The notes below the pieces were generated by a model. That model worked only from the letters and a program-made list of their open reading frames with translations. It was not told where the DNA came from and ran no database searches. Below, piece by piece: positions 1 through 64,000 of a stretch of 64,000 nt of DNA. The stretch is from an uncultured Methanosarcinales archaeon (lineage in GTDB: Archaea > Nanobdellota > Nanobdellia > Woesearchaeales > GW2011-AR15): contig CAZEKF010000001.1 in assembly GCA_964512765.1 (NCBI GenBank), forward strand, positions 66,366 through 130,365. Direction: 5' to 3'. How positions within the stretch are numbered: the first letter of the stretch is position 1; the number at the start of each line of letters is the position of its first letter. The translations under genes were made by a program, and so were the position numbers.

Positions 1-1415
1 ATAACATTATACTGAACCTTCCAGAAGTCGGCTCTCCAAAACAAAAAAAGTTGCCGTTTAATGAAAGGTTAAAATGGACTTTGATAGTTCTTGTTTTATT
101 TTTCGTGCTAGGAATGATACCGTTATGGCCACTTGGCCAGAACACATTAGCACAGTTTGAATATTTATCAATTATTTTAGGCGCGGAGTTTGGCTCACTA
201 TTATCTTTAGGTATTGGACCTATTGTTACAGGGTCTATTATTTTACAGTTGCTTAACGGAGCAGGAATATTAAAGTTTGACTTAACATCTCATGAAGGCA
301 AACAAAGATACCAAGGAATACAAAAACTAGTATCCTTATTTTTCATTATATTCGAAGCTATTATTTACGTTTTCATGGGCGGGATTTCAGTGCCGGCAGG
401 AATAGCGTCTATGTTTCAGATGCAGTTATTACTTGTTTTCCAGTTATTTTTGGGTGGTTTAATTGTATTGTTCATGGACGAGATTGTAAGCAAATGGGGG
501 TTTGGCTCAGGAATTAGTTTGTTCATAGCAGCAGGCATTAGTAAACAAATTTTCATTAGACTGTTTTCATTTACAGATACAGTAGGTAACATGTTTTGGG
601 AAACATCATTCCAAGGACCTGTGGTAGGTCAATTATGGGGCACGATTGGTTCTTTGACAACAGGAGATGGTCAAGGTGCGTTAATAGGTATTGTTACAAT
701 TGCTGCGACATTCATCGTATTTGCAATTGCTGTTTATTCGCAGGCAATGAAGATTGAAATTCCATTGTCTTTTGGTAGAGTTAGAGGGCATGGTATTAGA
801 TGGCCTTTGCAGTTTATTTATACAAGTAACATGCCAGTTATCTTAGTTGCGTCATTGTTTGCAACATTACAGTTATGGGTTAGATTGTTGCAGAACTGGA
901 CAGGGGGTAATCCTTTACCTATATTGGGCGGGTTTGCACAAGGTAATGTTCCAGTAGGTTTAATGGCGGTTTTACAAGGACCAAACTTAGTACAAGCCAT
1001 GATCCAAAGCGGCGGCCAATGGTCAATCATTGCACCAGTGTTGTTTAACTCACTTATTTACATTATATTAATGATCGGCGGCGCGGTTTTATTTTCAATA
1101 TTCTGGGTGCAAACTTCGGGTCAAGATTCTAAAAGTTTAGCAGAACAAATAATGTCGTCAGGACTGCAAATACCTGGGTTTAGAAAAGATAAACGTATCC
1201 TACAACGGATCCTGGACAGGTACATCATGCCGCTTACTGTAATGGGTGGACTAGTGGTTGGATTTTTAGCAGCAACCGCAGATTTAATGGGTGCACTGTC
1301 TCGAGGAACAGGAATTTTACTTACTGTCATGATTGTGTATAAACTGTACGAAGACATTGCACGTGAGCACATGTACGATATGAACCCAATGGTTAGAAAA
1401 TTCATGGGGAAATAG
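1..1415 (+). CDS. secY: Preprotein translocase subunit SecY (5'-partial; the reading frame is open back to window position 3)
   Basis: 10-TM profile. In-frame upstream translation NIILNLPEVGSPKQKKLPFNERLKW gives the conserved SecY N-terminus (LPEV). The TTG start at 51 in the ORF track is an artefact of the window edge. Confidence 0.85.
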   Translation, partial: NIILNLPEVGSPKQKKLPFNERLKWTLIVLVLFFVLGMIPLWPLGQNTLAQFEYLSIILGAEFGSLLSLGIGPIVTGSIILQLLNGAGILKFDLTSHEGKQRYQGIQKLVSLFFIIFEAIIYVFMGGISVPAGIASMFQMQLLLVFQLFLGGLIVLFMDEIVSKWGFGSGISLFIAAGISKQIFIRLFSFTDTVGNMFWETSFQGPVVGQLWGTIGSLTTGDGQGALIGIVTIAATFIVFAIAVYSQAMKIEIPLSFGRVRGHGIRWPLQFIYTSNMPVILVASLFATLQLWVRLLQNWTGGNPLPILGGFAQGNVPVGLMAVLQGPNLVQAMIQSGGQWSIIAPVLFNSLIYIILMIGGAVLFSIFWVQTSGQDSKSLAEQIMSSGLQIPGFRKDKRILQRILDRYIMPLTVMGGLVVGFLAATADLMGALSRGTGILLTVMIVYKLYEDIAREHMYDMNPMVRKFMGK

Positions 1416-1471
1416 TCATATTTAAATAACACCTTTCGTTCTTTTTAGACAATAAACGGGGGTAATTAACA

Positions 1472-4330
1472 TTGGTTAAAGAAAAAACAGATGATGACAT
1501 TACACTTGACTTTTCATGGTTAAAAAATATACTTCCAAAAAAAACAGATACACAAGAAAGTACTGATGAAGATGTTACACTTGATTTGAGTAAAACATCA
1601 GGTTTTCTAAAAAAATATGCTGTGTTTTTCTTATTATTAATACCTATTATTTTATCGATTCATATTAGAACATTGCCAGCAAATTTGCCAATGGCAGATG
1701 ACTGGGCAAGACAAGGCATTTATACTAATATAAGAAACAATGTCGCTGCTCAGGTTAACCAGCAATACCCTCATTTACCGGACCAGACTAAACAAAGTAT
1801 GATTGATGAACAATTTGCGTTAGCGGTTTCTCAACAACAGGTACAAATTGAACAAGCAGTTGTTACGCAAGCAGAAGGGTTAAAGCAAAGGTTCAGAGAC
1901 GAATCTGGTGAGACTTATTTGGGAGATATAGACTCGTACTTTTGGACAAGGTATGCTAATAATTTAGTTGAAAAAGGAATATACGCAGACGAGTTTCGAG
2001 ATGGAGAACCGTATGATAACCATATGTCTGCCCCTAATGGTCTTAAAGTTGAACCCAACCTGTACCCCTATTTAGAGGCATATTTATATAAATTTTTAAG
2101 ATTGTTTAATCCAAAGGTAAGTATACTTAAAGCATCTTTTTTAACACCGTTATTTTTATCATTTTTTGCAATAATAGCTGCATTTTTCATCGGTAAAAAA
2201 CTATCAGGAGATTTAGCTGGATTCATCGCATCAATACTTATTGCAGTTAACCCGACAGTCTTAAGTAGGTCATTAGGATCTGATAATGACGTTGTAAACG
2301 CAGTGTTTCCTTTGTTAATAATGTTATTTACCATATACGCGTTTGACTCTAAAAATACTAACAAGACAATTATTTACGCAGCAATAACAGGACTGTTAAC
2401 CGGACTGTACAGTTTTGCATGGTCAGGATGGTGGTTCATGTTCTTGTTCATTATTGGTGCAGGAGTTATTTACATGGGCTATATAGGTGTTTATGAAACT
2501 ATTAGCAAAGGTAAAACAATTGACAATCTCTTGAGTAATAAAAAACTTAAATTGATTGTTGTGTTACTTAGTATATTTTTAGCATCGACTTTTATTTCAT
2601 TAACCATTTTTGGAAATAGTGGTTTGTTTTTAAGAGCATTGTACAGAAACCCTGTTAAGATTGTTACAATACAACAAGCAGCTCGAGGGATAAGTATATG
2701 GCCGAACGTTTACACTACAGTTGCTGAACTAAATGCAGCAAACTTCCCAACTATTGCCAGTAGTTTAGGTGGTAAAACATTTTTATGGTTAGCTTTAATA
2801 GGTACGATCCTTGCATTGGTTAATTTTGGTAGTGAAAGTAAAAAAACTTCAAGAATAAGTATGATCTTTTTGGCTGCTTCGGTACTGTATTATTTGATTT
2901 TTATTGAAATGTCATTAACAAACAATTTTAACATTATTGTTCAGATGGCATTATTATCGATACCTTTATTCGTTGGTTTGTTATTGTCTGCAATGTATAG
3001 TTACAAACTTGAACCAATACATTCAATTTTAATGGTTATCTGGTTCATGGCTACAATATACGCAGCTACAAAAGGTATTAGGTTTATTTTGTTGATCATC
3101 CCTGCGTTTGTTATTTCGTTTTCCACTTTAATTAATTCGTTAGTTGACTGGACAGCAAAGCTAACAAGTAAGTCTTTAGACCTGAACATATCCATACCAA
3201 AAGTAATTTTTACAGTAATTGCATTACTTTTACTTGTTCAACCAATCAGAGTAGGTAGAGCAACTGCTTATAGTTATGTGCCAAGTGTTAACGATGCCTG
3301 GGTTGAAACATTAACAAAAATAAAAACAGAGTCTGCACCAGATGCAATTGTTAATTCATGGTGGGACTTTGGTCATTGGTTCAAATATTGGGCAGATAGG
3401 CAAGTAACGTTTGACGGTGCTTCTCAGAATAGTCAACAAGCGCACTGGATTGGTAAAGTGTTACTTACTGATGATGAGGACCAAGCAGTTGCAATATTAA
3501 GAATGTTGGATTGTGGGGGCATAAAGGCTGAACAAAAATTAACTAAACTGACAGAAGACACATACGAAACAGTACAATTATTGTATAGTTTTTTTGAAAT
3601 GACTGAGTCAGAGGTTAAGACAGAACTATTAAAATTAACAGATCAAACAAAAGCAGACGAAATTGTTTCTTACATGTTTTGTGAACCTCCTGAAAATTAT
3701 TTTATAACTTCTGGTGACATGGTAGGTAAATCTGGTGTCTGGGCACATTTTGGAAGCTGGAACTTCCAGAGGGCAAAAATATACAGTTATTTTAAATCAA
3801 TGACCTTGACAGAGTTTTCACAAACTTTAACAACAGAATTTGGATATACTGAACAAGATGCGCAAAGAATTTTTTACGAACTAACATCACTAATAACAGA
3901 TAGGGAAATTAACAACTGGATAGCACCGTGGCCAAGCTACGGCGGAGTTATATCTTGTTCAAGAGATAATAGGACTCTGACGTGTAATGTTCCAGCAAAC
4001 AACCAGAATGTTCCAATGCAAATTAATCTTGATACAAAAGAAGCGTCTGTTGAATCTAATAATGACCAAACCTTCCATCCTTACAAGTTCGCATACCTCG
4101 ATGATAACAATGAACTGATAACTAAAACATATAATGAAAACCATCTAGGATACGGACTTGTGTTGTTAGGAGAGTCAAGTGTTTTGTTCATGGCGCCAGA
4201 GTTGACAGGTAGCATGTTTACAAGGATGTTTTACTTAGATGGCCGTGGTTTAAATTATTTTAATAAGTTTCACGATACAAGAGATATAGCAGGCAGCAGG
4301 ATAATTACTTGGAAACTTGACTGGCAGTAA
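1472..4330 (+). CDS. aglB: Archaeal oligosaccharyltransferase AglB (STT3 homolog)
   Basis: 952 aa. N-terminal polytopic domain plus a large C-terminal domain. WWDFGHW (WWDYG) catalytic motif. A TTG start is preceded by a GGGGGT Shine-Dalgarno-like site. Confidence 0.85.
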   Translation: MVKEKTDDDITLDFSWLKNILPKKTDTQESTDEDVTLDLSKTSGFLKKYAVFFLLLIPIILSIHIRTLPANLPMADDWARQGIYTNIRNNVAAQVNQQYPHLPDQTKQSMIDEQFALAVSQQQVQIEQAVVTQAEGLKQRFRDESGETYLGDIDSYFWTRYANNLVEKGIYADEFRDGEPYDNHMSAPNGLKVEPNLYPYLEAYLYKFLRLFNPKVSILKASFLTPLFLSFFAIIAAFFIGKKLSGDLAGFIASILIAVNPTVLSRSLGSDNDVVNAVFPLLIMLFTIYAFDSKNTNKTIIYAAITGLLTGLYSFAWSGWWFMFLFIIGAGVIYMGYIGVYETISKGKTIDNLLSNKKLKLIVVLLSIFLASTFISLTIFGNSGLFLRALYRNPVKIVTIQQAARGISIWPNVYTTVAELNAANFPTIASSLGGKTFLWLALIGTILALVNFGSESKKTSRISMIFLAASVLYYLIFIEMSLTNNFNIIVQMALLSIPLFVGLLLSAMYSYKLEPIHSILMVIWFMATIYAATKGIRFILLIIPAFVISFSTLINSLVDWTAKLTSKSLDLNISIPKVIFTVIALLLLVQPIRVGRATAYSYVPSVNDAWVETLTKIKTESAPDAIVNSWWDFGHWFKYWADRQVTFDGASQNSQQAHWIGKVLLTDDEDQAVAILRMLDCGGIKAEQKLTKLTEDTYETVQLLYSFFEMTESEVKTELLKLTDQTKADEIVSYMFCEPPENYFITSGDMVGKSGVWAHFGSWNFQRAKIYSYFKSMTLTEFSQTLTTEFGYTEQDAQRIFYELTSLITDREINNWIAPWPSYGGVISCSRDNRTLTCNVPANNQNVPMQINLDTKEASVESNNDQTFHPYKFAYLDDNNELITKTYNENHLGYGLVLLGESSVLFMAPELTGSMFTRMFYLDGRGLNYFNKFHDTRDIAGSRIITWKLDWQ

Positions 4331-4332
4331 AA

Positions 4333-4686
4333 ATGAACAGATCAAAAGGCATTATTTTAATGTTTATTTGTACTATTTTTACAGCCATTGGTCAAATATT
4401 ATTGAAAAAAGGCACCGACATACTTGTTTTTGACATTATTTCAATAATTACAAATTTTCCTTTAATACTTGGTGTGTTCTTTTATGCTCTTGGAGCGTTA
4501 CTATTAATTTATGCGTTAAAACATGGTGAATTAAATGTTTTGTATCCTATTGTTTCACTTACTTTTGTCTGGGTAATTATGTTGTCTTATGTTTTTTTGA
4601 ATGAAACAGTATCATTTTCTAAAATAACAGGGACCAGCACAATACTACTTGGCGTGCTTTTAATAACAAAAGGTGGTAAGAAATGA
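4333..4686 (+). CDS. Small 4-TM membrane protein, SMR/EamA-like (ArnE/ArnF-type flippase subunit candidate)
   Basis: 117 aa with 4 predicted TM helices. It is paired with a paralog through an ATGA overlap, as in heterodimeric small-multidrug-resistance-family lipid-sugar flippases. It sits in a glycosylation locus. Confidence 0.4.
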   Translation: MNRSKGIILMFICTIFTAIGQILLKKGTDILVFDIISIITNFPLILGVFFYALGALLLIYALKHGELNVLYPIVSLTFVWVIMLSYVFLNETVSFSKITGTSTILLGVLLITKGGKK

Positions 4687-5024
4687 TAGATCCAATGGTT
4701 TTTGCTTTTATTATTCCAGCAATATTTTTCGGAGGTTATGCGTCTTTATTTCTTAAAAAAGGTGCAGAAAAATTCACATTGAACCCAAAATATATTATGA
4801 AAAACATTACAATTTTCATTGGCATATTTTTTTACGGTTGTTCAATGATTTTGTACATTTTTGCATTGAAATACGGAGAACTCTCAGTTGTATATCCTTT
4901 AACATCATTTTCATACATACTTGTTGCTATTCTTTCTGTTAAAAAACTCAAAGAAAAAATGAACAAGTTTAAGTGGTTAGGGATAATCTTTATAATATTA
5001 GGCTCGTTCTTAGTGGTTAGTTAA
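4683..5024 (+). CDS. Small 4-TM membrane protein, SMR/EamA-like (second subunit)
   Basis: 113 aa. Same architecture as the upstream gene (LKYGELSVVYP vs LKHGELNVLYP). Confidence 0.4.
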   Translation: MIDPMVFAFIIPAIFFGGYASLFLKKGAEKFTLNPKYIMKNITIFIGIFFYGCSMILYIFALKYGELSVVYPLTSFSYILVAILSVKKLKEKMNKFKWLGIIFIILGSFLVVS

Positions 5025-5026
5025 AA

Positions 5027-5974
5027 ATGGAAACAATTATGGTTACAGGGGGTGCAGGATTTGTAGGTAGTCATGTTTGTGATGCCTTACTCAAAAATGG
5101 AAAAAAAGTTGTATGCGTGGATAATTTTAATGATTATTATTCACCAGATATCAAAAAGAGAAACATTAAACATAATCTGGACAATGGAAAATTTGTCTTA
5201 GAAAAAGTTGACATTACAGATTTTGAGAGGTTAAAGCAAGTTTTTGAAAAACATAACATAACAAAAACAATACATTTAGCAGCAAGAGCAGGCGTCAGAC
5301 CGTCACTAAGTAATCCTAGACTTTATTTTAAAGTTAATGTTGAAGGTACATTAAATTTGTTAGAACTTTCTAAAGAATTTAACATTAAGACGTTTATTTT
5401 TGGTTCTTCGTCTTCAGTTTATGGGAATAATGAAAAAACTCCATTCTCAGAAAAAGATGTGACAGAAAACCAGATAAGTCCGTACGCAAGCTCTAAAAAA
5501 GCAGGAGAATTATTGTGTAAAACATATTCACATTTACACAATTTGAATATAACGTGTTTAAGATTTTTCACTGTTTATGGTCCTAGAGGGAGACCAGATA
5601 TGGCACCATATAAATTTACAGATTTAATTTCAAATGGAGAACAGATTGAAATGTACGGAGACGGAACTTCAAAAAGAGATTATACTTATGTGGAAGAGAT
5701 TGTTCAAGGCATTTTAAGTGCATTAGAAAAAAGTTTCAAGTTTGAAGTCATTAATCTCGGTAATTCAAACCCAACCGAGTTAAAAAGATTTATTGAAATT
5801 ATTGAAGAAGCTTTGAATAAAAAAGCTCATATTATTGAGAAACCTATGCCAAAAGGAGACGTTAACATTACTTATGCAGACATTTCAAAAGCCAAGAATT
5901 TGCTTAACTACGATCCTAAAACAAACATTGAACAAGGAATGAAAAAGTTTGTTGAATGGTATCTTTCTCAATAA
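5027..5974 (+). CDS. NAD-dependent nucleotide-sugar epimerase/dehydratase (extended SDR)
   Basis: GGAGFVGSH Rossmann motif, catalytic YASSK (YxxxK), 315 aa. Confidence 0.8.
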   Translation: METIMVTGGAGFVGSHVCDALLKNGKKVVCVDNFNDYYSPDIKKRNIKHNLDNGKFVLEKVDITDFERLKQVFEKHNITKTIHLAARAGVRPSLSNPRLYFKVNVEGTLNLLELSKEFNIKTFIFGSSSSVYGNNEKTPFSEKDVTENQISPYASSKKAGELLCKTYSHLHNLNITCLRFFTVYGPRGRPDMAPYKFTDLISNGEQIEMYGDGTSKRDYTYVEEIVQGILSALEKSFKFEVINLGNSNPTELKRFIEIIEEALNKKAHIIEKPMPKGDVNITYADISKAKNLLNYDPKTNIEQGMKKFVEWYLSQ

Positions 5975-5982
5975 TTCGAAAA

Positions 5983-7230
5983 ATGACAGATGTTTTTATG
6001 ACATTTAGTGCTATTGTACTGTTTATTCTTTTCATGTTTCTTTTTTTTCAGTTTGTTATCATCATAATTTCCTTTTTTAGAAAAAAGGTTAAGATTAACT
6101 ACGAACCAAAAATTAGTGTTGTTATTCCATGTTACAATGAAGAAAGAAACATTATGAAGTGTTTAAATTCTGTGTTCGCCTCAAATTATGATAAAAAAAA
6201 AATTGAAGTTATTGTTGTAGATGATGGAAGCACAGATAATACAGTAACTCTGCTGAAAAAACATAGTAAGAAAATTAGAATAATTGCAGGAAAACACCAA
6301 GGAAAATCAGTAAGCTTGAATCTTGGATGTAAAAAAGCAAAACACGATTATATTTTAACAATCGATGCTGACGTTATCCTTGATAAAAACGCCATTAGAA
6401 GGATAGTAAGACCATTCAAAGATAAAAACGTTGGTGCAGTGAACGGATCATCACTAATAAGGAACTCAAACACAGTGCTAACGTGGTTCCAGAAGTTGGA
6501 ATATTTGCTTAACAACCATATTAGAAAAAGTTTCTCAGATGTTTTTAACAATAGTGTATGGTTTTTTGGTGCATTTGCATGTTACAGAAAATCACTTTTA
6601 CAGAAAATCAAGTATTTTAAACAGGACACTTTGACTGAAGACATGGAAATTTCGTTAGGTATTTACTACCAAAGTTATAAAATTAAACATGTTTATGATG
6701 CAATAGGTTACACATTAGCACCTAACACAATTAAAGAGATAATTAAACAAAGAACTAGGTGGTGGTTAGGTGGGTTACAGGCACTTAATAAACATCGGAA
6801 ATTATTTTCAAGAAAATCGAATTTTTCAATACTTTTTTTGTTCATTAACCAGTATTGGTGGACAATCTACGCTTTTCTGGCCATACCAATTATAGTATAC
6901 CAATACAATTTTTGGTTAAGTACAAACCTAGGTTCCTTTTCTCAACTGTTTTGGTACACATTTAGATGGTTTAGCCTGTTTGGTCCTGTGCATGTTTTAT
7001 ACATGATTCCGAAATGGGGCATATCCTTTATCAGTATTTTCGGTGTTTTGTCAGGAATAATAACTTCAATTAACTTATTAATTTCAATAAAATTATTCAA
7101 GGAAAAACAAAATCTAAGTAATTTAGTTGCTCTTTTGTTCTATTTTCCATATACAATTTTGCTTAACTTTATAATCGTGTTAAGTGTCTTTCGAGCACTT
7201 TTTTCTAAAAACAATTATTTTGTTAACTAA
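5983..7230 (+). CDS. Membrane-bound processive family-2 glycosyltransferase (QxxRW type)
   Basis: VVIPCYNEE, DDGSTDNT, DAD, and QRTRWWLGG (QxxRW) motifs, then C-terminal TM helices. Start moved from 5956 to the in-frame ATG at 5983 to remove overlap with the epimerase. Confidence 0.7.
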   Translation: MTDVFMTFSAIVLFILFMFLFFQFVIIIISFFRKKVKINYEPKISVVIPCYNEERNIMKCLNSVFASNYDKKKIEVIVVDDGSTDNTVTLLKKHSKKIRIIAGKHQGKSVSLNLGCKKAKHDYILTIDADVILDKNAIRRIVRPFKDKNVGAVNGSSLIRNSNTVLTWFQKLEYLLNNHIRKSFSDVFNNSVWFFGAFACYRKSLLQKIKYFKQDTLTEDMEISLGIYYQSYKIKHVYDAIGYTLAPNTIKEIIKQRTRWWLGGLQALNKHRKLFSRKSNFSILFLFINQYWWTIYAFLAIPIIVYQYNFWLSTNLGSFSQLFWYTFRWFSLFGPVHVLYMIPKWGISFISIFGVLSGIITSINLLISIKLFKEKQNLSNLVALLFYFPYTILLNFIIVLSVFRALFSKNNYFVN

Positions 7231-7317
7231 CCGTGGTGAAAAACGACCCAAAAATAGTAAAACTTTTATAAAGTTCCTGTCTTCTATGATAGAAGTATAG
7301 ACAATTACAGATGAACA

Positions 7318-8661
7318 ATGGAAAACATAATAATAAGTATTGTTAGTTTTTACCTTAATATAGGCCAAGCAGTGTTTAATTTCTATGTTACTTATTCCAG
7401 ATTAATCTTGGATTATATGCATTTTATTTTTAATTCTGCGTTTTATGTTGTGTTATCAGTCACAGTGATCTTAACTTTTATGTATCTTTTAATGGGCATT
7501 GTTTTGATGTTTAGAAAAACAAAACAAAGAGAAAAACCAGCACCAAAATCAAAATTGCCGTTTGTAACAATTCAAATTCCGACATTTAACGAATTAGCTG
7601 CGCTTAATTGTGCAAAAAAATGTTTGAACTTAGATTATCCGAAAAATAAGTTTGAAATATTAATAGGAGACGATAGCTCAGACAAATTAGTTTCAAAAGA
7701 AATTAACACATTTGCAAAGAAACATGTAAGAGTTAAAGTAACAAGAAGAGGATCGAATATAGGATTTAAACCAGGTAATTTGAACCACATGTTAAAATTT
7801 ACAAAAGGACAGTATATAGTTATTTTTGATTCAGACTTTTTACCTGAAAAAGATTTCTTGAAAAGGATCATCGCACCATTTGTACACGACGAATCTGTTT
7901 CAACTGTGCAAGCTAGGTGGATCACAAAAAATTTCTCTCAAAACCTTGTATCCATAATAGGGGGGACAATCCCTTTACTGACTCATTATTTGGGCATGCC
8001 TTTCCTTAACTTAATAAAAGGTAACACCTTCATAGCAGGATCAGCAGAAGCAATTAAGAAATCAGATTTAATTGAACAAGGCGGATGGACATCGGGATCA
8101 TTAACAGAAGACATTGAATATTCATTAAGATTAACAAAAGCAGGTAAAAAAATGATTTATCTGGAAAATTTACATTGCGAATGTGAAGCACCTTTTACTA
8201 TTAAAGACCTTGGAAAACAACAAAAAAGATGGGCGTATGGCGTTGTTTCTGCAATAAAAAAACATTTTTTTAATATAATCAAGAACAATAGAATATCTTT
8301 TAACAACAAATTTAACATGTTTTTGTTATTATCTGGGTATGTTGTTACATTCTTGTTCTTTTTACTTGGTGTTTTAGGAATGTTGTCAATTATAACTCAC
8401 CGGCCAGAAGCAATTAACTGGACAAAACTTGTTTCAGAGACAACCCTTAACATACTGTTGACATCAGGATTTTTAGCAACAATGTTGATTGTGCTTATGT
8501 TGGGTAATAAAGCAAAAGAAAGTTTTAAATTAATACTTGCTTCATTTACAGTTGGCATGTTTGTTATATTCCTTGTTACAGAAGGTATTTTCAAAGCAAT
8601 TCTTGATAGACCAATGCATTGGTTCATGTTAACAAAAAAAGGGAACGAGTTTAGTATTTAG
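7318..8661 (+). CDS. Membrane-bound processive family-2 glycosyltransferase (QxxRW type), second copy
   Basis: IQIPTFNE, DDSSDK, DSDF, QQKRWAYG (QxxRW), and C-terminal TM bundle. The true start is probably an internal Met. Confidence 0.7.
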   Translation: MENIIISIVSFYLNIGQAVFNFYVTYSRLILDYMHFIFNSAFYVVLSVTVILTFMYLLMGIVLMFRKTKQREKPAPKSKLPFVTIQIPTFNELAALNCAKKCLNLDYPKNKFEILIGDDSSDKLVSKEINTFAKKHVRVKVTRRGSNIGFKPGNLNHMLKFTKGQYIVIFDSDFLPEKDFLKRIIAPFVHDESVSTVQARWITKNFSQNLVSIIGGTIPLLTHYLGMPFLNLIKGNTFIAGSAEAIKKSDLIEQGGWTSGSLTEDIEYSLRLTKAGKKMIYLENLHCECEAPFTIKDLGKQQKRWAYGVVSAIKKHFFNIIKNNRISFNNKFNMFLLLSGYVVTFLFFLLGVLGMLSIITHRPEAINWTKLVSETTLNILLTSGFLATMLIVLMLGNKAKESFKLILASFTVGMFVIFLVTEGIFKAILDRPMHWFMLTKKGNEFSI

Positions 8662-8664
8662 AGA

Positions 8665-8928
8665 ATGTCAAAGAAAAAAGATTTTTTCTATGCAAAAACA
8701 GCGTTTTATTTAAGTTTAGGCTTCTGGATACCTTTATTTAATGTTGCGATGTCAATTTTATCAATTTACTTTGCATTTAAGGCCTTGAAATTGATTGATA
8801 AACACCCTGAAAAATACAGTGGCAGAAAATATACAATAATCGCGCTAGTTTTAAGTTTGTCTTCTTTATTATTAATGATTGTGGGCGGAGTAGGATATTT
8901 AGTTTTAAGAAGAGGTTTATTAACCTAA
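8665..8928 (+). CDS. Small 2-TM membrane protein, function unknown
   Basis: 87 aa, two hydrophobic helices, tightly spaced after the GT2 gene. Confidence 0.3.
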   Translation: MSKKKDFFYAKTAFYLSLGFWIPLFNVAMSILSIYFAFKALKLIDKHPEKYSGRKYTIIALVLSLSSLLLMIVGGVGYLVLRRGLLT

Positions 8929-10296
8929 ATACTCCCAAATTTCAACTTTGCCAGAATCGTATATTTTATTGAAATGTTTGCTATTGTCTAATATTAAAAG
9001 GATGCCCTCGTCTTCTTTTTCCCATACTTGTCCCTGTTTCATTTTATCATTAATCCAGACATAACGTAACTGATTTTTGTTAAAAAAAGAAGTTATTTTG
9101 TTTAAGTCTCGAGATGAAAAAACGCCTGTTGTTTTGTTAATTCGTGTTTTGTCCCTTGAATACAAATAATACGTTTTGTCAGTGTATGTTCCAAATCCAG
9201 AAACAGCAGTTATCATGAAACCATAATTGTGATGAGATAACACTTTTTCTTTTTCCTGATTTTTTTTGAGCCATTCTAAACTTGTTATTTCACTTTGACT
9301 AGGTCCGAATTCAGAAAATCTTTTGATGTATGATCCAGATGAAAATATTAAACCGCAAAAGAGTAAAATCACAACATAACTTTTCAGAGTTTGAGATATC
9401 CATTTCCTTTTTATAAGGGTTTTCAAAGCTAACCCACCATAATATGCTAGGTAAACATCAACAAAAAGTAGAATGTTTTTATTGAACATAGAAGATACGA
9501 TCAAAGCTAATAAACTAGCATAGAATATTGTTTGTTCATTTTTATTTTTCCATGAAACAATTAAACCTATGCTTGCAATAAGTAGCCCGAACACGCCGAA
9601 ACCGGTTTTTGCACCAAAATCAGAAATAAATTCTGTTAACAAACTATAAATAGAGTAACTATGCGGGACATAATTGTTTACAGTTATGAAAATATATGTT
9701 GTTAATAATATTCCTGCAATGGGTAGTATGGGTTTTATGTTTCGATTTCTTTCATAAACAATGGTTAACATAATTAAAATCACGACAAACATGCTAGGAT
9801 TCACTGCGAATGAAATCAAGAGAGAACCAATACTTAACATATGTCTATTGTTAAGCACAAACAAAGTTCCAAACAGTAAAAACATGAATGATAAATAAAC
9901 TAAATTATGCGTAGTATGTACGTGAATAAATACAGGTGATAATACTATTAAAATAAGCGTAATAAACCGTTGTCTTTTATCTTTTTTAATTATTTTTTTA
10001 AATATTAAATACAACAAAATTATGTTTATTATGCTTGTTAGGAAGGGAATCAACCTGAGCAGGAAAACATAGTTTTCAAACAAAGAAAAAACATAATCTG
10101 TTGGATGATTAAAAATTGGATTTTTTATTCCATTGTTTTTTATTAAGCTTATTGCAGAAATATGAGAATACTGATCATAATCAGGTAATACTTGTGTATT
10201 ATACAATCGCAGAGAATGTAACAAAACAAATAAAGAAGTGGAAAAAATTAACAATAATAGCAAATGCTTTATTTCTATTTCTTTCATTATTGACAC
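8920..10296 (-). CDS. Polytopic membrane protein, GT-C-like glycosyltransferase candidate (PMT/ArnT-like fold)
   Basis: About 10 TM helices followed by an approximately 130-aa soluble C-terminal domain. Cluster context with a Dol-P-sugar synthase. Confidence 0.4.
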   Translation of the reverse strand: MSIMKEIEIKHLLLLLIFSTSLFVLLHSLRLYNTQVLPDYDQYSHISAISLIKNNGIKNPIFNHPTDYVFSLFENYVFLLRLIPFLTSIINIILLYLIFKKIIKKDKRQRFITLILIVLSPVFIHVHTTHNLVYLSFMFLLFGTLFVLNNRHMLSIGSLLISFAVNPSMFVVILIMLTIVYERNRNIKPILPIAGILLTTYIFITVNNYVPHSYSIYSLLTEFISDFGAKTGFGVFGLLIASIGLIVSWKNKNEQTIFYASLLALIVSSMFNKNILLFVDVYLAYYGGLALKTLIKRKWISQTLKSYVVILLFCGLIFSSGSYIKRFSEFGPSQSEITSLEWLKKNQEKEKVLSHHNYGFMITAVSGFGTYTDKTYYLYSRDKTRINKTTGVFSSRDLNKITSFFNKNQLRYVWINDKMKQGQVWEKEDEGILLILDNSKHFNKIYDSGKVEIWEYLG

Positions 10297-11777
10297 TCTT
10301 TTTTATTCAATTGATATATTCTTATTTCATTGTCGAACAGTAAATCAAAGCAAGGATCATTAATAAAAAATAAATTTGAATTATATGAAACAATGAAATA
10401 GTCTGCGTGATACTTGTCTAATATTTTCAAAGCATGGGTTTTAAATCTTGTGTTATAAAATGTAGTTACATCATTAAACCTTTTGTCTGCATCTTCAATC
10501 AACAAATAATTCGAGTCTAATATGTTTTTTCTTTTGCCAAAATAAGTTATAAGATGTCCTTGTTCTGCAGATCCTAAAATAATACTTGAATTAGGCGTGT
10601 TCGCATTGAACCATTCGAAACTAGAAACATATTCCTCGTCAAAAGTTGGTGAATTAAACATTGCAATAAACCCAGGTAGGATTTGTGTTAAAACAATAAC
10701 TGTGACAATTAATATAAAAATTTGATTAGATTTACTGGCAATTTTTGATTTATTAAGTCTAATAAAAACATCTTTTAAGAACTGACCAAATAAGATAACA
10801 AGAGAAGATCCTAAAAACATTAAACCAAGTTCTAAAGAAACCAAACGTAACCATAATAAGATAAATGCAGAAAGAAATATGCTTATGAAAAGAAAAATGC
10901 TTTTGTTTTTTTTAAAGAAATAAACGTAAGCACTGTAAACTCCAAAAATCAGAGGTAAAAACCCAATGTTTGCTAACAACGTCAGGATGTCCAAGTTAAC
11001 AAAATGGTTTTTTATAACTTCTTGTGGCGCGTTCTGGTATATTATTGAGAAACCATGAGCTTGGAACGCGGTCTTGTATATTATAAAACTTGCCCATAAA
11101 AAGAACAATAAAAAAAATGCAGTGAATTCAAGTTCAATTTTTGGTAAGACTCTATTTTCAACCTGGCTTAACAAAATAAACAATAAAATCCCAAGTATTA
11201 ACAAAAAAGATGAAGAAGAGGTTAGGATGAGTACGAGAATTAACGGTATCAAGTAATTAATTTTTGACACGTCATTTTCTAGATTAAGAAAAAAATACAA
11301 AAAGAAAAAACTTCCTGGGAAAAGTATTGAATATGAGCTTATATTATTCAACGTTGCGTTTATATATATGGGTAGAGTAGCAGCAATTACAGAACACAAT
11401 ATTGAGATTCGGCGGTTTTTCAGTATTTTTGAACAAACCATGTAAACGCCAAGGATTAAAGTGGATGCTAACAAATTATTTATAACTTTTATAATAATAA
11501 TTTTTGGAAAAAACAGAGTGAAAAAAGCTAGAAGATAATAATAAAACGGCATTAAAACAAAAGTTCTACCACCGTAACTAAGATCATCATGTATGATAGG
11601 TTTTCCAGTTTCCCAAATATGATCAATTTGTCTTAAAGCAAAATACGACTCATCGTTGCCAAACTGTTCAGTTCCGAGAGAAAAATACAGTCTTATTGAG
11701 AAGTATAATATGAATAAAACAGCAAGGATTATGTGTCTTGACTTAATTGAATCTTTTATTTCTTTAACTGAAACCAT
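10287..11777 (-). CDS. Polytopic membrane protein, GT-C-like glycosyltransferase candidate
   Basis: 496 aa with the same architecture: a TM bundle plus a C-terminal globular domain. Confidence 0.4.
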   Translation of the reverse strand: MVSVKEIKDSIKSRHIILAVLFILYFSIRLYFSLGTEQFGNDESYFALRQIDHIWETGKPIIHDDLSYGGRTFVLMPFYYYLLAFFTLFFPKIIIIKVINNLLASTLILGVYMVCSKILKNRRISILCSVIAATLPIYINATLNNISSYSILFPGSFFFLYFFLNLENDVSKINYLIPLILVLILTSSSSFLLILGILLFILLSQVENRVLPKIELEFTAFFLLFFLWASFIIYKTAFQAHGFSIIYQNAPQEVIKNHFVNLDILTLLANIGFLPLIFGVYSAYVYFFKKNKSIFLFISIFLSAFILLWLRLVSLELGLMFLGSSLVILFGQFLKDVFIRLNKSKIASKSNQIFILIVTVIVLTQILPGFIAMFNSPTFDEEYVSSFEWFNANTPNSSIILGSAEQGHLITYFGKRKNILDSNYLLIEDADKRFNDVTTFYNTRFKTHALKILDKYHADYFIVSYNSNLFFINDPCFDLLFDNEIRIYQLNKKECQ

Positions 11778-12076
11778 GAAACTCCGCCAATTATTATTGT
11801 TGTTAAAACAAAAACAAATTTATTTAATGGAACATGTAAAAACACATCTAATATCACGTAAACAAAACCATAACTTAGCCCGATTAAATTTGTCAATAAA
11901 AATTTCTCAAGAAACCCAGTTTTAATTTTGATTACTAACGGTAAAAAAGGCATGTAAAAAAAGAATAAATAACTGAACATGAGCAAGAAACTTTCCCAAA
12001 GATTTTTCAAAGGAAGAGTAATAACAAAAGTAGTTATTGCTCCAACCAACATTAATTTGTTTAACTCAGTTTTCAT
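11756..12076 (-). CDS. Small membrane protein, function unknown
   Basis: 106 aa, 3 TM helices. Sits between GT-C-like genes with overlaps that suggest co-transcription. Confidence 0.25.
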   Translation of the reverse strand: MKTELNKLMLVGAITTFVITLPLKNLWESFLLMFSYLFFFYMPFLPLVIKIKTGFLEKFLLTNLIGLSYGFVYVILDVFLHVPLNKFVFVLTTIIIGGVSWFQLKK

Positions 12077-13712
12077 TTTTTATAATAATATAACCTTCTT
12101 TATCATAGACTAATTTGAAATTGTAATTTGTAATATAGCTGTTAGCGAACAAATAATTTACTTGAGTAATTTCCTGAGCGATGTTTTGGAACATAATGTA
12201 ATCAAAATCTAATATACTAAGTTCATTATCTGGTTCGCCATATTCTTTATAGTTCCACCATGATTTTTCATACCTTCTAGTTGCTCTTAATGTGTTGCCT
12301 GCCCAGTCACCGTTAAATTCTAACGGAGTTTGATTAGTCTGGATGTATTGATTGTACAATCTTTGCATTTCTTGCATTGTGATTATGGCAGTGATCCTTT
12401 TAGAGTACATGAACTCTGACTGAAACACACTACCGAAAAATAGCACTTTTTCTGATTTATCAGCGTTATCGTGTATCCAGTTATAAGCTATCCATTCTTG
12501 ATTGGATATATGTTCACCCTGCATTTGTTTGGTTAGAGAAATATGCTGTGGAAGAGCAATTAAAATAACTGCAAGGAACAAGATTAATGTTGGGACAAGA
12601 TTATTTTTTAGTTTTCTTAAAATAAAATAATAAACAGCGTATGCTATAGTTGGATAGAGAATAAAAGGAGTTAATGCCCTGACTCTACTAAAATAATGCG
12701 GTTCCTGAACAATTATTTGTAACAAATATGTTACCAAGAAAAAATATATTGTAGTTATTATCCAAATTCTATATTTTTTATTGTTAATTATTAATTGAAC
12801 AAGCCCAATTACGAAGATTACAAGGAGAATCATAGGAATAAAGAACAAATCTGGAAATACGATCCCACCCATATATTCTCTGGTGAACCATAGATTTCTT
12901 AAACCAAAAAAACCAAAACTATATTGAGAACCGCCTTGAGCTCCCCATAAGAATAAAAATCTTGGTAGTAATGTTATAATTCCTAGTAACGGTATTAGAC
13001 CAATCATTAAAGATTCTTTAATTAATTTTTTTATGTCTTTGAGGTTTTTTGTGATTATCTTGTAACCAACAATAACACAAGGTATGAATAATATTCCAAG
13101 ATCTTGTGGATGTAATAAAAGAATTGAGGACAAACACAAACTCATGAAAACCAAAGTCCAAGATTCTTGTTTTTTCATGTATTTAATAAAAAGCCAAAGG
13201 AAGGTTAATAAAAATAAGTAACCAGCAACCTGGATCCAGATTCCGATGTATAAAGTGTATAACCAGACATTGACAGGCATTGGCAAAATACTTAATGATC
13301 CGGCTAGAATAGCAATTTTTTCATTTTCAAATACTTCTTTTGTGATTAAATATACAAGAATCACGAAAAATGCTTGTGATATGCAAATCAGGAAATAAAA
13401 CGTTGCCCAGGCAGGCACTCCTGAAAATAAAGTTAAAATTGCACTGTTTATGTAATATAATGGTGGTTGAGAATTGAGAGCTTTTTCCTGGCCCATTGAT
13501 ATGTAAGAATCAAAATAATTCCAGTGTTCAGTGTCAACAATACCTTCAACCATTAAAGCATGGTAAAACGCGTCCGCTGCCTTTAAATTACCAGGATGTG
13601 TTAATGGAAGTTTATCAATGTTCAAATAAAAAACCATGGCTAAAGCAAAGAACATTAAAACAATATATTCTAATTTGAATTTTTTACTTAACATCACTTG
13701 AAATAAAACCAA
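12066..13712 (-). CDS. Polytopic membrane protein, GT-C-like glycosyltransferase candidate
   Basis: 548 aa: a TM bundle plus a C-terminal soluble domain. Third paralogous architecture in a row. Confidence 0.4.
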   Translation of the reverse strand: MVLFQVMLSKKFKLEYIVLMFFALAMVFYLNIDKLPLTHPGNLKAADAFYHALMVEGIVDTEHWNYFDSYISMGQEKALNSQPPLYYINSAILTLFSGVPAWATFYFLICISQAFFVILVYLITKEVFENEKIAILAGSLSILPMPVNVWLYTLYIGIWIQVAGYLFLLTFLWLFIKYMKKQESWTLVFMSLCLSSILLLHPQDLGILFIPCVIVGYKIITKNLKDIKKLIKESLMIGLIPLLGIITLLPRFLFLWGAQGGSQYSFGFFGLRNLWFTREYMGGIVFPDLFFIPMILLVIFVIGLVQLIINNKKYRIWIITTIYFFLVTYLLQIIVQEPHYFSRVRALTPFILYPTIAYAVYYFILRKLKNNLVPTLILFLAVILIALPQHISLTKQMQGEHISNQEWIAYNWIHDNADKSEKVLFFGSVFQSEFMYSKRITAIITMQEMQRLYNQYIQTNQTPLEFNGDWAGNTLRATRRYEKSWWNYKEYGEPDNELSILDFDYIMFQNIAQEITQVNYLFANSYITNYNFKLVYDKEGYIIIKNEN

Positions 13713-13730
13713 TTACTATTATAAATCTTC

Positions 13731-14429
13731 TTAATATTTCCTCGTTAAATCATTTGCTTTTATCTTTAGAATGTCTAAAAACATTTTTATTGAATGTTTG
13801 ATTAAATGAACTTTACTTTCAGGATCATTATACCAATAAACACCAAGTTCTTTGATTTTCAAGTTATATTTTTTAGCTAAGTATAATAACTCAACATCAA
13901 AAATAAACCCTTCTATTAACTGCTTTTTAAAAATTTTCATGCAAGTTTTTTTATTGAATAGTTTAAACCCACATTGCGTATCTTTAATTCCTGGAAGCAC
14001 AAGTAATCTTACTACCAAGGGAAGAACATTACCTGCTATCACTCTTAATGTTGTTTGTTGAAGTTCTAAATGTGAGTCGTCTGCTTTTCTAGAACCAAAA
14101 ATAATATCGTATTTTTTGATATGTTTCATAAAATTATCAAGTTCTTCAATGGGTGTGCTTAAATCTGCATCACTGAATAAAACATAATCGCCTTTACTAT
14201 GCATGAAACCGTTTTTAACAGAATAACCTTTCCCTTTGTTACCTGGGTTTTTTACAATTCTTACATTGTATTTTTTTACAACGTCAATAGTGCTATCTTT
14301 TGATCCATCATCTACAATGATTATTTCATGTTTGAATTTCTTTTTTTTCAAATATTTAATTATAGTTTTCAGGGTTTTTTCAATACGTTTTTCTTCATTA
14401 TAACACGGTATTACAATAGATAGTTTCAT
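13731..14429 (-). CDS. Dolichyl-phosphate sugar synthase (GT2, DPM1/AglK-like)
   Basis: MKLSIVIPCYNEE, DDGSKDST, and DAD motifs. 232 aa, soluble GT2 of the Dol-P-Man/Glc synthase type. Confidence 0.75.
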   Translation of the reverse strand: MKLSIVIPCYNEEKRIEKTLKTIIKYLKKKKFKHEIIIVDDGSKDSTIDVVKKYNVRIVKNPGNKGKGYSVKNGFMHSKGDYVLFSDADLSTPIEELDNFMKHIKKYDIIFGSRKADDSHLELQQTTLRVIAGNVLPLVVRLLVLPGIKDTQCGFKLFNKKTCMKIFKKQLIEGFIFDVELLYLAKKYNLKIKELGVYWYNDPESKVHLIKHSIKMFLDILKIKANDLTRKY

Positions 14430-15445
14430 AGTTCCAGAACCAGTTTTTTTTCGTTTTCTTTGATGTCTTTTACGATTTTATGATCCTTTAATTTGTCTTT
14501 AATTTCTTTCCAACTCATTTTTTCACGAGCTCTTTTTAGATCTTCTAAGAGTTTGTTAACTATAACATATTTTTCATAAATTAATTCAGCTTTTTTCTGG
14601 TTTTCAGTAATGGATATTTGTAATCCTTTAATCTTATTTTCTTGTTGTTTTATGATACTTTCCAATTGTTTTCTTTTTTTATCAAATTTAGATTCTTTTT
14701 CTTGTTTTATTTTGGTTTTTGATTTCTCTGTGTGATGTTCATCAAGTTCTTTGTTTAATGTTTTTTTAACTTTTTTTAGTTTTTCAGTAGCTTTGAATAA
14801 GTTAGTAATTTCTTTTTTGTCCAATGTTTTTTTATTCTTATCAATCTTTGCCACTTCGCACAATTCTTCAGCGTATTTCCCTCCCAAACCAAGCTCTGTT
14901 GCTAGTGTAATAACTATAGATGCTTTTTCAGATTTTTTAATTAATTCATTTAACTCTGTTTCTTTTAGTTTCAAAAAATTATAATTTCTTTTTGGATATT
15001 CGTAAACAGCACCAGGCCTAATCATTCTTGAACCAAAACCTTTGTATGTTGTAGCCATTATGATTTTGTTTTTGTCGTCTGTTAGAATGATGTTTCCTGG
15101 TTTGAAAAGTTCTATGTATAAATTCATTACACGCTCTTTATTTTCCAAGGTTAACTGGATTATTCTTTCAAACTCTCTTTGTTCAATTTTTCTAATTCTT
15201 GAGTTTCTTAAATGTTTCCTAATATTTAACCCGAACTTACCAGAATCTTCAAATGTTTCTTTATAATTACTAACGTAAATCAAAGAAGGTAAAATAATTC
15301 TAAGATATTTCTTGCCTTTGCTAGGAACGTGCAACTGGAAAACGTATGTGTTATCTTTTTGAAACACTTTGTCAATTTTTCCATTGACTAATTCAAACTC
15401 TTTCAGCAAATAGTACAAATCCAGACTTGACAGTTCCTGATTCAT
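14426..15445 (-). CDS. NFACT-N domain protein (Rqc2/FbpA-family N-terminal module) with a K/E-rich coiled-coil tail
   Basis: N-terminus MNQELSSLDLYYLLKEFELVNGKIDKVFQ matches the NFACT-N signature. Only 339 aa, where full NFACT proteins are about 650 aa. Confidence 0.5.
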   Translation of the reverse strand: MNQELSSLDLYYLLKEFELVNGKIDKVFQKDNTYVFQLHVPSKGKKYLRIILPSLIYVSNYKETFEDSGKFGLNIRKHLRNSRIRKIEQREFERIIQLTLENKERVMNLYIELFKPGNIILTDDKNKIIMATTYKGFGSRMIRPGAVYEYPKRNYNFLKLKETELNELIKKSEKASIVITLATELGLGGKYAEELCEVAKIDKNKKTLDKKEITNLFKATEKLKKVKKTLNKELDEHHTEKSKTKIKQEKESKFDKKRKQLESIIKQQENKIKGLQISITENQKKAELIYEKYVIVNKLLEDLKRAREKMSWKEIKDKLKDHKIVKDIKENEKKLVLEL

Positions 15446-15480
15446 ATAATTAAGAGAATATTTAGTATATTAATACTTAA

Positions 15481-15837
15481 CTAAATAATGCCTTTCTGAA
15501 ATAAGAAATAAACAATTAATCCTGCTAAAACAAGTACACCTATCGAACTTATAATTATTAATTTTAATTTTTGTTCTTTAGAGTCTAACTGAGACCAAGT
15601 TTTATGATTTTTTTTCCATTTATCTTTATTAACTAAGCCAATTGCCATGAACGCAAGGCCCATAATAAAGAACGCATAGTTTTTCGTTGCCATGCCTAGG
15701 GGAATCCAAGTGATGCCCATTATAAAAAAAGTGTAATAATCAGGTTCTCTTTTTTTACCTGTTTTAGCTGCGTAAACTGCAACAACAGCCAATATAATGA
15801 CCAAAACACCAACAGTAATCAAAATCCACGGTATCAT
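15481..15837 (-). CDS. Membrane protein, function unknown
   Basis: 118 aa, 3-4 TM helices. Confidence 0.3.
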   Translation of the reverse strand: MIPWILITVGVLVIILAVVAVYAAKTGKKREPDYYTFFIMGITWIPLGMATKNYAFFIMGLAFMAIGLVNKDKWKKNHKTWSQLDSKEQKLKLIIISSIGVLVLAGLIVYFLFQKGII

Positions 15838-15945
15838 ATTTTACAGTAAGTTTTTATCTACTATTTAAATTATCTGGTATAAAATAATAAAAATTAGTTT
15901 ATAGCTCGCGCTATATATTACCAAAAATAATTAAAAGAAATTACT

Positions 15946-16137
15946 TTACATTGGTTTTACGTTTTTTGCTTGCGGTCCTCTTTCCCCTTCTTCAGGGTCG
16001 AATGTAACTTTTTGGCCTTCATCAAGAGAATCTACTCCGTCTAATGCTGTGCTATGGACAAAATAATCTTTTCCGTCCTCGCCTTCAACAAAGCCATATC
16101 CTTTCATTCGGTTGAACCACTTAACTGTTCCTTCCAT
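15946..16137 (-). CDS. csp: Cold-shock protein, CspA family (S1-like OB fold)
   Basis: [32 protein letters not shown] carries the RNP1 motif KGYGFV and the RNP2 motif VHST. 63 aa. Confidence 0.85.
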
Positions 16138-16228
16138 TTAAATATACCTCAAGCTTTCGGATAAATTCTGTGTTTATAAAGCTATGTTTTAGAAAGATAT
16201 ATAATCTTGCTGTTCTCCTAATATTTAC

Positions 16229-16423
16229 ATGGGACAACAAGAAGTGTATGATTTTCTTAAAAAAAACAAAAATAAATGGTGGACATCTAAGCAGATTTCT
16301 GAGAAAATTGACGCTTCAATAGGTTCTGTCACGACTACATTGACTAAGTTAAGGAAAAGAAAAGATGTTAACTATAAAATGTCCAAGGAAAAAACTAACA
16401 TGTACTTATACCAGTTTAAATGA
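16229..16423 (+). CDS. Small winged-helix-like DNA-binding protein (putative)
   Basis: 64 aa, basic, with an HTH-like KQISEKIDASIGSVTTTLTKL segment. Divergent from csp. Confidence 0.3.
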   Translation: MGQQEVYDFLKKNKNKWWTSKQISEKIDASIGSVTTTLTKLRKRKDVNYKMSKEKTNMYLYQFK

Positions 16424-16434
16424 GGTGATTTACC

Positions 16435-16632
16435 TTGTGTTTTAAAAACATGAAGAAAAAAATTAAGAAATTAACTTGGTGCGATATTAAATTAATTAAA
16501 TTAAGCACAGCAGCTTTTGTTTTGATGGTAGCTAAACTATGGCCGCCTTTACTATCTTTAGATTGGTATTGGTATCTGGCAATTGCTTTACTGGCTATGA
16601 TAAAACCTTTAATGGTTGTGTGTAAGAAATAA
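16435..16632 (+). CDS. Small hypothetical membrane protein
   Basis: 65 aa, two hydrophobic segments. Weak call. Confidence 0.2.
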   Translation: MCFKNMKKKIKKLTWCDIKLIKLSTAAFVLMVAKLWPPLLSLDWYWYLAIALLAMIKPLMVVCKK

Positions 16633-16635
16633 ATT

Positions 16636-16980
16636 TTATTTACAACTGTAAGAAGTAGTTTTTTCTTTTACTATTTTTAATAATTTTACTATGTTTTTTT
16701 CATCAATCTCTTCTAATGATTTAAATTTTAAATGTCGCATATATTTTCCTTTGCCTTTTAACTGATCAGCGTATTGTTTTTCCAGTCCTTGAACAGAGAA
16801 TCCTAGATTAACACTATCTTTTAACCCTACAAGATAAAACTTGCCATCATACCAAGGAACTCCCATTTTCATTTCTTCTTTTATTTCAGGAAAAGTTTTT
16901 AGAATGATTTTTCTTAGCTTATTACAAAGTTGTTTTTGTAAGGGTTTTTGTTTTTCAATATAATTGTCTACATCAGTCAT
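16636..16980 (-). CDS. DUF1801 (YdhG/YdeI-like) domain protein
   Basis: 114 aa. Pattern VPWYDGKFYLVGLKDSVNLGF is typical of DUF1801. Confidence 0.4.
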   Translation of the reverse strand: MTDVDNYIEKQKPLQKQLCNKLRKIILKTFPEIKEEMKMGVPWYDGKFYLVGLKDSVNLGFSVQGLEKQYADQLKGKGKYMRHLKFKSLEEIDEKNIVKLLKIVKEKTTSYSCK

Positions 16981-17477
16981 TCTTTTTCAATCTCGTTAGC
17001 TATGTCTCTGAACGTGTCTGCAATATTTTTCTTAATATTTTTTGATTTTCTATGTTTTCTTTTTTTCTTTTTACCTAGTTTGCAGAATATTGAGATGTAA
17101 CCTCCTATGAATACAGCAACGAATACAATTGGATAAACAATAATAGATAATGGCCATAATAAACTGAATAACCGAGTCATTAACATTAAATCTATTACAC
17201 TGAAAATTCTAAATATGAATGTTACAAGTAGCATTGAAGCAGTTGAACTGAATATTGGTGCTCCAAGATTCAATGGAAATATTAATTCAAAAAATATTTC
17301 TGCAATCATGAATATTAAAGACATTATGATTAGTAACACAGCATTATCATTAAGAAAACTTACCCAGATTGAATAAACACGTAGGTTAACATGAACCAAA
17401 TTTAATACTCCAAGTATAATCAGAAAAATCATCAACCCAATGATTCTTGACAATAAGATTTTAGGTATTTTTTTCAT
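16977..17477 (-). CDS. Membrane protein with a basic C-terminal tail, function unknown
   Basis: 166 aa, 4 TM helices, followed by KKKKRKHRKSKNIKK. Confidence 0.3.
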   Translation of the reverse strand: MKKIPKILLSRIIGLMIFLIILGVLNLVHVNLRVYSIWVSFLNDNAVLLIIMSLIFMIAEIFFELIFPLNLGAPIFSSTASMLLVTFIFRIFSVIDLMLMTRLFSLLWPLSIIVYPIVFVAVFIGGYISIFCKLGKKKKRKHRKSKNIKKNIADTFRDIANEIEKE

Positions 17478-17516
17478 TTGATTTTATAATATAATTACTT
17501 ATGTTTTAATACTTTA

Positions 17517-18212
17517 TCATAACTTACCAGCATGAGCAAGCATAGTTTTTATTTCCTCTTTGAGATATTTGACTTCGTGTATATCATAATTTTCTGCTTT
17601 AAGATGCACAAGCATCATGCCTGCCACGTCCCAGCCATAAAACTTTTCAAGTATGTATCTGTATAAGCTTAATTGGAGCGTGTATTTAGAGAACTTACAA
17701 TCTTGTAATAACTCAAGAGGTGGTGGACAAGTTCTATTATTGTAACCATATTTTTCTATTCTTTTGTTTGTTTTCCAGTCTATAAGAAAAATACCCTCAT
17801 CTGTTCTAGACAACCCATCTATCATTCCTGCAATACCGATTGTTGAAGACCCTATTATTTTTTCAGCATCAAAGAATTCATGATTTTCATTTTCCATGAA
17901 TTTATCTATTGCTTTAAAATATGTTTTATGGTTTTTTGTTACTGGTTCAGGCGTCTTTGTTTTTTTAATAAGAGCTTCAGCGTAATTATGCACGTAATGC
18001 CCAAATTTACAAGAAGCATCAGCTTTATTTTTCCATAGTTCTAAAACTTCTTCAACTGTTAACCCGTCACGTTTTGCAACATGTTTACTCCATTTCTCTT
18101 TGTCAAACTTTTCAAAGAATTGAGATATGAATTCTGTTGCAGATTCTAGTTCACGACCTTCATGGATGTATTTATGACCTTTTTCAATGAATGTTATTAT
18201 TGGTTCTTGCAT
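17517..18212 (-). CDS. PD-(D/E)xK nuclease, RecB/YqaJ-like superfamily
   Basis: Motifs GHKYIH, GMIDGL (D), LIDWKTNK (ExK) and QLSLYRYIL (QxxxY). No Cys cluster, so it is not Cas4. Confidence 0.4.
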   Translation of the reverse strand: MQEPIITFIEKGHKYIHEGRELESATEFISQFFEKFDKEKWSKHVAKRDGLTVEEVLELWKNKADASCKFGHYVHNYAEALIKKTKTPEPVTKNHKTYFKAIDKFMENENHEFFDAEKIIGSSTIGIAGMIDGLSRTDEGIFLIDWKTNKRIEKYGYNNRTCPPPLELLQDCKFSKYTLQLSLYRYILEKFYGWDVAGMMLVHLKAENYDIHEVKYLKEEIKTMLAHAGKL

Positions 18213-18315
18213 ACTTTTTTGAAAAGAAGATTATTTTTAAGGATTGTGGAATGTCATTCTTTTTTGTACTGTTGATTCAAAACCCTTAAATACTTGTTTT
18301 TATCTGATTAACATT

Positions 18316-18465
18316 ATGGCACTCTGTCCGCACTGTAAAAAAGAATTAAAATTAAATACATTAGACAAAGAAACATTAGGTGTTGGTTTTTTTAAACAAG
18401 AGATAATGTATTCATGTCCTGTGTGCAAGAAAGTATTGGGATTCAGCAGAGGAAAGTATGGATAA
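18316..18465 (+). CDS. Small zinc-ribbon protein
   Basis: CPHCKK...CPVCKK forms a two-CxxC pair. Start placed at the internal ATG at 18316. Confidence 0.4.
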   Translation: MALCPHCKKELKLNTLDKETLGVGFFKQEIMYSCPVCKKVLGFSRGKYG

Positions 18466-19129
18466 AAAACTAATAATGCTCCAACCATTAAAACTTGTGA
18501 TATTCTTATTAATGTTATTCTGGGGAGCAGGCACATGGAATTATTGGCAAGGCTGGGTATTTTTTGGATATATGATTGTTATGATGATAGTTGTTTTGTT
18601 TTTGTTCAGAGATAAAATGGATCTTGCTAGGGAAAGATTGCATCCTGGTAAAGGCATGAAATCATGGGACAAAGTAATAGCAGTTGTTGGAATAATATTG
18701 TTTTCAGCTGTGTTTATTATTTCAATACTTGATTCTGGCAGATATCATTGGACAAAACCATTATCAGCTTATTTTTATGCAATAACTTACATAGTTTTCA
18801 CAATAGGCAATATACTCATTTTGTGGGCAATGTATACTTGTAAATGGTTTTCAAGCGTTGTAAGAATACAAAAAGACAGAAAACAAAAAGTTTGCAAGCA
18901 AGGACCGTATAAGATAGTAAGACACCCTGGATACTCTGGCAGTTTTTTCATGTTTCTCACATTGCCTTTAGTGTTTGGGTCGTTGTATGCTTTGATACCT
19001 GCAGTGTTTGTTGTTCCAGTTTTAATAATAAGAACATATCTTGAAGATAAATCATTGCAAAAAGAACTAAAAGGTTACAAACAATACACTAAAGAAACCA
19101 AATATAGATTATTTCCAGGTGTTTGGTAA
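18458..19129 (+). CDS. Isoprenylcysteine carboxyl / phospholipid methyltransferase family membrane protein
   Basis: QGPYKIVRHPGYSGSFF is the ICMT/PEMT signature. 5-6 TM helices. Confidence 0.7.
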   Translation: MDKKLIMLQPLKLVIFLLMLFWGAGTWNYWQGWVFFGYMIVMMIVVLFLFRDKMDLARERLHPGKGMKSWDKVIAVVGIILFSAVFIISILDSGRYHWTKPLSAYFYAITYIVFTIGNILILWAMYTCKWFSSVVRIQKDRKQKVCKQGPYKIVRHPGYSGSFFMFLTLPLVFGSLYALIPAVFVVPVLIIRTYLEDKSLQKELKGYKQYTKETKYRLFPGVW

Positions 19130-19132
19130 TTT

Positions 19133-20461
19133 TTAACAATTAAGACTCTGTTCTTTACATGCATTAATAACTTTTGGAACTTTGTTTATTTGATTGATTT
19201 GACTATTGTATTTTCTTTTTAGTTTTGAAATTTGTTCTTTTGCTAATCCTGCTTTTGGATTAAAGATTATTTTCTCCCCAAGCAAAGTTCGTTTTTCTTT
19301 TGATATGTTTTTAATTCCAAACTTATCACGATGTTCATATGCTCTACTACCTTTTTGCAACCCAAACACAGTTGGTGAAATTAAGTCAATTTGATCTTTA
19401 CTTTCTTCTAAAAAGGTGATAGTTTCCATGAATTCAGGTTCAGTTTCTGTTGGAAACCCGAACATGGTGTAAACAATATTCTTTATACCTAATTTGCTAG
19501 ATTCTTTCAACACTATTGAATTTTGTTTAGCATTTGTTCCTTTATTCATAAAATCTAAGATTCTTTGTGAACCTGATTCAATGCCCCATGCTGCGCTTCT
19601 TAACCCTGCTTTGTATAATCTAGGCAGGAGATCTATGATCCATTTTTCAGGCCTTAGCTGCATCCAGAAGTCAATGTCATAATTATTCATAAGATCAATT
19701 ATTTCTATAAGTCTCTTTTTGGAAAAACCATCGTCAATAAAAAACACTTTCTTCATATTATTTTTTTCAATTGAGTCTTTGATAAAATCCAAACGAATAG
19801 TTTCATATTTCTTGTTACCGTGATGAGTACAAAACGCACAGAGTTTGTACGGACAGGAATGTGTTGTTCTTATTGGATATACTGTTTCTTTTGAAAAATA
19901 TTTACTTTTATCATATTTTGAAAAATCAAGAAAGGATTTTTCCATGTTTTTCTTTTCTTTAGCACCTAATTTAATCAGGTGTTTAATTAATTGATCATAA
20001 TTATCTAGATATAATGCTTTATCTTTGATTTTTGTACAGTCTGCTGGACCGCCAATAATAACCTTTATTCCTTTTTTGTTTAATTCATCTATGATTCCAT
20101 TTGTAAGAAATACTTGGCTATTATATGTTAAGCTTAATGCCACAACATCAGGTTTTTTAGATAAAATTTGTTTAATCAAGAAATCAAAACCAAGTGGTTT
20201 TTTACCCGATACAGCATTTTTAGATATCTTTGGATAAACATGTCTAGTTTCATTTAAGAACTCTTCTAGTACTAAGAAATAATCTTCAGATTTAATTCTT
20301 TTATAGAAGCTATTAAACTGTTTATAATGATACTCACTGTTCAAATCAAGAACATCAATATCTTCATCAAGACAAGAACTTAACACAGAATGCATCATTG
20401 TTATTGAATATGGCATTACTGTAGGTATATGCACTGGAACATCAATAAGTAAGATTTTCAT
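19133..20461 (-). CDS. B12-binding-domain radical SAM protein
   Basis: N-terminal Rossmann-like B12-binding region. CPYKLCAFC is the Cx3Cx2C radical-SAM cluster motif. 442 aa. Confidence 0.75.
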   Translation of the reverse strand: MKILLIDVPVHIPTVMPYSITMMHSVLSSCLDEDIDVLDLNSEYHYKQFNSFYKRIKSEDYFLVLEEFLNETRHVYPKISKNAVSGKKPLGFDFLIKQILSKKPDVVALSLTYNSQVFLTNGIIDELNKKGIKVIIGGPADCTKIKDKALYLDNYDQLIKHLIKLGAKEKKNMEKSFLDFSKYDKSKYFSKETVYPIRTTHSCPYKLCAFCTHHGNKKYETIRLDFIKDSIEKNNMKKVFFIDDGFSKKRLIEIIDLMNNYDIDFWMQLRPEKWIIDLLPRLYKAGLRSAAWGIESGSQRILDFMNKGTNAKQNSIVLKESSKLGIKNIVYTMFGFPTETEPEFMETITFLEESKDQIDLISPTVFGLQKGSRAYEHRDKFGIKNISKEKRTLLGEKIIFNPKAGLAKEQISKLKRKYNSQINQINKVPKVINACKEQSLNC

Positions 20462-20527
20462 TATTTGTTTTAAAAATAAGAAGTTTTTAATTTTAACTGA
20501 TTGGCAATTGAATAAAAAAACCTTGAT

Positions 20528-21247
20528 TTACTTTTCTAGTTCTTCGGGTACATTTGGTCCATCTCCAAAATCATGTCCTAAACCATATAGATCATCAGGA
20601 TTAAAATCTACTATCATTTCCAAGACAAGCGCGCTTCCCAAACATCGATATCTCCCTAATCCTTCAATATCAACATAGTCTAAAAGGCGAACCGTGCCAC
20701 CACTGTATTCACATGCTCTGGTGTCTGGAGTAGCAGTACTTAATCCCTCTGATGGAACATAGTCAGGATCTGCACCAAAAGAACCTGTTGTCCATCCACT
20801 TCCACTTGGACAAACCATATGAGTTAAAGTATACACAGGATCTAGTGATGGATATTCTTTGGAAGGACTACCTTGAGTGCAAACTTCTCCTTTAACTTCG
20901 GTTTTTTCTGCAATTCCTTCTTCCCTATCTGAAAAATTTCCTGTTCCTGGATGAAAGTAAGTTTCATCAGAATACAAATCACCCCAAAAAGTACCTGATT
21001 CTGGTTTAAAAGGAGGTGGAGTACTTGTCACAGTACCACCGCTTGTTTTACAAGCAAGAGCTAATGCTAAAATCAAAAAAGAATAAAGTAATACACCTTT
21101 TAATCCACCACTAAAATACATCCCATTATGCCCTAATTTGCTCCTAACTGCTCTTTGAGATTTAAAAATATGAAGTAATTCACCAGAATCAAAATTACCA
21201 AAAGGAGACTGCACATCATTAACTACGTTTTCTAATGCTAATACCAT
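20528..21247 (-). CDS. Hypothetical single-TM protein with a G/S/T/P- and Cys-rich ectodomain
   Basis: 239 aa. Cytoplasmic N-terminal region, then TM LLYSFLILALALAC, then an extracytoplasmic region with 6 Cys. Composition is atypical for this genome. Confidence 0.3.
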   Translation of the reverse strand: MVLALENVVNDVQSPFGNFDSGELLHIFKSQRAVRSKLGHNGMYFSGGLKGVLLYSFLILALALACKTSGGTVTSTPPPFKPESGTFWGDLYSDETYFHPGTGNFSDREEGIAEKTEVKGEVCTQGSPSKEYPSLDPVYTLTHMVCPSGSGWTTGSFGADPDYVPSEGLSTATPDTRACEYSGGTVRLLDYVDIEGLGRYRCLGSALVLEMIVDFNPDDLYGLGHDFGDGPNVPEELEK

Positions 21248-21368
21248 TTTTAACCAAATTTACGCTTTTTAAGTTAAAAAACCCTGTTCGCTTTATAAAT
21301 CTTTCGATTATTTAACTACTTTTAAGTAACAATATTGTGAAAATTGTTTTAACGAATATTATTGAGAA

Positions 21369-23081
21369 TTATTTAACTGTGACACTTTTAGCCAAATTTC
21401 TTGGTTTATCAATAGGCAAATCTCTTTTCAGAGCAATATAGTATGTCAACAACTGTCCAACTATTGTCGCTAAAATCCCAAACTTACCGTCGTTAGTTGT
21501 TTTTAATTTAACATCTCCGTCAAACTCGTTTGTTATTTTAATTACATTAGCGCCTCTTGCCTCAACTTCTTTTAAATTAGATAGCATGTCATAATCTTTG
21601 TTACTAATTAAACCAATAACAGGAGTACCTTTTTCTATTAAAGCAATCGTCCCATGTTTTAACTCACCGCCCATCATGCCTTCAGCGTGCATGTATGAAA
21701 TTTCTTTTATTTTTAGAGCCATTTCCCTTGCAACTGGATAGCTTAAACCTCTGCCCAGAACATAAATGTCTTTTTCTTCATAAACAAAATTTGCAATTTC
21801 CTTAATGTTATCTATTTGTTCAAAAACTTCACTTATCCTTTCTGGTAAATTATCGAGATTAATGTCAAAACCAAACTCTTTGGCAACTGCTAACATTAAC
21901 GTAACTTGATTAACAAAAGATTTTGTAGCAGCAACACAGATTTCTTGGCCAGCTAATATGTTTAATGATATTTCAGACATTCTTTGAACAGTTGAATGAG
22001 GAACATTAACAATAGAGGCAATCTTAGCTTTTCTTTTCTTAGCATATTTCAAAGCTTCAATAATATCCATAGTTTCCCCAGATTGAGATATAGGAATAAC
22101 TAAAGTATTTGAATCAACAGTAATGAAATGTTCAAATTCAGAAGCAATTATTGCTTGCGCATCTACACCGGCTTTATGTAAATAATATACGCCTAGAAGA
22201 GCAGCATGATATGAAGTACCACATGCAACAAACACTACTCGTTTACTATCTTTAATTAATTTAACAAACCTGTTAAACTTATCTTTTTGTTCTGTCTTTA
22301 ATGAAGATAGTAATCTCTTGACAACATAAGGCTCTTCCATGATTTCTTTTATCATATAATGTTTATAGTTATCTAGTGTAGATTCTTCCTGTTCCCATTC
22401 AACTTCCTGTATTTTTTTATTGACAGGATTGCCGTCTTTATCATAGAATTTGTAACTATCTGCTGAGACAATGGCAAATTCATCATTTTCAAAAAACACA
22501 GCCAGACTTGAGACATCAGAGAAAGCATAAATGTCAGAGGCAAGATAGTATTCATTTTCACCAATGCCTAGAACTAATGGACTGTCACGTTTTAATGCGT
22601 AGATATTGTCATCACCATCTATCATGACTAAGAGAGCGAACTCTCCTTTTATGTGTTTTACAAAATCAACACACACGTCTTTCATGGGTTTTGTCTTCAA
22701 TCTTTCTTCAAAATAGTGAGCTGCAACTTCACTGTCTGTCTCACTAATAAATCTATGACCTCTTTTAATCAATTCTTCTTTTATTGCTTCATAATTTTCA
22801 ATTATGCCATTGTGAACTATTGTTACTTTTCCTGATTTATGAGGATGCGCATTTGCATCTGTTACACCACCGTGTGTCGCCCATCGTGTGTGTGAAATAA
22901 TCTTTTTAGTTTTGTCTTCGCTATCTGGAACAGTAATATGGCCTGTTTTTTTGAACAATTTACTATCATAATAATAACCAAAAGAATCATAACCACGGTA
23001 GTCTAACTTTTTTAATCTTTTAACAGCATCCTTTACATAAAATTCATTTACTGAATTAATTCCAACAATACCGCACATCAA
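21369..23081 (-). CDS. glmS: Glutamine--fructose-6-phosphate aminotransferase
   Basis: MCGIVG N-terminal nucleophile. Glutaminase domain plus two SIS domains. 570 aa. Confidence 0.9.
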   Translation of the reverse strand: MMCGIVGINSVNEFYVKDAVKRLKKLDYRGYDSFGYYYDSKLFKKTGHITVPDSEDKTKKIISHTRWATHGGVTDANAHPHKSGKVTIVHNGIIENYEAIKEELIKRGHRFISETDSEVAAHYFEERLKTKPMKDVCVDFVKHIKGEFALLVMIDGDDNIYALKRDSPLVLGIGENEYYLASDIYAFSDVSSLAVFFENDEFAIVSADSYKFYDKDGNPVNKKIQEVEWEQEESTLDNYKHYMIKEIMEEPYVVKRLLSSLKTEQKDKFNRFVKLIKDSKRVVFVACGTSYHAALLGVYYLHKAGVDAQAIIASEFEHFITVDSNTLVIPISQSGETMDIIEALKYAKKRKAKIASIVNVPHSTVQRMSEISLNILAGQEICVAATKSFVNQVTLMLAVAKEFGFDINLDNLPERISEVFEQIDNIKEIANFVYEEKDIYVLGRGLSYPVAREMALKIKEISYMHAEGMMGGELKHGTIALIEKGTPVIGLISNKDYDMLSNLKEVEARGANVIKITNEFDGDVKLKTTNDGKFGILATIVGQLLTYYIALKRDLPIDKPRNLAKSVTVK

Positions 23082-23962
23082 TTTTCACCTTTTAGACTTT
23101 GATCAAATTTTTTAAAATTTAAATTTATGATTATAATTGATGACAAAATAAAAAATGCACCAATCAGTTCATAAAATGAAAACATTTCATTGTAAACAAC
23201 ATAACTAATGATTATTCCGAAAAATGCTTGGGAGACTCCAAGAATGCCTGCTATGTTAGCTAACACGTTTTTCAATCCAAGATTCATTAATGTATATCCG
23301 ATAATATTTAATATTGCCATTAATACAATATAGAACCCAGTCATGAAACTGAATGAAATATTAACCGGAGTTTCAAAGATAAGTACGAATGGGAGTAAAA
23401 AAAAACCAGCAAAAAAAGTTGTGTAAAACAATCTAGTTCTTATGTCAATGTTTCTCATACTTCTTATGATAACAATATAAGGTGCATAAATAACCGCAGA
23501 AATTAGTGCATAAACAATGCCTATGTCAAGATTTGAAAAATCTGGTCTGAATACAATTAAGATACCTATTACAGAGGTAATAATTGCAAGGATTGCACTT
23601 AATTTTATTTTTTCTTTTAATAGTTTCCAGCTTATCAATAACGTGAAAATCGGAGAGAGCTGTAAAAACGTGGACGCATTCCCATAATTTGTGTTTAAGA
23701 ACGCAAGAACAACAAATACCACCATTAACCCGTAACCGAAAAAACCTGCAACAAAAAGTTTAAATAGATTTTTTGAAGATACTTTTAAGAATTTTTTATC
23801 TTTAATTGAGAAAAATATAAGATAAAATAACGTCGCGATAATTAATCTATATGAAACTTGTGTTATGGGCATTAACTCTTTATTTAACTCTCGTGTAAAA
23901 ATTCCTAATGTTGAAAAAATCAAGTTTGCAAGTATTAAATAAAATTCTCCTTTAATATTCAT
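23078..23962 (-). CDS. EamA/DMT-superfamily transporter (10 TM)
   Basis: 294 aa. Two EamA-like 5-TM halves. Embedded in the glmS-glmU-glmM operon by 4-nt overlaps. Confidence 0.6.
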   Translation of the reverse strand: MNIKGEFYLILANLIFSTLGIFTRELNKELMPITQVSYRLIIATLFYLIFFSIKDKKFLKVSSKNLFKLFVAGFFGYGLMVVFVVLAFLNTNYGNASTFLQLSPIFTLLISWKLLKEKIKLSAILAIITSVIGILIVFRPDFSNLDIGIVYALISAVIYAPYIVIIRSMRNIDIRTRLFYTTFFAGFFLLPFVLIFETPVNISFSFMTGFYIVLMAILNIIGYTLMNLGLKNVLANIAGILGVSQAFFGIIISYVVYNEMFSFYELIGAFFILSSIIIINLNFKKFDQSLKGEN

Positions 23963-25134
23963 TTTATATCTTTCTTAACTATCTCACCTGGCAAAGTTGT
24001 TTTATTTGGCCAAATCTTTCTTCCTGGGTAAATACTTGTGTAAATACCTAATTTTACATTATCACCAATAATAGTGCCAAGCTTTCTTCTACCTGTGCAA
24101 ACTAAGTTATCTTTTACAGGTGTTTTAATATTTTCATTATCATGTCTTAGATTAGCTGTAATAACTCCTGCTGCAACATTAACGTTATCACCAATAACAG
24201 AATCTCCAACATAAGCTAAATGTGCAATACAAGTATTATCTCCAATTATTGAATTTTTAATATCAACTGCGTTTCCAACTTTAGAATTATTTCCAATAGC
24301 GGTTCCTGCTCTAATATAGCAATTGGGCCCAATCACACAGTTTTTTCCAATAACAACAGGGCCTTCAATATAAGATCCTGCTTTAACAATGGTTCCTTTT
24401 CCAATAACAACTTCTCCTTTAATTGTTGTGCCTTTTTCAACATCTCCTTTGATCTCTTTTTTAATCTTTTTTAAGAAAAATTCATTTATTTCCAATAAAT
24501 TCCAAGGGTATGATGTTGCTAACCAATAATCTTCAACAATTTCATTATGAACTTTTTTATTATCTTTAACAAGGTGTTTGATATAATCAACAATTTCATA
24601 TTCTCCTCTTTTTGATTTTTTAAGTTCATAATTGAAAATATCTGTTTTAAACACATACAATCCTGTGTTTGCTATTCCTTTGGTTTTGTCAGGCTTTTCT
24701 TTTATCTCTTTAACACAACCCTTCTCTAGGACAAGTTCACCGAATCTGTGTAAATCATTAACTTCTTTACCTAAAACACAATAATCATGCTTAACACATT
24801 TTTCAATATCTTTTCTTGAGAATAAATCATCACCGTTCATCACAATAAAATTATCTTTTAGCAAACTTTTTGCTTTGATAACTGCCATACCTGTGCCACT
24901 TGCATATTTTTGTTCAACGTACTTTAGTTTAATATTTTCATAACTATCACCAAAATATTCTTTGATCATGTTATTTCCAACAATAATAATAACTTCATCA
25001 ACTAATCCATGTAACTGATCAAGGTTATGTTCAATTATTGTTTTATTAGCTACTTTAAGAAGACCTTTAGGCTTTACTAAAGTTAAAGGATATGTTCTTG
25101 TGCCTTTTCCTGCACCTAAAATAACTGCTTGCAT
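23959..25134 (-). CDS. glmU: Bifunctional sugar-1-phosphate nucleotidyltransferase/acetyltransferase (archaeal GlmU-like)
   Basis: N-terminal AVILGAGKGTR nucleotidyltransferase motif. C-terminal left-handed beta-helix hexapeptide repeats (IGDNVNVAAGVI...). Confidence 0.8.
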   Translation of the reverse strand: MQAVILGAGKGTRTYPLTLVKPKGLLKVANKTIIEHNLDQLHGLVDEVIIIVGNNMIKEYFGDSYENIKLKYVEQKYASGTGMAVIKAKSLLKDNFIVMNGDDLFSRKDIEKCVKHDYCVLGKEVNDLHRFGELVLEKGCVKEIKEKPDKTKGIANTGLYVFKTDIFNYELKKSKRGEYEIVDYIKHLVKDNKKVHNEIVEDYWLATSYPWNLLEINEFFLKKIKKEIKGDVEKGTTIKGEVVIGKGTIVKAGSYIEGPVVIGKNCVIGPNCYIRAGTAIGNNSKVGNAVDIKNSIIGDNTCIAHLAYVGDSVIGDNVNVAAGVITANLRHDNENIKTPVKDNLVCTGRRKLGTIIGDNVKLGIYTSIYPGRKIWPNKTTLPGEIVKKDIK

Positions 25135-25137
25135 TTT

Positions 25138-26481
25138 CTAACCAACCTCATTTTTTATTTCATCAGCGATTTTGTTAGCTAATTTTGTTATAAAATCTTT
25201 ATCAGGCCCTTCAATCATAACTCTGGCTTTCATTTCTGTGCCTGAATACCTTACTAAGTGTCTTCCTTTATCTCCAAGAACAGTTTTAGCATTTTTAATT
25301 TCTTCTTGAACCTTTGTCATGTTTTCAATAGATTTTTTTTCTTTTACCTGAACATTTACTGTGACTTGAGGATATTTTTCAAGTACAGATGCTAACTCAG
25401 ACAATTTCTTTTTAGTTTGTTTCATTATTTTTAATATTTGTAAACCTGCAATCATACCGTCTCCTGTTGAATTATAATCTGAAAAAATAATGTGGCCAGA
25501 AAATTCACCGCCCAGATTAAAACCAGAGTTGTTCATTTCTTCAATAACATACCTGTCACCGTTTTGTACTCTTATAACTTTGCCGTTATGTTTTTTTATT
25601 ACTTCATCAAATGCAAGGTTAGTATAATGTGTCACAACGACAGTATCTTTGCTAAGTTTGTTCTTTTTCAACAAGTCAAGAGCAGCGATTGCTATAATAT
25701 GATCGCCATCAAGAACATTTCCATTATCATCTACCATAATAATTCTGTCAGCGTCACCATCTAATGTGATACCAACATCAGCTTTTTGTTTTAATACTAC
25801 TGCTTTTGTTATTTCAGGATGCAATGCACCGCTGTCTTTGTTAATGTTATTTCCATCTGGAGAATTATTAATTACCATAACTTCAGCACCTAATTCTTTA
25901 AGTATCAAAGGAGCAACTTTGTAAGCTGCACCGTTTGCGCAATCTAATACAATTTTTAGGTTGGTTAGTGGTAAATTGTTTATTGAATTCTTAACAAATT
26001 CGATATATCTTGCTTGCGCATCTTGGATCCTGTATGCTTTACCTATTTCTTTTGAAGTAATATGATCAGTTTTCATTTCTTTGTTCAAAACATGATCTTC
26101 TATTTGCTCTTCAATCTTATCAGGTAATTTATGACCTTTTGAATCAAAAAACTTAATGCCATTATCTGTTGCAGGGTTATGGCTTGCACTTATCATGATG
26201 CCAGCATCTGCAGCAAACGACCTAGTAAGATGTGCAACAGCAGGTGTTGGTACTGGGCCAACTAACAATACATCTGCACCCATTGAAGTTAAACCTGCAG
26301 TAAGAGCATTTTCTAGCATATATCCAGATAATCTAGTATCTTTTCCAATTAGAAAAACTGGTTTTTTCTTACCTTTTGTTAATACAAGAGCAGCAGCTTT
26401 ACCAAGTTTTAAAGCTATGTTTGCTGTTATTGGATATGTGTTTGCTTTTCCTCTTACACCGTCTGTACCGAATAATTTCAT
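25138..26481 (-). CDS. glmM: Phosphoglucosamine mutase / phosphohexomutase
   Basis: SASHNP phosphoserine motif, GDGDADR metal-binding loop, 447 aa. Confidence 0.85.
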   Translation of the reverse strand: MKLFGTDGVRGKANTYPITANIALKLGKAAALVLTKGKKKPVFLIGKDTRLSGYMLENALTAGLTSMGADVLLVGPVPTPAVAHLTRSFAADAGIMISASHNPATDNGIKFFDSKGHKLPDKIEEQIEDHVLNKEMKTDHITSKEIGKAYRIQDAQARYIEFVKNSINNLPLTNLKIVLDCANGAAYKVAPLILKELGAEVMVINNSPDGNNINKDSGALHPEITKAVVLKQKADVGITLDGDADRIIMVDDNGNVLDGDHIIAIAALDLLKKNKLSKDTVVVTHYTNLAFDEVIKKHNGKVIRVQNGDRYVIEEMNNSGFNLGGEFSGHIIFSDYNSTGDGMIAGLQILKIMKQTKKKLSELASVLEKYPQVTVNVQVKEKKSIENMTKVQEEIKNAKTVLGDKGRHLVRYSGTEMKARVMIEGPDKDFITKLANKIADEIKNEVG

Positions 26482-26649
26482 GTATTTGATGAATATAGCT
26501 TGGTTTATATACTTAATTCATAATTATTTTATAATAATCTTGCGGATTAATAGATGAAATAATTAAGTTGTCGTCTATAAATGTTATTTTTGATATTTTA
26601 ATTATATTATGGAAAATTATATAAATATTATAAAATTTCTTATAATAAA

Positions 26650-27381
26650 ATGCCAATAGTAAATGTAAATAAAGTTAGATTAAACTACAAAGTCTTGGGC
26701 AAAGGCCCAGAGCTTGTGTTCTTGCATGGTGGTTGTCTTGATACTAGAGCTTATTCAAAATTACTAAACATATTATCAAAATCATTCAAGGTTTATGGGG
26801 TTGATCTACCACATCATGGCAAATCAAGTAAATTGCAAAATTACTCTATTAAAGCAGTGGCTTCCTTAATCCAAGGTTTCACTAAAAAACTGAAAATAAA
26901 AAACCCTTATGTGTTTGGTCAGTCAGCTGGATCACTTATTGCAATTTATTATGCAGCGCATTCTAAAAACATAAAAAAACTAATTTTGAGTGCACCACCA
27001 GGATTAGAATATTACAAGAATCCAAATATTTTCATAGTAAAATTGTTTTTTGTTCATCCTTTTGTTAGTTTTATAGTTAATCCGATTATATCTTTATTAA
27101 TGGCCTATGTTGTGCTTACAAATATTCTAAGGAATTTATTCAACAAGAATTATTTTTCAGCTATAAAAAAGGAAGTGTCAAGAGAACACACAGCTCTGGA
27201 AAATATTAGAACAAAAACTTTAATACTATGGCCGAAACATGATATTTTTTTCCCTGTAAAGCTTTCAAAAAATTTTTCACAGAAAATTCCTAATTCAGAA
27301 TTAATTATAGTAAATGGAACTCATGAATGGCTTACATTAAGACCTAAAAAAATATTAAATTATATCGAGGATATAAAATGA
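26650..27381 (+). CDS. Alpha/beta-hydrolase fold protein
   Basis: HGG oxyanion motif. GQSAGS nucleophile elbow (GxSxG). 243 aa. Confidence 0.6.
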   Translation: MPIVNVNKVRLNYKVLGKGPELVFLHGGCLDTRAYSKLLNILSKSFKVYGVDLPHHGKSSKLQNYSIKAVASLIQGFTKKLKIKNPYVFGQSAGSLIAIYYAAHSKNIKKLILSAPPGLEYYKNPNIFIVKLFFVHPFVSFIVNPIISLLMAYVVLTNILRNLFNKNYFSAIKKEVSREHTALENIRTKTLILWPKHDIFFPVKLSKNFSQKIPNSELIIVNGTHEWLTLRPKKILNYIEDIK

Positions 27382-28304
27382 AATCATATATTGTAAAGGA
27401 AAAAGATAACAAATTACTGTATAGTGAAGCGTTTATTGTTGATAATCCAAGCGCATTGAAAATAATAGATCATCCAATTAGGCTCCAGATTCTAGAAGTA
27501 CTGGCAAAAACACCAATGTATCCAGCAGAGTTAGCTAAAGAGCTTAAAATGCATGAGCAAAAAGTTTACTATCATATTAAACAGATGACTAATTCAGGTA
27601 TTTTAGAAGTTGTTGAAAAACAAGAAATCCGTGGAACAATTGCCAAGAAATTATCACCAAAATTACTTAATTTTGCTTTTACTTTGTCAAAAGATTGGAA
27701 AAGCATTAGCAATTTGCTTAAGAAAAAAGATGAATCTGTTTCAAATTTTTTAAATCCATTAGTTAAAGAAAGCAAACTTAATTCAAGTATTATTGTTGGG
27801 AGTCCAGATCCACACGGACCACATAAAGCAAGAGCCAGAGATGGACATTATGCAATTGATTTAGCGCTATTTTTAGGCAATTTTTCTCAACTGGATAGAG
27901 AATTTTCAACAAAACTTGATGTCGATGTTAATCTTAAAGAAAGCAAGAACTTGATTTTAGTAGGTGGGCCAGTAACTAATTTGTTAGTTGCAAAAATAAA
28001 TGACTTCTTGCCTGTAAAATTTTCAGATGAAAAACCTTGGGGATTAATATCTAAAACAAAAACATATACAGAAGAAAGTGTTGGCATGGTTTGTAAAATA
28101 CCGAACCCGTATAGCCCAGAACACTTCATATTAGTGATTGCAGGCATAAGATTTATTGGTACTAAAGCAGCAGTATTAGCATTCACAAGACACACAAAAC
28201 AAGTTATTAACAGATACACTGGCCAAAAAGAGTTTTATTCAATTGTTCAAGGCTTTGATTTAAGTGGGGATGGGAAGATAGACAATATTGAAGTTTTAGA
28301 ATAA
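27378..28304 (+). CDS. ArsR-type winged-HTH transcription regulator with a C-terminal domain of unknown function
   Basis: HPIRLQILEVLAKTPMYPAELAKELKMHEQKVYYHIKQMTNSGIL is an ArsR/SmtB-type HTH. 308 aa. Confidence 0.45.
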   Translation: MKSYIVKEKDNKLLYSEAFIVDNPSALKIIDHPIRLQILEVLAKTPMYPAELAKELKMHEQKVYYHIKQMTNSGILEVVEKQEIRGTIAKKLSPKLLNFAFTLSKDWKSISNLLKKKDESVSNFLNPLVKESKLNSSIIVGSPDPHGPHKARARDGHYAIDLALFLGNFSQLDREFSTKLDVDVNLKESKNLILVGGPVTNLLVAKINDFLPVKFSDEKPWGLISKTKTYTEESVGMVCKIPNPYSPEHFILVIAGIRFIGTKAAVLAFTRHTKQVINRYTGQKEFYSIVQGFDLSGDGKIDNIEVLE

Positions 28305-28337
28305 TTTTTTTAAATCAATTATTTTTCTCAGAATAAA

Positions 28338-28559
28338 ATGCCAAAATACGTTTACAAATGCGAAAAATGTAAGAAAAATACTTGTATAATTTGTTCATAT
28401 TCTAACAAATCTAAACAAGAAATCTCGCTTAAATGTGAACATTGCGGCCATAATAAGTTATACCAATTGTTTGGTGCAAATTTTGTTTCTAAAGAATCTA
28501 ATAGTTCAGGTAATTCTTGCGGTAGTTGTTCAAGTACTTCATGTGGTACTTGTGGCTAA
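28338..28559 (+). CDS. FmdB-family zinc-ribbon protein with a Cys/Ser/Gly-rich tail
   Basis: MPKYVYKCEKCKK...CEHCGH matches the FmdB signature. Tail SGNSCGSCSSTSCGTCG. Confidence 0.55.
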   Translation: MPKYVYKCEKCKKNTCIICSYSNKSKQEISLKCEHCGHNKLYQLFGANFVSKESNSSGNSCGSCSSTSCGTCG

Positions 28560-28987
28560 TCAGTATTAATAACCTCAACATCATGTCTAGCTTCTAAAGC
28601 TTCGATTCTGCACGTGTCAAAGATCTCTGCATCTAAGTTTTCTCTTACTTTTTCTTTAGAATATCCTCGTTTTTCTAACCTTTTTTTTAATTCTTTTAAC
28701 TCGCATTTTGTGATGCAGCATTTATCAACATATTTTTTTGGCAAATAATGTGATAAATGAGAGTCAATAACTAAATTATCTTGTTTTTTTATTATACTTA
28801 TAAGAACTTTGTTTAGTTTTTCTACATCAATTAACTCTGTTTCCTTTTCTTTATCGTATCCTTCGGATAATTTATGCTCTTTTACCAACTGATTTACATC
28901 AACATATTTCAGTTTCTTTTCTTTAGCAAGTTTTTTAGCAAAAACAGTCTTACCTGTGGCTGGTGTTCCAGATACAATTACAATCAT
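28556..28987 (-). CDS. P-loop kinase, Fap7/AK6-type putative adenylate kinase
   Basis: MIVIVSGTPATGKT is the Walker A motif. The size and DSHLSH motif are consistent with archaeal AK6/Fap7. Confidence 0.55.
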   Translation of the reverse strand: MIVIVSGTPATGKTVFAKKLAKEKKLKYVDVNQLVKEHKLSEGYDKEKETELIDVEKLNKVLISIIKKQDNLVIDSHLSHYLPKKYVDKCCITKCELKELKKRLEKRGYSKEKVRENLDAEIFDTCRIEALEARHDVEVINTD

Positions 28988-29054
28988 TTTAATCTGAGAA
29001 ATATAAAAAACTATTTAAATGTGATAATAAATTAAATATATCATATTAGGAGGG

Positions 29055-29327
29055 ATGCTCATGTTAAAAATGAAAAGAATTTCAGAATGTTATGATATGA
29101 AAGTTTTCACAGATGAAGGAGATTATTTTGGTGATGTTGAAGAAATGATTGTTACAACTAATAAAATCTTTGGCTGGAGAGTAAAAGCCACAAGAAATTC
29201 TTTCTTAACAACAGTATTAGGAAGTGCAAAAGGCGTTGTTGTGCCTCATCCACTTGTGAAAAGTATAGGAGACATTATGATTATTAACAAGTCTGCTGTG
29301 CCAGCGTATAACCCTGAAGACGATTAG
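29055..29327 (+). CDS. PRC-barrel-like domain protein
   Basis: 90 aa. The pattern GDYFGDVEEMIV...KSIGDIMII resembles PRC-barrel proteins. Confidence 0.4.
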   Translation: MLMLKMKRISECYDMKVFTDEGDYFGDVEEMIVTTNKIFGWRVKATRNSFLTTVLGSAKGVVVPHPLVKSIGDIMIINKSAVPAYNPEDD

Positions 29328-29521
29328 AATTATTTTTTTTCTTAAATTAATGTAAGAACTTAGCTTTAGCCTTTCTTAGCTGAAGACTGAGGTAACAAAT
29401 ATTTGTTGGACACAGTCCTTTGGATATAAGTGAGCCCCTTTGTCTCCAGGTGCTAAAGGCCAAGCTTAGATGAAGCTAATTCTGTAAATTTATAAATCTT
29501 ATTGTTCTTCTATTCTGATAA

Positions 29522-30223
29522 ATGGTTAAAAAAAGCCCTCAGAAATTCAAGATTTATAAGAATGTATTTGACGAGTTTACTTTGAAAACCCTTTTTAAAC
29601 TAAGTTCACAAGGACATTTTGATGATCTACTTAGTCCTGTCATGATTGGCAAAGAATCTAATATATTTTTAGCAGATACAAAGGATAAAGAGTATGTTAT
29701 TGTTAAGATATACAGGTTACACTCATGTAACTTTAACAAGATGTATTCTTATATACAGTCAGACCCAAGATTTGTAAAACTAAGAAATCAAAGAAGATTG
29801 GTAATCTTTAATTGGGTGCAGCGTGAGTATAGAAACTTAATGATTGCTCGGGAAAAAATTCTTGTGCCAAAACCAATTGCTTTCCTAAAAAATGTGCTTG
29901 TCATGGAATTAATAGGAGGAGATAAACCTGCTCTACAATTAAAGGATAAGATTCCAAAGGATTTGAAAAGATTTGCTGATGATATCTTAACCTCTGTTAA
30001 GGATCTGTATGAATTAGGCATTGTTCACGCAGATTTATCAGAATTCAATATTCTTAATCATAATGACAAGCCTTACTTTATTGATTTTTCACAAGCAACA
30101 AGTGTTAAGGACCAGAATGCAAAGGAATATTTTGATAGAGATTTGAAAAACATTGTTAGGTTTTTTAAAAAACACGATCTTAAATTAGATTTTGATAAGA
30201 TAAAAAAAGAAATAATTAAATAA
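29522..30223 (+). CDS. rio: RIO-type serine/threonine protein kinase
   Basis: GKESNIF glycine loop region, VKIYR lysine, HADLSEFNIL catalytic loop, FIDFSQA metal-binding loop. Confidence 0.75.
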   Translation: MVKKSPQKFKIYKNVFDEFTLKTLFKLSSQGHFDDLLSPVMIGKESNIFLADTKDKEYVIVKIYRLHSCNFNKMYSYIQSDPRFVKLRNQRRLVIFNWVQREYRNLMIAREKILVPKPIAFLKNVLVMELIGGDKPALQLKDKIPKDLKRFADDILTSVKDLYELGIVHADLSEFNILNHNDKPYFIDFSQATSVKDQNAKEYFDRDLKNIVRFFKKHDLKLDFDKIKKEIIK

Positions 30224-30259
30224 AGAGAGGTTTTAATCCAAATATAAGGTGATTTAATC

Positions 30260-30499
30260 ATGGCTGAAGAAGATGTTTCAAAAGACGAACAAGTAGGTTT
30301 TCATAAAGGTGCATTATCAACATTAGCTAAGGAAAGACAAGAACTAATGAAATTAGTTGGTATTGTTGAACAATTAATGCAAATGCATGTCAAAGCTCTT
30401 AAAGAGTTAGGCGTTGATTTACAAGAAATGGCTGACAAAGCTGCAAAAGATCAAAAAAAACCAATCGAAGATTTAGTTGATAAAGAATCAAGAAAATAA
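30260..30499 (+). CDS. Small acidic coiled-coil protein, function unknown
   Basis: 79 aa, helical heptad character. Confidence 0.25.
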   Translation: MAEEDVSKDEQVGFHKGALSTLAKERQELMKLVGIVEQLMQMHVKALKELGVDLQEMADKAAKDQKKPIEDLVDKESRK

Positions 30500-30892
30500 A
30501 TGCAGTTTAATATTTCTGGACATGAAAATGTTTTAAGTACGCATAGGAATACAATTGAGTTTACTAAAGATACAGAGTTAAGCTTGAAAGGAGATTGTAT
30601 CCTTGGTGTTAATGCTGATTTTGATCATAATGAATTAATGGAATTGGTTAAGCAATGTTCTAAAATTAAAGTAATAATTACAGTTGATGATCTGAAAGAA
30701 GAAATAACAGCAGAAATTAACAAAGATTTTGATGATAAACGTGAAATTGTAATCAGGAAAACAGACTTTGTTTCAAAAAGAACATTGGGCATTAAAGCAG
30801 ATAAAGCAGCAATTGATGTGAATAGAGATTTGGTTGATAAGTTGAAAGATTCTAATGTAAGAGGAATAGTTGAAATAATTGGATTAAATTAG
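30500..30892 (+). CDS. DUF371-like archaeal protein
   Basis: ISGHENVLSTHRNTIEFTKD...GDCILGV pattern. 130 aa. Confidence 0.45.
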   Translation: MQFNISGHENVLSTHRNTIEFTKDTELSLKGDCILGVNADFDHNELMELVKQCSKIKVIITVDDLKEEITAEINKDFDDKREIVIRKTDFVSKRTLGIKADKAAIDVNRDLVDKLKDSNVRGIVEIIGLN

Positions 30893-30962
30893 ATAATTCA
30901 GTGTAGTCACAGGTCATTCTACACTAAAGTAAGGAGATGACCGACACTTACACAATTCAAAA

Positions 30963-31415
30963 ATGAAGAAAACTATGAAAAATAAGGAAGTTAAGGAGTT
31001 TATCAAGATAGTAAATGAACAATTTTCTTTAACATTGAACAAGAAAGATAGGTATGAGAAACAAAACAATTTGATTTTAGTCAATAATGAACCGTTGTTT
31101 TTTTACTTTGAGAATAGATTAGTACCAACATTGAAATTACTTTTTGAACAAGACGTTCTTAAGAAAATAACAGTTGACATGGGGGCTGTTAAATTTGTTG
31201 TGAAAGGCGCAGACGTGATGCGGCCGGGTATAACTAACATTGAAGAAAACATTGAGAAAAACGAGCTAATAGTTATTATTGACGAAACACATAGTAAGAA
31301 ATTGGCAGTTGGAATTGCTATATTTTCTACTGTTGAAATGACTTCATTAGATTCTGGGAAGGTTATTAAGAATCTACATTATGTTGGGGATGAGATTTGG
31401 AACAGTAATATTTAA
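30963..31415 (+). CDS. PUA-domain RNA-binding protein
   Basis: VVKGADVMRPGITNIEENIEKNELIVIIDE is PUA-like. 150 aa. Confidence 0.5.
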   Translation: MKKTMKNKEVKEFIKIVNEQFSLTLNKKDRYEKQNNLILVNNEPLFFYFENRLVPTLKLLFEQDVLKKITVDMGAVKFVVKGADVMRPGITNIEENIEKNELIVIIDETHSKKLAVGIAIFSTVEMTSLDSGKVIKNLHYVGDEIWNSNI

Positions 31416-31538
31416 ATATAACTAATTCTACCCTAAGTAAAAATGTTAGGAAGGAATATTATTAATACGTTGTATCTGCTAGTGTGCTAGATACATCAGT
31501 TTCTCTGCCTTCCATGAAAAAAATCTTGATTCAATATC

Positions 31539-33266
31539 TTGGTTGGAATGTTTGTGGAAGTCAGAGCCAAAAATATCAAAAAAATGTTACACTCAATTAA
31601 ATCAAGATTTGATCCCTCTTTATTACCTAGATATATTCCTATATACAGTAGAGAAGATCCTCTTTTTCAATTAATTGATGATTTACCTCATGCACTTGAT
31701 GAAATTCTTTCAAATGAGCAACAAGTAATTGAAAACATACTAGAACTACGTAAAATAGGAGAGGATGCGTCTGAACTTGAAACAGAGTTACGAAAAAGAG
31801 TTTTTGTGTCAGATGATACATCTGATCAGTATGTGTTGTGTAGGTTATTTGCAGATGCTTTTTTAAGGTACAGAAAAGATGGTAGGAATTTTTTTAGAGA
31901 TCTTGCAGAATCTAGTAAAGGTTTTTTCAGCTCAAAACGAGGTTTCTCAAAGGGACAGGTTGAAACTATAAGATATATTACAGTTTTAGGGATGTCAAAA
32001 GCAAACGGACATTTTGAAGAACAATCTCGATTGATGATACCTGTGGATAAGTTTGGTAATGTGCCTAAATTAAATATTTTACTTGAACAGAGGATACAAG
32101 AAACAGGGCGTGCAATTAATTATGCAGACTTAATTTATTCACACCATGATGAGACTTTTGATGATCAAGGATATTTATTAGGCCCTGATGGTAAACGACA
32201 AATTCTTTTGCAAGTTGGTGAGGCAGTTATGTTTACACCTAGGCTTACTGAATACAAAAAAGAAAAGATAATTAGGTCACTTGTAAAAAATTTAGCAAGA
32301 TCAACGGTATACAGTGGGAACAAAGGCACAATTTCAAATTCAAAAATAACTGCTTTATGTAGAGAACTTGAACAGATAATTAATATAGGTGAAGGAAGAA
32401 GTTATGACATATTATACGATGCGTTTTATGCTACTGTTGAGCGAACTTTGAATATTGGAGATTTAATTAGTCCAGAGAGAGTGGGATTTTTGAATGGAAA
32501 TTCTGTTTTTAAACCCTATTTATGCACACCAGGAAACTTTCCAAGTTTTATCAAAGAACTTGAAAGATTAGTTTCAGATTTCATATCTCTACCTATAGGA
32601 TATGGTGCTTGGGGTTGGAAAGGAGTATCTTTTGTTCCAAAGCTCTTGATTACCACATATTTTGATGAAATAGTTACACATGATGAAAAAGATCTTAGAG
32701 AATATTTAAGAGAAAGAGGTATTAAAGGAAAATCTGGTGAATATGAAAGAAGAGATTTAAGAGATCTGCGTCGTGCAACCTTTTTGACTTGGAGCGAACA
32801 CATAGGTCCAATTACAGATGATGATAATCTACCTGTAAGAGATAAGAAAGGCGAAGAGATTGCCTTAGCTTTGTTCGCTTATCACCATGGTTTGGATACA
32901 GGTGAATTAATTGAATTGATTCAAGGAAACCGTGAATTGGTAATACCAAGATCATCAGAGTTTGGACTAATATCTGACTGGACAAATAAGAAGAATTTTC
33001 AATATCGTATGGGTGATAGACGTAAACCAAATGGATATGGTGCCTTGAATACAACTGTATTGGGCTTACCTGGCTCTGCAGAAGTAGTTTACAAAACAAA
33101 TGTAGATGACGCAAGATCATTTTGTTTAGAAGAACAAACACACAGGAGCTATATCAGAGAGAGAGAAGCGATAAAAGACTTCTTACTTGAGGAAAGAAAA
33201 GTAATTACACCTCAAGAGTATTATGCATTACAAATGGTACTTTCTCCGAACCAAGTTGTACTTTAA
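31539..33266 (+). CDS. Large hypothetical cytoplasmic protein (575 aa)
   Basis: Long ORF with native codon usage. I do not recognise the domains. The true start is possibly an internal Met. Confidence 0.3.
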   Translation: MVGMFVEVRAKNIKKMLHSIKSRFDPSLLPRYIPIYSREDPLFQLIDDLPHALDEILSNEQQVIENILELRKIGEDASELETELRKRVFVSDDTSDQYVLCRLFADAFLRYRKDGRNFFRDLAESSKGFFSSKRGFSKGQVETIRYITVLGMSKANGHFEEQSRLMIPVDKFGNVPKLNILLEQRIQETGRAINYADLIYSHHDETFDDQGYLLGPDGKRQILLQVGEAVMFTPRLTEYKKEKIIRSLVKNLARSTVYSGNKGTISNSKITALCRELEQIINIGEGRSYDILYDAFYATVERTLNIGDLISPERVGFLNGNSVFKPYLCTPGNFPSFIKELERLVSDFISLPIGYGAWGWKGVSFVPKLLITTYFDEIVTHDEKDLREYLRERGIKGKSGEYERRDLRDLRRATFLTWSEHIGPITDDDNLPVRDKKGEEIALALFAYHHGLDTGELIELIQGNRELVIPRSSEFGLISDWTNKKNFQYRMGDRRKPNGYGALNTTVLGLPGSAEVVYKTNVDDARSFCLEEQTHRSYIREREAIKDFLLEERKVITPQEYYALQMVLSPNQVVL

Positions 33267-33719
33267 CTAATTGGAAGATCTCCTCTCCTTCTGTACATAA
33301 TTAAACAATTTTTTATTAGAAATCTTACCGCAACCAAGGTAATCTTCTTTGTTTTTGATTATAACGAACCCGTTTAAGTTAGATTTTACCTCGAAATCTT
33401 CACCACTCATCCATCTCTTAGTTTCTGTATACTTTAATTCAAGAACATTCTTTTTAGCAATCGGACCTATTATTTGTGAACCTTCAATACTCAACCTAAC
33501 TTCTTTTTTATCATATACAACACCAAAATAGAGTCCTAATGAATTAACTCTTAACTCATCCAGGTTAACTTTCGAAACGTCTTTATTTAGGATAAACAGT
33601 TTGTTTTTAGTGTTCATAAAAACTTCATAATTGAAACTAAAATCACAATTAAACTGTTCATTAATTAGTTTTTCAATTCTTTTTTTTTCTTTTGAATTTA
33701 ATATTTTAAGTTGTTGCAT
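33267..33719 (-). CDS. Small RNA-binding protein with a PUA-like C-terminus (Nip7-like candidate)
   Basis: 150 aa. C-terminal GFVIIKNKEDYLGCGKI resembles PUA. Confidence 0.35.
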   Translation of the reverse strand: MQQLKILNSKEKKRIEKLINEQFNCDFSFNYEVFMNTKNKLFILNKDVSKVNLDELRVNSLGLYFGVVYDKKEVRLSIEGSQIIGPIAKKNVLELKYTETKRWMSGEDFEVKSNLNGFVIIKNKEDYLGCGKISNKKLFNYVQKERRSSN

Positions 33720-33762
33720 TTTTTTGATTAAATTTAAAAACTTACAAAAGGTTATTTATATT

Positions 33763-34404
33763 ATGAAAAAGCTGCTGTTATTATTAATTTTGTTGTTCTC
33801 TCTTAATATAGTAATAGCAGAGTCTGTTCAGTATGGGAAAGTTAAGTTAACTGTTGTTAATCGAGCACCAAGAATTACTTCTTTGAACATATTGCCTGAA
33901 GAACCTTATTATGATTCTATGTTAGAGTGTAATGCGATTGTTGAGGACGAGTCTCCTGAGACAGTTACATTTGTGTATAAATGGTATAAAAATAATGTAT
34001 TATTAGAAGAAACAAGCAAATATCTTACTGATATAATAGATAATGATAACATTAGATGTTCAGTAACACCAACTGACAAATACGATGAAATAGGTAACAC
34101 AGAAACAGCTCAAACAACAATCTTAGAAAGTCCAGTAAGAGTCAAGGTCATTAAACCTGTTCTTAACATAGTAGGAATTCAAGTTAGTGCCAAAGATCTG
34201 AAACAAAGCACAAGTATGCAAGCAATAACAGGTATGGTGACAGGAACTAATAGTAGTTCTGATATCACTGTAGTGTTCTTATTAGGTATTTTTGTAATAA
34301 TTCTTGTAGGTTTAAATTTAACAGGTTTTGTAATACATCTTAGAAGAAAAAAATCTGTTAAATCCCCCAAACAGGGTTTTCTTTCCGCATCATACCAGCA
34401 ATAG
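33763..34404 (+). CDS. Secreted type-I membrane protein (signal peptide, ectodomain, C-terminal TM)
   Basis: MKKLLLLLILLFSLNIVIA signal peptide. C-terminal helix ITVVFLLGIFVIILVGL followed by HLRRKK. Start set at ATG 33763, in frame with track ORF 33631. Confidence 0.45.
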   Translation: MKKLLLLLILLFSLNIVIAESVQYGKVKLTVVNRAPRITSLNILPEEPYYDSMLECNAIVEDESPETVTFVYKWYKNNVLLEETSKYLTDIIDNDNIRCSVTPTDKYDEIGNTETAQTTILESPVRVKVIKPVLNIVGIQVSAKDLKQSTSMQAITGMVTGTNSSSDITVVFLLGIFVIILVGLNLTGFVIHLRRKKSVKSPKQGFLSASYQQ

Positions 34405-36109
34405 TTTTCAAAACTTCAATCTCACCTTTGCTTAAGAATTTCATTAATTTTTTCAGTTTTCTAAAATCATCTTCAGGAATATAACTATATAGAATATCTC
34501 GTTCTTTTATTTGTCTGCCTACAGTAACATCAGTGATAGAAATTGCTAACTGTTTACCTTTTGTTGCGGACTGAACATTTTCTTTTTCAAGTTGCATGCT
34601 TTTAACAGTACCCAATGCTTTGCCGTCTTTCATTACTCTCGTGCCTGTCTGAATCTTACCTTCTAGAATATCACAGCCAATTATGGCAGGGTTATTTTGC
34701 CTGAAAGTATGATTAAACATAAATTCAAACTTACACGGTCTTACTAATTCATCTAATGCTTTTGCTTCTAACAAAGCTTTTTGTTGCTCTTGCCATTGCT
34801 CTAATTCTTCAATTATTTTATAAATGATGTCTGAAGTAATTATTTTAACTTTCTCACTTCCAACTATGCCTTGTTCTCTCTCTACATTAAACCCTAATAT
34901 AACAGCTTGCAACGGATCCTTTTCAAAGTTAGACTCTGCGTCAACAATATCTTTTTTAGTAATAATGCCTATACTTGCTTTTCTGACAGGTATATTTTTT
35001 TCTTTTAATAAAAAAGTTAATGCTTCTAATGATCCAAGCGTATCTGCTTTTATTATTACTCCAGAACTTTCAGTTTCTATCATTACTTCTTGGACTTCTT
35101 TTTGAATTTCGTCGATAACTTTGTTTTTAATATCTTTTGTGTAACTTTGCAAAGGCATACCTGCAATAACTTCTTCAACATCTGGGGCGCTAATTTTTAC
35201 ACCTGTTGCAGCAACAACTTGTTTTTCTCTTTTAAACTTAGTTTTTTTGTCACGCATTTCTTTTAGTGGTAATGGACATAACAATGCCTTAACTCTTGTT
35301 TCAATAGGTTTTTCTAATCCTCCAATTATTAATTTATCATTTGTGTTCAGAATTCCATCGTAAATAATAACATCCAAAGTTTTTCCTAGCCCTGTGGATT
35401 CTTTAACTTCTAGAACAGTGCCTTTTGCGTTTCCTTTAACATGTAATTTTAAAGATTCTTCAAGATATTTTTGTGCTAATCCAATCAATACCATTAATAG
35501 TTCAGGAATGCCGTCTCCATTTATTGCTGAAGTAGGTATGATTGCAACTTGTTTAGTGTGATCTTCAATTCTGTCAAATCGTTCAGATTCAAAACCTAAT
35601 TCTGATAGTTTAGCTACAATCTCATACAGTTTAGTTTCGATATTTTCCTGGACAAAAGGATCTTGGTTGTTCAGATTTTTTATTAGAAATTTTTCAGTTT
35701 GCCTATATCCTGGTATAAGATCGATTTTGTTAGCTGCAATCACAAACGGTGTTTTGCTGTTTTTTAGGATTTCAATACTTTCAAATGTCTGTGGTTTTAG
35801 GCCTTCATTAATATCAATGACCAATATGGCAATATCTGCAATGTTACCACCACGTTTTCTTAATGTTGTAAAAGCTGCGTGACCTGGCGTGTCCAGAAGT
35901 AACAATCCAGGCACAGTAATTTTAATTTGCTTTAGCAATTGTCCACAAATATTTTTTATAGTTTCAATTGGAATAATTGAAGCACCTATTGCTTGGGTAA
36001 TGCCTCCAGATTCGCCTAATTGAACAGCACTCCCTCTAATCTTATCAAGTAACTTTGTTTTTCCATGATCCACATGACCAATTAATCCACAAATGACTTT
36101 TCTTAGCAT
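34358..36109 (-). CDS. infB: Translation initiation factor aIF5B (IF-2 homolog)
   Basis: GHVDHGKT G1 motif, DTPGH, NKID. Four-domain GTPase of 583 aa. Size argues against an intein. Confidence 0.9.
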   Translation of the reverse strand: MLRKVICGLIGHVDHGKTKLLDKIRGSAVQLGESGGITQAIGASIIPIETIKNICGQLLKQIKITVPGLLLLDTPGHAAFTTLRKRGGNIADIAILVIDINEGLKPQTFESIEILKNSKTPFVIAANKIDLIPGYRQTEKFLIKNLNNQDPFVQENIETKLYEIVAKLSELGFESERFDRIEDHTKQVAIIPTSAINGDGIPELLMVLIGLAQKYLEESLKLHVKGNAKGTVLEVKESTGLGKTLDVIIYDGILNTNDKLIIGGLEKPIETRVKALLCPLPLKEMRDKKTKFKREKQVVAATGVKISAPDVEEVIAGMPLQSYTKDIKNKVIDEIQKEVQEVMIETESSGVIIKADTLGSLEALTFLLKEKNIPVRKASIGIITKKDIVDAESNFEKDPLQAVILGFNVEREQGIVGSEKVKIITSDIIYKIIEELEQWQEQQKALLEAKALDELVRPCKFEFMFNHTFRQNNPAIIGCDILEGKIQTGTRVMKDGKALGTVKSMQLEKENVQSATKGKQLAISITDVTVGRQIKERDILYSYIPEDDFRKLKKLMKFLSKGEIEVLKTIAGMMRKENPVWGI

Positions 36110-36110
36110 C

Positions 36111-37271
36111 TTAAATTAATAATCTCTTATCTTTATTTGATAACCATTTATTAGTTTTTATTTTTAAATTACCTCTTTTATATCTAGGTATGAATTTATA
36201 AAAATTTATTAATATATCTTTTAATGATTGTTTTGAGAGTGCTCCTCTACACTTTAATAATAATTTAAGTTGGTTTTCATGTCTTTTTAATTCAAAACCA
36301 ATTTTCGAGTAGAATGTCATTAAGTCCTTAAGTCTAGTAATTAAGATAGTGTATGTAGCAGTTATTTTTCCAAGAGAACTAACATATACTTTTGAAAAAT
36401 AAGGTTGAACAATGATACCAAAACTTTTTAGTATTTGCACTTCGTTTTTAGTCAATTCAGGTACATTTGAATTAAGACTACTTAAGCAATGTTTATCTAA
36501 ATCCTGTTTATAATATACTTTTCTCATTTTCTTATGTTTAAGACCAATTTTGACTGAATTATTTCTATTCAATTGTATTCTAGGACTAAGATAATATTTG
36601 TTTTTAACTTTTGTGACAAAGGCATAAATTGATGCTTCTTCACTTATGTTTGCTTGCCACCATATCTTATGGAATTGTTTATTATTTAAAATGTAATTAG
36701 GAATCTTTAAATCTGCACTGTTTTTATTTCCATAAATCCTATTTTTTATAAAATGCTTTGCAAATATAAGTGGGAAATATAAACATCTTGTTTGGTCTCT
36801 CGTATCAATTCTTTCTTTTAGCGTAATATTTCCTATTAACTTTTTTGAATTTACTCTTATAATGTCCAATATTTCATGGTCTTTATTTGTATATTCAACA
36901 ATTCTATGTCTTATTCGTCCTTCGTTAATCATTCCAACAAATAATCTTACACCAGCATTACAATTAAAATTCAAAGGCAATTTTGGATCTTTGATTTCAT
37001 CAATAAATTTGATGCCTTTTGTTATTTTAGAAATTGAAAAATTACAGAAATTTCCAATTCTTTGAAATGTTAAAGACTTGATATATTTTTGATTGATAAA
37101 TTTTTTCCAGGTTCTTAACTCTATACCTATATTTTTCGAGATAGGAGTATTTAAACTTGATTTTGTTTTTACTTTTGCTATTTTGATTACATATTTGATA
37201 TAATTTTTCTTAGCAATAATCTTAGAAAACGGACTATCTGAGATATTTACAATATTTTTTCCATTATTCAT
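36111..37271 (-). CDS. Paralog of 40392..41405: degenerate LAGLIDADG-like homing-endonuclease-type protein
   Basis: Shares the N-terminal KSSLN and NxNAG blocks and a C-terminal basic helical tail with 40392..41405. Shares the upstream GTCCAGTG repeats. Possible degenerate motif RLFVGMINEG. Confidence 0.3.
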   Translation of the reverse strand: MNNGKNIVNISDSPFSKIIAKKNYIKYVIKIAKVKTKSSLNTPISKNIGIELRTWKKFINQKYIKSLTFQRIGNFCNFSISKITKGIKFIDEIKDPKLPLNFNCNAGVRLFVGMINEGRIRHRIVEYTNKDHEILDIIRVNSKKLIGNITLKERIDTRDQTRCLYFPLIFAKHFIKNRIYGNKNSADLKIPNYILNNKQFHKIWWQANISEEASIYAFVTKVKNKYYLSPRIQLNRNNSVKIGLKHKKMRKVYYKQDLDKHCLSSLNSNVPELTKNEVQILKSFGIIVQPYFSKVYVSSLGKITATYTILITRLKDLMTFYSKIGFELKRHENQLKLLLKCRGALSKQSLKDILINFYKFIPRYKRGNLKIKTNKWLSNKDKRLLI

Positions 37272-37340
37272 TTAAATCACGATTATTATGCTTATTTTGG
37301 ATTTGTAAATGAGTAATAAAGAAATAACCATTTAAATACC

Positions 37341-37423
37341 TCACACAAGAATGTCTAGTGTGTCCAGTGGATGTTTGATAGCAGCTAGCAGAGGACAAAT
37401 GTAACATTTGAAAGTGTCCAGTG
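37341..37423 (-). promoter_or_regulatory. Upstream repeat element (3x GTC[C/T]AGTG) with a TATA-like box, 5' of 36111..37271
   Basis: TCACACAAGAATGTCTAGTGTGTCCAGTGG plus a downstream GTGTCCAGTG. A near-identical 21-mer occurs at 41460. Confidence 0.4.
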
Positions 37424-37478
37424 ACAACCAAAATTCAATAACTTTAAATATAATTACTACTTTTGAATAGTTCATAAA

Positions 37479-37850
37479 TTGGAGGAGAGGTATATGAAGA
37501 AATTATTAACAACAATATCATTGTTTATCTTGGTTATTGCAAGTGTTTCAGCAGGATATGTTGGTCATATTTATCCAGATAGATTAGAGGCAAAGGAAGG
37601 CAACATTTTAGTAACTTTTTTTAACCATGGTAATTCAAAGGTTAAAGATCTTAAAGCAACAGCATACATACCAGATTTAGATGTTTATCATAAGTCAGGA
37701 GACTTTAATTTGAGGTCAAAAACATCTGGACGAGTATACATAATAGTTGAAATACCACACGACACTGAACCAGATTATTACCCAGTTATTGTTACTCTAC
37801 GAAACAATGATGTTAGAGAAAAAACACATACTTGGTTAGAAGTATATTAA
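37479..37850 (+). CDS. Small secreted protein
   Basis: MKKLLTTISLFILVIASVSAG signal peptide. GGAGG ribosome-binding site 7 nt upstream. Confidence 0.4.
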   Translation: MEERYMKKLLTTISLFILVIASVSAGYVGHIYPDRLEAKEGNILVTFFNHGNSKVKDLKATAYIPDLDVYHKSGDFNLRSKTSGRVYIIVEIPHDTEPDYYPVIVTLRNNDVREKTHTWLEVY

Positions 37851-37879
37851 TAAACTAAATCCTTTTTCTTTTTTTATAT

Positions 37880-38932
37880 ATGGTCGTTACTGAAGAATCT
37901 ATTAACTTAAACATTGTAAAAGAAAAAAAAATTTCTAAAAAACTCCCAGTATTTTACAATCCAATCATGAAACTTAACAGAGATATTTCTGTTTTGCTAC
38001 TTAATTCTATTCCAGACAAAAACATGCAAATAGCACTTCCATTAGCAGGGTCAGGTGTTCGTGGGATAAGGTTTCTTAAAGAACTTAGTAAAAATAAAAT
38101 TAAATCAATTGCATTTAATGATTATAAAACTTTATCAGACATTAAGAAAAACCTTAAATTAAATAATTTAGAAAAAGATAAAAGGATAAAGTTGTATAAC
38201 GCAGATGCTAACTTATTCTTGTTACAAAGTAAAGGTTTTGATTATATTGATATTGATCCTTTTGGTACTCCAAATCCTTTTTTAGAAAATTCTATTACGA
38301 GGTTGGCTAGAAAAGGGATTTTGGCAGTAACAGCCACAGACACAGCAGCGTTAGCAGGAAGTTCGGAAAAGGCATGCATAAGAAAATACTGGGCTAAACC
38401 TATGAGAAACGAGTTAATGCATGAAATTGGTATTAGAATATTGATCAGGAAAGTGCAGTTGATAGGTGCTCAGAATGATAAAGCACTAACACCAATATTT
38501 AGTTATTCAAAAGACCATTATTACAGGTTATTTTTCAGGTGCGAGAAAGGAAAACAAAAAGTTGATTCATTGTTAAAAAACCACAAATATTTGTTGTATA
38601 ATCCAAAAACAATGAAAAGAGAAGTTTCTGAGCATAACTATAAGAAAAATTATCAATACACAGGACCTTTGTGGGCAGAACAATTATGGGACAAGAAATT
38701 AGTTAGCAAAATGTATAAGAATTGTGATAAAAGTAATAAAAAACTGAGTGATTTGGTTTCAATTATTAAAGAAGAATGTAAAATTGGTACTGTTGGATTC
38801 TATGATTTACATAAAATAGCTAAATTAAAAGGTAAAGAAGTTCCAAAAATTGAAACCATATTGAATAAAAATACAACTAGAACACATTTCCTGGGCTGGG
38901 GGGTTAGGACCCAGCTTCAAAAATTGATTTAG
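37880..38932 (+). CDS. trm1: tRNA (guanine26-N2)-dimethyltransferase Trm1
   Basis: LPVFYNPIMKLNRDISV N-terminal Trm1 signature. SAM-MTase fold. 350 aa. Confidence 0.85.
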   Translation: MVVTEESINLNIVKEKKISKKLPVFYNPIMKLNRDISVLLLNSIPDKNMQIALPLAGSGVRGIRFLKELSKNKIKSIAFNDYKTLSDIKKNLKLNNLEKDKRIKLYNADANLFLLQSKGFDYIDIDPFGTPNPFLENSITRLARKGILAVTATDTAALAGSSEKACIRKYWAKPMRNELMHEIGIRILIRKVQLIGAQNDKALTPIFSYSKDHYYRLFFRCEKGKQKVDSLLKNHKYLLYNPKTMKREVSEHNYKKNYQYTGPLWAEQLWDKKLVSKMYKNCDKSNKKLSDLVSIIKEECKIGTVGFYDLHKIAKLKGKEVPKIETILNKNTTRTHFLGWGVRTQLQKLI

Positions 38933-39695
38933 TCCAACCACCAAAGAATTCTTGACCATTTAGTTTCCAGTTATTAACAGGAGAGTCAATGTGTAAATTT
39001 TCAGGAGGGCGTACATCTGTCCGTCCTTTATTTTTGTCTCTTATATATTCTTCCACAAGCCTGGTTGTATGATATTCAGGATGACCTAAATTGATTAAAA
39101 ATTTTTTATCACAACTTTCAAAAATATAATAGCCCGCATCCTGTGAATAAGCCAATAGGTTAATTATGCCTTTATTGCTTGTTTGTTCAAGAAGATTATC
39201 ATTTATTCCAGCATGTCTACTATGTGGACAATAAAATTCATCATCCAAATCTCTCATAATAATGTGTTTTGAATCAAGTTTGGTTGTTTTATAAATACCG
39301 AATAATTTTTTTTTAAACATAGTCTTTTTTATGTCAAGCAATTTTGCCAAAGCAAGGCCGCCCCAGCAAAGTCCTAAAGTTGAAGCATAATTTTTTCTTG
39401 CATAACCAAGTATTTTTTTTAGCTCTTCCCAATATGTGATTTTTTCAAACGGAATTTCTTCAACAGGAGCAGGTGAAAGTATGAGTCCTTGTAGTTTATC
39501 TTTAACATCTTCAAAATACTTGTAGCATTTTTTTAAATGCTCTTTATTACTGCTTGAATAACAATGATTCTTTAATCTGATAAATACAAGTGTAACTTTG
39601 AGTGAGGATTTGTTTAAAGGTACTAGTAAGTTATGTTCATATTCCTCAGCTTTCGGCATTAAATTAATTATGCCAATTTTTATTTCGTTAGTCAT
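38904..39695 (-). CDS. metA: Homoserine O-acyltransferase (MetA/HTS family)
   Basis: IINLMPK, GLILSPAPVE, CWGG, PHSRHAG and GHPEY blocks match MetA. Confidence 0.8.
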   Translation of the reverse strand: MTNEIKIGIINLMPKAEEYEHNLLVPLNKSSLKVTLVFIRLKNHCYSSSNKEHLKKCYKYFEDVKDKLQGLILSPAPVEEIPFEKITYWEELKKILGYARKNYASTLGLCWGGLALAKLLDIKKTMFKKKLFGIYKTTKLDSKHIIMRDLDDEFYCPHSRHAGINDNLLEQTSNKGIINLLAYSQDAGYYIFESCDKKFLINLGHPEYHTTRLVEEYIRDKNKGRTDVRPPENLHIDSPVNNWKLNGQEFFGGWTKSIFEAGS

Positions 39696-39900
39696 TGTGA
39701 TTTTTTTAATGCATGATTTATATCTTTAATAATGTCTTTTGAATGTTCAATCCCTATTGACAATCTAATTAATTCAGGTTTTATTCCACCAAATATCAAG
39801 TGTTCTTCAGTTAACTGACTGTGTGTTGTTGGATCTGGCCTTTGGCCAGCGTGTACAAATTTTGTTTGAATATCTAATTTTTTATTTTTTTAGTAGACAT
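39692..39900 (-). pseudogene. metY: Remnant of O-acetylhomoserine sulfhydrylase/cystathionine gamma-synthase (MetY/MetB family): frameshift plus large in-frame internal deletion
   Basis: Translation gives MSTKKIKN*, then (after a frameshift in an A-run) TKFVHAGQRPDPTTHSQLTEE (Cys/Met-metabolism PLP-enzyme N-terminus) fused directly to GGIKPELIRLSIGIEHSKDIIKDINHALKK (family C-terminus). Its TGA stop overlaps the metA ATG (ATGA). Confidence 0.5.
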
Positions 39901-40063
39901 ATTAATCACCTTTAATATTTTTTAAAGAAATTAAGAAAATCACTGAATGCTTCAACACATCATTAACATTTTAGAATTTATTAAACAGTAATTAAGCATT
40001 TTTACCTAGAAATCCCTTAATGATTTATAAAATATTTTGAAAAAATAATTCTAATAAGAATAA

Positions 40064-40342
40064 TTATCCAATAGCTCTTCTAACATCTGTTATTTCAACA
40101 GAATTAACTCCTTCAATACTATTAACGTCTTCTTCTAAAGGATCAGTTGCACCTTTAGCTTCATCCATAACAAACAATATTTTCACTGCTTTTAGACCAA
40201 AAGCAACAGGTTCTTGTTCAGTTTTATAATTGTCCATTTCTGTGAAAGACTTAATTTTGTCAAGAGCTTCTGATTCAACTTTTGCTAAGTCAATTTCAGG
40301 AGAATCAGGCATTATTTTCATAGTTACTACAACGTCTGCCAT
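40064..40342 (-). CDS. ef1b: Elongation factor 1-beta (aEF-1beta)
   Basis: MADVVVTMKIMPDSPEIDL...AFGLKAVKILFVMDE is a full-length match to the archaeal EF-1beta family. 92 aa. Confidence 0.85.
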   Translation of the reverse strand: MADVVVTMKIMPDSPEIDLAKVESEALDKIKSFTEMDNYKTEQEPVAFGLKAVKILFVMDEAKGATDPLEEDVNSIEGVNSVEITDVRRAIG

Positions 40343-40391
40343 TTTGTTAAAGGGATTAAATAGAGTTATTTAAATCTATCTTTTTAAAAAG

Positions 40392-41405
40392 TTATTGGTC
40401 TAAATATGATTCCAGTTTTTTTCTTTTGTAATCCATCAGTTTAATATGTTTATTAAATAATTTTAAGTTTGGTTTTGAAGTTATTCGGATAATATATTTA
40501 GAACATTTACCATATCTGTTCATATATGTGTTTGTTAAATAAGGACCTTGAACTTTAATACCCAACTTGTTTAGAAGTAGCTTGTCGATTTCCAGAATGC
40601 CTGAAGGAGCAGGAGTACCATTCTTTATTAAGGATGCTTGTTCTAATGTTATCTCCCTTTTTCCAACACATCCATCGTCATTGAAAGCTTTTGCAAGAAA
40701 CTCAGAAATTAATTCTTTGTCATCAATTTTTTCTAGGAAACTGAATGGTTGAAAATGGATTTTTATTTTGTATCCAGGAGTATAACCTATGGAGATCATT
40801 ATCTCACCTACTATGGTTGGCAAAGTTATGCGATAGATACCTTTTTTGTCTTTTTTAATTTCTCTTTTAAATTTCCCAAATAATATTTGAGAGTCACTAA
40901 GAAATTCCGAACATTCAGGTTTTGATTTATTTACATATCTAGGTTGTTTGTTGTCTTTTCCAATGCAACCGTCATGATAAAGATGACTTAAAAATCTCAT
41001 ACCTTCTTTTGTATTGAAACTTATGGGAAAAACAGGATAATATATTTTTTGTGAATGAGAACCACCACTTTTTATATAATATATGTTTTTTTCTAAATTC
41101 AATAATGTGAAAGTACCACATCCCGCATTTACCAAAAGATTCGATATCTTCTGAAGATTTGATAATGAAAAAGGGACTCTTGTGAATTGATCCCAAAGTT
41201 GAGTAAAACTAATATTAGAAATCCGAGACAAGTTTGTTATTGTCTCAAAGGTGTTAAGTGCACTTTTAAATATTATTTTTTTAAGTGGAGGTTTGAACTC
41301 AACATAAATGGATTCCGTATTGTTCAAATTTAAGGAGCTTTTCAAATCTCTTAAATGATATGTTCCCTTTTTTGTTGATCTTTTACTCTTTTTTCCAAAT
41401 TTCAT
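40392..41405 (-). mobile_element. Free-standing double-motif LAGLIDADG-type homing endonuclease gene (putative)
   Basis: Two LAGLIDADG-like motifs (LSHLYHDGCIGKD and LAKAFNDDGCVGKRE) about 100 aa apart. Basic C-terminal tail. Inserted between a Zn-ribbon gene and EF-1beta. Confidence 0.5.
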
Positions 41406-41458
41406 TTGAATCTTGATAAAACCCTATTCAATCTATGTAATTGTTTTTATTTATATAC

Positions 41459-41498
41459 TTCACACAAGAATGTCCAGTGGGTTTTTTGTCCAGTGGAG
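41459..41498 (-). promoter_or_regulatory. Upstream repeat element (2x GTCCAGTGG) with a TATA-like box, 5' of 40392..41405
   Basis: TTCACACAAGAATGTCCAGTGGGTTTTTTGTCCAGTGGAG. Shares a 21-mer with 37341..37361. TATATAAATAAAA lies between the repeats and the ATG. Confidence 0.4.
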
Positions 41499-41601
41499 TT
41501 ATAAAAACATAATTTGATAGTTGATTTCAACAAGAACAAAAATCAAATAAATTAGAGAAATAGAGTTATTATCAGACAAAAGTATGGGAATATGTTGTAG
41601 T

Positions 41602-41766
41602 TTAATTCGGGCCGTTAAAATTGCATGTAGGACAGGTATATTTTGCCACTGTTTTTCTACAGGTTAAACATCTAACTATTTGATATTTACCGCATTTCGG
41701 GCACATGAACTTAGCAGTGCCTTTCTGGTTAGTTATTTTTGTTTTACATGATATACATTCTTCCAT
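41602..41766 (-). CDS. Zn-ribbon RNA-binding protein (COG2888-like, translation-associated); not in the ORF track (54 aa)
   Basis: Manual translation MEECISCKTKITNQKGTAKFMCPKCGKYQIVRCLTCRKTVAKYTCPTCNFNGPN shows four CxxC pairs. This family is normally adjacent to EF-1beta. Confidence 0.65.
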   Translation of the reverse strand: MEECISCKTKITNQKGTAKFMCPKCGKYQIVRCLTCRKTVAKYTCPTCNFNGPN

Positions 41767-41816
41767 TGATCATCACTGAACTCAAGGATTAAATAAGAAT
41801 TTAAAAAACTTGTTAT

Positions 41817-42653
41817 TTATAGAGTGGTATAGTAATTTTGCATTAATAAAGCATCTTCTTCAATGTTCGGACTTTCTGCGATAACACAGCCTTTTATTTT
41901 GAATTCTTTCCAGATTTTTAACAAATCTTGGTAGTTCATGTCAGATTCTTCAAGTATTAAATGATTTCTTTCGCCTTTTTCACCATAATTAATACCCGAG
42001 AGGTGAATGTGCATGTTATCCAAACCATCTTTACCGAGGTATGATTCAATATCTAGTAATATTTGTCTGAATTCATCTTCAGTGTTGTATTTACTTGTTC
42101 TAGCATGTATGTGCGAGAAATCAAAGACAGGCATTACTTTTTCAAGTTCCTGGCTCATTTTTAATAGTTCAAGGTAACTACCGAACTGTGTTGCCTTACC
42201 TGTAGTTTCTGGCCGTATCCAGACATCAATCCCTTTGTTATCCAAATTTTCTTTAATTTTCTTAATCCCTTCTTTTATATTTTCATATACTTTACTTGGC
42301 TCTTGTTTTAAATAAAAACCTGGGTGAAAACATAATGACCAACCACCACACTCATGTAAGATTTCAGCAGATTTTTCAATCCTGTGCATGCTTGCATATT
42401 TTTTTGCAGGTTCAATTGCATTCAGGTTAATGTAATAAGGAGCATGGCAGGTTAAGAAAATGTTTTCTTTCTCTGCTCTTTTTTTAACTAAAGGTGCTTT
42501 TTCTTTACTTATGTTAACACTTCTTACAAACTCAAGTTCCATGCAATCCAGGCCAAGTTCTCTTACTCTTGAAATTCCGTTTGGAGTATTTGGAATTGTA
42601 GTGGATAAAGGAATGCCTGCAGTACCAAACAGTAACTTATCAGGAGATTTCAT
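41817..42653 (-). CDS. nfo: Endonuclease IV (AP endonuclease, xylose-isomerase-like TIM barrel)
   Basis: Conserved His/Glu metal ligands (HAPYYINL, HIHLSGINYGEKGERNHL). 278 aa. Confidence 0.75.
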   Translation of the reverse strand: MKSPDKLLFGTAGIPLSTTIPNTPNGISRVRELGLDCMELEFVRSVNISKEKAPLVKKRAEKENIFLTCHAPYYINLNAIEPAKKYASMHRIEKSAEILHECGGWSLCFHPGFYLKQEPSKVYENIKEGIKKIKENLDNKGIDVWIRPETTGKATQFGSYLELLKMSQELEKVMPVFDFSHIHARTSKYNTEDEFRQILLDIESYLGKDGLDNMHIHLSGINYGEKGERNHLILEESDMNYQDLLKIWKEFKIKGCVIAESPNIEEDALLMQNYYTTL

Positions 42654-42716
42654 CTAAATCAACGTAAAGAACCAATTGTTTTTATATGTTGTCTTAAATA
42701 AAAAAGAATAAAATAA

Positions 42717-44996
42717 TTAGCCGTAATAAACCGGCCTATTTTCTTTCATTTCTTTTCCGCGCGCAGCTTTAAATTGTTTAAGTAAGTCTTTATACGCTTC
42801 AGCAACGTCTTTTGTCACGCTCGGAGAAACTTTTTTCAAAGCATCTTCAAAATGTTTTTTATTGATCTTTTTAGCATCCATGTCTTTTCGTAATGCTAGC
42901 ATTGCAGATTCTCTGCATACTGCTTCAATGTCCGCGCCAACGTAACCATCTGTTTCTTTAGCAAGTTCTTTGATTTTCACATCTTTTGTTATTGGCATGC
43001 CTTTTATATGGATTTTAAAGATTTCTTCACGCGCTTTTTCAGTCGGTGCGGGAACTAAAACAATCCTGTCAAACCTACCAGGACGTAATAGTGCAGTGTC
43101 TACAATGTCTGGCCTGTTAGTTGCTGCTAATATCACAATATCGTCAAGTTCTATTAACCCGTCCATTTCTGTCAGTAGCTGGTTAACAACTCTTTCTGTC
43201 ACATGACTATCTGAACCAGCACCTCTTCTTGGAGCTAATGAATCAATTTCATCAAAGAAGATGATCGTTGGACTTGTTTGTCTAGCTTTCTCAAATATTT
43301 TTCTGACAGCTTTTTCAGATTCACCGACCCATTTACTTAACAGTTCAGGGCCTTTAACTAATATGAAATTAGATTTGCTTTCATTAGCAACAGCTTTCGC
43401 TAATAGTGTTTTACCAGAACCTGGAGGTCCGTATAACAAAATACCTTTTGGAGGTTTAATACCCATCCTTGTAAAGATTTGTGGATGTTTCAATGGCCAT
43501 TCAACAGCTTCTACTAATTCTTGCCTTACAGTATCAAGACCGCCAATATCGCCCCATTTTACATTAGGAACTTCAATCAAAACTTCTCGTAACGCACTCG
43601 GTCTCACGACTTTCAAAGCTTCAATAAAATCTTTTTTAGCTACGATTAATTTTTCAAGAACTTCCGTAGGAATAGGCTGGTCTTCTTCAAGTTTCATGTC
43701 AGGATATATACGTCTTAGTAATGTCATTGCAGCTTCTTTTGCTAATGCAGATAAGTCTGCACCAACAAAACCATGCGTTATCTCAGCAAATTGTTTTAAA
43801 CTAACACCTTTTGATAATGGCATGTTCCTTGTATGAATTTTTAAGATGTTCAATCTTCCTTCTACATCAGGAACGCCAATTTCAAGTTCTCGGTCAAATC
43901 TACCAGGCCGTCTTAACGCAGGGTCTAACTCATTTGGAATGTTTGTTGCACCAATCACAACAACTTTCCCTCTACTTTTCAGACCGTCCATTAAAGCAAG
44001 CATCTGTGCAACTACTCTTCTCTCAACTTCTCCTCTGCTTTCTTCTCTTTTTGAAGCAATTGCATCAATTTCATCAATAAAAATTATAGATGGCGCGTTT
44101 TTCTCAGCTTCTTCAAACTTTTTTCTTAGGTTTTCTTCACTTTGACCATAATATTTTGACATAATTTCTGGACCGTTTATTAAAATGAAATTAGCATGTG
44201 TTTCATTAGCAACAGCTTTTGCAAGTAAAGTTTTACCAGTACCTGGAGGACCGTGTAACAGAACACCTTTAGGTGGCTCTATACCAAGAGCTTCAAATAT
44301 CTCAGGATGTTTTAATGGTAATTCAACCATCTCTCTTATTTTGGTAATTTCTTCTTGTAATCCTCCAATATCTTCATACGTAACTTCCAGAACTTTTTCT
44401 TCGTCAACTTCAGTTGCTTCAGGGTTAAACTTAACTGCAGTTTGTTCAGTTATTAAAACAGCTTGTTTAGGGTCTGTACTAACAACAACAAATTTCAAAT
44501 CGCCTAATCCAAAACCCATTAAACTTTCGTCTAACATGTTAAAGAAATCATCACCAAATGTTGGGTTTGAAGACATTGCAGACCGTCTTCTTTTTGTGCC
44601 GCCTAATGATACAATATCACCTTTTGTTACAGCTCTTCCTAACAATCCTTGCTTGAAAATTACAGGATTTGCTCTAATAACAATACCTTTTCTTTGAGGT
44701 GCAATCATGACTTTCTTAGCTTCAATAACATTACCTTTTTTTATTGATACAATTTCGCCAATGCCTGCTTTTGCATTCCTTCTTATAAGACCGTCCATCC
44801 TAATAATGTTTAATCCAATATCACCAGGATATGCTCTGTCTGTGATTGCAACAGTTTTTCTTTCGCCCTTAATTTCAATTATATCGCCAGGCCTTATACC
44901 GAGCTCGTGCATAAAACTACTATCAATTCTTACAATACCTTTGTTAACATCATCCTGAATTGCTTCTGCAACTTTTAATTTTAATTCTTTGACCAT
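42717..44996 (-). CDS. cdc48: CDC48/VCP-like AAA+ ATPase (two AAA domains)
   Basis: N-terminal double-psi barrel. Two GPPGTGKT Walker A motifs, DEID Walker B motifs, second region of homology. 759 aa with no intein. Confidence 0.9.
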
Positions 44997-45091
44997 GATT
45001 AAATCACCTTTAACCTGAGATAAAACTTAAATGATAAATAAAGGTATCGGTGCATAAACTTAAATATAAAATGTTTTTTCCCTATTGAAGA

Positions 45092-46738
45092 ATGACGAAA
45101 AAGAAAAGATTAATGGATGATGCAGATCTTGATCAGTTTGTTAGAGACTGTATTCTTATATGGTATAATCGAACTGATGCACAGCCAATAACCGAAGAAC
45201 AGTCAAAAAAAATTTACAGAACAATTGGTGATATGGTTAACGCACACGAATTAGTCGCAGAGGTTTTTGAAGCTACGCAAGACATAATTCCTTTAATTGT
45301 TTATGATGAAGTACGCGTTTTAAGAAAAGAAATTGATCAGTATGATTCTCTTCTTTATGTTTTACATGGTAATTTTGATTATAGAGATGCACATCTAAGA
45401 CACGGAGATTCTTTGTTGGCTGTTTTAGCACAACACGTAGACTTGGCTACACCATACGAAACATGGAGACAACAACAAAACTTTTCTAAAGTTGATAATG
45501 TCACTGAACAACCTCAACAAGCACAAGCATTTGAAGTTGAACCAGGAGAAGAACATCACCACGTAGTACAACAATCTGTCCGAGATGAAATTCCGGTAAA
45601 TGCATCAGCAAGAGTTGAGGATATGCGTCTTGACGGTCATGCTTTACAAATACCAGGGACAGGAGTAACAGTTGCCACTCAGCTTGACCAACATCAAATT
45701 ATTGTTTCAGGAACAGCACCTAATAATTTTGTTATTCATCTACCAGGAGATCTTGGTGATAAATTACAAGACGGGTTACTTATAGTTGATACAATCGATA
45801 GGTTTTCACCTGAAATACGTCGTTTTGATTTTTTTTCAAGAGCTGAGCGAATTGCAGCTGGGCATGAAAAAGGGATAGCTACAAACTTATATCCGTCAGG
45901 ACAAGGAGCTAGTGCAACAATTACTTTTCAACAACCAGCAAACTATTTGTTAGTGCCTTTAGATGGAGATGGTGCATTAACTTGTGAACGAGGGAGATTC
46001 AAAGGATATATTGGGACATATAATTTGCGAAGATTTGAAAGAAATTTTAATATTTCTAATTTTCTTTTGGCAAACTTTAATTTTATTGTCAGTAAGTTAT
46101 CTGATCAGCCATTATTATTTGGACCTGTTCAAAAAGTGAATGTTAATGGTCAAGGATACGCAATAATTCAAGCATCTAAGGGAACTCAGACAGTTACCAT
46201 GCCTCCCCATGATGAACAAGATTTAGAATCGCCTGTTATTGCATACAAAAATGTTTTTTTCAAAGATAAAGGGTTGCCTTATAAAATTGGCATGGAAGTA
46301 ATTACTGCAGGAGGGTTAGCATCATTAGCTCTTATTTTTGGTGATAAAGCACCAGAAATAGGTAAAATGATTGGAGGATTTGCTGCAGGGTATTATGCTA
46401 CATCTGCAACGGTTGGCAAACGTACTTTTAAAAACACTTTAGTTAGTATTGTTACTGGTGTTGCTTGTGCAGCAACTACACAAATTAATTACGAACCAGT
46501 ACAAGAAGTTGTTCAAAATATTGTTGAACCTGTTTATGCGGGATTAGACGGATTATTTCTTGGGAGAATTCTATATGGAACAATATTTAATCCTATTAGG
46601 ATTAAAAACTGGGGAGAAAGAATATTTAGAATGTTATACTTGAGCAAAACCAATAATGCATTGACACAACCAGTAGCCTATACTAAAGAGAAAGTTGGTC
46701 ATGTTATAGAAGGAAGAATTGGTAGAGCTAGGGAATAA
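45092..46738 (+). CDS. Hypothetical protein with a C-terminal glycine-zipper membrane region (548 aa)
   Basis: About 400-aa soluble N-terminal region, then GxxxG-rich helices (VITAGGLASLALIFG, IGGFAAGYYATSA). Composition shift relative to the core genome. Confidence 0.3.
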   Translation: MTKKKRLMDDADLDQFVRDCILIWYNRTDAQPITEEQSKKIYRTIGDMVNAHELVAEVFEATQDIIPLIVYDEVRVLRKEIDQYDSLLYVLHGNFDYRDAHLRHGDSLLAVLAQHVDLATPYETWRQQQNFSKVDNVTEQPQQAQAFEVEPGEEHHHVVQQSVRDEIPVNASARVEDMRLDGHALQIPGTGVTVATQLDQHQIIVSGTAPNNFVIHLPGDLGDKLQDGLLIVDTIDRFSPEIRRFDFFSRAERIAAGHEKGIATNLYPSGQGASATITFQQPANYLLVPLDGDGALTCERGRFKGYIGTYNLRRFERNFNISNFLLANFNFIVSKLSDQPLLFGPVQKVNVNGQGYAIIQASKGTQTVTMPPHDEQDLESPVIAYKNVFFKDKGLPYKIGMEVITAGGLASLALIFGDKAPEIGKMIGGFAAGYYATSATVGKRTFKNTLVSIVTGVACAATTQINYEPVQEVVQNIVEPVYAGLDGLFLGRILYGTIFNPIRIKNWGERIFRMLYLSKTNNALTQPVAYTKEKVGHVIEGRIGRARE

Positions 46739-48110
46739 CCTCTTCGTAATAATCTGTTATTTTGAATGAATCAATAATTGTTGTGTTGTTTCCACTCACT
46801 TGATGAGCATTACCTATCAACGCGTTTTCATGCACGTCTATAGTTACAAAGTGATAAATACCGCATTTTGCATATTTTTGTAAAAAATTTATGCTTTGCT
46901 CATGATGACGTATTCCCCAACTACAGTCTTTTAATGGACCTCCTCCTCCGCCTGTTACAATAGTATGAATGAAGGTATTTGGAAAGATAAAAGTTTGTTC
47001 AGCACCGTTTTCGGGTTTAGTTTTATGCCCATCGTCAGGAACAGCATACCTTTCATATGAATGTAAATGACCTGAAAACACCATTGTTACATCATATTCT
47101 CTGAATAAATCTTCATAAAGATTACTTACTTTGGTAGTTTTACTCTCACCCATAGTAGCTGTATAAAACGGCATGTGCATGTATACAATAATGTTTTCTA
47201 TACCCTCCATTGATCGTGCTTGTTGAAGATGATTTTTTACCCAACCAACAGGTGTATTTCTCCAATATTCGTTTCCTTGTTCAAATGAAATAAAATATGT
47301 GTTTTTGTATCTAAAAGCATAGTTTGTTCCGTACTGAAGATCGCTTGGCGAACCAGATTCATGTGTGTTTGAAGGAGGGAACAACTTAAAATTATCTCCA
47401 AGTCCAGGGTTGCTTAGAAGAGAACTAAGAAATGACCTATATTGAAGAATTCCGTCTTGTGCTTGGTCATGGTTTCCGCTTGTTGGGAAGAAAGGTATAC
47501 CGTTTAGTTTATTTGTGAAACACTGGTTAAATCTACTGTAAGCACCGCCTGACCATCCCCAGTCCATTAAATCACCAGTATGAATTACTAAATTTGGGTT
47601 AGTCTGTGCTAACAAAGAGGGTAAACTTGATCTTTCAGCACCGCCGCATGAGTTTGTTGCATACTGTGTATCTCCAACAACGCCAAATCTAAACAAAAAT
47701 TCACCGTCTAATGATTCTGCGACTAATTTGTCCACAGGATTTCCTACCCACAACTCTAGTTTTTTTGAAGCTTCTGGTGTAGGTGTTGTCATTTGCGTAG
47801 ATGTCAATAAAATTTCTTGCGTTGGTGTCATAACATCTGTCGTTGGTGTATATACTTGAGTAGGATTTAATAGAACTTCTAAAGTAGGTGTTGTTGTAAT
47901 ATCAGATGAAACCACAGTGCCTAATGTGAAATCTGTTGAAAAAGCAATTGGGCTTGGAGTGACATAAACTTGTGCTTGGTTCTGTGATACAGATGTTGAA
48001 GAAGTTACTGTGCCATAGACCCAGCCAACAGTTACAGCACCGCCTAACAGTACAAGAGATCTTACTAAACCATTTTTCTTTTTCCTACGCCTACGTCTTC
48101 TTCTTGTCAT
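46728..48110 (-). CDS. Arg-tail signal-anchored surface protein with a calcineurin-like metallophosphatase domain; C-terminal ...EEVIP tag
   Basis: MTRRRRRRRKKK plus TM. T/P-rich stalk. Metallophosphatase motifs GDTQY, GDLMD, GNHD, MHMP, GHLHSYER. Ends DYYEEVIP. Confidence 0.7.
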   Translation of the reverse strand: MTRRRRRRRKKKNGLVRSLVLLGGAVTVGWVYGTVTSSTSVSQNQAQVYVTPSPIAFSTDFTLGTVVSSDITTTPTLEVLLNPTQVYTPTTDVMTPTQEILLTSTQMTTPTPEASKKLELWVGNPVDKLVAESLDGEFLFRFGVVGDTQYATNSCGGAERSSLPSLLAQTNPNLVIHTGDLMDWGWSGGAYSRFNQCFTNKLNGIPFFPTSGNHDQAQDGILQYRSFLSSLLSNPGLGDNFKLFPPSNTHESGSPSDLQYGTNYAFRYKNTYFISFEQGNEYWRNTPVGWVKNHLQQARSMEGIENIIVYMHMPFYTATMGESKTTKVSNLYEDLFREYDVTMVFSGHLHSYERYAVPDDGHKTKPENGAEQTFIFPNTFIHTIVTGGGGGPLKDCSWGIRHHEQSINFLQKYAKCGIYHFVTIDVHENALIGNAHQVSGNNTTIIDSFKITDYYEEVIP

Positions 48111-48116
48111 TTTTAT

Positions 48117-49469
48117 TTAAGGTATAGCTTCATCAGGATCATACTCTTCCACATTTGAAGCAACATGAACATCAGATTGTAACCTTGCAACCCAGATTTC
48201 GCTGTTTGATTTTTTCAAAGAATAACTGTGCTGCTGGTCTATCTTACCATATAGTAACCATAGTTCTTGGTTCATTCTATATATTTGATTTGCAGAATAA
48301 TGTTGGAAATTACCTTCTCCATTAAGAACCCACTTACCTGTTCTGTTCCAATTAATACCGTCACTGCTATACGTCCATTCTAAATGAACATTACCTTCAG
48401 CATGAACACGATCAACGCCTTCTCTAATGTTACGTAATTCTGGTTCATAAATCCAAAGAACACCTAAATATCCATTCTGAACTTGTGTAACTGCCATACC
48501 ATAGAAATGCGTGTCTTTTCCTTCTTTATCAATCTCACTTTGGTTTGGCACAAGCACTAGCTGTGGTTCAGACCAATTAATAAAATCATCAGATACAACT
48601 CTAGCAACAGTTCTTATTCTTACACCTTCAATATTTTCTTGTCTTTTAACATATCCAACATATTTATTTAACCTGAAATCATAGAAAAAGTTAGCAACAT
48701 CGCTCCAATTTGTATATGGGCCACCTATTTGATTAAAATCAATACCATTTGTAGATTCATATGCCATAAATCCGTTGTCTCGTTTATATACCATTAATTT
48801 CATGGTCTTTGTACCATCATAAACAACAGACGTCATGTTAGAATTTTCAAATAAAATCCGTTCGTTACTCCACTCATTACCATTACCACTTTCTACAACT
48901 CTAATGCTTGACCCAGAACCCGATGCTTTATCCCAATGAGTGAAATAAAGAAAATAGTTGTCACGATTTTCTCCTTTTGGTAAAATTCCACCATACACAT
49001 ACTCGATACCTTCAAACCTGTTTCCTTCTGTAAAAAGTATAGAATTATCTATAACTCTAACACTGTTAATCCAAGAAGCCAAATCAAACTCAAGATTACA
49101 TAAATATTCAGGAGGGCATAAAGATGCTTCTATTGTATTTTCAAGTGTAGGTGTTAAGGTTACAATTGGTGTTGAAGTTAACAACACTTTTGGTGAAGGA
49201 GTAAGTATAACCGGTTGAGTAGGATCAGACACAATAGTACCATCTGCAAAAGGTTCAGAAAAAGTAGGAATTGTCTGGTTGTTGTCAGAATGTTCTTTTG
49301 GATTATAAGGTAAGATAGCAGCTATTTGGTCAAATATTGGTTCGTTAAAATCAATCTGGCTTATTACATAACCTGTGTATAAAGAAGCTCCTCCTATTAA
49401 AGCAACTGTTCCAATAGTTTTAAGGAAATTTCCTTTTCTTTTCCTTCTTCTACGTCTTCGTCTTGCCAT
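48117..49469 (-). CDS. Arg-tail signal-anchored surface protein with a beta-propeller glycoside-hydrolase-like domain; C-terminal ...DEAIP tag
   Basis: MARRRRRRRKRK plus TM. T/P stalk. W/Y/G-rich repeated blocks typical of GH32/43/130-type propellers (the fold assignment is tentative). Ends EEYDPDEAIP. Confidence 0.4.
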   Translation of the reverse strand: MARRRRRRRKRKGNFLKTIGTVALIGGASLYTGYVISQIDFNEPIFDQIAAILPYNPKEHSDNNQTIPTFSEPFADGTIVSDPTQPVILTPSPKVLLTSTPIVTLTPTLENTIEASLCPPEYLCNLEFDLASWINSVRVIDNSILFTEGNRFEGIEYVYGGILPKGENRDNYFLYFTHWDKASGSGSSIRVVESGNGNEWSNERILFENSNMTSVVYDGTKTMKLMVYKRDNGFMAYESTNGIDFNQIGGPYTNWSDVANFFYDFRLNKYVGYVKRQENIEGVRIRTVARVVSDDFINWSEPQLVLVPNQSEIDKEGKDTHFYGMAVTQVQNGYLGVLWIYEPELRNIREGVDRVHAEGNVHLEWTYSSDGINWNRTGKWVLNGEGNFQHYSANQIYRMNQELWLLYGKIDQQHSYSLKKSNSEIWVARLQSDVHVASNVEEYDPDEAIP

Positions 49470-49475
49470 TTTTAT

Positions 49476-51134
49476 TTAAGGTATTATTTCTTCATAAAAT
49501 TCATTTCCTTCGAAAATTCTATCTCGAACAACATAATATGCTGCACTACACTCAACAGGTGAGTCTGTAATGCCTTCACCAACACAACCATATTCAGGTG
49601 TTTTAAATGGAGATTTTACAGCACCTGTTATAGAAGTAGAGAGCATAAAATCCTTAACAGCATTTGCAACAGCTTCATAACACCTAAAACTGTCAAAAGG
49701 GAACCCTTCCACAGCTTGGCAACTCATTAAATTGTTTGTTAACCAAGCAAGTTGGTCAAGACTTGTGTCATAATTAAGTGGTTCCTGAAAATTTAATACA
49801 TTTATCATATATCTAACATGCCACATATGACCTAACTCATGTGCAAAAACTTTTGTGAATATTTCTTGAGACACTGTATCTCTGTTTTTCATTATAATTT
49901 CATTATAGGAAACAACACCAGAGTCTGTTGTATTTTGAAAGCTTGTAACACCAGTGTCTGAACACGTCACAATTAACGGATCATTAAATAATACATAAGG
50001 TCCAACTCTTGTAACGAGTTCTTCTGCCCAAACAGGAATTTCTTGTCTACAGTTGTTAAAAGATACTAAACCAAATTCATATGTAGGGGCTTGTGCAACA
50101 ACTACAGTCGGAGTAGGTACAAGAGGTGTGTTAGTCAAAGTAGGGTTGAGAACACCAGTTGGCGTAGCTATCGCAACTTGACCACTACCTTGGTCAGGTT
50201 GAGAAATATCTACTTCAACAAACACACCTTTGTAATCAGGATATAAACTGCTAAGGTTTTCTAAACTAGTAGATTGTACACCACCTGCTGCAGTTGAATG
50301 AATAACAGTAACACCGTTATTAGTTGGGATCGCTATTCCAACATGCGAATATTCTCTTATGCCACCTTTATCATGGTTAAGTGTCCATAGATACATTTTA
50401 CCAATTTCCATATGATTACCAATATCATCCCATTTATCAGGGTCATAACCTTGGAACTCAGTAAATCCGTCTATTGGTTTAAATATCTGAGAATTTGGAT
50501 CAATAATGTATGCAATGTTAAGTGTCTGGTCCCAACCATATGCTTGCCTTAAAACTTCGTCATCTGCAGGTCGGTCTGTTCTTTGTTGAAATGCGTCGTC
50601 AAGTTTGATATTAACTCTACTAATTGCTCTGGCAGCTTGTAACTGATACCCTGCACAGTTGAATCCAATAACATTATCAATTGTTGGTGCACCACCTGTC
50701 CAATAAACAAACGAGCCATTATCATCAATAAAACCAAAGTTCTTGTAAGGCACGCCAATGTACTGACTTGCGTCATTTAAAGCCATTTGTGCAATTTCGT
50801 CAACACTTTTACTCGTCTGTGTAAAAAATAACGTTGGAGTTGGAGTTAACATTAAAGCATCAGGCGTAGGAGTTAATGCTACTGGTTGAGTAGGTCCAGG
50901 GATAAGTGTACCATTCATGAAACTTTCAGGAAAAATAGGAATTGCTTGATTATCATCAGATTGTTCTTTTGGGTTGTAAGGTAAGATAGCAGCTATTTGG
51001 TCGAATATTGGCTTGTCAAAATCTATCTGACTGATTAGATAACCACTGTATAAAGCTCCACCTATTAGAACCAAGTTTACACCAGTCCTAAGACAACCGC
51101 CTCCTCTCCTTCTTCTACGTCTTCGTCTTGCCAT
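49476..51134 (-). CDS. Arg-tail signal-anchored surface protein with NlpC/P60-like cysteine peptidase and HEXXH zinc-metallopeptidase domains; C-terminal ...EEIIP tag
   Basis: MARRRRRRRRGGG plus TM. NCAGY (Cys) and HVGIAIP...IHSTAAGG (His) of NlpC/P60. AHELGHMWH zincin motif. Ends NEFYEEIIP. Confidence 0.6.
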   Translation of the reverse strand: MARRRRRRRRGGGCLRTGVNLVLIGGALYSGYLISQIDFDKPIFDQIAAILPYNPKEQSDDNQAIPIFPESFMNGTLIPGPTQPVALTPTPDALMLTPTPTLFFTQTSKSVDEIAQMALNDASQYIGVPYKNFGFIDDNGSFVYWTGGAPTIDNVIGFNCAGYQLQAARAISRVNIKLDDAFQQRTDRPADDEVLRQAYGWDQTLNIAYIIDPNSQIFKPIDGFTEFQGYDPDKWDDIGNHMEIGKMYLWTLNHDKGGIREYSHVGIAIPTNNGVTVIHSTAAGGVQSTSLENLSSLYPDYKGVFVEVDISQPDQGSGQVAIATPTGVLNPTLTNTPLVPTPTVVVAQAPTYEFGLVSFNNCRQEIPVWAEELVTRVGPYVLFNDPLIVTCSDTGVTSFQNTTDSGVVSYNEIIMKNRDTVSQEIFTKVFAHELGHMWHVRYMINVLNFQEPLNYDTSLDQLAWLTNNLMSCQAVEGFPFDSFRCYEAVANAVKDFMLSTSITGAVKSPFKTPEYGCVGEGITDSPVECSAAYYVVRDRIFEGNEFYEEIIP

Positions 51135-51140
51135 TTTTAT

Positions 51141-52694
51141 TTAAGGTATTAATTCATCTGGTCCGTCATAATGAACTGTTGCAAAATTTACAACTGACCG
51201 ACCACTCCAAGTATATTCGTACAGCCTACCATTAAAATAAATCTGTTGCGATCCTCCAGCGTCCATGTTAATTGCAGAATGTGCACCAATGTTGTCCATT
51301 ATTTCTGCAGCATTGCACAAAGTCATTGGTTGAGTTATCATAACAAATAAGGTATTATCATTCACGCCAATCACTGTTCTTCCTCTTGAACCCCATTTAG
51401 GAGAATGACAATCTTGTTTAATGTCAGGATAAAAATCACCGCCGTAGTTGCTTCTATTAAACAAAGTATTGTTACCAGAAACAGCGTATAATATACCGTC
51501 GAAGTTACTGTTAATGTGCCTAATTGTTACTCTACCATTTTCATAAACTACTAATGAAGGCTCTCTAGGGTTTCCAGCATGGACATGATTACGATGTACA
51601 TACGGACCTTTAGGAACAGATGAACCAGAGTCCCATTGATCAGCATTAACAGTAAAAATTACATTATGGCTGTTAGCATATCCTTGCGCAGTATTTAACC
51701 CACCAGGTGCAGAAGATCCAACATTAATGTAAGGACTACACAAATCAAATTTAAACAAAGTATAATTGCCATTATTTTTAATTATTATAGGCTCATCCCT
51801 TGGTTTACAGTTATTTGGTCCTTGTGATTCTTCTGTTGGTCTAGGAGTATGTGTCAATGTAGGGACAGGAGTTGGTGTACTAATTAGATGTTTAATATCT
51901 ATATTACCTAAATCAGGTGAATAACTTTTAACTGCATCTTTTAGATGTTGGTAAGGATAACTGTTATTTGCAAAGCGCAACATTTCTTTTTCAGCTAGAT
52001 CGTAACTGTAGTTTTCGAACTCCACCCTATATATACCAACAATCATACCTGCTCTATGCGCACCATGCTGGCAATGAACATATACCGGTTGCATAGCAGG
52101 ATCTTTAATAATTGTCATAATCTCTAGAATATTTTTGTTAAAATCATGATGTGTAGGAGATTCTGCATTCATTGGATATTTATCAATGTAAATCATGCCT
52201 CTTTGTTCAACTAATGATCGTTCATTAGGCATTCCTTGAGACAAATCTATAACTGTTTTAAATCCTTGAGCTTGTAAATAATCAAAAGCAGCAGCAGAGT
52301 CTGGTTGAGCACCTGCAGCTAACACACCAGGATCAATCCATCTTAAATGAGTTACTGGTGAACCTTCAACTAAAGGAGGAATTTCTGCTTTAACAACAAT
52401 GTCAAGCGTAGTAGTTGGTTGAGGTGTAGGTGTATGGGTTGGCATCAATGTGGGCAGAGGAGTGTGAGTTAATGTTGCTAAAGTTTCTGGTGTTATGTAT
52501 GGGTCTGTTGGTGCGTACAGTACTGTTGCAGTAGTATCTAAGATTTGCTGAGCAGACATGTTATTAACATGAGCAGATGCATGGTCCCTTGTTTTAAAAT
52601 AAACAAATGACGCCGCTGTACCAAGAATAAATAATCCAAGAGGTATAACACAACTATTTCTACGATTCTTTCTTCTACGTCTCCTACGTGCCAT
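51141..52694 (-). CDS. Arg-tail signal-anchored surface protein with a CX5R (PTP/DSP-type) phosphatase domain and a phosphodiester-glycosidase (NAGPA-like) domain; C-terminal ...DELIP tag
   Basis: MARRRRRRKNRRN plus TM. VHCQHGAHRAG is an HCxxGxxR P-loop. C-terminal AINMDAGGSQQ resembles the NAGPA/DUF2233 motif. Ends YDGPDELIP. Confidence 0.6.
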   Translation of the reverse strand: MARRRRRRKNRRNSCVIPLGLFILGTAASFVYFKTRDHASAHVNNMSAQQILDTTATVLYAPTDPYITPETLATLTHTPLPTLMPTHTPTPQPTTTLDIVVKAEIPPLVEGSPVTHLRWIDPGVLAAGAQPDSAAAFDYLQAQGFKTVIDLSQGMPNERSLVEQRGMIYIDKYPMNAESPTHHDFNKNILEIMTIIKDPAMQPVYVHCQHGAHRAGMIVGIYRVEFENYSYDLAEKEMLRFANNSYPYQHLKDAVKSYSPDLGNIDIKHLISTPTPVPTLTHTPRPTEESQGPNNCKPRDEPIIIKNNGNYTLFKFDLCSPYINVGSSAPGGLNTAQGYANSHNVIFTVNADQWDSGSSVPKGPYVHRNHVHAGNPREPSLVVYENGRVTIRHINSNFDGILYAVSGNNTLFNRSNYGGDFYPDIKQDCHSPKWGSRGRTVIGVNDNTLFVMITQPMTLCNAAEIMDNIGAHSAINMDAGGSQQIYFNGRLYEYTWSGRSVVNFATVHYDGPDELIP

Positions 52695-52740
52695 GATGTT
52701 CTCATCGACCAGTAGTAAATAGTTATATTTAAAGATAGTG
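52650..52740 (-). repeat. Copy 1 of an approximately 90-bp duplicated segment covering the leaderless promoter (TATA-like TTTAAATATAACT) and the first approximately 14 codons of the Arg-tail gene
   Basis: A 45-mer CATGATGTTCTCATCGACCAGTAGTAAATAGTTATATTTAAAGAT at 52692..52736 is identical to 54313..54357. The flanks are near-identical. Confidence 0.7.
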
Positions 52741-52785
52741 GGTTTTCAATATGATTTTACTGTATAATTGAAGAAGAATTAGGTG

Positions 52786-54315
52786 CTATGGAATAGGTTC
52801 ATCATAATTATATTCATAAGCGGTTCTAAATGAGCTTGCAATATCTATACTGTTTCCAGAAATTAAAACTAATTTTCCACTATTTGACCCATTCATGGTT
52901 GGTATTGTTAAATTAACATTACCTTCTTCATTTGCTTGAATAACATCACCAGTAAAAACATTTGTTAATATTTCATAAGCTGGTAGTCCATTGAGCGTAT
53001 AATTTCTGGATTCTTGTGTTAAATTGACTAGGTAATACATTTGGGAGTCATTAGGCCCTTGCCTGACCATGTATGCAATACCATTTTGGTTTCCATATTC
53101 TGGATTTGATCCAGTTAACCAAGGCATTAACGCATGAAGTTCATGACCAATCTCACTAATAGTATTCCATAAAGATTCGTATAAACATGGTTTATTATAT
53201 TCACATTCTGGCCAATCCCATAAGGCAATACCATTAGCACCGCCAACAATTGCTTCGTCAATTCGTTGCCTAAGCATACCTCTTGATTGATTATAATTAA
53301 AATGTGCTGGTAAAACAACAAATGTAGAGTTTGAAATACCAGATTCTTTTTTACTTGATAACTGTCTTACTGAATTAAATGTTTTTCCAGTTCCTGAATA
53401 GTTATGATAAAAGTCAGCACCCCATATATCACCTAAGAGAGTATTAAATAATTGATCAGAAGAATAACCAAAATTAGGTTGATCCATTCTGTGATGTAAT
53501 ATTAATGTGTCGTGAACTGCATTGTTATGAATTTTTTTGTGGAGCCTTGTAACTTTTTCAGATATTAAGTTCCAATTTTTAATTAAATTAGGTTCATCTT
53601 TTCCATAGAACCATAACATTGAAGGATGATTATCTACAAAATTAATGAATTCAATTAGTTCTTCAGGTTTTTCGTCATATGTGTCAAATCGAGGAATCAT
53701 CATCATGCCAAATTCTCTGGCATGTTCAAAAATTTTGGGACCATATGGCTGCATAACAATTGTGTTAATACATGCATTAGACACTCTTTGCCACACATTC
53801 ATATTATGATTTATTTCAGCATCAGGCCCAAAGTCAGGATTATCAAATGCACCAGGAGGCCTAGGTAAATAATATATTCCAAATGGAAAAAAACCTGTTC
53901 CTTGTTGAGGGAGACCGTCACCAGTAATAATTATTGAACCTTGATTTTCATAATTTATTTGATTAGCACCATTTGCATACCAGGAAGGAACACATATAGT
54001 ATTATGTTGAACTAAATCTTGGAGATTTTGGACTTGAAGGGTGGGCGTTAGGGTAGGTAATGGTGTTGGTGTTGAAGTAGGTAATGGAGTATGAGTTAAA
54101 GTTGGTAATGTTTCAGAAGTCACAATTGTTTGAGTAGGTACAAAAAAAGCTTGTTGTGCAGGAGTCGCAACACTATTTTGTTGAACAGATGCTGCAATAT
54201 TTGGTATTACTTCTTCAAACATAAAATATGACACAGTAGTACCTAAAATAAATAATCCAAGAGGCACAACACAACTATTTCTACGTTTACTTCTTCTACG
54301 TCTCCTACGTGCCAT
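52786..54315 (-). CDS. Arg-tail signal-anchored surface protein with a TIM-barrel glycoside-hydrolase-like domain (tentative); C-terminal ...DEPIP tag
   Basis: MARRRRRRSKRRN plus TM. T/P stalk. WFYGKDEPN resembles the GH clan-A NEP acid/base strand. Ends YNYDEPIP. Confidence 0.35.
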   Translation of the reverse strand: MARRRRRRSKRRNSCVVPLGLFILGTTVSYFMFEEVIPNIAASVQQNSVATPAQQAFFVPTQTIVTSETLPTLTHTPLPTSTPTPLPTLTPTLQVQNLQDLVQHNTICVPSWYANGANQINYENQGSIIITGDGLPQQGTGFFPFGIYYLPRPPGAFDNPDFGPDAEINHNMNVWQRVSNACINTIVMQPYGPKIFEHAREFGMMMIPRFDTYDEKPEELIEFINFVDNHPSMLWFYGKDEPNLIKNWNLISEKVTRLHKKIHNNAVHDTLILHHRMDQPNFGYSSDQLFNTLLGDIWGADFYHNYSGTGKTFNSVRQLSSKKESGISNSTFVVLPAHFNYNQSRGMLRQRIDEAIVGGANGIALWDWPECEYNKPCLYESLWNTISEIGHELHALMPWLTGSNPEYGNQNGIAYMVRQGPNDSQMYYLVNLTQESRNYTLNGLPAYEILTNVFTGDVIQANEEGNVNLTIPTMNGSNSGKLVLISGNSIDIASSFRTAYEYNYDEPIP

Positions 54316-54362
54316 GATGTTCTCATCGACCAGTAGTAAATAGTTATATTTAAAGATGGTGT
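54272..54362 (-). repeat. Copy 2 of the approximately 90-bp duplicated promoter / 5'-CDS segment
   Basis: See copy 1. About 4 mismatches over about 90 bp. Confidence 0.7.
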
Positions 54363-54441
54363 TTTTTATGAAAATTAACTCTTAATTAGTATCAAATAAT
54401 TTTAAATATAACGTGTCATTACTTTTTAGTAAGAATTTATC

Positions 54442-55818
54442 ATGGTAAGATTGAACATTAAAAAAAAGACTAGAAAGCGCTCAAAAAAAAGAAGCTCAAG
54501 AAAGACTTTAAGAAGACGACCTAGTTCAGGTAATTCTCTTCAAAATAAATTGTTAAATTTTATACCTTCAGAGGCACCTGCTCAACGTCCAGGACTTGAA
54601 TTTAAAGATATTGTGGGAGATCTTTTTCGAAGGGGACCATGGTACTTATTTACACCATTTGCTTTGGAATCCGGAGATGCAACTGTTGATATTAATCCTT
54701 CTAGTCCAAGTCACGGGCAAATCATTGGTGATGTTAGTCTTAATCCAGTGAATGATTATGCAATAAATCATGTTACTTTTGAAATTGGGAAATCTATGTT
54801 AAGAGGCATTGCAGCTTCAAAAGAAAATTCAATAGTAGATACAATAATGCATGTAAGTGTTTTAGGATTATCCGGTTATCAATTTTATAATGGTTTTAGG
54901 AGATTAGGACATTTTCTATGGACAAATCCTATTACAGGTATACCCATTAGATCCTTAATAGGAAATTATGCACCAGATTTAGCAATGGCAATTGACATGG
55001 AATACTTGGACTTAAATTCACAACCAGAACAGTACACACCAATGGGTTCATTATTTGTAGGTATTAGCAACATCACTAGAGGATTTGAAGATGGAATTCA
55101 AGCACTGGGACAATTATATTTTGATGTTCTAAGAATGATGGGAAAGGTTGCGGAGTCAGAACCTAAAAGATCTCTTAAAGATATTCTAAAAGATTTAATT
55201 CCAAATATGCCTAGAGAAGCACCTGCTCAACGTCCAGGATTAGAATTTAAAGATATTTTTGCAGACTTATTCAGAAGAGGACCATGGTACTTACTTACAC
55301 CGTTTGCATTAGAGTCAGGAGATGCAACTGTTGATATTAACCCTTCCAGTCCAAGCCATGGACAAATCATTGGAGATTTAAGCCTTAATCCAATAAATGA
55401 TTATGCAGTTAGCCATGTCTCATTTGAAATTGGAAAATATGTATTAAGGGGCATTGCAGCAGCTGAGAAACGTCCTAAAGTAGATTTGTTAATGCACGGA
55501 CTTGTTGGTGCATTATCTGGTTGGCAAATTGCATATGGTTTAAAAAGATTTGGACATTTTCTATGGACAAACCCATTTACAGGCATACCTCTTAGATCTT
55601 TTATAGGTAGTAATGCACCAGATTTAGCGATGGCAATTGACATGGAATATTTAGATTTAAGTTTACAACCTGAACAGTATACGCCTATTAGTTCATATTT
55701 TGTAGGAATTAGTAATATCACCAGAGGAATTGAAGATGGAATTCAAGCAGTAGGGCAATTATATTATGATACTCTTAGAATAATGGGACGAGTTGCAGAA
55801 CCTGATGATATGTATTAA
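54442..55818 (+). CDS. Basic-tail protein made of two tandem approximately 200-aa repeats of an unknown domain
   Basis: N-terminus KKKTRKRSKKRSSRKTLRRRP with no TM. Residues 44-258 and 259-458 are about 75-80% identical (EAPAQRPGLEFKDI...GDATVDINPSSPSHGQIIGD...). Confidence 0.4.
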   Translation: MVRLNIKKKTRKRSKKRSSRKTLRRRPSSGNSLQNKLLNFIPSEAPAQRPGLEFKDIVGDLFRRGPWYLFTPFALESGDATVDINPSSPSHGQIIGDVSLNPVNDYAINHVTFEIGKSMLRGIAASKENSIVDTIMHVSVLGLSGYQFYNGFRRLGHFLWTNPITGIPIRSLIGNYAPDLAMAIDMEYLDLNSQPEQYTPMGSLFVGISNITRGFEDGIQALGQLYFDVLRMMGKVAESEPKRSLKDILKDLIPNMPREAPAQRPGLEFKDIFADLFRRGPWYLLTPFALESGDATVDINPSSPSHGQIIGDLSLNPINDYAVSHVSFEIGKYVLRGIAAAEKRPKVDLLMHGLVGALSGWQIAYGLKRFGHFLWTNPFTGIPLRSFIGSNAPDLAMAIDMEYLDLSLQPEQYTPISSYFVGISNITRGIEDGIQAVGQLYYDTLRIMGRVAEPDDMY

Positions 55819-55829
55819 TTTAAAGAATT

Positions 55830-57314
55830 TTATCCAGTAATTTGATTTTGTTTGTTATGAGTTTGATTATGATCATATAACTCTTTTGTACTTAGACTAG
55901 TTGTTGCTGCAACTTGTTTAATTTGCATATGGTCATTGTTTGCCCATGAAGAAATTCTATTTACAGCTGCATGTATCTTTTCCATATCTCCTTTTGCGTA
56001 CATTCTAACACAAGCCAAACGGTAGTTAGGGGGAAGTTTTCTTAATTTTTTTTTTTTAATTTGTTTTACAGGATCTCTAAACAAACCAGTTTTCGGCATC
56101 CAGTCACCGTAAGCATATTCAGGTATTACTTCAAATACCTCTTCAGGATCAAATTCATCAATTCCTTTGAACATTCTTTCAGTCCATGTTGCTTCATCAG
56201 GCGGCATCCATGGTGCTATGGAACAGTTTCGAAACCTAGCAATTGAGTTGGCTCTAGGCTGTGGAGTGTACGGATATCCATACAATGGATAGTAAATTTG
56301 TACTTCTAATTCAAGACCACCAGACTTTTCTTTTTCTATTTCACTAACGTACCCAACTACTAAGTCACCGTCTATTTCAACAGGATTTAACTGGGAAGAA
56401 ACACCAGGAATGGGATCCCATCTTGGGTTTAGAGCTCTTCCCAAGAATAAATGATCAGCATATCTATCTCTGTATCCTTCCATTTGTGAAAGATGTCTTG
56501 GTAAAGCAAAAAGACCACCTAGATCATAAACTCTTTTTGAAAATTCAACTTCTAATTCCATCTGCCCTGTATTTGTATCATGGTCAATATCAGCAAAAAC
56601 CAAAGTACCCAAACTTCTATCAAATATTTTAGGCAAAGCATTTAAAAATTGAACTCTAGCCATTTGTTCTGGATCAAGTTGTAATATTTTAATTGCATTC
56701 AAGATGTATTTAGTAACATAGGTCATGGGACCTTGCGAAAGAATGTTGACGTTTGATATGTATGGGCCGCTAGCAAGTGCATTAATAAGACGCTTACCAA
56801 AAGCATCTATAGTAATTTCAGTCTTTACATCTCGATCTTCCACAGGATATTGTCCAATTCTGTATCTGTTTTTTGATGCTTGAATTTCTTCGTAGGCAAA
56901 ATGATGTTTGAGATGGTGAACTGAAAAATCTGTAAACAGTGTTGCAAGCATATCTGGACTTCCTGCCATTTTAAAATCTAACTCTAACTTTGCATACGAT
57001 CTGTTTGGATAAAGTTCTAACCTTGTGTCACTACCTATGTATTCTTCTTGTTTAGGAACACGTTGAACTATACTTGCAAGCCCTTTTCTAATTTTCCTAT
57101 GTTTTGTTTTGTCTAAACTAAAAACTGGTTGCTCAGATTGCTGTGGCGGAGGAGTGTCCCATACCATGATTTGAGGTTCTGTTTGACCTAAATCTGTAGT
57201 TATTTCTCCTCCTTGGGTAGTTGTTATTCTAGAATCGTTGGATTTTGGACTAGTCATATCGCATGAGATTATTAAGTTAATATTTAAATATTTGCTTTTT
57301 CTAACTACTTTCAA
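55830..57314 (-). CDS. Hypothetical soluble protein (494 aa)
   Basis: Long ORF with no TM and no recognised motifs. Island-type composition. Confidence 0.3.
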   Translation of the reverse strand: MKVVRKSKYLNINLIISCDMTSPKSNDSRITTTQGGEITTDLGQTEPQIMVWDTPPPQQSEQPVFSLDKTKHRKIRKGLASIVQRVPKQEEYIGSDTRLELYPNRSYAKLELDFKMAGSPDMLATLFTDFSVHHLKHHFAYEEIQASKNRYRIGQYPVEDRDVKTEITIDAFGKRLINALASGPYISNVNILSQGPMTYVTKYILNAIKILQLDPEQMARVQFLNALPKIFDRSLGTLVFADIDHDTNTGQMELEVEFSKRVYDLGGLFALPRHLSQMEGYRDRYADHLFLGRALNPRWDPIPGVSSQLNPVEIDGDLVVGYVSEIEKEKSGGLELEVQIYYPLYGYPYTPQPRANSIARFRNCSIAPWMPPDEATWTERMFKGIDEFDPEEVFEVIPEYAYGDWMPKTGLFRDPVKQIKKKKLRKLPPNYRLACVRMYAKGDMEKIHAAVNRISSWANNDHMQIKQVAATTSLSTKELYDHNQTHNKQNQITG

Positions 57315-57369
57315 GTGATAAAATTAGTATTATTTATATATAACTTGTAATTACTCATCGATAATAAAA

Positions 57370-58398
57370 ATGCCTAGACGTAGAAGACGAAAGAAAGGAA
57401 TAGTGTCACCTCTGTTAATAGTTCCTGTTGTACTTTCTGCGACTAGTTGTTATTTAGTTTATTCAGTTCTTAAGTCTGATGATGGTGCTCTGGCACAAAA
57501 CAATGTTGTAATGATAACCACAACCTCAGAATACACTGCTACTCCTGCATACACATTAACTGCTGTTCCACCTGAATTAACACCAGAGGCAACAGTTGTT
57601 TTACAAGATTCTCATGGAGAAGGTTTCCCTGCAATACCTGCTGAGTTATTTAGTGGGATTCCTTCTAACCCAGGGGGAGGAGCTTTAGACGGTAGTTTGT
57701 TGCCAACATCTACACAAATGCCAAGAATGGGCTCTGAAGATCAACAGCCAAGAGAAGAACCGAATAATCCACAACCTGATCTTGGGAACTGTGCTATTAC
57801 TTACCCGTTTCAAGGAACACTAGGAGTTGATTTTTCAAGAACCTCGGGACCCCATACTTATGGAGCAGCAATAAATGGGGTTTCTCAGAATGCAGAAGAT
57901 TATGGAACTGCTGCAAATGTTGATCCAGTAATAGCTGTAATCTCAGGCAAAGTACTTTACTCATCACATGCACAATTATTGATTGATGGTCCTTGTTACT
58001 GGGCTTATTATTATCATGTTGACCAAGACCTGAGATACGGTCAACAAGTTGAAATTGGTCAAGCTATTGGTAGAGAAGCTTGTAATGTTGATAGTACTTC
58101 AGCAGGTTGTAGTGGTCCTCACGTTCACCTTAATATTTACGTTAAAGCTCAAGGACGAAGTGTGCCATTATCAGCTCTTAATGTCACATCTTGGCCAAAA
58201 GGTAATTCATATAATCCCTTCCAGGAGATTAGCGTAGCTTCTGCTATAGATTTTTTAGTTGCAAAAGAAACTTTGCAGGGCTATGAAGCAACACCACATG
58301 CTTTTGTATCTAAACAATTAGCAAGCGGTATTTATGTGCCTTCTTCAAAGAAAAAAAATGTTTTAGATGAAATAGTATGGGACCAGCCAATTTTGTAA
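57370..58398 (+). CDS. Arg-tail signal-anchored M23-family (LytM/lysostaphin-like) metallopeptidase
   Basis: MPRRRRRKKG plus TM. M23 motifs YYHVDQD (HxxxD) and GPHVHLNIY (HxH). Ends DQPIL. Confidence 0.65.
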   Translation: MPRRRRRKKGIVSPLLIVPVVLSATSCYLVYSVLKSDDGALAQNNVVMITTTSEYTATPAYTLTAVPPELTPEATVVLQDSHGEGFPAIPAELFSGIPSNPGGGALDGSLLPTSTQMPRMGSEDQQPREEPNNPQPDLGNCAITYPFQGTLGVDFSRTSGPHTYGAAINGVSQNAEDYGTAANVDPVIAVISGKVLYSSHAQLLIDGPCYWAYYYHVDQDLRYGQQVEIGQAIGREACNVDSTSAGCSGPHVHLNIYVKAQGRSVPLSALNVTSWPKGNSYNPFQEISVASAIDFLVAKETLQGYEATPHAFVSKQLASGIYVPSSKKKNVLDEIVWDQPIL

Positions 58399-60632
58399 AT
58401 GGAATAGCACTTGTAACAACAGCTGCTAGGTTGTTGGTACCTGCTGCAGGAGAAGTAATAGCATCTGATACTGTAGAAAGCCCGCAACAATCTGTTTCTA
58501 TTTGCCAGGCAATTAATGATCCAGGCAGTATTGGTGGTGATCTAGGCAATTTAGTTAATGCACTGGCATCTGCAGCTAGCCAAGCGCCAAGACATGGTAT
58601 TGGAATGAATGGTGGTGTGGAAAAAATAACAGCAGACGTGTTTGGCTGCGGTGAAATGGAGTTAACTGGCAAGTTTTTATCAACACTACCTGCGGCAGTT
58701 GCATTGTACTATGAACAATCTGACATTTCTTCAATGATTTCCAATGCAAGAAGTTACCCAGGTGGTGACCCTAGCAATGAAATAAGATCTGCTGTAGTTG
58801 TTGCGTTGTCAATGACTGAAAAAGGTAGAAAGATATTATCTGATCATGGAATTAATGGAAACATTAACGATGGAGCACAATTATTAATGGCAGTAAACAG
58901 GTTTGATGGTAAAGGACACGACATTATACCTTTACAAGACGCGTATTATTTAAGAACAGCTCTTCAAAATGGTAGAATTGTTGATGCTACTGCTTATAAC
59001 GAGAAAGCAATGTGGTATTATCAACAGGTAATGTCCAGTCCAATTTTAAGAGCTACCATGACAAGGATATCGATTAGAGAATGGACTCACAGACATGGAG
59101 CACAAAGTTACTGGGTGCAAATGGGTGGACGAATTAATTATTATCCAGACCATCCATCAAAAATATTTAACAGTGGAAAATGGTCAAGTTCTGCCTATGG
59201 AAAATACCAGTGGTTGACAAAGACATGGAATGATTTTTCTAAAAAGTTTCTTAATGCTCCAGGAATGGATCCTGTTTCACAAGAGTTAGGCGCTCCTGTT
59301 TTAATGAGAGAAAAAAGAAGTTGTTTTGATTTAGTTAGAGCAGGAGATAGAAATAGTCTAACAAGTGCTTTATCAGAATTAGGCTGTGAATGGGCAGGTG
59401 TACCGAATAGCTTAGCCAGAAGTGGGTGTATTTCTGGACAAAATCCAGCTGAGTCTGGTCAAGCATTTATAGACGCTGTATTTAGTACACATCTTCAAGA
59501 AGCAGAAAATATGCAAGACCAAGCATTTAAAACATTGTCAAGTGCAGGCCATCTTGGACCTTATTTGATAGTGCCTGCATTTAATTTTCCTGCTGGGTCA
59601 GTTGTTAAACTGCATACAAGTTCAGGTATAGTTGAAGTTCAAGGTCCAATTGCTATTCCAACATCTAATTTAGGCGACTGGGCGCAAAACAATAACTGGT
59701 CAGATACACGCGCGGGAGAATATACACCAGGTAATGGTTCTATTCCAATGAGTTATGTTAAGTGGATTAATGAACCAGACATGAGGCCAGTTGTTAATGT
59801 TCCTCAAGACATTGTTGCTGCACCAGAAGATTATGTGTTAAGTGGTGGTGCATCTTCTGCACCAGGCAGTGTTCCTGCAATGCAACTTGACGACACAGCT
59901 GAGACACTTGGTGTAATAGATCAAACTAGAGTGTCATCATATGGTAAGTTTGATGTGGAGTACGATGATCTTATGACTGCGTTTATAAAATCAGATACAG
60001 AAGTTACGCTTAACATTAGATCAATGAATATGGAAACAATAATTCACCAAGATAATATGTTTAAAATTGCACTAGGTAAAAACCTTGAAGTTGAAGGAGA
60101 CAGTTTGTCCTTAATAGGTTGGGGTAATCAGTTTAACCTTGAAGTTAATCAAAATTCTGCTGTTTTACAGTTACCTCAAAGTGAGGGTTATTTTGGTATA
60201 GGACTTATTTATGAAACAAATGGTATTTCTTATATCTTAAATACCAAAACAATTTTTGAAAGTCCTGCGTTAAGAGGAGAGTTTACATTTTTCGAATTAG
60301 ATTTACCTACAATAACTGATGATAACATGCAAAACCTTGACATTGCAGCTGTTGAACTTTCATGGAAAATGTATCAAGAAACTTTTGGTATTGTTTATAA
60401 TCCAGAAGAAATTGTAGAAAGAAAAGCTGAATGGGAAAGATATTCAAGAGATACTAATCATCCAGCTAATTTCTTTTATGTAGAAGCTGTTGGTATGCTT
60501 GCAAACACACCTATTTTTGGATATAATGATTCAGGTGAAATAATTGCTCTTGAACATGTTACACAGAACATGTTATTGCCTGTTCAAACATATGAATCTA
60601 ATATTGATTATTATCAAGAAGTTATACCTTGA
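58377..60632 (+). CDS. Large hypothetical secreted/surface protein (751 aa) with a C-terminal ...QEVIP tag
   Basis: Overlaps the M23 gene by 22 nt. No Arg tail. Ends DYYQEVIP like the minus-strand family. Domains not recognised; a muralytic partner role is speculative. Confidence 0.35.
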   Translation: MGPANFVNGIALVTTAARLLVPAAGEVIASDTVESPQQSVSICQAINDPGSIGGDLGNLVNALASAASQAPRHGIGMNGGVEKITADVFGCGEMELTGKFLSTLPAAVALYYEQSDISSMISNARSYPGGDPSNEIRSAVVVALSMTEKGRKILSDHGINGNINDGAQLLMAVNRFDGKGHDIIPLQDAYYLRTALQNGRIVDATAYNEKAMWYYQQVMSSPILRATMTRISIREWTHRHGAQSYWVQMGGRINYYPDHPSKIFNSGKWSSSAYGKYQWLTKTWNDFSKKFLNAPGMDPVSQELGAPVLMREKRSCFDLVRAGDRNSLTSALSELGCEWAGVPNSLARSGCISGQNPAESGQAFIDAVFSTHLQEAENMQDQAFKTLSSAGHLGPYLIVPAFNFPAGSVVKLHTSSGIVEVQGPIAIPTSNLGDWAQNNNWSDTRAGEYTPGNGSIPMSYVKWINEPDMRPVVNVPQDIVAAPEDYVLSGGASSAPGSVPAMQLDDTAETLGVIDQTRVSSYGKFDVEYDDLMTAFIKSDTEVTLNIRSMNMETIIHQDNMFKIALGKNLEVEGDSLSLIGWGNQFNLEVNQNSAVLQLPQSEGYFGIGLIYETNGISYILNTKTIFESPALRGEFTFFELDLPTITDDNMQNLDIAAVELSWKMYQETFGIVYNPEEIVERKAEWERYSRDTNHPANFFYVEAVGMLANTPIFGYNDSGEIIALEHVTQNMLLPVQTYESNIDYYQEVIP

Positions 60633-62620
60633 GCTAACACAGAAAGATTGTCATACATTCTCTCTTTTACTTTGTGTTCATTAACACCATACAGTTCACA
60701 AAGCGGTTTTATTTTACCATACGGAATAAGTTTAACTAATCCGCATAAATCACTTGGTTTAAAGTCTAAGAAAGGTGCTAATTTTTCCAGAGTAGTTTTT
60801 AATCCTGTTCTACGAATGAGTTTTTGGACAATTGGGTGGTCATGATGACCATTGCTCATTCCTCTCATTACATCATAGACTTCTTTTGTTCTCTCTGCCA
60901 AGGGATTTTCACTTGGACTATGTTCAGGAAGTTCAGCTGAAAATTCGTCAAGTGTTTTGTAAATAGTTAATCTAATATAGTTAGTCATTATTTTTTTTCT
61001 TGCTTTTTCAATATGTTCTTCATCTATATTTAACAGCACAGATTCTTGTTCTTCTTGTGATAATTCTGTTAATGTTTCACTTACTTCAAATTCTGCAGCA
61101 GCTTCTCTCACTAAACCAACAGGAACATTTTTTAACAAAGTATATATTACTTCAGGATTGCCTCTAAATTTCGAATATTTAATCATGTCTGATCCTGAAA
61201 ATTGATAAAGTGGTAAAGACGTGTGAGCTGCATGATATTCTTTATACATGTCATCTAAACCATTTGTTTGGAGAGGACCTATTAATTGTTCAGCTAGAGC
61301 TGATCTAATCTCTGGCGGAACTGCAGTGAACATAAGATCATATTTATCTGAGTTTGTATCTAATGTTGTTCCTACTCTTCCTAATATCTCACAAAATCTT
61401 GTTAGTTCATGTTGAAGTATTTTTTTAAACTCAATGTCTGGAGGCATTTCACCAATTTTGTTTAAACTAGCATCCAAATACCATTGCCTAGCAAGTTTTG
61501 TTAGTTCTTCATAACTTAACTCAGGCATTAGTTTTGCTATTCTGGAATGTGTTCTTGCATATGTACTCGCTGTTCCTTCACTTACCATGTTTGGATCTTG
61601 GTTGAATAATAACCATGAAAATTGTATTTTAGTATCAGCAAACGGACCTTTTCTCGGATGCCTGGCTTCTTCTAAAAACAAATCATCTATACATGACGGA
61701 GGAGTATTTACCCACATAGAACTTGAATACTCTTTACCAAGATATTCTTGTGCAATAGCGTCGAATAGTGCAAGCATTGGCAAATCTGCTTTTATTCTTT
61801 CTAAAGCAACTTCTCCTATGTAACCAGTTTCTTCAATTAAATCAGCGTGTCTGTTAATCATACTAAGTGATTTTGCATATTCAACCAATGCAGGTTTTAA
61901 ATGTTCAGCCTGACCTTTAATTGATGCAATATCAATATGTTCCCAGATAGGTTTGTCAGATGCACCTGTTTCAAGAGTGTAAGAATTAACGTATTGACAT
62001 ATAATATTTTCTGTTACATCCAAAAGTCCTGTTATAAAACTATACATAGGATTTGAAGTTAAATGAATTTTTCTTAGTCTTCTTAGTAACTGATCCATAT
62101 CATTAGCTTCGTCTATTATAAAATCCAGATGTCCGAAAAAGTTACTTGGTGTAAGATTGCTTAAATTATCTTTTATGGTTCTATCTAAATTATGAATATA
62201 CATTTCACTGTCCAAAACACCGTTAAAAGATAAATTACTAAGAATAAGTTGTTCATATGTTTCATAGTTCAATAATCCTAGTCTAATTGCAAGAGAAATA
62301 GCATTAAAATTTATAGGAAAAATAGTTTTTTTAGATACACTGGCTGTGGATATAGGATCTAGTTTGCTTAGTGGAAAATGTGCTCTTGGAATGGATATGG
62401 TTTTTTCCTCATATTTAGGTATTAATTCTTCTTCAGTTAGCAAACCGCGCCATATTGTGTCTACTAAAACTAAATCAGGTTCTGGAACAAAAGGTATTTC
62501 TTCTTGAGGTTCAGGAAATAATGGTTTATGTCCATTTACCTGTTCTTGAGGTTTATAATCTCGAATATGTCTTGTACGAACTTGTGTTATTTCACGTACT
62601 CTAGTAGGTTTTTTCCCCAT
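60614..62620 (-). CDS. Hypothetical soluble protein (668 aa)
   Basis: Long ORF with no TM. Contains internal EEIP/EELIP peptides near the N-terminus. Function unknown. Confidence 0.3.
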   Translation of the reverse strand: MGKKPTRVREITQVRTRHIRDYKPQEQVNGHKPLFPEPQEEIPFVPEPDLVLVDTIWRGLLTEEELIPKYEEKTISIPRAHFPLSKLDPISTASVSKKTIFPINFNAISLAIRLGLLNYETYEQLILSNLSFNGVLDSEMYIHNLDRTIKDNLSNLTPSNFFGHLDFIIDEANDMDQLLRRLRKIHLTSNPMYSFITGLLDVTENIICQYVNSYTLETGASDKPIWEHIDIASIKGQAEHLKPALVEYAKSLSMINRHADLIEETGYIGEVALERIKADLPMLALFDAIAQEYLGKEYSSSMWVNTPPSCIDDLFLEEARHPRKGPFADTKIQFSWLLFNQDPNMVSEGTASTYARTHSRIAKLMPELSYEELTKLARQWYLDASLNKIGEMPPDIEFKKILQHELTRFCEILGRVGTTLDTNSDKYDLMFTAVPPEIRSALAEQLIGPLQTNGLDDMYKEYHAAHTSLPLYQFSGSDMIKYSKFRGNPEVIYTLLKNVPVGLVREAAAEFEVSETLTELSQEEQESVLLNIDEEHIEKARKKIMTNYIRLTIYKTLDEFSAELPEHSPSENPLAERTKEVYDVMRGMSNGHHDHPIVQKLIRRTGLKTTLEKLAPFLDFKPSDLCGLVKLIPYGKIKPLCELYGVNEHKVKERMYDNLSVLAQGITS

Positions 62621-62729
62621 TTTGCTACTAAAAAGTAATAAATATTATATAAATCTTTCCTTTTTGTTATTATTTGATAGTGGTTAAAAAAGTTAAATTT
62701 AAATATAAATTTGTTTTACAGAGGGTAAA

Positions 62730-64000
62730 ATGGCTAGTAGAGCGAAGAGACGTAGAAAACTTGTTAAGTTTGCTTTTGGAGCTATGGTACCTCTTACTGC
62801 TTTGTCATTAGGTTTTCTAGGTTACACAGTTCTTAATCCAGAAGGTGCTAAAAAACTTATAGTAAATGCATTTGATGGACTTCCTGAAATATCAATTTCG
62901 GACTTATTAGGAGATATAGATGTGAATTTGCCTAGTCTTCAAGACTTAATTCTTGGAGAAAGAAATCCTGAGGAAGGAGTGTTTAATCTAACTCTTTTTG
63001 GAAATACAGATTACAGATACTCAATAAAAACTGATTTTTTAGCAGTGCTAAGTTCTGGTGATTTAGGTGTTTCAACAGGTAATTTAAATATTTCTAGCCA
63101 AACTATCTTACTTTTACCAGAAGCTATACTAAGAGCACAATATCCACTTGTTGGTCAAGGGCCTAAATTTAGCTTATACAATGATTTTGAACTGCTTCAC
63201 GATACTAATGTGTGCATGCCAAAAGAAGATAAATTTGATTGTGCAGTTTATCCTGCAGGTACAGTGTTCTCAGGAGAAGAACATTTAGGCCAGATTCCAT
63301 TGGTAGTTACACCAAGGAAAGTATTACAAGGTCCACAATTATTAGATGCAGACGGTAATCCAAAATTTGATAATCACGTGATTTTTTCTTTTATTGATTA
63401 TGCAGGAATGGTAACTAATTCAGGATCATTCCAACTGTATGCAACACCTGAAGAAGTTTATGAATTAATGCAAGGTACAGAATTAACACTTCAGCAAGCA
63501 GAACAACAAGTAATTGATCAAAAACAACAAGCATTAGATTCGCTTTTATTAGAATTTTTTGATGAGAATGGTGCTGTAAAACAAGATGCGTTTTATGAAG
63601 ATCCATTAACCCAAGAAAAATTCTATGGTCAACAAGGATTTTGGGAAGCTATAATGGATGCAAATTTAGCTCCAACTAAAGAATCTGTACAAAAACAGGT
63701 CACGCAAGGTTATGTTAGTACAACCATGGTTTGGGAGACAGCTCCTGGTTCAATATCAGTTCAGTTAATGGATCTTGAACATGGAAATGTTAAATTTAAA
63801 AACATAATAAGAGACTGGTTTGATACTATTACAACAGATCCTAATACAGGTCAATCTTTAGAGTTCGAAAACAAAGCAATAGCACTTGATAGAGTTAGTG
63901 ATATTCCTCATGGTTTTGTAGAATGGTTTAATCAATACGTAGGCGGTCCTTTATTATATGCTGGTCCAATCGAGGTTAATAATCTTCAACAACCTGCACG
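62730..64000 (+). CDS. Basic-tail (RAKRRRK) signal-anchored protein, 3'-partial (runs off the window)
   Basis: MASRAKRRRKLVKFAFGAMVPLTALSLGFLGYTVL gives a basic tail plus TM like the island family. Reading frame open to 64000. Not in the ORF track because no stop lies within the window. Confidence 0.45.
   Translation, partial: MASRAKRRRKLVKFAFGAMVPLTALSLGFLGYTVLNPEGAKKLIVNAFDGLPEISISDLLGDIDVNLPSLQDLILGERNPEEGVFNLTLFGNTDYRYSIKTDFLAVLSSGDLGVSTGNLNISSQTILLLPEAILRAQYPLVGQGPKFSLYNDFELLHDTNVCMPKEDKFDCAVYPAGTVFSGEEHLGQIPLVVTPRKVLQGPQLLDADGNPKFDNHVIFSFIDYAGMVTNSGSFQLYATPEEVYELMQGTELTLQQAEQQVIDQKQQALDSLLLEFFDENGAVKQDAFYEDPLTQEKFYGQQGFWEAIMDANLAPTKESVQKQVTQGYVSTTMVWETAPGSISVQLMDLEHGNVKFKNIIRDWFDTITTDPNTGQSLEFENKAIALDRVSDIPHGFVEWFNQYVGGPLLYAGPIEVNNLQQPA

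Follow-up and report, generated by a model that had tools for sequence, protein, structure and literature searches.

Free-standing homing endonuclease genes are known from phages, including the seg and mob genes of T4 and F-CphI beside psbA. LAGLIDADG maturases are also known, and for bulge-helix-bulge introns the splicing endonuclease is the cutting enzyme, with no maturase required. I-TevI represses its own expression, regulators of the WhiA type have lost the catalytic acidic LAGLIDADG residues, and HO is an intein-derived LAGLIDADG endonuclease that has turned into a free-standing host gene under tight regulation (PMC3384342). In this study, two free-standing genes, A and B, were analysed in a 64 kb stretch of DNA (hereafter, the window), together with the corresponding loci of relatives. 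We interpret A and B as free-standing HTH-LAGLIDADG endonuclease cassettes that have long been resident at fixed sites and belong to a superfamily with at least 553 clusters, a reading to which we give about an even chance of being correct.

Gene A (36111..37271, minus strand) is an ORF of 386 aa. Its product opens with a helical, HTH-like N-terminal domain, continues with two LAGLIDADG domains and ends in three helices that make up a C-terminal extension of about 45 aa. Gene B (40392..41405, minus strand) is an ORF of 337 aa, in which an N-terminal helical domain (weakly Xre/HipB-like HTH) precedes two LAGLIDADG domains. Both ORFs are as an earlier note on this DNA had described them, and LSHLYHDGCIG and LAKAFNDDGCVG are present in B. 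The motif ends read NEGR (E117/G118) and SEEAS (E211/E212) in A, and YHDG (D145/G146) and FNDDG (D244/G245) in B. The proposed paralogy of the two genes was supported by BLASTP (23% identity across 319 aa, E 8e-4) and by hhalign comparison of the family profiles (probability 97.6%, E 4.6e-12, 286 columns); the KSSLN and NxNAG blocks, which had been named as shared, occupy non-homologous positions in either alignment. Sequence conservation is strong, with a mean column identity of 62-64% in the family alignments. A and B belong to two sister families inside one large DPANN superfamily that was not previously described.

The suggested LAGLIDADG fold was confirmed for both proteins by confident AF2 models (pLDDT 91.3 for B and 92.9 for A) and Foldseek matches. 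B matched the TliVMA intein (E 1.4e-8), PI-PfuI, I-Tsp061I, I-DmoI and WhiA, and A matched the TliVMA intein, I-Tsp061I, I-OnuI and I-DmoI, with I-AniI also present; a Foldseek probability of 1.00 was reached for TliVMA, PI-PfuI, I-Tsp061I, I-DmoI, I-OnuI and PI-SceI with the A/B models. When the superfamily profile was compared with sequences, TliVMA (4.9e-9), PI-PfuI (1.8e-5) and PI-PkoII (6e-4) were matched, and archaeal intein-borne endonuclease domains are the closest relatives of the superfamily. NCBIfam gave a weak match of B to the intein-containing aIF-2 model PRK14845 (E 0.0015). Identity as inteins was rejected, with both ORFs beginning at ATG, placed between genes and giving no Intein_splicing or Hint match. 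Pfam LAGLIDADG_3 (cut-off 22.5 bits) was passed by B at 26.3 bits, A fell below it at 14.3 bits, and matches at E <=0.1 were obtained for 10 of 16 B members and 7 of 13 A members. Mapped by alignment, not superposition, the acidic motif-end residues D145 and D244 are invariant in all 16 B-family sequences, as are E117, G118, E211 and E212 in all 13 A-family sequences; across a superfamily sample of 40 members, D145 is at least 90% conserved and G146 is invariant. These acidic residues correspond to D20/E117 of I-DmoI (PMC3384342). Loss of the catalytic acidic residues, which marks WhiA/DUF199, does not apply to A and B, where these residues are kept and invariant.

Superfamily proteins carry an N-terminal helical domain of DNA-binding type, and some members have a C-terminal one too. 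The N-terminal domain weakly resembles HipB/Xre HTH (E about 0.07-0.09), the C-terminal extension of longer members gives a weak wHTH match (E 0.005), and Pfam HTH_24 scores 23.3 bits in member P0040. The family had been presumed small; clusters at 50% identity matching the B profile were counted, which yields the figure of at least 553 given above as a lower bound. Other subfamilies adjoin DNA ligase, carB, an OB-fold gene and Nre, and this placement beside unrelated genes makes a common function tied to translation factors less likely.

A compact promoter precedes each gene on the minus strand. The upstream octamer forms part of a 9-mer box, CACTNGACA, located 13-15 nt upstream of the TATA box. 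GTCCAGTG occurs four times in the 64 kb (37362, 37416, 41472 and 41488), each time upstream of A or B; 0.71 occurrences were expected and 0 of 100 shuffles gave four. The 20-mer CACTRGACATTCTTGTGTGA occurs exactly twice, at 37341..37360 and 41460..41479 (0.01 expected). The core promoter of A (37330..37369) consists of a TATA-like box (ATTTAAATA, 37330..37338), a 13-nt spacer with a BRE-like GTGAGG, and two boxes, CACTAGACA at 37352..37360 and CACTGGACA at 37361..37369. A distal third box (CACTGGACA, 37415..37423, minus strand; E 1.7 on its own with the promoter model R1) sits between this promoter and a divergent 123-aa gene (37479..37850). The B promoter (41450..41495) is built from a TATA-like box (TTTATATA, 41450..41457), a 13-nt spacer with a BRE-like GTGAAG, a proximal box (CACTGGACA, 41471..41479) and a second box 16 nt further upstream (41487..41495). 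Another conserved upstream element, TCAACTATCAAATTATG (41508..41524, minus strand), was recognised by eye in the upstream sequences and is common to the B promoters of the window, L004, L016 and L025.

The box was found upstream of A/B homologues in the window and in loci L005, L006, L007, L009, L010, L014, L016, L024 and L025, and also upstream of distant members from two other subfamilies, at the unrelated loci L028 and L031. Across 25 loci and the window, exact CACTSGACA had no occurrence away from family promoters. R1, trained on nine sites that all came from loci other than the window, recovered the promoters of A (37330..37362, E 5.8e-4), B (41447..41482, E 1e-5) and L028; a scan of about 250 kb returned no further site at E up to 10 beyond family promoters. 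The idea of a dedicated promoter or operator element common to A and B is thus upheld, box and TATA being confined to family promoters in these ~250 kb, and the box is a probable regulatory site. In box-less inverted B loci, a small RHH gene (PF07878, E 7e-5) or an HTH gene of the TrmB type lies directly upstream. The N-terminal domain of B is kept where the box is absent, so box binding cannot be its only role.

Gene A adjoins aIF5B (34358..36109, minus strand; Pfam GTP_EFTU, IF-2 and GTP_EFTU_D4), an archaeal IF-2/eIF5B GTPase. The stop codon of A (36111..36113) lies 1 nt from the aIF5B start (36109), which makes co-transcription or translational coupling of the two genes probable. The tight coupling that had been noticed recurs with spacings of +1, +1, -7 and -11 nt in four lineages, the arrangement being seen also in L006, L012 and L008. 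A abuts the 5' end of aIF5B at all seven distinct A loci, co-oriented in four and divergent in three; in the divergent loci L007, L009 and L010, the box is positioned between the TATA boxes of A and aIF5B. A is missing from the relatives L005, L014 and L025. In A-bearing L008, aIF5B contains an apparent 32-nt intervening sequence, seen in this one A locus and in one assembly, which falls in the P-loop codons; its removal restores the reading frame and 23 protein letters. For a bulge-helix-bulge intron, excision should restore the frame, and the two splice sites should each lie in a 3-nt bulge on either side of a 4-bp central helix. When folded to minimum free energy, the L008 sequence forms an outer GUGGUC/GACCAC helix and a UCGG/CCGA helix of 4 bp, with a 3-nt ACA bulge at the 5' site. 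The 3' splice site is part of a 7-nt loop, which makes the motif a relaxed one, and the z-score is only -1.2. It is a rather doubtful possibility that A works together with this putative endonuclease-less bulge-helix-bulge mini-intron, which would then be 'collaborative homing' in an archaeal protein-coding gene.

Gene B lies between a gene for a Zn-ribbon protein (41602..41766, minus strand; PF07754, Pfam 53.4 bits; HVO_2753-like) and EF-1beta (40064..40342, minus strand; Pfam EF1_GNE), the latter 49 nt downstream of B. PF07754 carries the name Ribosomal_aS21 in another Pfam release. B does split this gene pair, as had been claimed: in relatives that lack B, the genes are separated by 2 nt (L007) and 12 nt (L010). 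B sits between these two genes at every locus that shows both flanks, and both orientations occur; L005/L015 lack the Zn-ribbon gene, and there B is next to EF-1beta and has an IS110 gene upstream of it. A TATA-like box of EF-1beta (TTTAAATAA, about 40368..40376, minus strand) stands roughly 26-34 nt upstream of its ATG, and the TATA is kept after the B stop in L004, L014, L016 and L025.

The main proposal of the earlier note was a currently active, recently spreading selfish element, and this we now regard as unlikely. In its favour are the patchy presence of the genes among relatives, the occurrence of either orientation at the same site, the highly conserved neighbours and the likeness to intein endonucleases. 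Against it, A and B occupy the same two genomic sites in relatives at only about 40-55% protein identity. The pairwise identities of A track those of aIF5B (Spearman 0.91) and those of aIF5B track TRM (Spearman 0.85), which points to vertical descent across deep divergence (about 40-65% identity). Within the population of the window (23 contigs), B is next to EF-1beta in all four arrangements listed, and the same four show the start of a 386-aa gene, the length of A, at the position of A; one apparent split B allele was actually a run of N. No degraded copies were found in the empty sites of relatives, no terminal repeats, no near-identical A or B in divergent hosts (best non-self matches 57-62% identical), no extra copies in the window or the loci of relatives, and no A/B relatives in viral contigs. 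Homing would be expected to give presence or absence at a fixed site and a phylogeny at odds with that of the host. The sites are fixed and presence is patchy, but the congruence with aIF5B, the uniform population and the empty sites free of remnants lend no support to current or recent mobility. The expectation that immobile genes would be at the same positions in all relatives held for the positions, which speaks against mobility; some relatives lack one of the two genes, which speaks for it. The vertical signal, the lack of remnants, the uniform population and the lack of viral copies fit a domesticated gene and a persistent selfish gene equally.

Domestication leads to the main rival, in which A and B are WhiA-like regulators that no longer cut DNA, bind CACTNGACA and regulate their own gene together with the adjacent translation-factor gene (A/aIF5B, B/EF-1beta); we consider it possible, at clearly lower probability than the endonuclease cassettes. 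Strict adjacency to the same gene, co-oriented or divergent, is typical of local regulators, and vertical inheritance with strong conservation agrees with such a role, as do a conserved box exclusive to A/B-family promoters, its position between the two TATA boxes in the three divergent loci and the coupling of aIF5B to A in the co-oriented ones. WhiA is also among the structural matches, and it controls its own gene (PMC3384342). However, the catalytic acidic residues are invariant in A and B, unlike in WhiA, close relatives without A or B have box-less own promoters for aIF5B and EF-1beta, the own TATA of EF-1beta comes directly after B, and the same box recurs in other subfamilies beside unrelated genes. 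RNA-binding, maturase-like proteins acting on neighbouring transcripts, for example in aIF5B pre-mRNA processing, appear highly improbable. The existence of LAGLIDADG maturases, the presence of I-AniI among the structural matches of A and the intervening sequence in L008 would suit them; but that sequence occurs at one of seven A loci, introns of its putative class need no maturase, the catalytic residues are retained, and the A/B region yielded neither an Rfam family nor a structured RNA.

If A and B are long-resident endonuclease cassettes, they would be putative site-specific DNA endonucleases, enzymes that make double-strand cuts at a long target of about 14-40 bp, and the candidate targets would be the junctions where their own sites are unoccupied. 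The genes would have entered long ago via double-strand-break repair and later persisted mostly vertically, aided by linkage to essential genes, and A would have turned into an upstream cistron of aIF5B in four lineages. Each gene travels with its compact promoter of CACTNGACA box or boxes, 13-15 nt with a GTRAG BRE-like element, and TATA. The box would most likely serve as an operator or as an upstream activating site, holding a nuclease that could do harm under tight control, and the endonuclease-type protein itself may be its binder. It is a rather doubtful extension that the whole superfamily has CACTNGACA as its cognate operator; its members would then be endonuclease-fold, sequence-specific transcription factors acting on their own promoter, as an archaeal counterpart of WhiA or I-TevI; were this true, the essential initiation factor aIF5B would be under the control of the A family.

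Compared with known systems, A and B share with the archaeal inteins TliVMA, PI-PfuI and PI-PkoII two LAGLIDADG domains, acidic motif ends and an association with highly conserved informational genes. In contrast to inteins, they have no Hint/splicing domain, form separate ORFs with their own promoter, lie between genes and not inside one, and carry an additional N-terminal helical domain. HO keeps intein-like domains and serves mating-type switching, whereas no such role is indicated for A and B. The monomeric double-motif fold is common to A, B, I-DmoI and I-Tsp061I (TM-scores 0.55-0.65 on target), but A and B lie outside rRNA introns, are about twice as long and have added terminal domains. 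As in WhiA/DUF199, a LAGLIDADG core would be fused to an HTH, the putative HTH of A and B being a weak assignment; the HTH of WhiA is C-terminal, however, and that family is bacterial. Like A and B, the free-standing endonucleases of phages are encoded by genes that stand alone, have a promoter of their own and lie beside conserved genes or between them; the autorepression of I-TevI matches the logic proposed for the A/B box, and L008 recalls F-CphI in having a free-standing gene that adjoins a host gene with an apparent endonuclease-less intron. We know of no superfamily-wide conserved promoter box comparable to this one among free-standing phage endonuclease genes. The phage enzymes belong to the GIY-YIG, HNH and EndoVII catalytic families, whereas A and B are LAGLIDADG proteins of cellular archaea with deep and largely vertical histories.

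The window consists of AT-rich archaeal DNA; its minus strand carries, in order, the genes for Cdc48, an AP endonuclease, a Zn-ribbon protein (41602..41766), the LAGLIDADG-like gene B (40392..41405), EF-1beta (40064..40342), a short gene remnant and metA/HTS. Two plus-strand genes (TRM and a gene for a 123-aa protein) follow, and then the second LAGLIDADG-like gene, gene A (36111..37271), and aIF5B (34358..36109), both on the minus strand. The stop codon of gene A lies 1 nt from the aIF5B start codon, as had been stated earlier and was confirmed in the sequence. The remnant (39697..39880, minus strand) comprises 61 codons immediately upstream of metA/HTS. The 46 residues at its C-terminus align with the end of PLP enzymes of Cys/Met metabolism (PF01053, E 3.2e-10), its N-terminal TKFVHAGQ is similar by eye to their start, and the whole has the appearance of a metY/metB-like pseudogene with an internal deletion.

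Genes A and B are paralogues, as the earlier note had proposed. They were matched by BLASTP at E 8e-4, the two family profiles were aligned by hhalign with a probability of 97.6% and E 4.6e-12 over 286 columns, and cross-family HMM matches ranged from 1e-6 to 3e-10. Both LAGLIDADG-like motifs quoted for gene B are present in it. The KSSLN and NxNAG blocks, which had been read as common to the two genes, occupy non-homologous positions and are not aligned with each other in profile–profile and MAFFT alignments; their likeness is coincidental. AlphaFold models built from the family alignments were confident (pLDDT 91.3 for B and 92.9 for A), and a Foldseek comparison with the PDB supported the suspected fold, the top matches being LAGLIDADG proteins only: the TliVMA intein, PI-PfuI, I-Tsp061I, I-DmoI, I-OnuI, PI-SceI and WhiA. 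A 40-member superfamily profile matched TliVMA (4.9e-9), PI-PfuI (1.8e-5) and PI-PkoII (6e-4) by sequence alone. The acidic residue at the end of the LAGLIDADG helix is invariant in the B family (D145 in YHDG and D244 in FNDDG) and in the A family (E117 in NEGR and E211/E212 in SEEAS); in the superfamily sample, D145 is conserved in at least 90% and G146 is invariant. Both families are well conserved, with a mean column identity of 62–64%. These proteins have an N-terminal helical domain of approximately 100–130 residues with weak HipB/Xre-like similarity (E 0.07–0.09), and in longer members a C-terminal extension weakly resembles a winged helix; neither assignment is firm.

The surroundings of both genes were compared with loci and contigs from relatives and from the window's own population, which are designated by L numbers. 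In each of the seven distinct A loci, gene A directly adjoins the 5′ end of aIF5B. Four of them are co-oriented and tightly coupled with aIF5B, at +1 nt in the window, +1 in L006, −7 in L012 and −11 in L008, and three are divergent from it (L007, L009 and L010). Gene B sits between the Zn-ribbon gene and EF-1beta wherever both flanks are visible; it is co-oriented in the window, L004, L014, L016 and L025, and inverted in L001–L003, L018 and L020–L022, with its stop codon a few nt from that of the Zn-ribbon gene. Gene B is present without A in L005, L014 and L025, and A without B in L007 and L010, where 2 and 12 nt, respectively, separate the Zn-ribbon gene from EF-1beta. Gene B thus occupies a tiny operon spacer, in keeping with the earlier remark that it splits this gene pair. 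At L005/L015, gene B adjoins EF-1beta, and an IS110-family transposase gene (L005 87..695) lies upstream in place of the Zn-ribbon gene.

Several further features were observed at these loci. The 5′ leaders of the divergent A genes (L007 5950..6003, L009 4944..5000 and L010 4950..5000) end in a hairpin whose 3′ arm holds the Shine-Dalgarno sequence GGAGG; the stems vary in sequence by locus with complementarity kept, and the loop AAACTRRTGA is conserved. This hairpin may exert translational control, as judged from three sequences in which the automatic alignment was off by one. The aIF5B P-loop departs from GHVDHGKT within the first 25 codons in L006 (GHVDSGKT) and L025 (GNVDAGKT). On the contig of the A homologue in L006, the eRF1 gene (12263..13203) contains an intein bearing HTH_3 and LAGLIDADG_3, a further endonuclease in a translation-factor gene of an organism that also carries an A homologue. 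In L008 (7010..7110; JAHIEG010000008.1, the contig shared with L013; assembly GCA_018901655.1), aIF5B downstream of the A homologue is interrupted after codon 13, between GH and VDHGKT of the P-loop, by the 32 nt TAGATTAAGTTTATGCTTATTTAACCGAAAAT, the excision of which restores the consensus N-terminus (23 residues). The flanks fold into a helix GUGGUC/GACCAC and a 4-bp helix with a 3-nt bulge at the 5′ site, a relaxed bulge-helix-bulge-like structure. In this single assembly, the 32 nt could be a mini-intron marking the target site of A, a pseudogene or an assembly error.

A shared promoter element links the two families. The octamer GTCCAGTG, previously reported ahead of both genes, occurs four times in the 64 kb, each time upstream of A or B, against a chance expectation of 0.71, and none of 100 shuffles gave four copies; the 20-mer CACTRGACATTCTTGTGTGA has exactly two copies, where 0.01 would be expected by chance. 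The octamer belongs to a box, CACTNGACA on the coding strand, located 13–15 nt upstream of the TATA (TATWTAAA), which is immediately preceded by a GTRAG element. The same box–TATA architecture was found upstream of A/B homologues in L005, L006, L007, L009, L010, L014, L016, L024 and L025, some with one box copy, others with tandem copies spaced 7, 9 or 16 nt, and in one case with an inverted copy. It also stands ahead of two distant subfamily members whose loci are unrelated to these, as CACTTGACACACTTGACA, 13 nt and then TTTTAAATA in L031, and CACTGGACACTGGAC, directly after a NUDIX gene, in L028/L029. Exact CACTSGACA was found nowhere else in 25 loci and the window. A promoter model (R1), trained on nine sites outside the window, was scanned over both strands of 250 kb; it recovered the two promoters of the window (E 1e-5 and 5.8e-4) and L028, and nothing further at E up to 10.

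The box is absent from L001, L004, L008, L012, L020–L023, L026 and L030, which include inverted B genes. Box-less inverted B is directly preceded by a TrmB-family HTH gene in L001 (5216..5959) and by a small ribbon-helix-helix gene (PF07878, E 7e-5) in L021 (approximately 3860..3970) and L023 (approximately 40..180), an arrangement that resembles, by analogy, a controller or antitoxin gene ahead of a nuclease. In the upstream regions of B, a second conserved element, TCAACTATCAAATTATG (41508..41524, minus strand), lies 15–40 nt upstream of the box, with 13–14 nt common to L004, L016 and L025, and a leader segment, AATTACATAG..TT.AA, is conserved downstream of the TATA. The box was also considered as a mimic of a putative target, given, for instance, the likeness of CTTGGACATGT, within the P-loop codons of aIF5B, to ACTGGACATGT; this idea was dropped because the same box stands at B and at the unrelated sites of other subfamilies, and no consistent P-loop difference separates loci with and without A.

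Our preferred reading, held with about even confidence, is that A and B are free-standing endonuclease cassettes which descend from intein-like ancestors, have long resided at their fixed sites and each carry a controlled promoter of their own. In this reading, continued cutting of DNA, the sites cut, the binder of the box and any continued homing are matters of inference. The earlier note had suggested a small mobile or selfish gene family, or an autoregulated nuclease; the evidence speaks against mobility at present. Pairwise identities of A track those of aIF5B (Spearman 0.91, 21 pairs), which in turn track those of TRM, a gene of unlinked function (0.85); the correlation of B with EF-1beta distances is uninformative (0.19), EF-1beta having only 92 aa. 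The empty sites of L005, L014, L025, L007 and L010 hold no degraded A or B remnants, and the apparent gaps in L014 and L025 read as parts of other genes encoded on the opposite strand. HMMs of both families detected no further paralogues in the window and the loci scanned with them, and a scan of viral contigs revealed no B relatives. Among 23 contigs read from the window's population, which is present in samples such as JGI 3300009374 and 3300009375, all four arrangements shown have B adjoining EF-1beta and, at the position of A, the beginning of a gene of 386 aa, as long as A; these arrangements showed neither presence/absence variation nor a broken allele. The only apparent split B gene, in L035, proved to be a scaffold gap of 10 N. 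Active recent mobility is improbable, and the simplest history starts from an ancestral A that was inverted once in the L007/L009/L010 clade and lost in L014 and in the lineage of L005 and L025.

The main rival, a WhiA-like regulator role, is unlikely in our judgement but the more credible alternative. Adjacency in either orientation, vertical descent and a private operator would suit such a role, whereas the catalytic residues are kept, the native aIF5B and EF-1beta promoters are box-free in relatives lacking A or B, EF-1beta has its own TATA just after B, and other subfamilies occupy unrelated neighbourhoods. An RNA role of the proteins, as maturase-like factors that bind neighbouring transcripts, is very improbable; an Rfam search of 33000..45000 at E up to 0.1 gave no match.

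Genes A and B belong to a large, unannotated superfamily in DPANN archaea. When 1.84 billion representative proteins were searched with a B-family profile, 553 matched at E up to 1e-3, of which 267 also matched at E up to 1e-10; the larger count stands for at least 553 clusters at 50% identity. The matches listed mostly have 330–460 aa and align across nearly the full profile length, which indicates free-standing proteins of the same architecture and not inteins. Four sampled members of other subfamilies neighbour DNA ligase, carB, an OB-fold gene and Nre. The homologues all come from uncultured DPANN archaea, named, where a name is given, as Nanoarchaeota, Woesearchaeota and Aenigmarchaeota, with one MAG labelled 'uncultured Methanosarcinales'. 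Every sampled member is annotated only as hypothetical, a word-index search of proteins with the superfamily alignment brought in hardly anything new, and a literature search found no description of the family. Both families studied are each tied to one conserved gene and have been retained for long in very small genomes, with a promoter box seen nowhere else in the sequence examined. Active nucleases would offer new long-target specificities and would show how a selfish gene can be stabilised in nature as the upstream cistron of an essential gene; regulators would provide an archaeal instance of an endonuclease fold domesticated as a transcription factor. Under either reading, the box provides a directly testable DNA–protein pair.

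To our knowledge, characterised archaeal LAGLIDADG endonucleases are encoded within rRNA introns or inteins. The PDB matches of A and B are likewise of rRNA-intron or intein type, whereas A and B themselves are free-standing. WhiA-type regulators have lost the LAGLIDADG acidic residues (PMC3384342), whereas these helix-end residues are kept throughout the A and B families.

Follow-up and report, generated by a model that had tools for sequence, protein, structure and literature searches.

Loss of metY beside an intact metA gene in a DPANN-type archaeon, and a candidate methionine-codon leader upstream of the remnant

What has become of metY in front of an intact metA gene, and does the short segment that stands at its place still serve a purpose? 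In direct sulfhydrylation, metA or metX acts together with metY to convert homoserine via O-acylhomoserine to homocysteine. In the 64-kb stretch of archaeal DNA analysed here, which is referred to as the window, the gene upstream of the surviving metA is reduced to a stub of 209 bases (39692..39900, minus strand) of metY, the gene for O-acetylhomoserine sulfhydrylase. The segment is a dead metY remnant. A repeat-mediated deletion of 1095 bp combined with a frameshift, at a late stage in the loss of a methionine island of which metA is left, is very probably the explanation of its present form. The coordinates of the features that are discussed are compiled in Table 1.

Table 1. Features of the metA locus and of the region upstream of the metY remnant, in window coordinates.
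Feature	Position	Strand	Remarks
metA (homoserine O-acyltransferase, HTS family)	38904..39695	-	263 aa, intact ORF, short N-terminus
metA (-) / trm1 (+) overlap of 3' ends, 29 bp	38904..38932	.	cupin gene of L026 and L005 missing at this place
ATGA stop/start overlap of remnant and metA	39692..39695	-	same overlap in L026, L007, L107 and L008
metY remnant reading frame	39692..39883	-	63 codons and TGA; N-terminal block ending in PDPTT, joined to a C-terminal block that begins with HSQL and runs to the native stop
TATAAA inside the remnant	39717..39722	-	27 nt 5' of the metA ATG; possibly a new promoter of a leaderless metA transcript (weak)
Deletion junction CCAGATCCAACAACACAC (P-D-P-T-T-H)	39821..39838	-	from family consensus and L026 parent sequence
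Original metY start and truncated frame MSTKKIKN-stop	39874..39900	-	ATG 39900..39898, TAG 39876..39874
A6 run, site of the lost A	39878..39883	-	one added A gives an uninterrupted 69-codon ORF
Former metY Shine-Dalgarno-like GGTGAT	39905..39910	-	same motif and 4-nt spacing to ATG in L026
U-rich tract TTTTCTTAATTTCTTT	39924..39939	-	after the hairpin; putative terminator-like context
Degenerate hairpin	39939..39963	-	5' arm: last AUG AUG codons and UGA of the leader ORF; 3' arm: conserved UCAGUGAU
Leader ORF MLNYCLINSKMLMMC-stop	39952..39999	-	15 codons, Met/Cys-rich tail
TATA-like box TTTATAAA	40024..40031	-	32 nt 5' of the leader ATG
Palindrome-like block TATTCTTATTAGAATT	40047..40062	-	consensus TATTC-N6-GAATA; 2 nt after the EF1beta stop

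The remnant frame (39883..39692, minus strand) reads KKLDIQTKFVHAGQRPDPTTHSQLTEEHLIFGGIKPELIRLSIGIEHSKDIIKDINHALKKSQ in a single frame, followed by the stop, and represents an in-frame fusion of about 21 to 26 N-terminal with 43 C-terminal metY codons at PDPTT/HSQL. The C-terminal block matched positions 336-381 of the 381 positions of the Pfam profile PF01053 (E 3.5e-10, above the gathering score) as well as the C-terminal ~49 residues of MetY and methionine gamma-lyase chains of known structure (7kb0 380-428, E 2.8e-11), and the N-terminal block was aligned to residues 9-26 of methionine gamma-lyase by comparison with PDB chains. A TBLASTN search of the whole window with P0121, the closest intact MetY (429 aa), returned exactly two HSPs, which are the two blocks of the remnant: residues 2-29 match 39883..39800 (E 2e-4) and residues 382-428 match 39838..39698 (E 1e-16). 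The profile match and the TBLASTN matches of both blocks assign the stub to the PF01053 family by homology, and they bear out the first-pass annotation, which had recognized two blocks of the Cys/Met-metabolism PLP-enzyme family in one frame. Just the profile positions ~1-20 and 336-381 are left of the complete fold-type-I domain of ~380 residues, and the stub has no uninterrupted frame from a start codon. It also lacks the PLP lysine, as the HSLTKW motif of P0121 (S-x-T-K), the PLP-binding lysine motif of MetY, falls in the deleted segment. Neither a second metY nor a second metA was detected in the 64-kb window by TBLASTN and by comparison with relatives, and the window likewise contains no metH, MTHFR, cupin or other Met/Cys pathway genes. 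An intact MetY (P0123) with a contig count and sources matching those of the window MetA was considered as the metY of the same genome and dismissed, as it comes from another organism, the MetA of which has 296 aa.

The missing part, previously estimated at about 350 codons, amounts to 365 codons (1095 bp) in comparison with P0121 and corresponds to residues 22-386, that is the catalytic core in its entirety, PLP-lysine motif included. A single deletion joined codon ~21-26 to codon 387 in the numbering of the intact relative. The consensus of the MetY family reads HAGQxPDPTT-LARAVP at the N-terminus and HPASTT-HSQL at the C-terminus, and the two repeats that meet at the junction, CCAGATCCAACAACA and CCAGCTTCAACAACA, are similar in sequence, lie in phase and code for PDPTT (N-terminus) and PASTT (C-terminus), respectively. 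The 3' parent of the junction is CCAGCTTCAACAACACAC in L026, and the crossover is located inside these in-phase direct repeats, with the core CAACAACA at 39831..39824. Slippage or recombination between the two repeats would have caused the deletion, which is in frame because both share the same codon phase.

Additionally, the loss of one nucleotide from an A7 run breaks the metY frame after codon 8. The earlier proposal that a frameshift in an A-run separates the remnant frame from the original ATG is confirmed by the open frame restored by a single added A, and the TGA that had been described as overlapping the metA ATG recurs as the same ATGA in four relatives (Table 1). The arrangement of GGTGAT, four nucleotides and ATG (39910..39898) is conserved in position in comparison with the intact relative; Shine-Dalgarno matches of at least 5 nt precede just six of the 54 window ORFs. 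The remnant and metA retain the stop/start overlap of a coupled gene pair, whereas ribosomes from the original ATG do not reach it: that frame ends 179 nt short of the ATGA, and translation could arrive there only by a frameshift or from a TTG at 39799, which is an unproven start. On the window branch, the C-terminal block has accumulated 8.5 synonymous and 3.5 nonsynonymous changes.

The ancestral state of the locus was deduced from relatives. In this DPANN-type archaeon, metY headed a metY-metA operon between EF1beta and trm1, and the intact operon is present in the same synteny in the lineages L026, L107 and L012. L026 (MetA 77% identical) carries the full metY of 429 aa, and the sister lineage L007 (MetA 87% identical) retains at least the last 90 metY codons, at which point its contig ends. 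As judged from these sequences, the loss of metY is recent and lineage-specific. The more distant relative L107/L108 contains metF-metH-metY-metA in the same slot between EF1beta and Trm1, and in L026 metA is followed by a gene for a 102-aa cupin and by trm1, the cupin gene being also present in L005 and absent from both the window and L007. The flanks of the window are otherwise colinear with L026. The resulting series of states, metF-metH-metY-metA, metY-metA-cupin, metY-metA and remnant-metA, supports the former interpretation as a gutted metY under ongoing reductive evolution, and the comparison places the window locus at an advanced stage of a process in which a methionine island is lost gene by gene.

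Moreover, metY was independently gutted or lost beside an intact metA in further lineages. L008, L009 and L011 carry a metY remnant with a junction unlike that of the window, which in L008 forms an uninterrupted mini-metY of 57 codons (N ~45 and C ~12) that ends in ATGA and has its junction in DDL/DDL repeats. Only a C-terminal metY piece, which is not an open mini-ORF, is found in L096/L099, and L010 and L104 possess metA and no metY. Among the lineages of this MetA-seeded survey, at least three of archaeal type keep metA after the loss of metY, and the sequences compared identify the decay or loss of metY next to metA as a recurrent, ordinary process.

The surviving metA gene had been described as intact, and its ORF indeed matched PF04204 with an E-value of 4.5e-71 (239.7 bits at a cut-off of 27, profile positions 34-289 of 298) and the structure 2ghr with an E-value of 2.9e-44. 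The residues C110 (LCWGG), H205 and E207 (GHPEY), the Cys-His-Glu catalytic residues of MetA, align with ICWGA and GHSEY of the Bacillus cereus enzyme and are invariant in the MetA alignment A1. At the position of Glu111 of B. cereus MetA, which we take to be a marker of acetyl specificity, the window protein reads APVE. A dN/dS value of 0.108 in comparison with L007 indicates strong purifying selection overall. The protein lacks the profile positions 1-33, and a stop codon is located 11 codons upstream in the metA frame. This short N-terminus occurs only in the clade of the window, L007 and L026, and both relatives retain metY; from this distribution, it is older than the deletion and does not belong to the decay.

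Relaxed selection on metA after the loss of metY was not detected, with branch counts of 15S:8N versus 24S:6N showing no significant difference (p 0.35). The deletion is probably too recent for later selection on metA to be measured, because the C-terminal block of the remnant itself still looks constrained. The TATAAA sequence within the remnant arose by a window-specific synonymous change from ATT to ATA, the corresponding sequence of L007 and L026 being GATATTAAT, and TATA-type boxes at -39..-24 are found at 4-7% of the internal coding positions of the window. A Shine-Dalgarno sequence of metA itself was found neither in the window nor in L026 or L007. Transcription of metA would still start from the retained operon promoter or from the new TATAAA. 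Without MetY, O-acylhomoserine would have no known use unless another enzyme is encoded elsewhere, and metA may be either the next gene to be lost or engaged in a metY-independent role. The locus accordingly raises the concrete question why metA outlasts metY.

Three other explanations of the remnant were weighed against pseudogenisation by deletion and frameshift. An artefact of assembly or sequencing that conceals an intact metY, such as a repeat collapsed at the deletion or a miscounted homopolymer at the frameshift, might be suspected from the position of the junction in a short repeat and of the frameshift in a homopolymer, both of which are error-prone places. However, independent contigs from four samples (two from JGI, two from ENA) agree base for base over the entire remnant with its A6 run, the same MetA is found on at least 23 contigs, and a short-read assembly whose flanks are consistent cannot lose 1.1 kb by collapse of an imperfect 15-nt repeat; the colinearity of the flanking genes with L026 points in the same direction. 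With the same sequence in four metagenomes assembled independently, mis-assembly was rejected and is regarded as extremely improbable. Hardly any credence is given to the notion that the fusion of the MetY termini, with a length of ~63-69 aa, acts as a small protein with a function of its own. A fusion in frame that keeps a conserved C-terminal helix sequence, and the analogous 57-aa ORF of L008, would fit such a protein, but every copy of the window lineage carries the frameshift after codon 8, the retained segments differ (26 N-terminal and 43 C-terminal residues here versus ~45 and ~12 in L008), a PLP site is absent, and none of the searches revealed a family of such short proteins.

Likewise unlikely is the idea that the stub is selected as a short upstream ORF that delivers ribosomes to the ATGA for termination-reinitiation at metA, with the frameshift of the window being bridged by -1 slippage on A_AAA_AAT. 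Strict coupling by ATGA overlaps is known from an archaeon, as the downstream gene of ATGA-type pairs of Haloferax volcanii remained untranslated in nine out of nine cases when translation of the upstream gene was cut short by a premature stop (PMC6728339). The start codon and the overlapping stop are both preserved in two in-frame mini-metY genes of independent origin, the nonsynonymous count of the C-terminal block is low, and metA has no Shine-Dalgarno sequence of its own in the window, L026 and L007. This last point is uninformative and was discarded as evidence of coupling, since 48 of the 54 window ORFs lack such a sequence. The in-frame deletions were likewise not accepted as proof of a selected coupling ORF: both junctions, in the window (PDPTT/PASTT) and in L008 (DDL/DDL), lie in in-phase repeats that code for similar peptide motifs, and they are in frame for this reason and not by selection. 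Furthermore, the third remnant (L096/L099) lacks an open mini-ORF, and in L010 and L104 metA lacks an upstream ORF altogether. With respect to slippage, the A6 run and the next T form A_AAA_AAT (39883..39877) in the zero frame immediately 5' of the TAG, a heptamer identical to A-AAA-AAT of Sulfolobus solfataricus fucA1, a proven -1 slippery site with an efficiency of 5-10% (PMC1616953), and a -1 shift at this position would bring the metY start back into the frame of the remnant. In contrast to fucA1, a stimulatory structure at the usual distance is missing, as the nearest hairpin (39849..39835) lies 27 nt past the heptamer instead of 5-9 nt and the overall RNA fold of the metY remnant is not significant (z -0.9); AAAAAAT occurs 107 times in the AT-rich window, which is not above chance; and the product would be a catalytically dead peptide of 69 aa. 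Programmed -1 frameshifting was consequently set aside as a chance resemblance.

The few nonsynonymous changes of the C-terminal block, the in-frame deletion, the untouched ATGA and the 57-codon mini-metY of L008 can be regarded as possible hints of a residual function. They are equally explained by pseudogenisation, because the deletion is recent and the repeats are in phase, and nothing contradicts pseudogenisation.

Upstream of the remnant, a short leader ORF was identified that is absent from the earlier reading of the locus. It is preceded by a palindrome-like block that is located upstream of metY in five lineages, in one orientation in L107, L026 and the window and in the other in L012 and L008. 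In L107 the block stands between metH and metY and therefore travels with metY; it may represent an operator of a met promoter. Each of the five lineages has TTTAWA at -31 to -35 relative to the leader ATG and no further ATG in between. Within the window, a TATA-like box at -39..-24 is found in 16 of the 34 genes with an upstream gap, as opposed to 7% of the internal coding positions, and the box in front of the leader is a putative promoter of a leaderless operon transcript.

The leader ORF, which like the block accompanies metY, comprises 15 to 27 codons in the five DPANN lineages (window, L107, L012, L008 and L026) and ends, directly before the stop codon, with MMCMMMR in L107, MMCVMMH in L012, MMCSMMHMMG in L008, MIFMMR in L026 and MLMMC in the window. 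Although their N-terminal parts defy alignment, the frame is open in every lineage (joint chance about 8e-4). Three to five of the last seven leader codons specify methionine in each of the five lineages, at a proteome frequency of 2.2% for this amino acid, and at least three Met among the last seven residues occur in only three of 1056 mini-ORFs of the window. The locus thus exhibits a short upstream ORF that is conserved in frame and enriched in codons of the end product, as is characteristic of leader attenuators. The hairpin that includes the 3' end of the ORF has an energy of -7.0 to -9.1 kcal/mol in L026, L008, L012 and L107 (shuffle p 0.004-0.037), and its inner stems differ and still pair, the five sequences providing two architectures only. 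In the window, it reaches just -2.5 kcal/mol (p 0.26) because three C-G pairs became U.G, and this decay is limited to the window among the five lineages. A T-rich run is found 3' of the conserved TCAKTGRT in all five. Judged by this comparison, the window leader is a decaying copy of a candidate attenuator.

Other close MetY genes pair with metX/metW instead of metA and have no leader. Additional leader-bearing lineages were not obtained from L117, the contig of which is cut inside metY, or from L118, which represents an unrelated bacterial context. Neither a riboswitch nor a known RNA family, the Rfam leader families included, was detected in the metY leader of the window and its relatives, and inspection of the leader revealed no antiterminator pairing. 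A reading of the ATGATG...CTGA motifs as a kink-turn or C/D box was abandoned, as the boxes did not fit the consensus when compared by hand.

We tentatively consider the leader of metY-metA as a ribosome-mediated attenuator that senses methionine or sulfur amino acids, a reading that is plausible and falls somewhat short of being probable. A ribosome stalled at the Met codons would keep the hairpin open, resulting in expression of metY-metA. Transcription termination in archaea does not require a hairpin. If this reading is correct, the leader would be, to our knowledge, the first leader-peptide attenuator of an archaeon and the first that operates on methionine codons; an example of either kind was not found in the literature searched. 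It would mean that ribosome sensing of the amino-acid supply in the bacterial style exists in Archaea, in the form of a compact element of ~150 nt that would be testable in genetically tractable archaea.

The closest known counterparts are the polycysteine leaders of mycobacteria, leaderless short ORFs that act as cysteine-responsive attenuators (Canestrari et al., bioRxiv 10.1101/834739). Like the ORF at 39952..39999, they open the transcript as a short, apparently leaderless ORF, and in both cases a run of end-product codons at the 3' end lies within an RNA duplex, the pairing of which a stalled ribosome would block. The locus described here differs in that it belongs to an archaeon, in that the codons are those of Met, accompanied by Cys, and not of Cys alone, and in that the partner strand is a conserved UCAK element with a U-tract and not the Shine-Dalgarno sequence of the next gene. 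The classical bacterial leader-peptide attenuators of the trp, his, leu, thr and phe operons (summarised in 10.1101/834739) share with it a short ORF enriched in end-product codons and, between this ORF and the genes for biosynthesis, a hairpin and then a U-rich tract; unlike in these operons, no antiterminator pairing and no match to an Rfam leader family were identified here.

As regards the genes themselves, the order of metY and metA and their ATGA overlap in the relatives, on many metagenomic contigs, and the HTS catalytic motifs of MetA correspond to a direct-sulfhydrylation module, from which the window locus deviates by the destroyed metY partner and by a MetA without the first ~33 profile residues. 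The gene loss provides a clean, datable case of small-genome archaea shedding biosynthetic pathways, and in-phase repeats coding for similar motifs explain why such deletions look designed when they are not. The genomes of symbionts and pathogens under reduction form pseudogenes by deletion between short direct repeats. The window locus shares with the pseudogenes of obligate symbionts and pathogens the repeat-flanked internal deletion, the homopolymer frameshift, the stepwise loss of neighbouring pathway genes and a remnant that is still recognisable by homology. It is distinguished from them by its host, a DPANN-type archaeon, by repeats that are in phase and code for similar motifs at both ends of the protein, and by intermediate states that can be read from the relatives.

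Directly upstream of metA, the first-pass annotation had recognized a gutted metY gene retaining only its two terminal blocks, and this assignment was borne out by a TBLASTN search of the whole window with full-length P0121, the closest intact MetY protein (429 aa). The search yielded exactly two HSPs, which abut in the same frame and cover residues 2-29 (39883..39800, E 2e-4) and 382-428 (39838..39698, E 1e-16) of the query, and revealed no second metY copy in the window. The C-terminal 46 residues of the remnant match positions 336-381 of the 381 positions of Pfam profile PF01053 (E 3.5e-10, above the curated threshold) as well as the C-terminal ends of O-acetylhomoserine sulfhydrylase and methionine gamma-lyase structures (7kb0 residues 380-428, E 2.8e-11), and the N-terminal 18 residues align with residues 9-26 of methionine gamma-lyase. 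The TGA codon of the remnant indeed overlaps the metA ATG (ATGA, 39695..39692).

Coordinates of features at the metY-metA locus and in comparison loci
Feature	Locus	Coordinates	Strand	Remarks
metA	window	38904..39695	minus	263 aa; Pfam HTS PF04204, E 4.5e-71
TATAAA	window	39722..39717	minus	27 nt 5' of metA ATG, inside remnant
metY remnant frame, KKLDIQTKFVHAGQRPDPTTHSQLTEEHLIFGGIKPELIRLSIGIEHSKDIIKDINHALKKSQ*	window	39883..39692	minus	one frame, TGA end
deletion junction, CCAGATCCAACAACACAC	window	39838..39821	minus	DNA comparison with L026
metY SD and start (GGTGAT, 4 nt, ATG)	window	39910..39898	minus	same position as in intact gene of L026
leader	window	39924..40062	minus	
leader	L107	7828..8003		
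leader	L026	98..258		
leader	L012	2455..2617		
leader	L008	125..308		
palindrome-like block TATTC-N6-GAATA	window	40062..40047	minus	
palindrome-like block	L012	~2436..2452		
palindrome-like block	L008	~108..124		
TTTAWA box	window	40031..40024	minus	TATA-like
leader peptide, MLNYCLINSKMLMMC*	window	39999..39952	minus	
leader peptide, MTQQYNKKIWCNSFKLDCMMCMMMR*	L107			
leader peptide, MHIRTRQKFWHMAYSMMCVMMH*	L012			
leader peptide, MPHHTLFKKCSSKLVQSMMCSMMHMMG*	L008			
leader peptide, MIHNRLVKNIYSNLKSMIFMMR*	L026			
mini-metY, MTKDIDINTKLVHAGHVPDKETLSRAVPLYSTTSYVFWSTRHADDLIDDIKQALERK*	L008 (= L009/L011)	306..479 (= 206..379)		Nanoarchaeota MAG GCA_018815145.1
metY remnant	L096/L099	1..290		bacterial contig, GC-rich (0.55); ~30 metY codons left, all C-terminal; 5' of metA

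The deletion removed residues 22-386 of the intact protein, that is 365 codons or 1095 bp, close to the approximately 350 codons estimated before, and included the HSLTKW motif of P0121, the PLP-lysine site of the family. The consensus of archaeal MetY relatives reads HAGQxPDPTT-LARAVP at the N-terminal and HPASTT-HSQL at the C-terminal site; since the window reads PDPTT followed by HSQL, the fusion was placed in the TT dipeptide that the two motifs share. The junction and its 3' parental site in the relative L026, CCAGCTTCAACAACACAC, share the core CAACAACA, which places the deletion between a pair of imperfect direct repeats. As the peptide motifs that they encode are similar, the repeats share one codon phase, and a crossover between them must preserve the reading frame. 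A perfect GC-rich hairpin (CTGGCC-AAA-GGCCAG; 39835..39849, minus strand) within the HAGQRPD codons directly adjoins the junction and might have favoured slippage; its counterpart in L026 pairs less well.

The conserved position of the Shine-Dalgarno (SD) sequence and ATG in L026 identifies the original metY start. The frame opened there encodes MSTKKIKN and stops at TAG (39876..39874), and one A added to the A6 run (39883..39878) restores a continuous 69-codon ORF, in agreement with the frameshift proposed in the first-pass annotation. An assembly artefact was ruled out: the remnant, with its A6 run, has the same sequence in the window and in four fetched loci, which derive from two JGI and two ENA samples. 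At least 23 contigs encode a MetA identical to that of the window.

The two closest MetA relatives, from L007 (87% identical) and L026 (77%), both have the short 261-aa form. The complete operon is present in L026 with the same synteny (EF1beta, metY (429 aa), metA (ATGA overlap), a 102-aa cupin gene, trm1, a 129-aa ORF and aIF5B/IF-2). In L007, at least the last 90 metY codons are present, 47 more than in the window, and the cupin gene is already gone. The more distant archaeon represented by L107/L108 (GCA_018653265.1; MetA 58.5% identical) encodes MTHFR, a 1131-aa MetH, MetY and full-length MetA between EF1beta and trm1; this island (3324..10198 in L107) is the most complete version. The window contains no metH, MTHFR or cupin gene, and a Pfam survey of its approximately 50 ORFs yielded archaeal housekeeping genes and no other genes of the methionine or cysteine pathways. 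These states and absences therefore mark the locus as a late stage of a stepwise loss, which led from metF-metH-metY-metA, with the L107 island as its likely starting state, via metY-metA-cupin and metY-metA to remnant-metA. Both the observation of an intact metA behind a gutted metY and, as relatives keep the intact operon, its interpretation as reductive evolution were correct, and the gene loss is an ordinary, unusually well documented case in a DPANN-type archaeon.

Downstream, the convergent genes metA and trm1 share 29 bp at a GC-rich palindrome, GCTGGGGGGTTAGGACCCAGC (38895..38932), which is unusual for a genome of 32% GC and lies where the cupin gene of L026/L005 is missing. Two free-standing LAGLIDADG-like ORFs (36111..37271 and 40392..41405, both minus strand) lie on either side of the locus; the syntenic L026 and L107 have neither. 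The second ORF is split in two in contig L001, window positions 41015-41055 do not align, and this element is therefore polymorphic in the population. Elsewhere in the window, large paralogous ORFs of 450-552 aa are arrayed in tandem, three at 46728..51134 and two at 51141..54315 (both minus strand), with identical upstream sequences within each array, ATACCTTAAATAAAA and ACTACTGGTCGATGAGAACATC; most of them lack a Pfam match, one contains phosphatase and NAGPA domains and another a metallophosphatase domain.

The recurrence of metY decay was assessed by classifying 106 metA neighbourhoods from genomes and metagenomes, in a survey that was seeded with MetA and hence confined to loci that keep metA. 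A metY gene directly 5' of metA is common in AT-rich and GC-rich contigs alike, and remnants occur in two further places. The mini-metY of L008/L009/L011 comprises 57 uninterrupted codons, approximately 45 from the N-terminal and 12 from the C-terminal end of metY; the fusion point is a DDL motif that both parental sites contain. This mini-gene overlaps a full-length metA via ATGA and arose independently of the window remnant. The L096/L099 remnant has no ATG-initiated open frame, and metA is followed there by a distant PF01053 paralog. The AT-rich loci L010 and L104 carry metA without any metY. Intact and decayed states are interspersed in a rough neighbour-joining tree without bootstraps, so metY has decayed on several occasions next to a metA that survived. 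Positions 1..23 of L008 (Logan contig SRR2544004_31725) represent an Illumina adapter, CCTACACGACGCTCTTCCGATCT, left untrimmed in the public assembly.

The MetA protein of the window aligns with solved MetA structures (2ghr, E 2.9e-44), and C110 (LCWGG motif), H205 and E207 (GHPEY motif) do not vary across the family alignment. Profile positions 1-33 of PF04204 are missing; this short form (261-263 aa) is limited to the clade of the window, L007 and L026, whereas all other homologs comprise 291-323 aa and contain the first ~33 residues. Since L026 and L007 retain metY, the short form predates the deletion, and its coexistence with an intact metY in L026 suggests that it is probably active. The dN/dS ratio of metA versus L007 is 0.108 (dS 0.72), and the synonymous/nonsynonymous counts of 15/8 on the window branch and 24/6 on the L007 branch do not differ significantly (p 0.35), both being far from the neutral expectation. 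The C-terminal block of the remnant likewise looks constrained on the window branch (8.5 synonymous versus 3.5 nonsynonymous changes); in the simplest reading the deletion is thus recent relative to the branch, and post-loss selection on metA is therefore not measurable.

Only six of the 54 window ORFs have an SD match of at least 5 nt, and about half of the genes with an upstream gap (16 of 34) have a TATA-like box starting 24-39 nt 5' of the ATG, against a background of 4-7% at positions within coding regions; leaderless mRNAs therefore probably predominate in this organism. The metY and cdc48 genes, each with AGGTGAT, are exceptions to the SD scarcity. The TATAAA ahead of metA was created by a window-specific synonymous change (ATT to ATA) and may newly serve as the promoter of a leaderless metA transcript, although the statistics are suggestive and no more (about p 0.05). 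The metY stubs might be retained as leader ORFs for translational coupling to metA, as Haloferax volcanii shows strict coupling at ATGA overlaps (9/9 gene pairs; PMC6728339) and A_AAA_AAT ahead of TAG is identical to the -1 slippery site proven in archaeal fucA1 (PMC1616953). The in-frame junctions, however, are accounted for by the phase of the repeats, the window contains 107 copies of AAAAAAT, a stimulatory structure is absent at the right distance (fold of the region not significant, z -0.9), and the missing SD of metA carries no weight because so few ORFs use one. We regard such retention as very improbable and the stub as a product of ordinary gene loss.

The most interesting feature of the locus, a conserved Met-codon leader, lies outside the region covered by the first-pass annotation. 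Approximately 170 nt 5' of the metY start are conserved in the window, L026, L107 and two further lineages, L012 and L008; in L107 they are located between metH and metY and thus belong to metY. The order from 5' to 3' is a palindrome-like block, a TTTAWA box, a short ORF, a hairpin, TCAKTGRT with a T-rich run, and the metY SD and ATG. The palindrome-like block, ~20 nt 5' of the TATA box, occurs in L012 and L008 as the reverse complement of its orientation in the other three loci and accordingly looks like a candidate operator for a dimeric regulator. The candidate leaderless ORF (15-27 codons) begins 31-35 nt from the TTTAWA box with no ATG in between, and its stop precedes the metY ATG by 44-52 nt. 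The N-terminal parts are unrelated, with the frame open in all five lineages (joint chance about 8e-4), and the tails are rich in Met and Cys, compared with a proteome Met frequency of 2.2%. At least three Met among the last seven residues were found in three of 1056 mini-ORFs of the window, the leader itself among them, and in one of 861 in 56 kb of related loci. With the exception of one loose match, the 735 kb of sequence fetched contained no further instance of the combined signature, and the leader is absent from nine other metY upstream regions, including those of the metY-metX-metW type. The MetY proteins closest in sequence outside the clade (L113, L114 and L116) belong to such operons, with upstream gaps of 199-638 nt devoid of a Met-rich leader; genes for homoserine dehydrogenase, MTHFR and MetH are also near that of L114. 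In L012, a 36-codon ORF (2263..2373) that opens with GTG and seven consecutive ATG codons lies ~350 nt 5' of metY, immediately ahead of the conserved promoter block; it could reflect either a simple trinucleotide repeat or the presence of another Met-rich ORF.

The 5' arm of the hairpin is made up of the terminal AUG AUG codons of the ORF, its stop codon or both, with folding energies of -9.1 (L107), -8.8 (L012), -8.0 (L008) and -7.0 kcal/mol (L026; shuffle p 0.004-0.037). The inner stems differ and still pair (GAUGC/GCAUC, GGGCU/AGCUC, CGCUGAA/UUCAGUG), and the shared NUGA/UCAN helix is closed by A-U, G.U, C-G or U.G. The five sequences represent two hairpin architectures. Replacement of three C-G pairs by U.G weakens the window hairpin to -2.5 kcal/mol (p 0.26). 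The leader matches no Rfam family. We tentatively consider, at slightly less than an even chance, that it acts as an attenuator responsive to methionine or sulphur amino acids and that its decay in the window accompanies the loss of its main target. Neither a leader-peptide attenuator from Archaea nor a leader built on methionine codons was present in a limited literature library, which is not proof of novelty. Among described systems, the leader comes closest to the leaderless polycysteine short ORFs of mycobacteria, in which ribosomes stalled in the Cys tract keep an inhibitory RNA duplex from forming (bioRxiv 10.1101/834739).

Follow-up and report, generated by a model that had tools for sequence, protein, structure and literature searches.

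Five consecutive genes (genes 1–5) lie on the minus strand of the 64,000-nt stretch of DNA analysed here (the window), and their open reading frames match exactly the coordinates given in a preliminary description of this DNA. All five encode proteins that begin M-[AT]-R6–8 followed by further Lys or Arg residues, namely MTRRRRRRRKKK in gene 1, MARRRRRRRKRK in gene 2, MARRRRRRRR in gene 3, MARRRRRRKNRR in gene 4 and MARRRRRRSKRR in gene 5. The poly-Arg start that had been described is present in each, with measured runs of 7, 7, 8, 6 and 6 residues, respectively; the earlier comparison of these runs with cell-penetrating peptides and nucleic-acid-binding arms found no support. Nine to 11 positive charges precede a hydrophobic segment, the uncharged stretch after the basic start is 42 residues long in gene 1 and 21–22 residues in genes 2–5, and Thr, Pro and Ser make up 29–38% of the 90 residues downstream of that stretch. 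The modular design proposed earlier, in which a polybasic N-terminus, one hydrophobic segment and a T/P linker are followed by a different hydrolase domain in each gene, holds. Three more ORFs join the gene set (57370–58398, 58377–60632 and 62730 onwards, all on the plus strand; genes 6, 6b and 7), and the cassette can be written as M-x-(R/K)7–11, an uncharged hydrophobic segment of ~21–25 residues (42 in gene 1) and, in genes 1–6, a T/P-rich stalk. Neither these ORFs, nor the C-terminal ExIP tail that is the most distinctive feature of the set, nor its status as a species-specific island figured in the preliminary description.

Genes 4, 3, 2 and 1 form an operon in that order, with gene 4 first and a TATA-like box upstream of it. 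Gene 4 (517 aa; 51141–52694, minus strand) has a MAR6KNRR start, a TM segment, a T/P linker, a DSP-type Cys phosphatase domain (residues 116–244) with the motif HCQHGAHR, a second linker, a NAGPA phosphodiester glycosidase domain (residues 344–505) and the tail DGPDELIP. It matches PF09992 (53.9 bits against a Pfam cut-off of 25), PF22741 (44.4 against 27) and PF03162 (41.9 against 27), as well as the polymorphic-toxin DSP phosphatase model PF22785. Gene 3 (552 aa; 49476–51134, minus strand) has a MAR8 start, a hydrophobic segment, a linker and then two putative domains, first an NlpC/P60-type papain-like one and then a zincin, separated by a second T/P linker, and it ends in the tail EFYEEIIP; the papain-like motifs FNCAG...HVGIAI...IHS and the zincin motif HELGH were found by eye, and the matches to Peptidase_C92 (E = 0.0045) and Reprolysin_5 (E = 0.022) both fall under the gathering score. 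Gene 2 (450 aa; 48117–49469, minus strand) has a MAR7KRK start, a hydrophobic segment, a linker, a beta-rich domain and the tail YDPDEAIP. This domain is possibly a GH130/GH32-like propeller, given matches to a GH130 mannobiose phosphorylase model (E = 8e-5, far under the model cut-off) and to a GH32 chain (E = 0.012); no homologues of gene 2 were found outside its own species, and its single-sequence structure model, with a pLDDT of 36, is uninformative. Gene 1 (460 aa; 46728–48110, minus strand) has an MTR7K3 start, a hydrophobic segment, a T/P linker, a calcineurin-like metallophosphoesterase domain (residues 140–352; PF00149, 64 bits against a cut-off of 21.5) and the tail DYYEEVIP.

Gene 5 (509 aa; 52786–54315, minus strand) has its own promoter and encodes a MAR6SKRR start, a TM segment, a T/P linker, a (beta/alpha)8 glycoside hydrolase resembling clan GH-A together with a beta-sandwich, and a tail, predicted to be disordered, whose last residues are YNYDEPIP. 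The domains previously assigned to genes 1 and 4 thus pass Pfam cut-offs and that of gene 5 has a TIM-barrel glycoside-hydrolase fold, whereas the propeller of gene 2 and the NlpC/P60 and HEXXH domains of gene 3 are represented by sub-threshold matches and motifs. Gene 6 (342 aa; 57370–58398, plus strand) begins MPRRRRRKK (an MPR5KK start) and continues with a TM segment, a T/P linker, an M23 metallopeptidase domain (PF01551, 31.9 bits against a cut-off of 28.7) and the degenerate tail VWDQPIL. It also matches a Pgp3-like model (E = 1.6e-4) and a PHROG endolysin; as read from the sequence, the M23 PHVHL motif is present and the first Zn-ligand motif is non-canonical. The ORF of gene 6 overlaps by 22 nt, in a different frame, that of gene 6b (751 aa; 58377–60632, plus strand), which lacks a poly-Arg start and has a weakly hydrophobic N-terminus, a lambda-lysozyme-like domain (residues 234–344), a long C-terminal region without assignment and the tail DYYQEVIP. 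The lambda-lysozyme-like domain matches PDB entries 1am7 and 3d3d, named 'lysozyme' (E = 1.8e-5), and the phrog_90 endolysin (E = 1.1e-10). Gene 7 (601 aa; 62730–64000, plus strand, with its stop at ~64535 past the window) has a MASRAKRRRK start, a TM segment, no T/P stalk and the tail YNFDEVIP, and profile searches of PHROG and Pfam gave no family match.

Four further proteins are encoded among these genes. The 548-aa protein a548 (45092–46738, plus strand) forms the left edge of the block, where it adjoins CDC48; a signal sequence is lacking, a single Gly-rich segment around residue 400 is weakly hydrophobic, and profile searches, Pfam, NCBIfam and PHROGs among them, gave nothing significant. 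Family searches including Pfam and PHROGs likewise found no matches for a458 (458 aa; 54442–55818, plus strand), a475 (55830–57257, minus strand; 475 aa by the gene caller, the ORF being open to 57314) or a668 (668 aa; 60614–62620, minus strand). The N-terminus of a458 is very basic and the protein contains an internal tandem duplication of ~200 aa, seen at the DNA level as 300 nt of 79% identity.

BLASTP similarity among members is restricted to the N-terminal 63–102 residues, where genes 2 and 3 are 60% identical, genes 4 and 5 47% and genes 4 and 6 33%, and to the tail; the 35% identity between genes 1 and 2 is located in the linker. The genes are modular chimeras and not paralogues over their catalytic parts, and the term paralogous used for them earlier is wrong for those parts. 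The N-terminal cassette is lineage-specific and fused to differing hydrolase domains, whose relatives, where found and named, are bacterial. The nearest non-self homologues of gene 1 are 37–44% identical, the few named ones bacterial, and end ...FTI[EQ] without the poly-Arg start or the tail; those of gene 5 (~31% identical) also terminate ahead of the tail, and the signals on homologues of both genes are of the ordinary Sec, lipoprotein or true Tat kinds. Both distinctive termini of the island proteins are thus add-ons to the catalytic domains. No member matched the TAT_signal model or C-terminal sorting-domain models at E ≤ 0.1, although homologues of gene 5 do match the same TAT_signal model, a hydrophobicity scan revealed no C-terminal TM helix, and profile searches found no peptidoglycan-binding modules (LysM, SH3, PG_binding). 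The N-termini and tails would accordingly count as neither canonical Tat signals nor a known sorting signal.

Each of genes 1–5 ends in [DE]-E-x-I-P-stop (EEVIP, DEAIP, EEIIP, DELIP and DEPIP, respectively), an ending found in 6 of the 55 ORFs in the window against an expectation of 3e-5 per ORF (binomial p ~2e-20). The full pattern, [FY]-x0-3-[DEQ]-E-x-I-P-COOH, extends to gene 6b (YYQEVIP) and gene 7 (NFDEVIP) and is degenerate in gene 6. In genes 1, 4 and 5 the tail sits past the recognisable domain end; the NAGPA match of gene 4 stops 12 residues short of the C-terminus, and in the predicted structure of gene 5, the sole model for the tails, the tail is disordered with a pLDDT below 50. 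Internal copies are confined to island proteins: gene 5 has EEVIP immediately past its TM segment, and a668 has two tail-like motifs, PQEEIPF (residue 39) and TEEELIPK (residue 64). In one strain a nonsense mutation deletes the tail of gene 2. Four tails have no coupled downstream gene, and their codons differ, with all three stop codons in use among the tails (GTT ATT CCC TAG, CCT ATT CCA TAG, GTT ATA CCT TGA and GTT ATA CCC TAG in genes 1, 5, 6b and 7), from which we infer that the tail is under protein-level selection and would behave like a short linear motif. Most plausibly it is a docking, sorting or regulatory label read by a partner, perhaps one of five unassigned island proteins.

The DNA itself also carries repeats. 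The three operon junctions (48078–48134; 49437–49493, from the gene 3 stop to the gene 2 start; and 51102–51158, from the gene 4 stop to the gene 3 start; all on the minus strand) are 81–93% identical over 57 nt, reading ...ATA CCT TAA ATAAAA ATG xCA AGA... on the coding strand, and the 6-nt spacer is in frame, identical in the three copies and leaves no space for a separate Shine-Dalgarno site. A shared 5' module, comprising a TATA-like box (TTTAAATATAAC), a short leader and the poly-Arg/TM coding region, precedes and enters gene 4 (52593–52746, minus strand) and recurs at gene 5 (54214–54367, minus strand) with 87% identity. Boxes of the TTTAAATATAA type precede the start codon of every transcription unit, mostly 25–45 nt upstream. 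By these boxes, the island carries archaeal promoters, that is, native expression signals. Its GC3 equals that of CDC48, and its overall GC is above that of the flanks.

The island's host is a marine archaeon of low GC content that belongs to the Woesearchaeota (DPANN), its CDC48 being 75–88% identical to proteins named Candidatus Woesearchaeota or Nanoarchaeota, in keeping with the episymbiont-type source suggested previously. The block is inserted at a variable position flanked by CDC48 on one side and a conserved 135-aa gene on the other. In eight related Woesearchaeota (CDC48 86–88% identical) the corresponding position holds 0–2 genes or a set of unrelated genes, which makes the block a genomic island of ~20.7 kb specific to this species; it runs from window position ~45,000 to ~65,700, past the window end. 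The relatives' loci (127 kb, 246 ORFs) contain no poly-R/K ORF and no tail ORF, and the architecture is known from a single, essentially clonal species.

The island encodes at least seven enzymes predicted to be exported, and we consider it somewhat more probable than otherwise that these are membrane-anchored modular enzymes directed against bacterial envelope polymers. The polybasic end would be kept in the cytoplasm, with the hydrophobic segment serving as an uncleaved type-II signal anchor, and the stalk would carry the catalytic domain across the cell envelope or hold it above that layer. The M23 endopeptidase and the lambda-type lysozyme/transglycosylase would cut peptidoglycan, as probably would the NlpC/P60-like domain, while the NAGPA phosphodiester glycosidase, DSP phosphatase, metallophosphoesterase, GH-A glycosidase and possible propeller glycosidase would cut phosphodiester-linked glycopolymers and glycans; the substrates of the phosphatases and glycosidases need not be bacterial. 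Such a set may digest the envelope polymers of a bacterial host or prey, breaching it at a contact site, or may harvest cell-wall debris. The envelope-attack role proposed earlier is strengthened by the M23 peptidase and the lambda-lysozyme-like domain, both absent from that proposal.

It is unlikely, though worth weighing, that the proteins are instead soluble exoenzymes whose N-termini, though unusually basic, are Sec- or Tat-type signal peptides that can be cleaved off. The enzymes would then be set free to break down organic matter (necromass) in dissolved or particulate form, and the T/P region would be an inter-domain linker and not a stalk. The segments of genes 1–3 are Gly/Thr-rich and only moderately hydrophobic (Kyte-Doolittle mean <1.6 over 19 residues), small residues fit for signal peptidase come after the segments (for example GGA-S and GGA-L), and these segments could be cleavable signals. 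The distant homologues of gene 5 have true Tat or Sec signals, and among archaeal peptidoglycan hydrolases 32% have a recognised Sec or Tat signal (PMC12352652). Against release stand an uncharged stretch of TM length (21–25 residues or longer) and the lack of both an S/T-R-R-x-F-L-K consensus and a TAT_signal match. Moreover, a secreted-type protein in the same window, ORF 37479, bears an ordinary short KK-type signal, and the poly-Arg start is therefore not the organism's general signal style. The tail, for its part, could be a by-product of the duplicated junction, which would mediate termination-reinitiation within the operon and would have spread with cassette duplication, giving an ending with no protein function. 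The near-identity of the junctions and their invariant spacers fit this idea, but we think it improbable: genes 1, 5, 6b and 7 carry the motif without a coupled gene downstream and with differing codons and stops, conservation past the junction repeat takes in the acidic pair and an aromatic residue 5–8 positions from the C-terminus, and the internal copies occur in island proteins only.

That the island represents a virus or another mobile element, either integrated or degraded, with hydrolases as its lysis or entry proteins and with the basic N-termini and unassigned proteins as structural components, seems to us more doubtful still. A 20.7-kb species-specific insertion in a variable hot spot, the many ORFans with basic N-termini, the PHROG endolysin matches and the elevated overall GC all invite this reading. 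Nevertheless, Pfam, PHROGs and NCBIfam detected no integrase, capsid, terminase or replication gene, no tRNA was found within the window, GC3 is that of the host genes, and IMG/VR contained no matches to two island proteins or to the junction pattern. Murein hydrolases would also be useless for lysis of, or entry into, an archaeal host without murein, and one anchor and one tail common to seven enzymes correspond to no known viral layout. Very little probability attaches to a housekeeping role in which the archaeon would remodel its own envelope or glycans (S-layer glycans, or possible murein-like polymers acquired by transfer). Anchoring in its own membrane would hold the enzymes close to the producer's surface, and genes for UDP-GlcNAc synthesis and for many glycosyltransferases lie elsewhere in the window; however, the island is missing from eight close relatives and is therefore not housekeeping, and the M23 and lambda-lysozyme folds act on murein, a polymer that, to our knowledge, archaea of this group do not make.

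Enzymes against bacterial envelopes have precedents in archaea, so that the earlier statement that the architecture is not a described system applies to the poly-Arg anchor and ExIP tail and not to the general idea. Murein-lytic enzymes have been published from Woesearchaeota for which a predatory lifestyle was proposed, as excerpts of two reports describe (PMC9723730, PMC10936187). The AR20, Lake A (PMC9723730) and oxygen-deficient-zone (PMC10936187) MAGs of Woesearchaeota and other DPANN, with their lytic murein transglycosylases and 'vampiristic' gene sets, match the island's host at phylum level. There, as here, bacterial-type peptidoglycan-cleaving enzymes occur in murein-less archaea, and the enzymes, thought to be horizontally acquired, are read as tools against bacterial hosts or prey, the same reading as ours (PMC9723730, PMC10936187). 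The cases in these excerpts are single large GH23-type proteins (murein transglycosylases) scattered in genomes, whereas the island brings together at least seven different enzymes (peptidases, muramidase-like, phosphodiesterase/phosphatase types and glycosidases), and the excerpts make no mention of a common poly-Arg cassette or a near-universal ExIP tail. Archaeal peptidoglycan hydrolases that kill bacteria have also been published: Woldo and Danwoldo of Halogranum salarium, bactericidal by experiment, resemble the island proteins in placing a bacterial-origin M23 or glycosidase domain in an archaeon, in chimeric domain shuffling and in patchy distribution (PMC12352652). They combine a catalytic domain with PG_binding_1 modules and Tat signals and are released into the medium (PMC12352652), whereas the island proteins have no recognisable wall-binding module or canonical Tat motif, appear to be tethered by a long stalk, end in a unique tail and lie in a cluster.

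Polymorphic toxin and effector arrays share with the island an N-terminal export module that stays constant while the enzymatic heads attached to it are interchangeable, a tandem layout, with evidence of cassette duplication or gene conversion at the island's 5' module, and the PF22785 match of gene 4. Unlike these arrays, the island has no recognisable immunity genes and no known secretion machinery (T5–T7SS and the like), its heads are envelope hydrolases and not nucleases or deaminases, and its members share a conserved motif at the extreme C-terminus that is missing from polymorphic toxins. Short C-terminal motifs with dedicated receptors include the EEVD of Hsp70/Hsp90 with TPR domains, peroxisomal SKL with Pex5, and PDZ ligands. 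By analogy, the ExIP tail may be viewed as a free-carboxylate peptide of 5–8 residues, acidic then hydrophobic, that follows a folded domain, is disordered in the sole model and is common to otherwise unrelated proteins; it differs as a candidate label that would be extracellular if the topology proposed here is right, and we claim no sequence relationship. Archaeosortase/exosortase signals (PGF-CTERM, PEP-CTERM) are likewise short conserved C-terminal signatures on one organism's surface proteins. They combine a motif with a TM helix and a basic cluster, and a sortase cuts them, whereas the island motif is the protein's very end, no TM helix lies at the C-terminus and the membrane segment sits at the N-terminus; NCBIfam sorting-domain models did not match the island members.

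The shared poly-Arg anchor and ExIP tail are new and seen in one species only. Archaea of this kind have already been proposed to attack or scavenge bacteria; the island fits that idea, and the ExIP tail adds to it what may be an address label.

The five ORFs singled out in the preliminary description lie exactly where it placed them, at window positions 46728-54315 on the minus strand, and each opens with an extreme polybasic start: MTR7K3, MAR7KRK, MAR8, MAR6KNRR and MAR6SKRR in genes 1 to 5, respectively. These starts, with 9-11 positive charges, lead into an uncharged segment, which measures 42 residues in gene 1 and 21-22 in genes 2-5; of the 90 residues after it, 29-38% are Thr, Pro or Ser. 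The preliminary description missed a feature at the opposite end of the proteins, which terminate in EEVIP, DEAIP, EEIIP, DELIP and DEPIP. In the consensus for this C-terminal tail, an aromatic residue lying 5-8 residues from the end of the chain precedes [DEQ]-E-x-I-P-COOH, a composition that is acidic, then hydrophobic, with Pro last. We found the tail at the end of six of the 55 non-overlapping ORFs in the window, where ~3e-5 is expected per ORF (binomial p ~2e-20), and no Pfam or NCBIfam model matches it.

The family also exceeds five members, as three additional ORFs on the plus strand belong to it. Gene 6 (57370-58398) starts with MPR5KK and a hydrophobic segment and ends with a degenerate tail, WDQPIL. 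It is predicted to contain an M23 peptidase domain (PF01551, 31.9 bits against a cut-off of 28.7) in which the HxH motif is present (PHVHL); catalytic competence is only putative because the canonical HxxxD zinc-ligand motif is not obvious, the sequence being QNAED with a His 15 residues upstream. Gene 6b (58377-60632) ends in DYYQEVIP, and its residues 234-344 match the PDB lysozyme chains 1am7 and 3d3d (E = 1.8e-5), which we take to be phage lambda lysozyme. The alignment covers chain residues 25-129, with the region of the catalytic Glu outside the aligned stretch. The same protein matches the PHROG endolysin family phrog_90 (E = 1.1e-10) and has no match in Pfam. Gene 7 (from 62730; 601 aa, its full sequence taken from the parent contig) starts with MASRAKRRRK and a hydrophobic segment and ends in YNFDEVIP. 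Across the enlarged set the N-terminal charge is +7 to +11 and the uncharged segment spans 21-25 residues, or 42 in gene 1. Genes 6 and 6b overlap by 22 nt (window 58371-58398) in different frames with a -1 relation, an arrangement that is the same in several independent assemblies. No canonical slippery heptamer for a programmed frameshift from gene 6 into 6b is found in the 28-nt window in which both frames are open. Coupled genes, a split gene and a non-canonical frameshift could each account for the pair, which we treat here as overlapping coupled genes.

The preliminary description called the five genes paralogous, a relationship that the all-against-all BLASTP comparison does not bear out. 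Similarity is confined to the N-terminal 63-102 residues, with identities of 60% between genes 2 and 3, 47% between genes 4 and 5, 33% between genes 4 and 6 and 35% between genes 1 and 2, the last in the linker. The tagged genes are instead modular chimeras. The calcineurin-like metallophosphatase proposed for gene 1 is well supported: residues 140-352 match the full-length PF00149 profile at 64.1 bits (cut-off 21.5), and the expected metal-binding motifs GDxxD, GNHD and GHxH appear in the translation as GDLMD, GNHD and GHLH. Its nearest non-self homologues are 37-44% identical, the few named ones being bacterial, and carry lipoprotein or Sec signals. They end in ...FTI[EQ], exactly where gene 1 goes on with DYYEEVIP. 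Both domains assigned to gene 4 likewise hold, with CX5R phosphatase matches to PF22741, PF03162 and PF22784 (44.4, 41.9 and 41.8 bits, each against 27) and the HCx5R motif VHCQHGAHRAG, followed by a phosphodiester glycosidase domain at residues 344-505 (NAGPA, PF09992, 53.9 bits against 25, covering profile positions 2-166 of 169). The NAGPA match stops 12 residues short of the C-terminus.

Gene 5 has no match in Pfam, and searches of genes 3, 5 and 7 and of three accessory proteins against PDB sequences gave nothing significant. A HMMER scan of 1.84 billion representatives returned seven distant relatives of the gene 5 catalytic domain, whose alignment shows the invariant motifs YG-DEP and GAxGI-WD. 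These relatives carry Sec-type or true Tat signals (SRRDFLK, with a Pfam TAT_signal match) and end ~20 residues before the gene 5 tail, which none of them possesses. An AF2 model built on this alignment (pLDDT 68, pTM 0.70) starts with a single TM helix (residues 7-35) and a disordered linker (37-106), which lead to a (beta/alpha)8 barrel and a beta-sandwich; its flexible, disordered tail is the only view of the tail that a model affords. Clan GH-A, to which gene 5 is putatively assigned, would be marked by a TIM barrel like that of GH-A families, in which strand 4 is followed by an NEP-like motif with the acid/base Glu and strand 7 by the nucleophile. The identities of the remaining domains are tentative, and gene 7 and the rest of gene 6b received no domain assignment. 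The putative NlpC/P60 domain of gene 3 rests on a sub-threshold match to Peptidase_C92, a permuted NlpC/P60 family (17.5 bits against 27), and on the motifs FNCAG, HVGIAI and IHS recognised by eye, and its C-terminal HEXXH zincin on a sub-threshold match to Reprolysin_5 (15.4 bits against 27) with a visible HELGH but no assigned third ligand. The possible five-bladed beta-propeller of gene 2 has only weak, partial matches (22 bits to a GH130 model with a cut-off of 450; GH32, E = 0.012), none in Pfam, and no homologue was found outside its own species; a single-sequence AF2 model was unusable (pLDDT 36). Homologue searches with genes 1 and 2 returned no relative with a poly-Arg start or tail. 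Both ends of the proteins are grafts on the catalytic domains.

Cassette duplication or gene conversion is indicated by the DNA itself. Over 154 nt that take in the promoter, the 5' modules of genes 4 and 5 share 87% identity; for genes 2 and 3 the figure is 78% over 193 nt. The three junctions internal to the operon of genes 4-3-2-1 (...ATA CCT TAA ATAAAA ATG GCA AGA CGA AGA CGT...) are 81-93% identical over 57 nt. The genes of this operon are separated by in-frame 6-nt spacers that leave no space for a ribosome-binding site, and the junction may therefore be conserved for termination-reinitiation. Scanning with the degenerate pattern E-x-I-P-stop, 6 nt, M-x-R5 gave two matches in 185,579 species genomes, eight in JGI metagenome contigs and none in IMG/VR; the source contig was not returned either, which makes this a weak negative. 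We dismissed the ten matches as chance occurrences in high-GC DNA without real ORFs. The seven poly-Arg genes mix AGA, CGT, AGG and CGA in the Arg runs of their first 14 codons, with CGT accounting for 12 of 48 Arg codons in the tracts as against 9 of 95 in the rest of these genes. Such mixing interrupts what would be AGA repeats and may reflect slippage avoidance or a role in translation.

Such tight junctions raise the question of whether the tail is a by-product of Shine-Dalgarno sequences or translational coupling. Genes 1, 5, 6b and 7 have no coupled gene downstream and nevertheless keep the tail, with differing codons and all three stop codons in use, so that selection appears to act on the peptide and the coupling explanation is largely rejected. 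The tail also differs from the sorting domains recognised by archaeosortases and exosortases, in which a C-terminal TM helix and basic residues come after a signature motif and a cognate sortase gene exists; here the motif forms the last residues of the protein. Known C-terminal sorting domains are excluded because the tagged proteins have no C-terminal hydrophobic segment and no match to an NCBIfam sorting-domain model. Internal copies of [DEQ]E.IP occur, among the ~20,000 residues of the 55 window ORFs, in island proteins only, with ~0.6 copies expected window-wide. One, FEEVIPN, lies at residues 34-38 of gene 5, directly after the TM segment (window 54214-54216 region), and two lie in the N-terminal region of a668, an ORFan of 668 aa (PQEEIPF at residues 39-45 and TEEELIPK at 64-71, window ~62410-62505). 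Although few in number, these copies hint at a short linear motif that has a reader. We favour, by inference, a role for the tail as a docking, sorting or latency label. Searches of the literature on poly-arginine in DPANN archaea and on the tail pentapeptides found nothing relevant. One metagenome population, compared at locus L003, carries a TTA to TAA change in gene 2 (~48181) that deletes the last 21 residues including the tail, as well as a 9-nt in-frame deletion in gene 1 (~46880); the remaining sampled populations are 100% identical across 6.8 kb.

At the N-terminus, we looked for a type-II (N-in) anchor as positive charge preceding a single TM-length segment of at least ~20 residues, with no signal-peptidase cleavage. 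The most economical reading is that the proteins are type-II anchored, stalk-borne exo-enzymes: the N-terminus, with its charge of +7 to +11, would be kept inside the cell, the 21-25-residue segment would cross the membrane, and the Thr/Pro stalk would hold the catalytic head outward. Signal peptidase may instead cleave the N-termini, most plausibly those of genes 1-3, where the hydrophobic segments are Gly-rich and only moderately hydrophobic. A canonical Tat signal would combine an S/T-R-R-x-F-L-K consensus with a mildly hydrophobic h-region and an AxA cleavage site, in a genome encoding TatA/TatC, and it is excluded at the motif and HMM level: none of the eight proteins matches TAT_signal (PF10518) or an NCBIfam Tat model at E <= 0.1, and the same TAT_signal model does match the gene 5 homologues P0269 and P0271.

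The window is archaeal, containing SecY, aIF5B, CDC48 and aEF-1beta, and proteins named Candidatus Woesearchaeota or Nanoarchaeota share 75-88% identity with its CDC48. The same contig recurs at 99.85-100% identity in several metagenomes. We inspected eight relatives, with CDC48 proteins 86-88% identical to that of the window, at the corresponding site. A conserved gene of 135-139 aa directly adjoins CDC48 in two of them (locus L024 and the P0163 contig), and in five others one or two small variable genes lie between the two. No homologous island was found by synteny in the eight relatives, and none of 246 ORFs in 127 kb of their loci has a poly-Arg/Lys start or the tail. Since these loci lack the block, the stretch from ~45,000 to ~65,700 is a species-specific insertion of ~20.7 kb at a variable hot spot. 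A functional meaning for the adjacency to CDC48 is rejected, as in the relatives this is merely the insertion site. In one relative (L025:1700-9900, CDC48 87% identical) the same hot spot holds a different island of ~8 kb with seven ORFans that have no similarity to those of the window; the last of them, of 328 aa, combines several hydrophobic segments with a C-terminal region rich in Cys and Asp. Accessory surface genes in general seem to land at the site next to CDC48. Several Woesearchaeota CDC48 homologues (P0238, P0254, P0260 and P0261) are 1225-1262 aa long with precomputed matches to PF14890 and PF14528, which we take to be intein and LAGLIDADG-type families, and are therefore probably intein-containing alleles. 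The window's own CDC48, at 759 aa, has no intein. A minus-strand ORF of 337 aa (40392-41405), flanked by the AP-endonuclease and aEF-1beta genes, has a basic N-terminus and only a faint LAGLIDADG_3 match, and may be the remnant of a free-standing homing endonuclease.

Besides the eight tagged ORFs, the island contains five ORFans (a548, a458, a475, a668 and a340) with no match in Pfam, NCBIfam, PHROGs or PADLOC; a comparison of three of them with PDB sequences gave no result either. The gene for a458 carries an internal tandem duplication (54561-54860 and 55206-55505, 300 nt at 79% identity), giving two protein repeats of ~200 aa, and the very basic segment at its N-terminus, MVRLNIKKKTRKRSKKRSSRKTLRRRP, is not accompanied by a hydrophobic segment. 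A provirus is rejected as the source of the island, as PHROGs, Pfam, NCBIfam, PADLOC and IMG/VR reveal nothing viral beyond endolysin-type domains. Integrase, capsid and terminase genes are absent from the Pfam, NCBIfam and PHROGs results, no tRNA was found in the window, and IMG/VR gave no matches to two island proteins or to the junction pattern. Overall GC rises from ~0.30 (window 1-42000) to ~0.35-0.39 from CDC48 onwards (42000-64000). The GC3 of the island genes (0.16-0.25) matches that of the host CDC48 (0.225), so that the step reflects amino-acid composition, with fewer K/N/I-rich proteins, and a recent foreign origin is rejected on compositional grounds. A TTTAAATATAA-type box precedes the ATG of every transcription unit, mostly at a distance of 25-45 nt, which indicates that the island is wired for archaeal transcription; its transcripts probably have short leaders.

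The enzyme mix (M23, a lambda-lysozyme-like domain, a probable NlpC/P60, an NAGPA-type phosphodiester glycosidase, two types of phosphoesterase and a putative GH-A) points to polymers of the bacterial envelope as the likely targets. Murein synthesis is not known from archaea of this group. The island is dispensable in relatives, which makes a housekeeping role unlikely; it would serve in attack on a bacterial partner or in scavenging wall debris, and the sequence fits either. The preliminary description did not recognise the architecture as a known system; the functional theme is already known from published archaeal murein and peptidoglycan hydrolases. Two papers describe murein-lytic transglycosylases and a proposed 'vampiristic' lifestyle in Woesearchaeota (PMC9723730; PMC10936187), and killing of bacteria by archaeal peptidoglycan hydrolases has been demonstrated (PMC12352652). 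The latter work reports M23 domains in four Nanoarchaeia genomes and Sec or Tat signals on a third of the archaeal peptidoglycan hydrolases, and defines a modular peptidoglycan hydrolase as a cleaving catalytic domain and a cell-wall-binding domain in one protein (PMC12352652). The tagged island proteins differ in having catalytic domains without such a module, as no LysM, SH3, PG_binding or similar domain matches at E <= 0.1 (Pfam). What appears to be new is that one private island gathers at least seven different enzymes, together with their common, extreme poly-Arg anchor cassette and the ExIP C-terminal tail, an architecture seen so far in one essentially clonal species. The original observation is thus confirmed and extended, and its interpretation as a surface-displayed degradative arsenal is supported in part.

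Parasitism or predation on bacteria by DPANN archaea and Woesearchaeota is debated, and the case for it has been built mostly on single murein-lytic genes in MAGs. The island provides a compact, assayable set of candidate enzymes (peptidoglycan endopeptidase, muramidase-like, phosphodiester glycosidase, phosphatases and glycosidases) under native archaeal promoters, together with an apparently new kind of label, in which an extreme polybasic anchor and a free-carboxylate ExIP tail are borne by unrelated, probably transferred domains. A bolder and, in our estimate, improbable proposal is that the poly-Arg/TM start and the [FY]x[DEQ]ExIP-COOH tail form the two-part label of a new archaeal sorting or docking route, with the five ORFans as its machinery, that places or activates hydrolases of the bacterial wall, or hands them over, where a DPANN cell touches a bacterial host. 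Were this so, the block would be a self-contained, horizontally mobile 'attack island'. If the tail is a sorting or docking signal, it would offer a new handle on archaeal protein trafficking, in which the routing of surface proteins is poorly known, and a sequence signature for interaction effectors in DPANN genomes.
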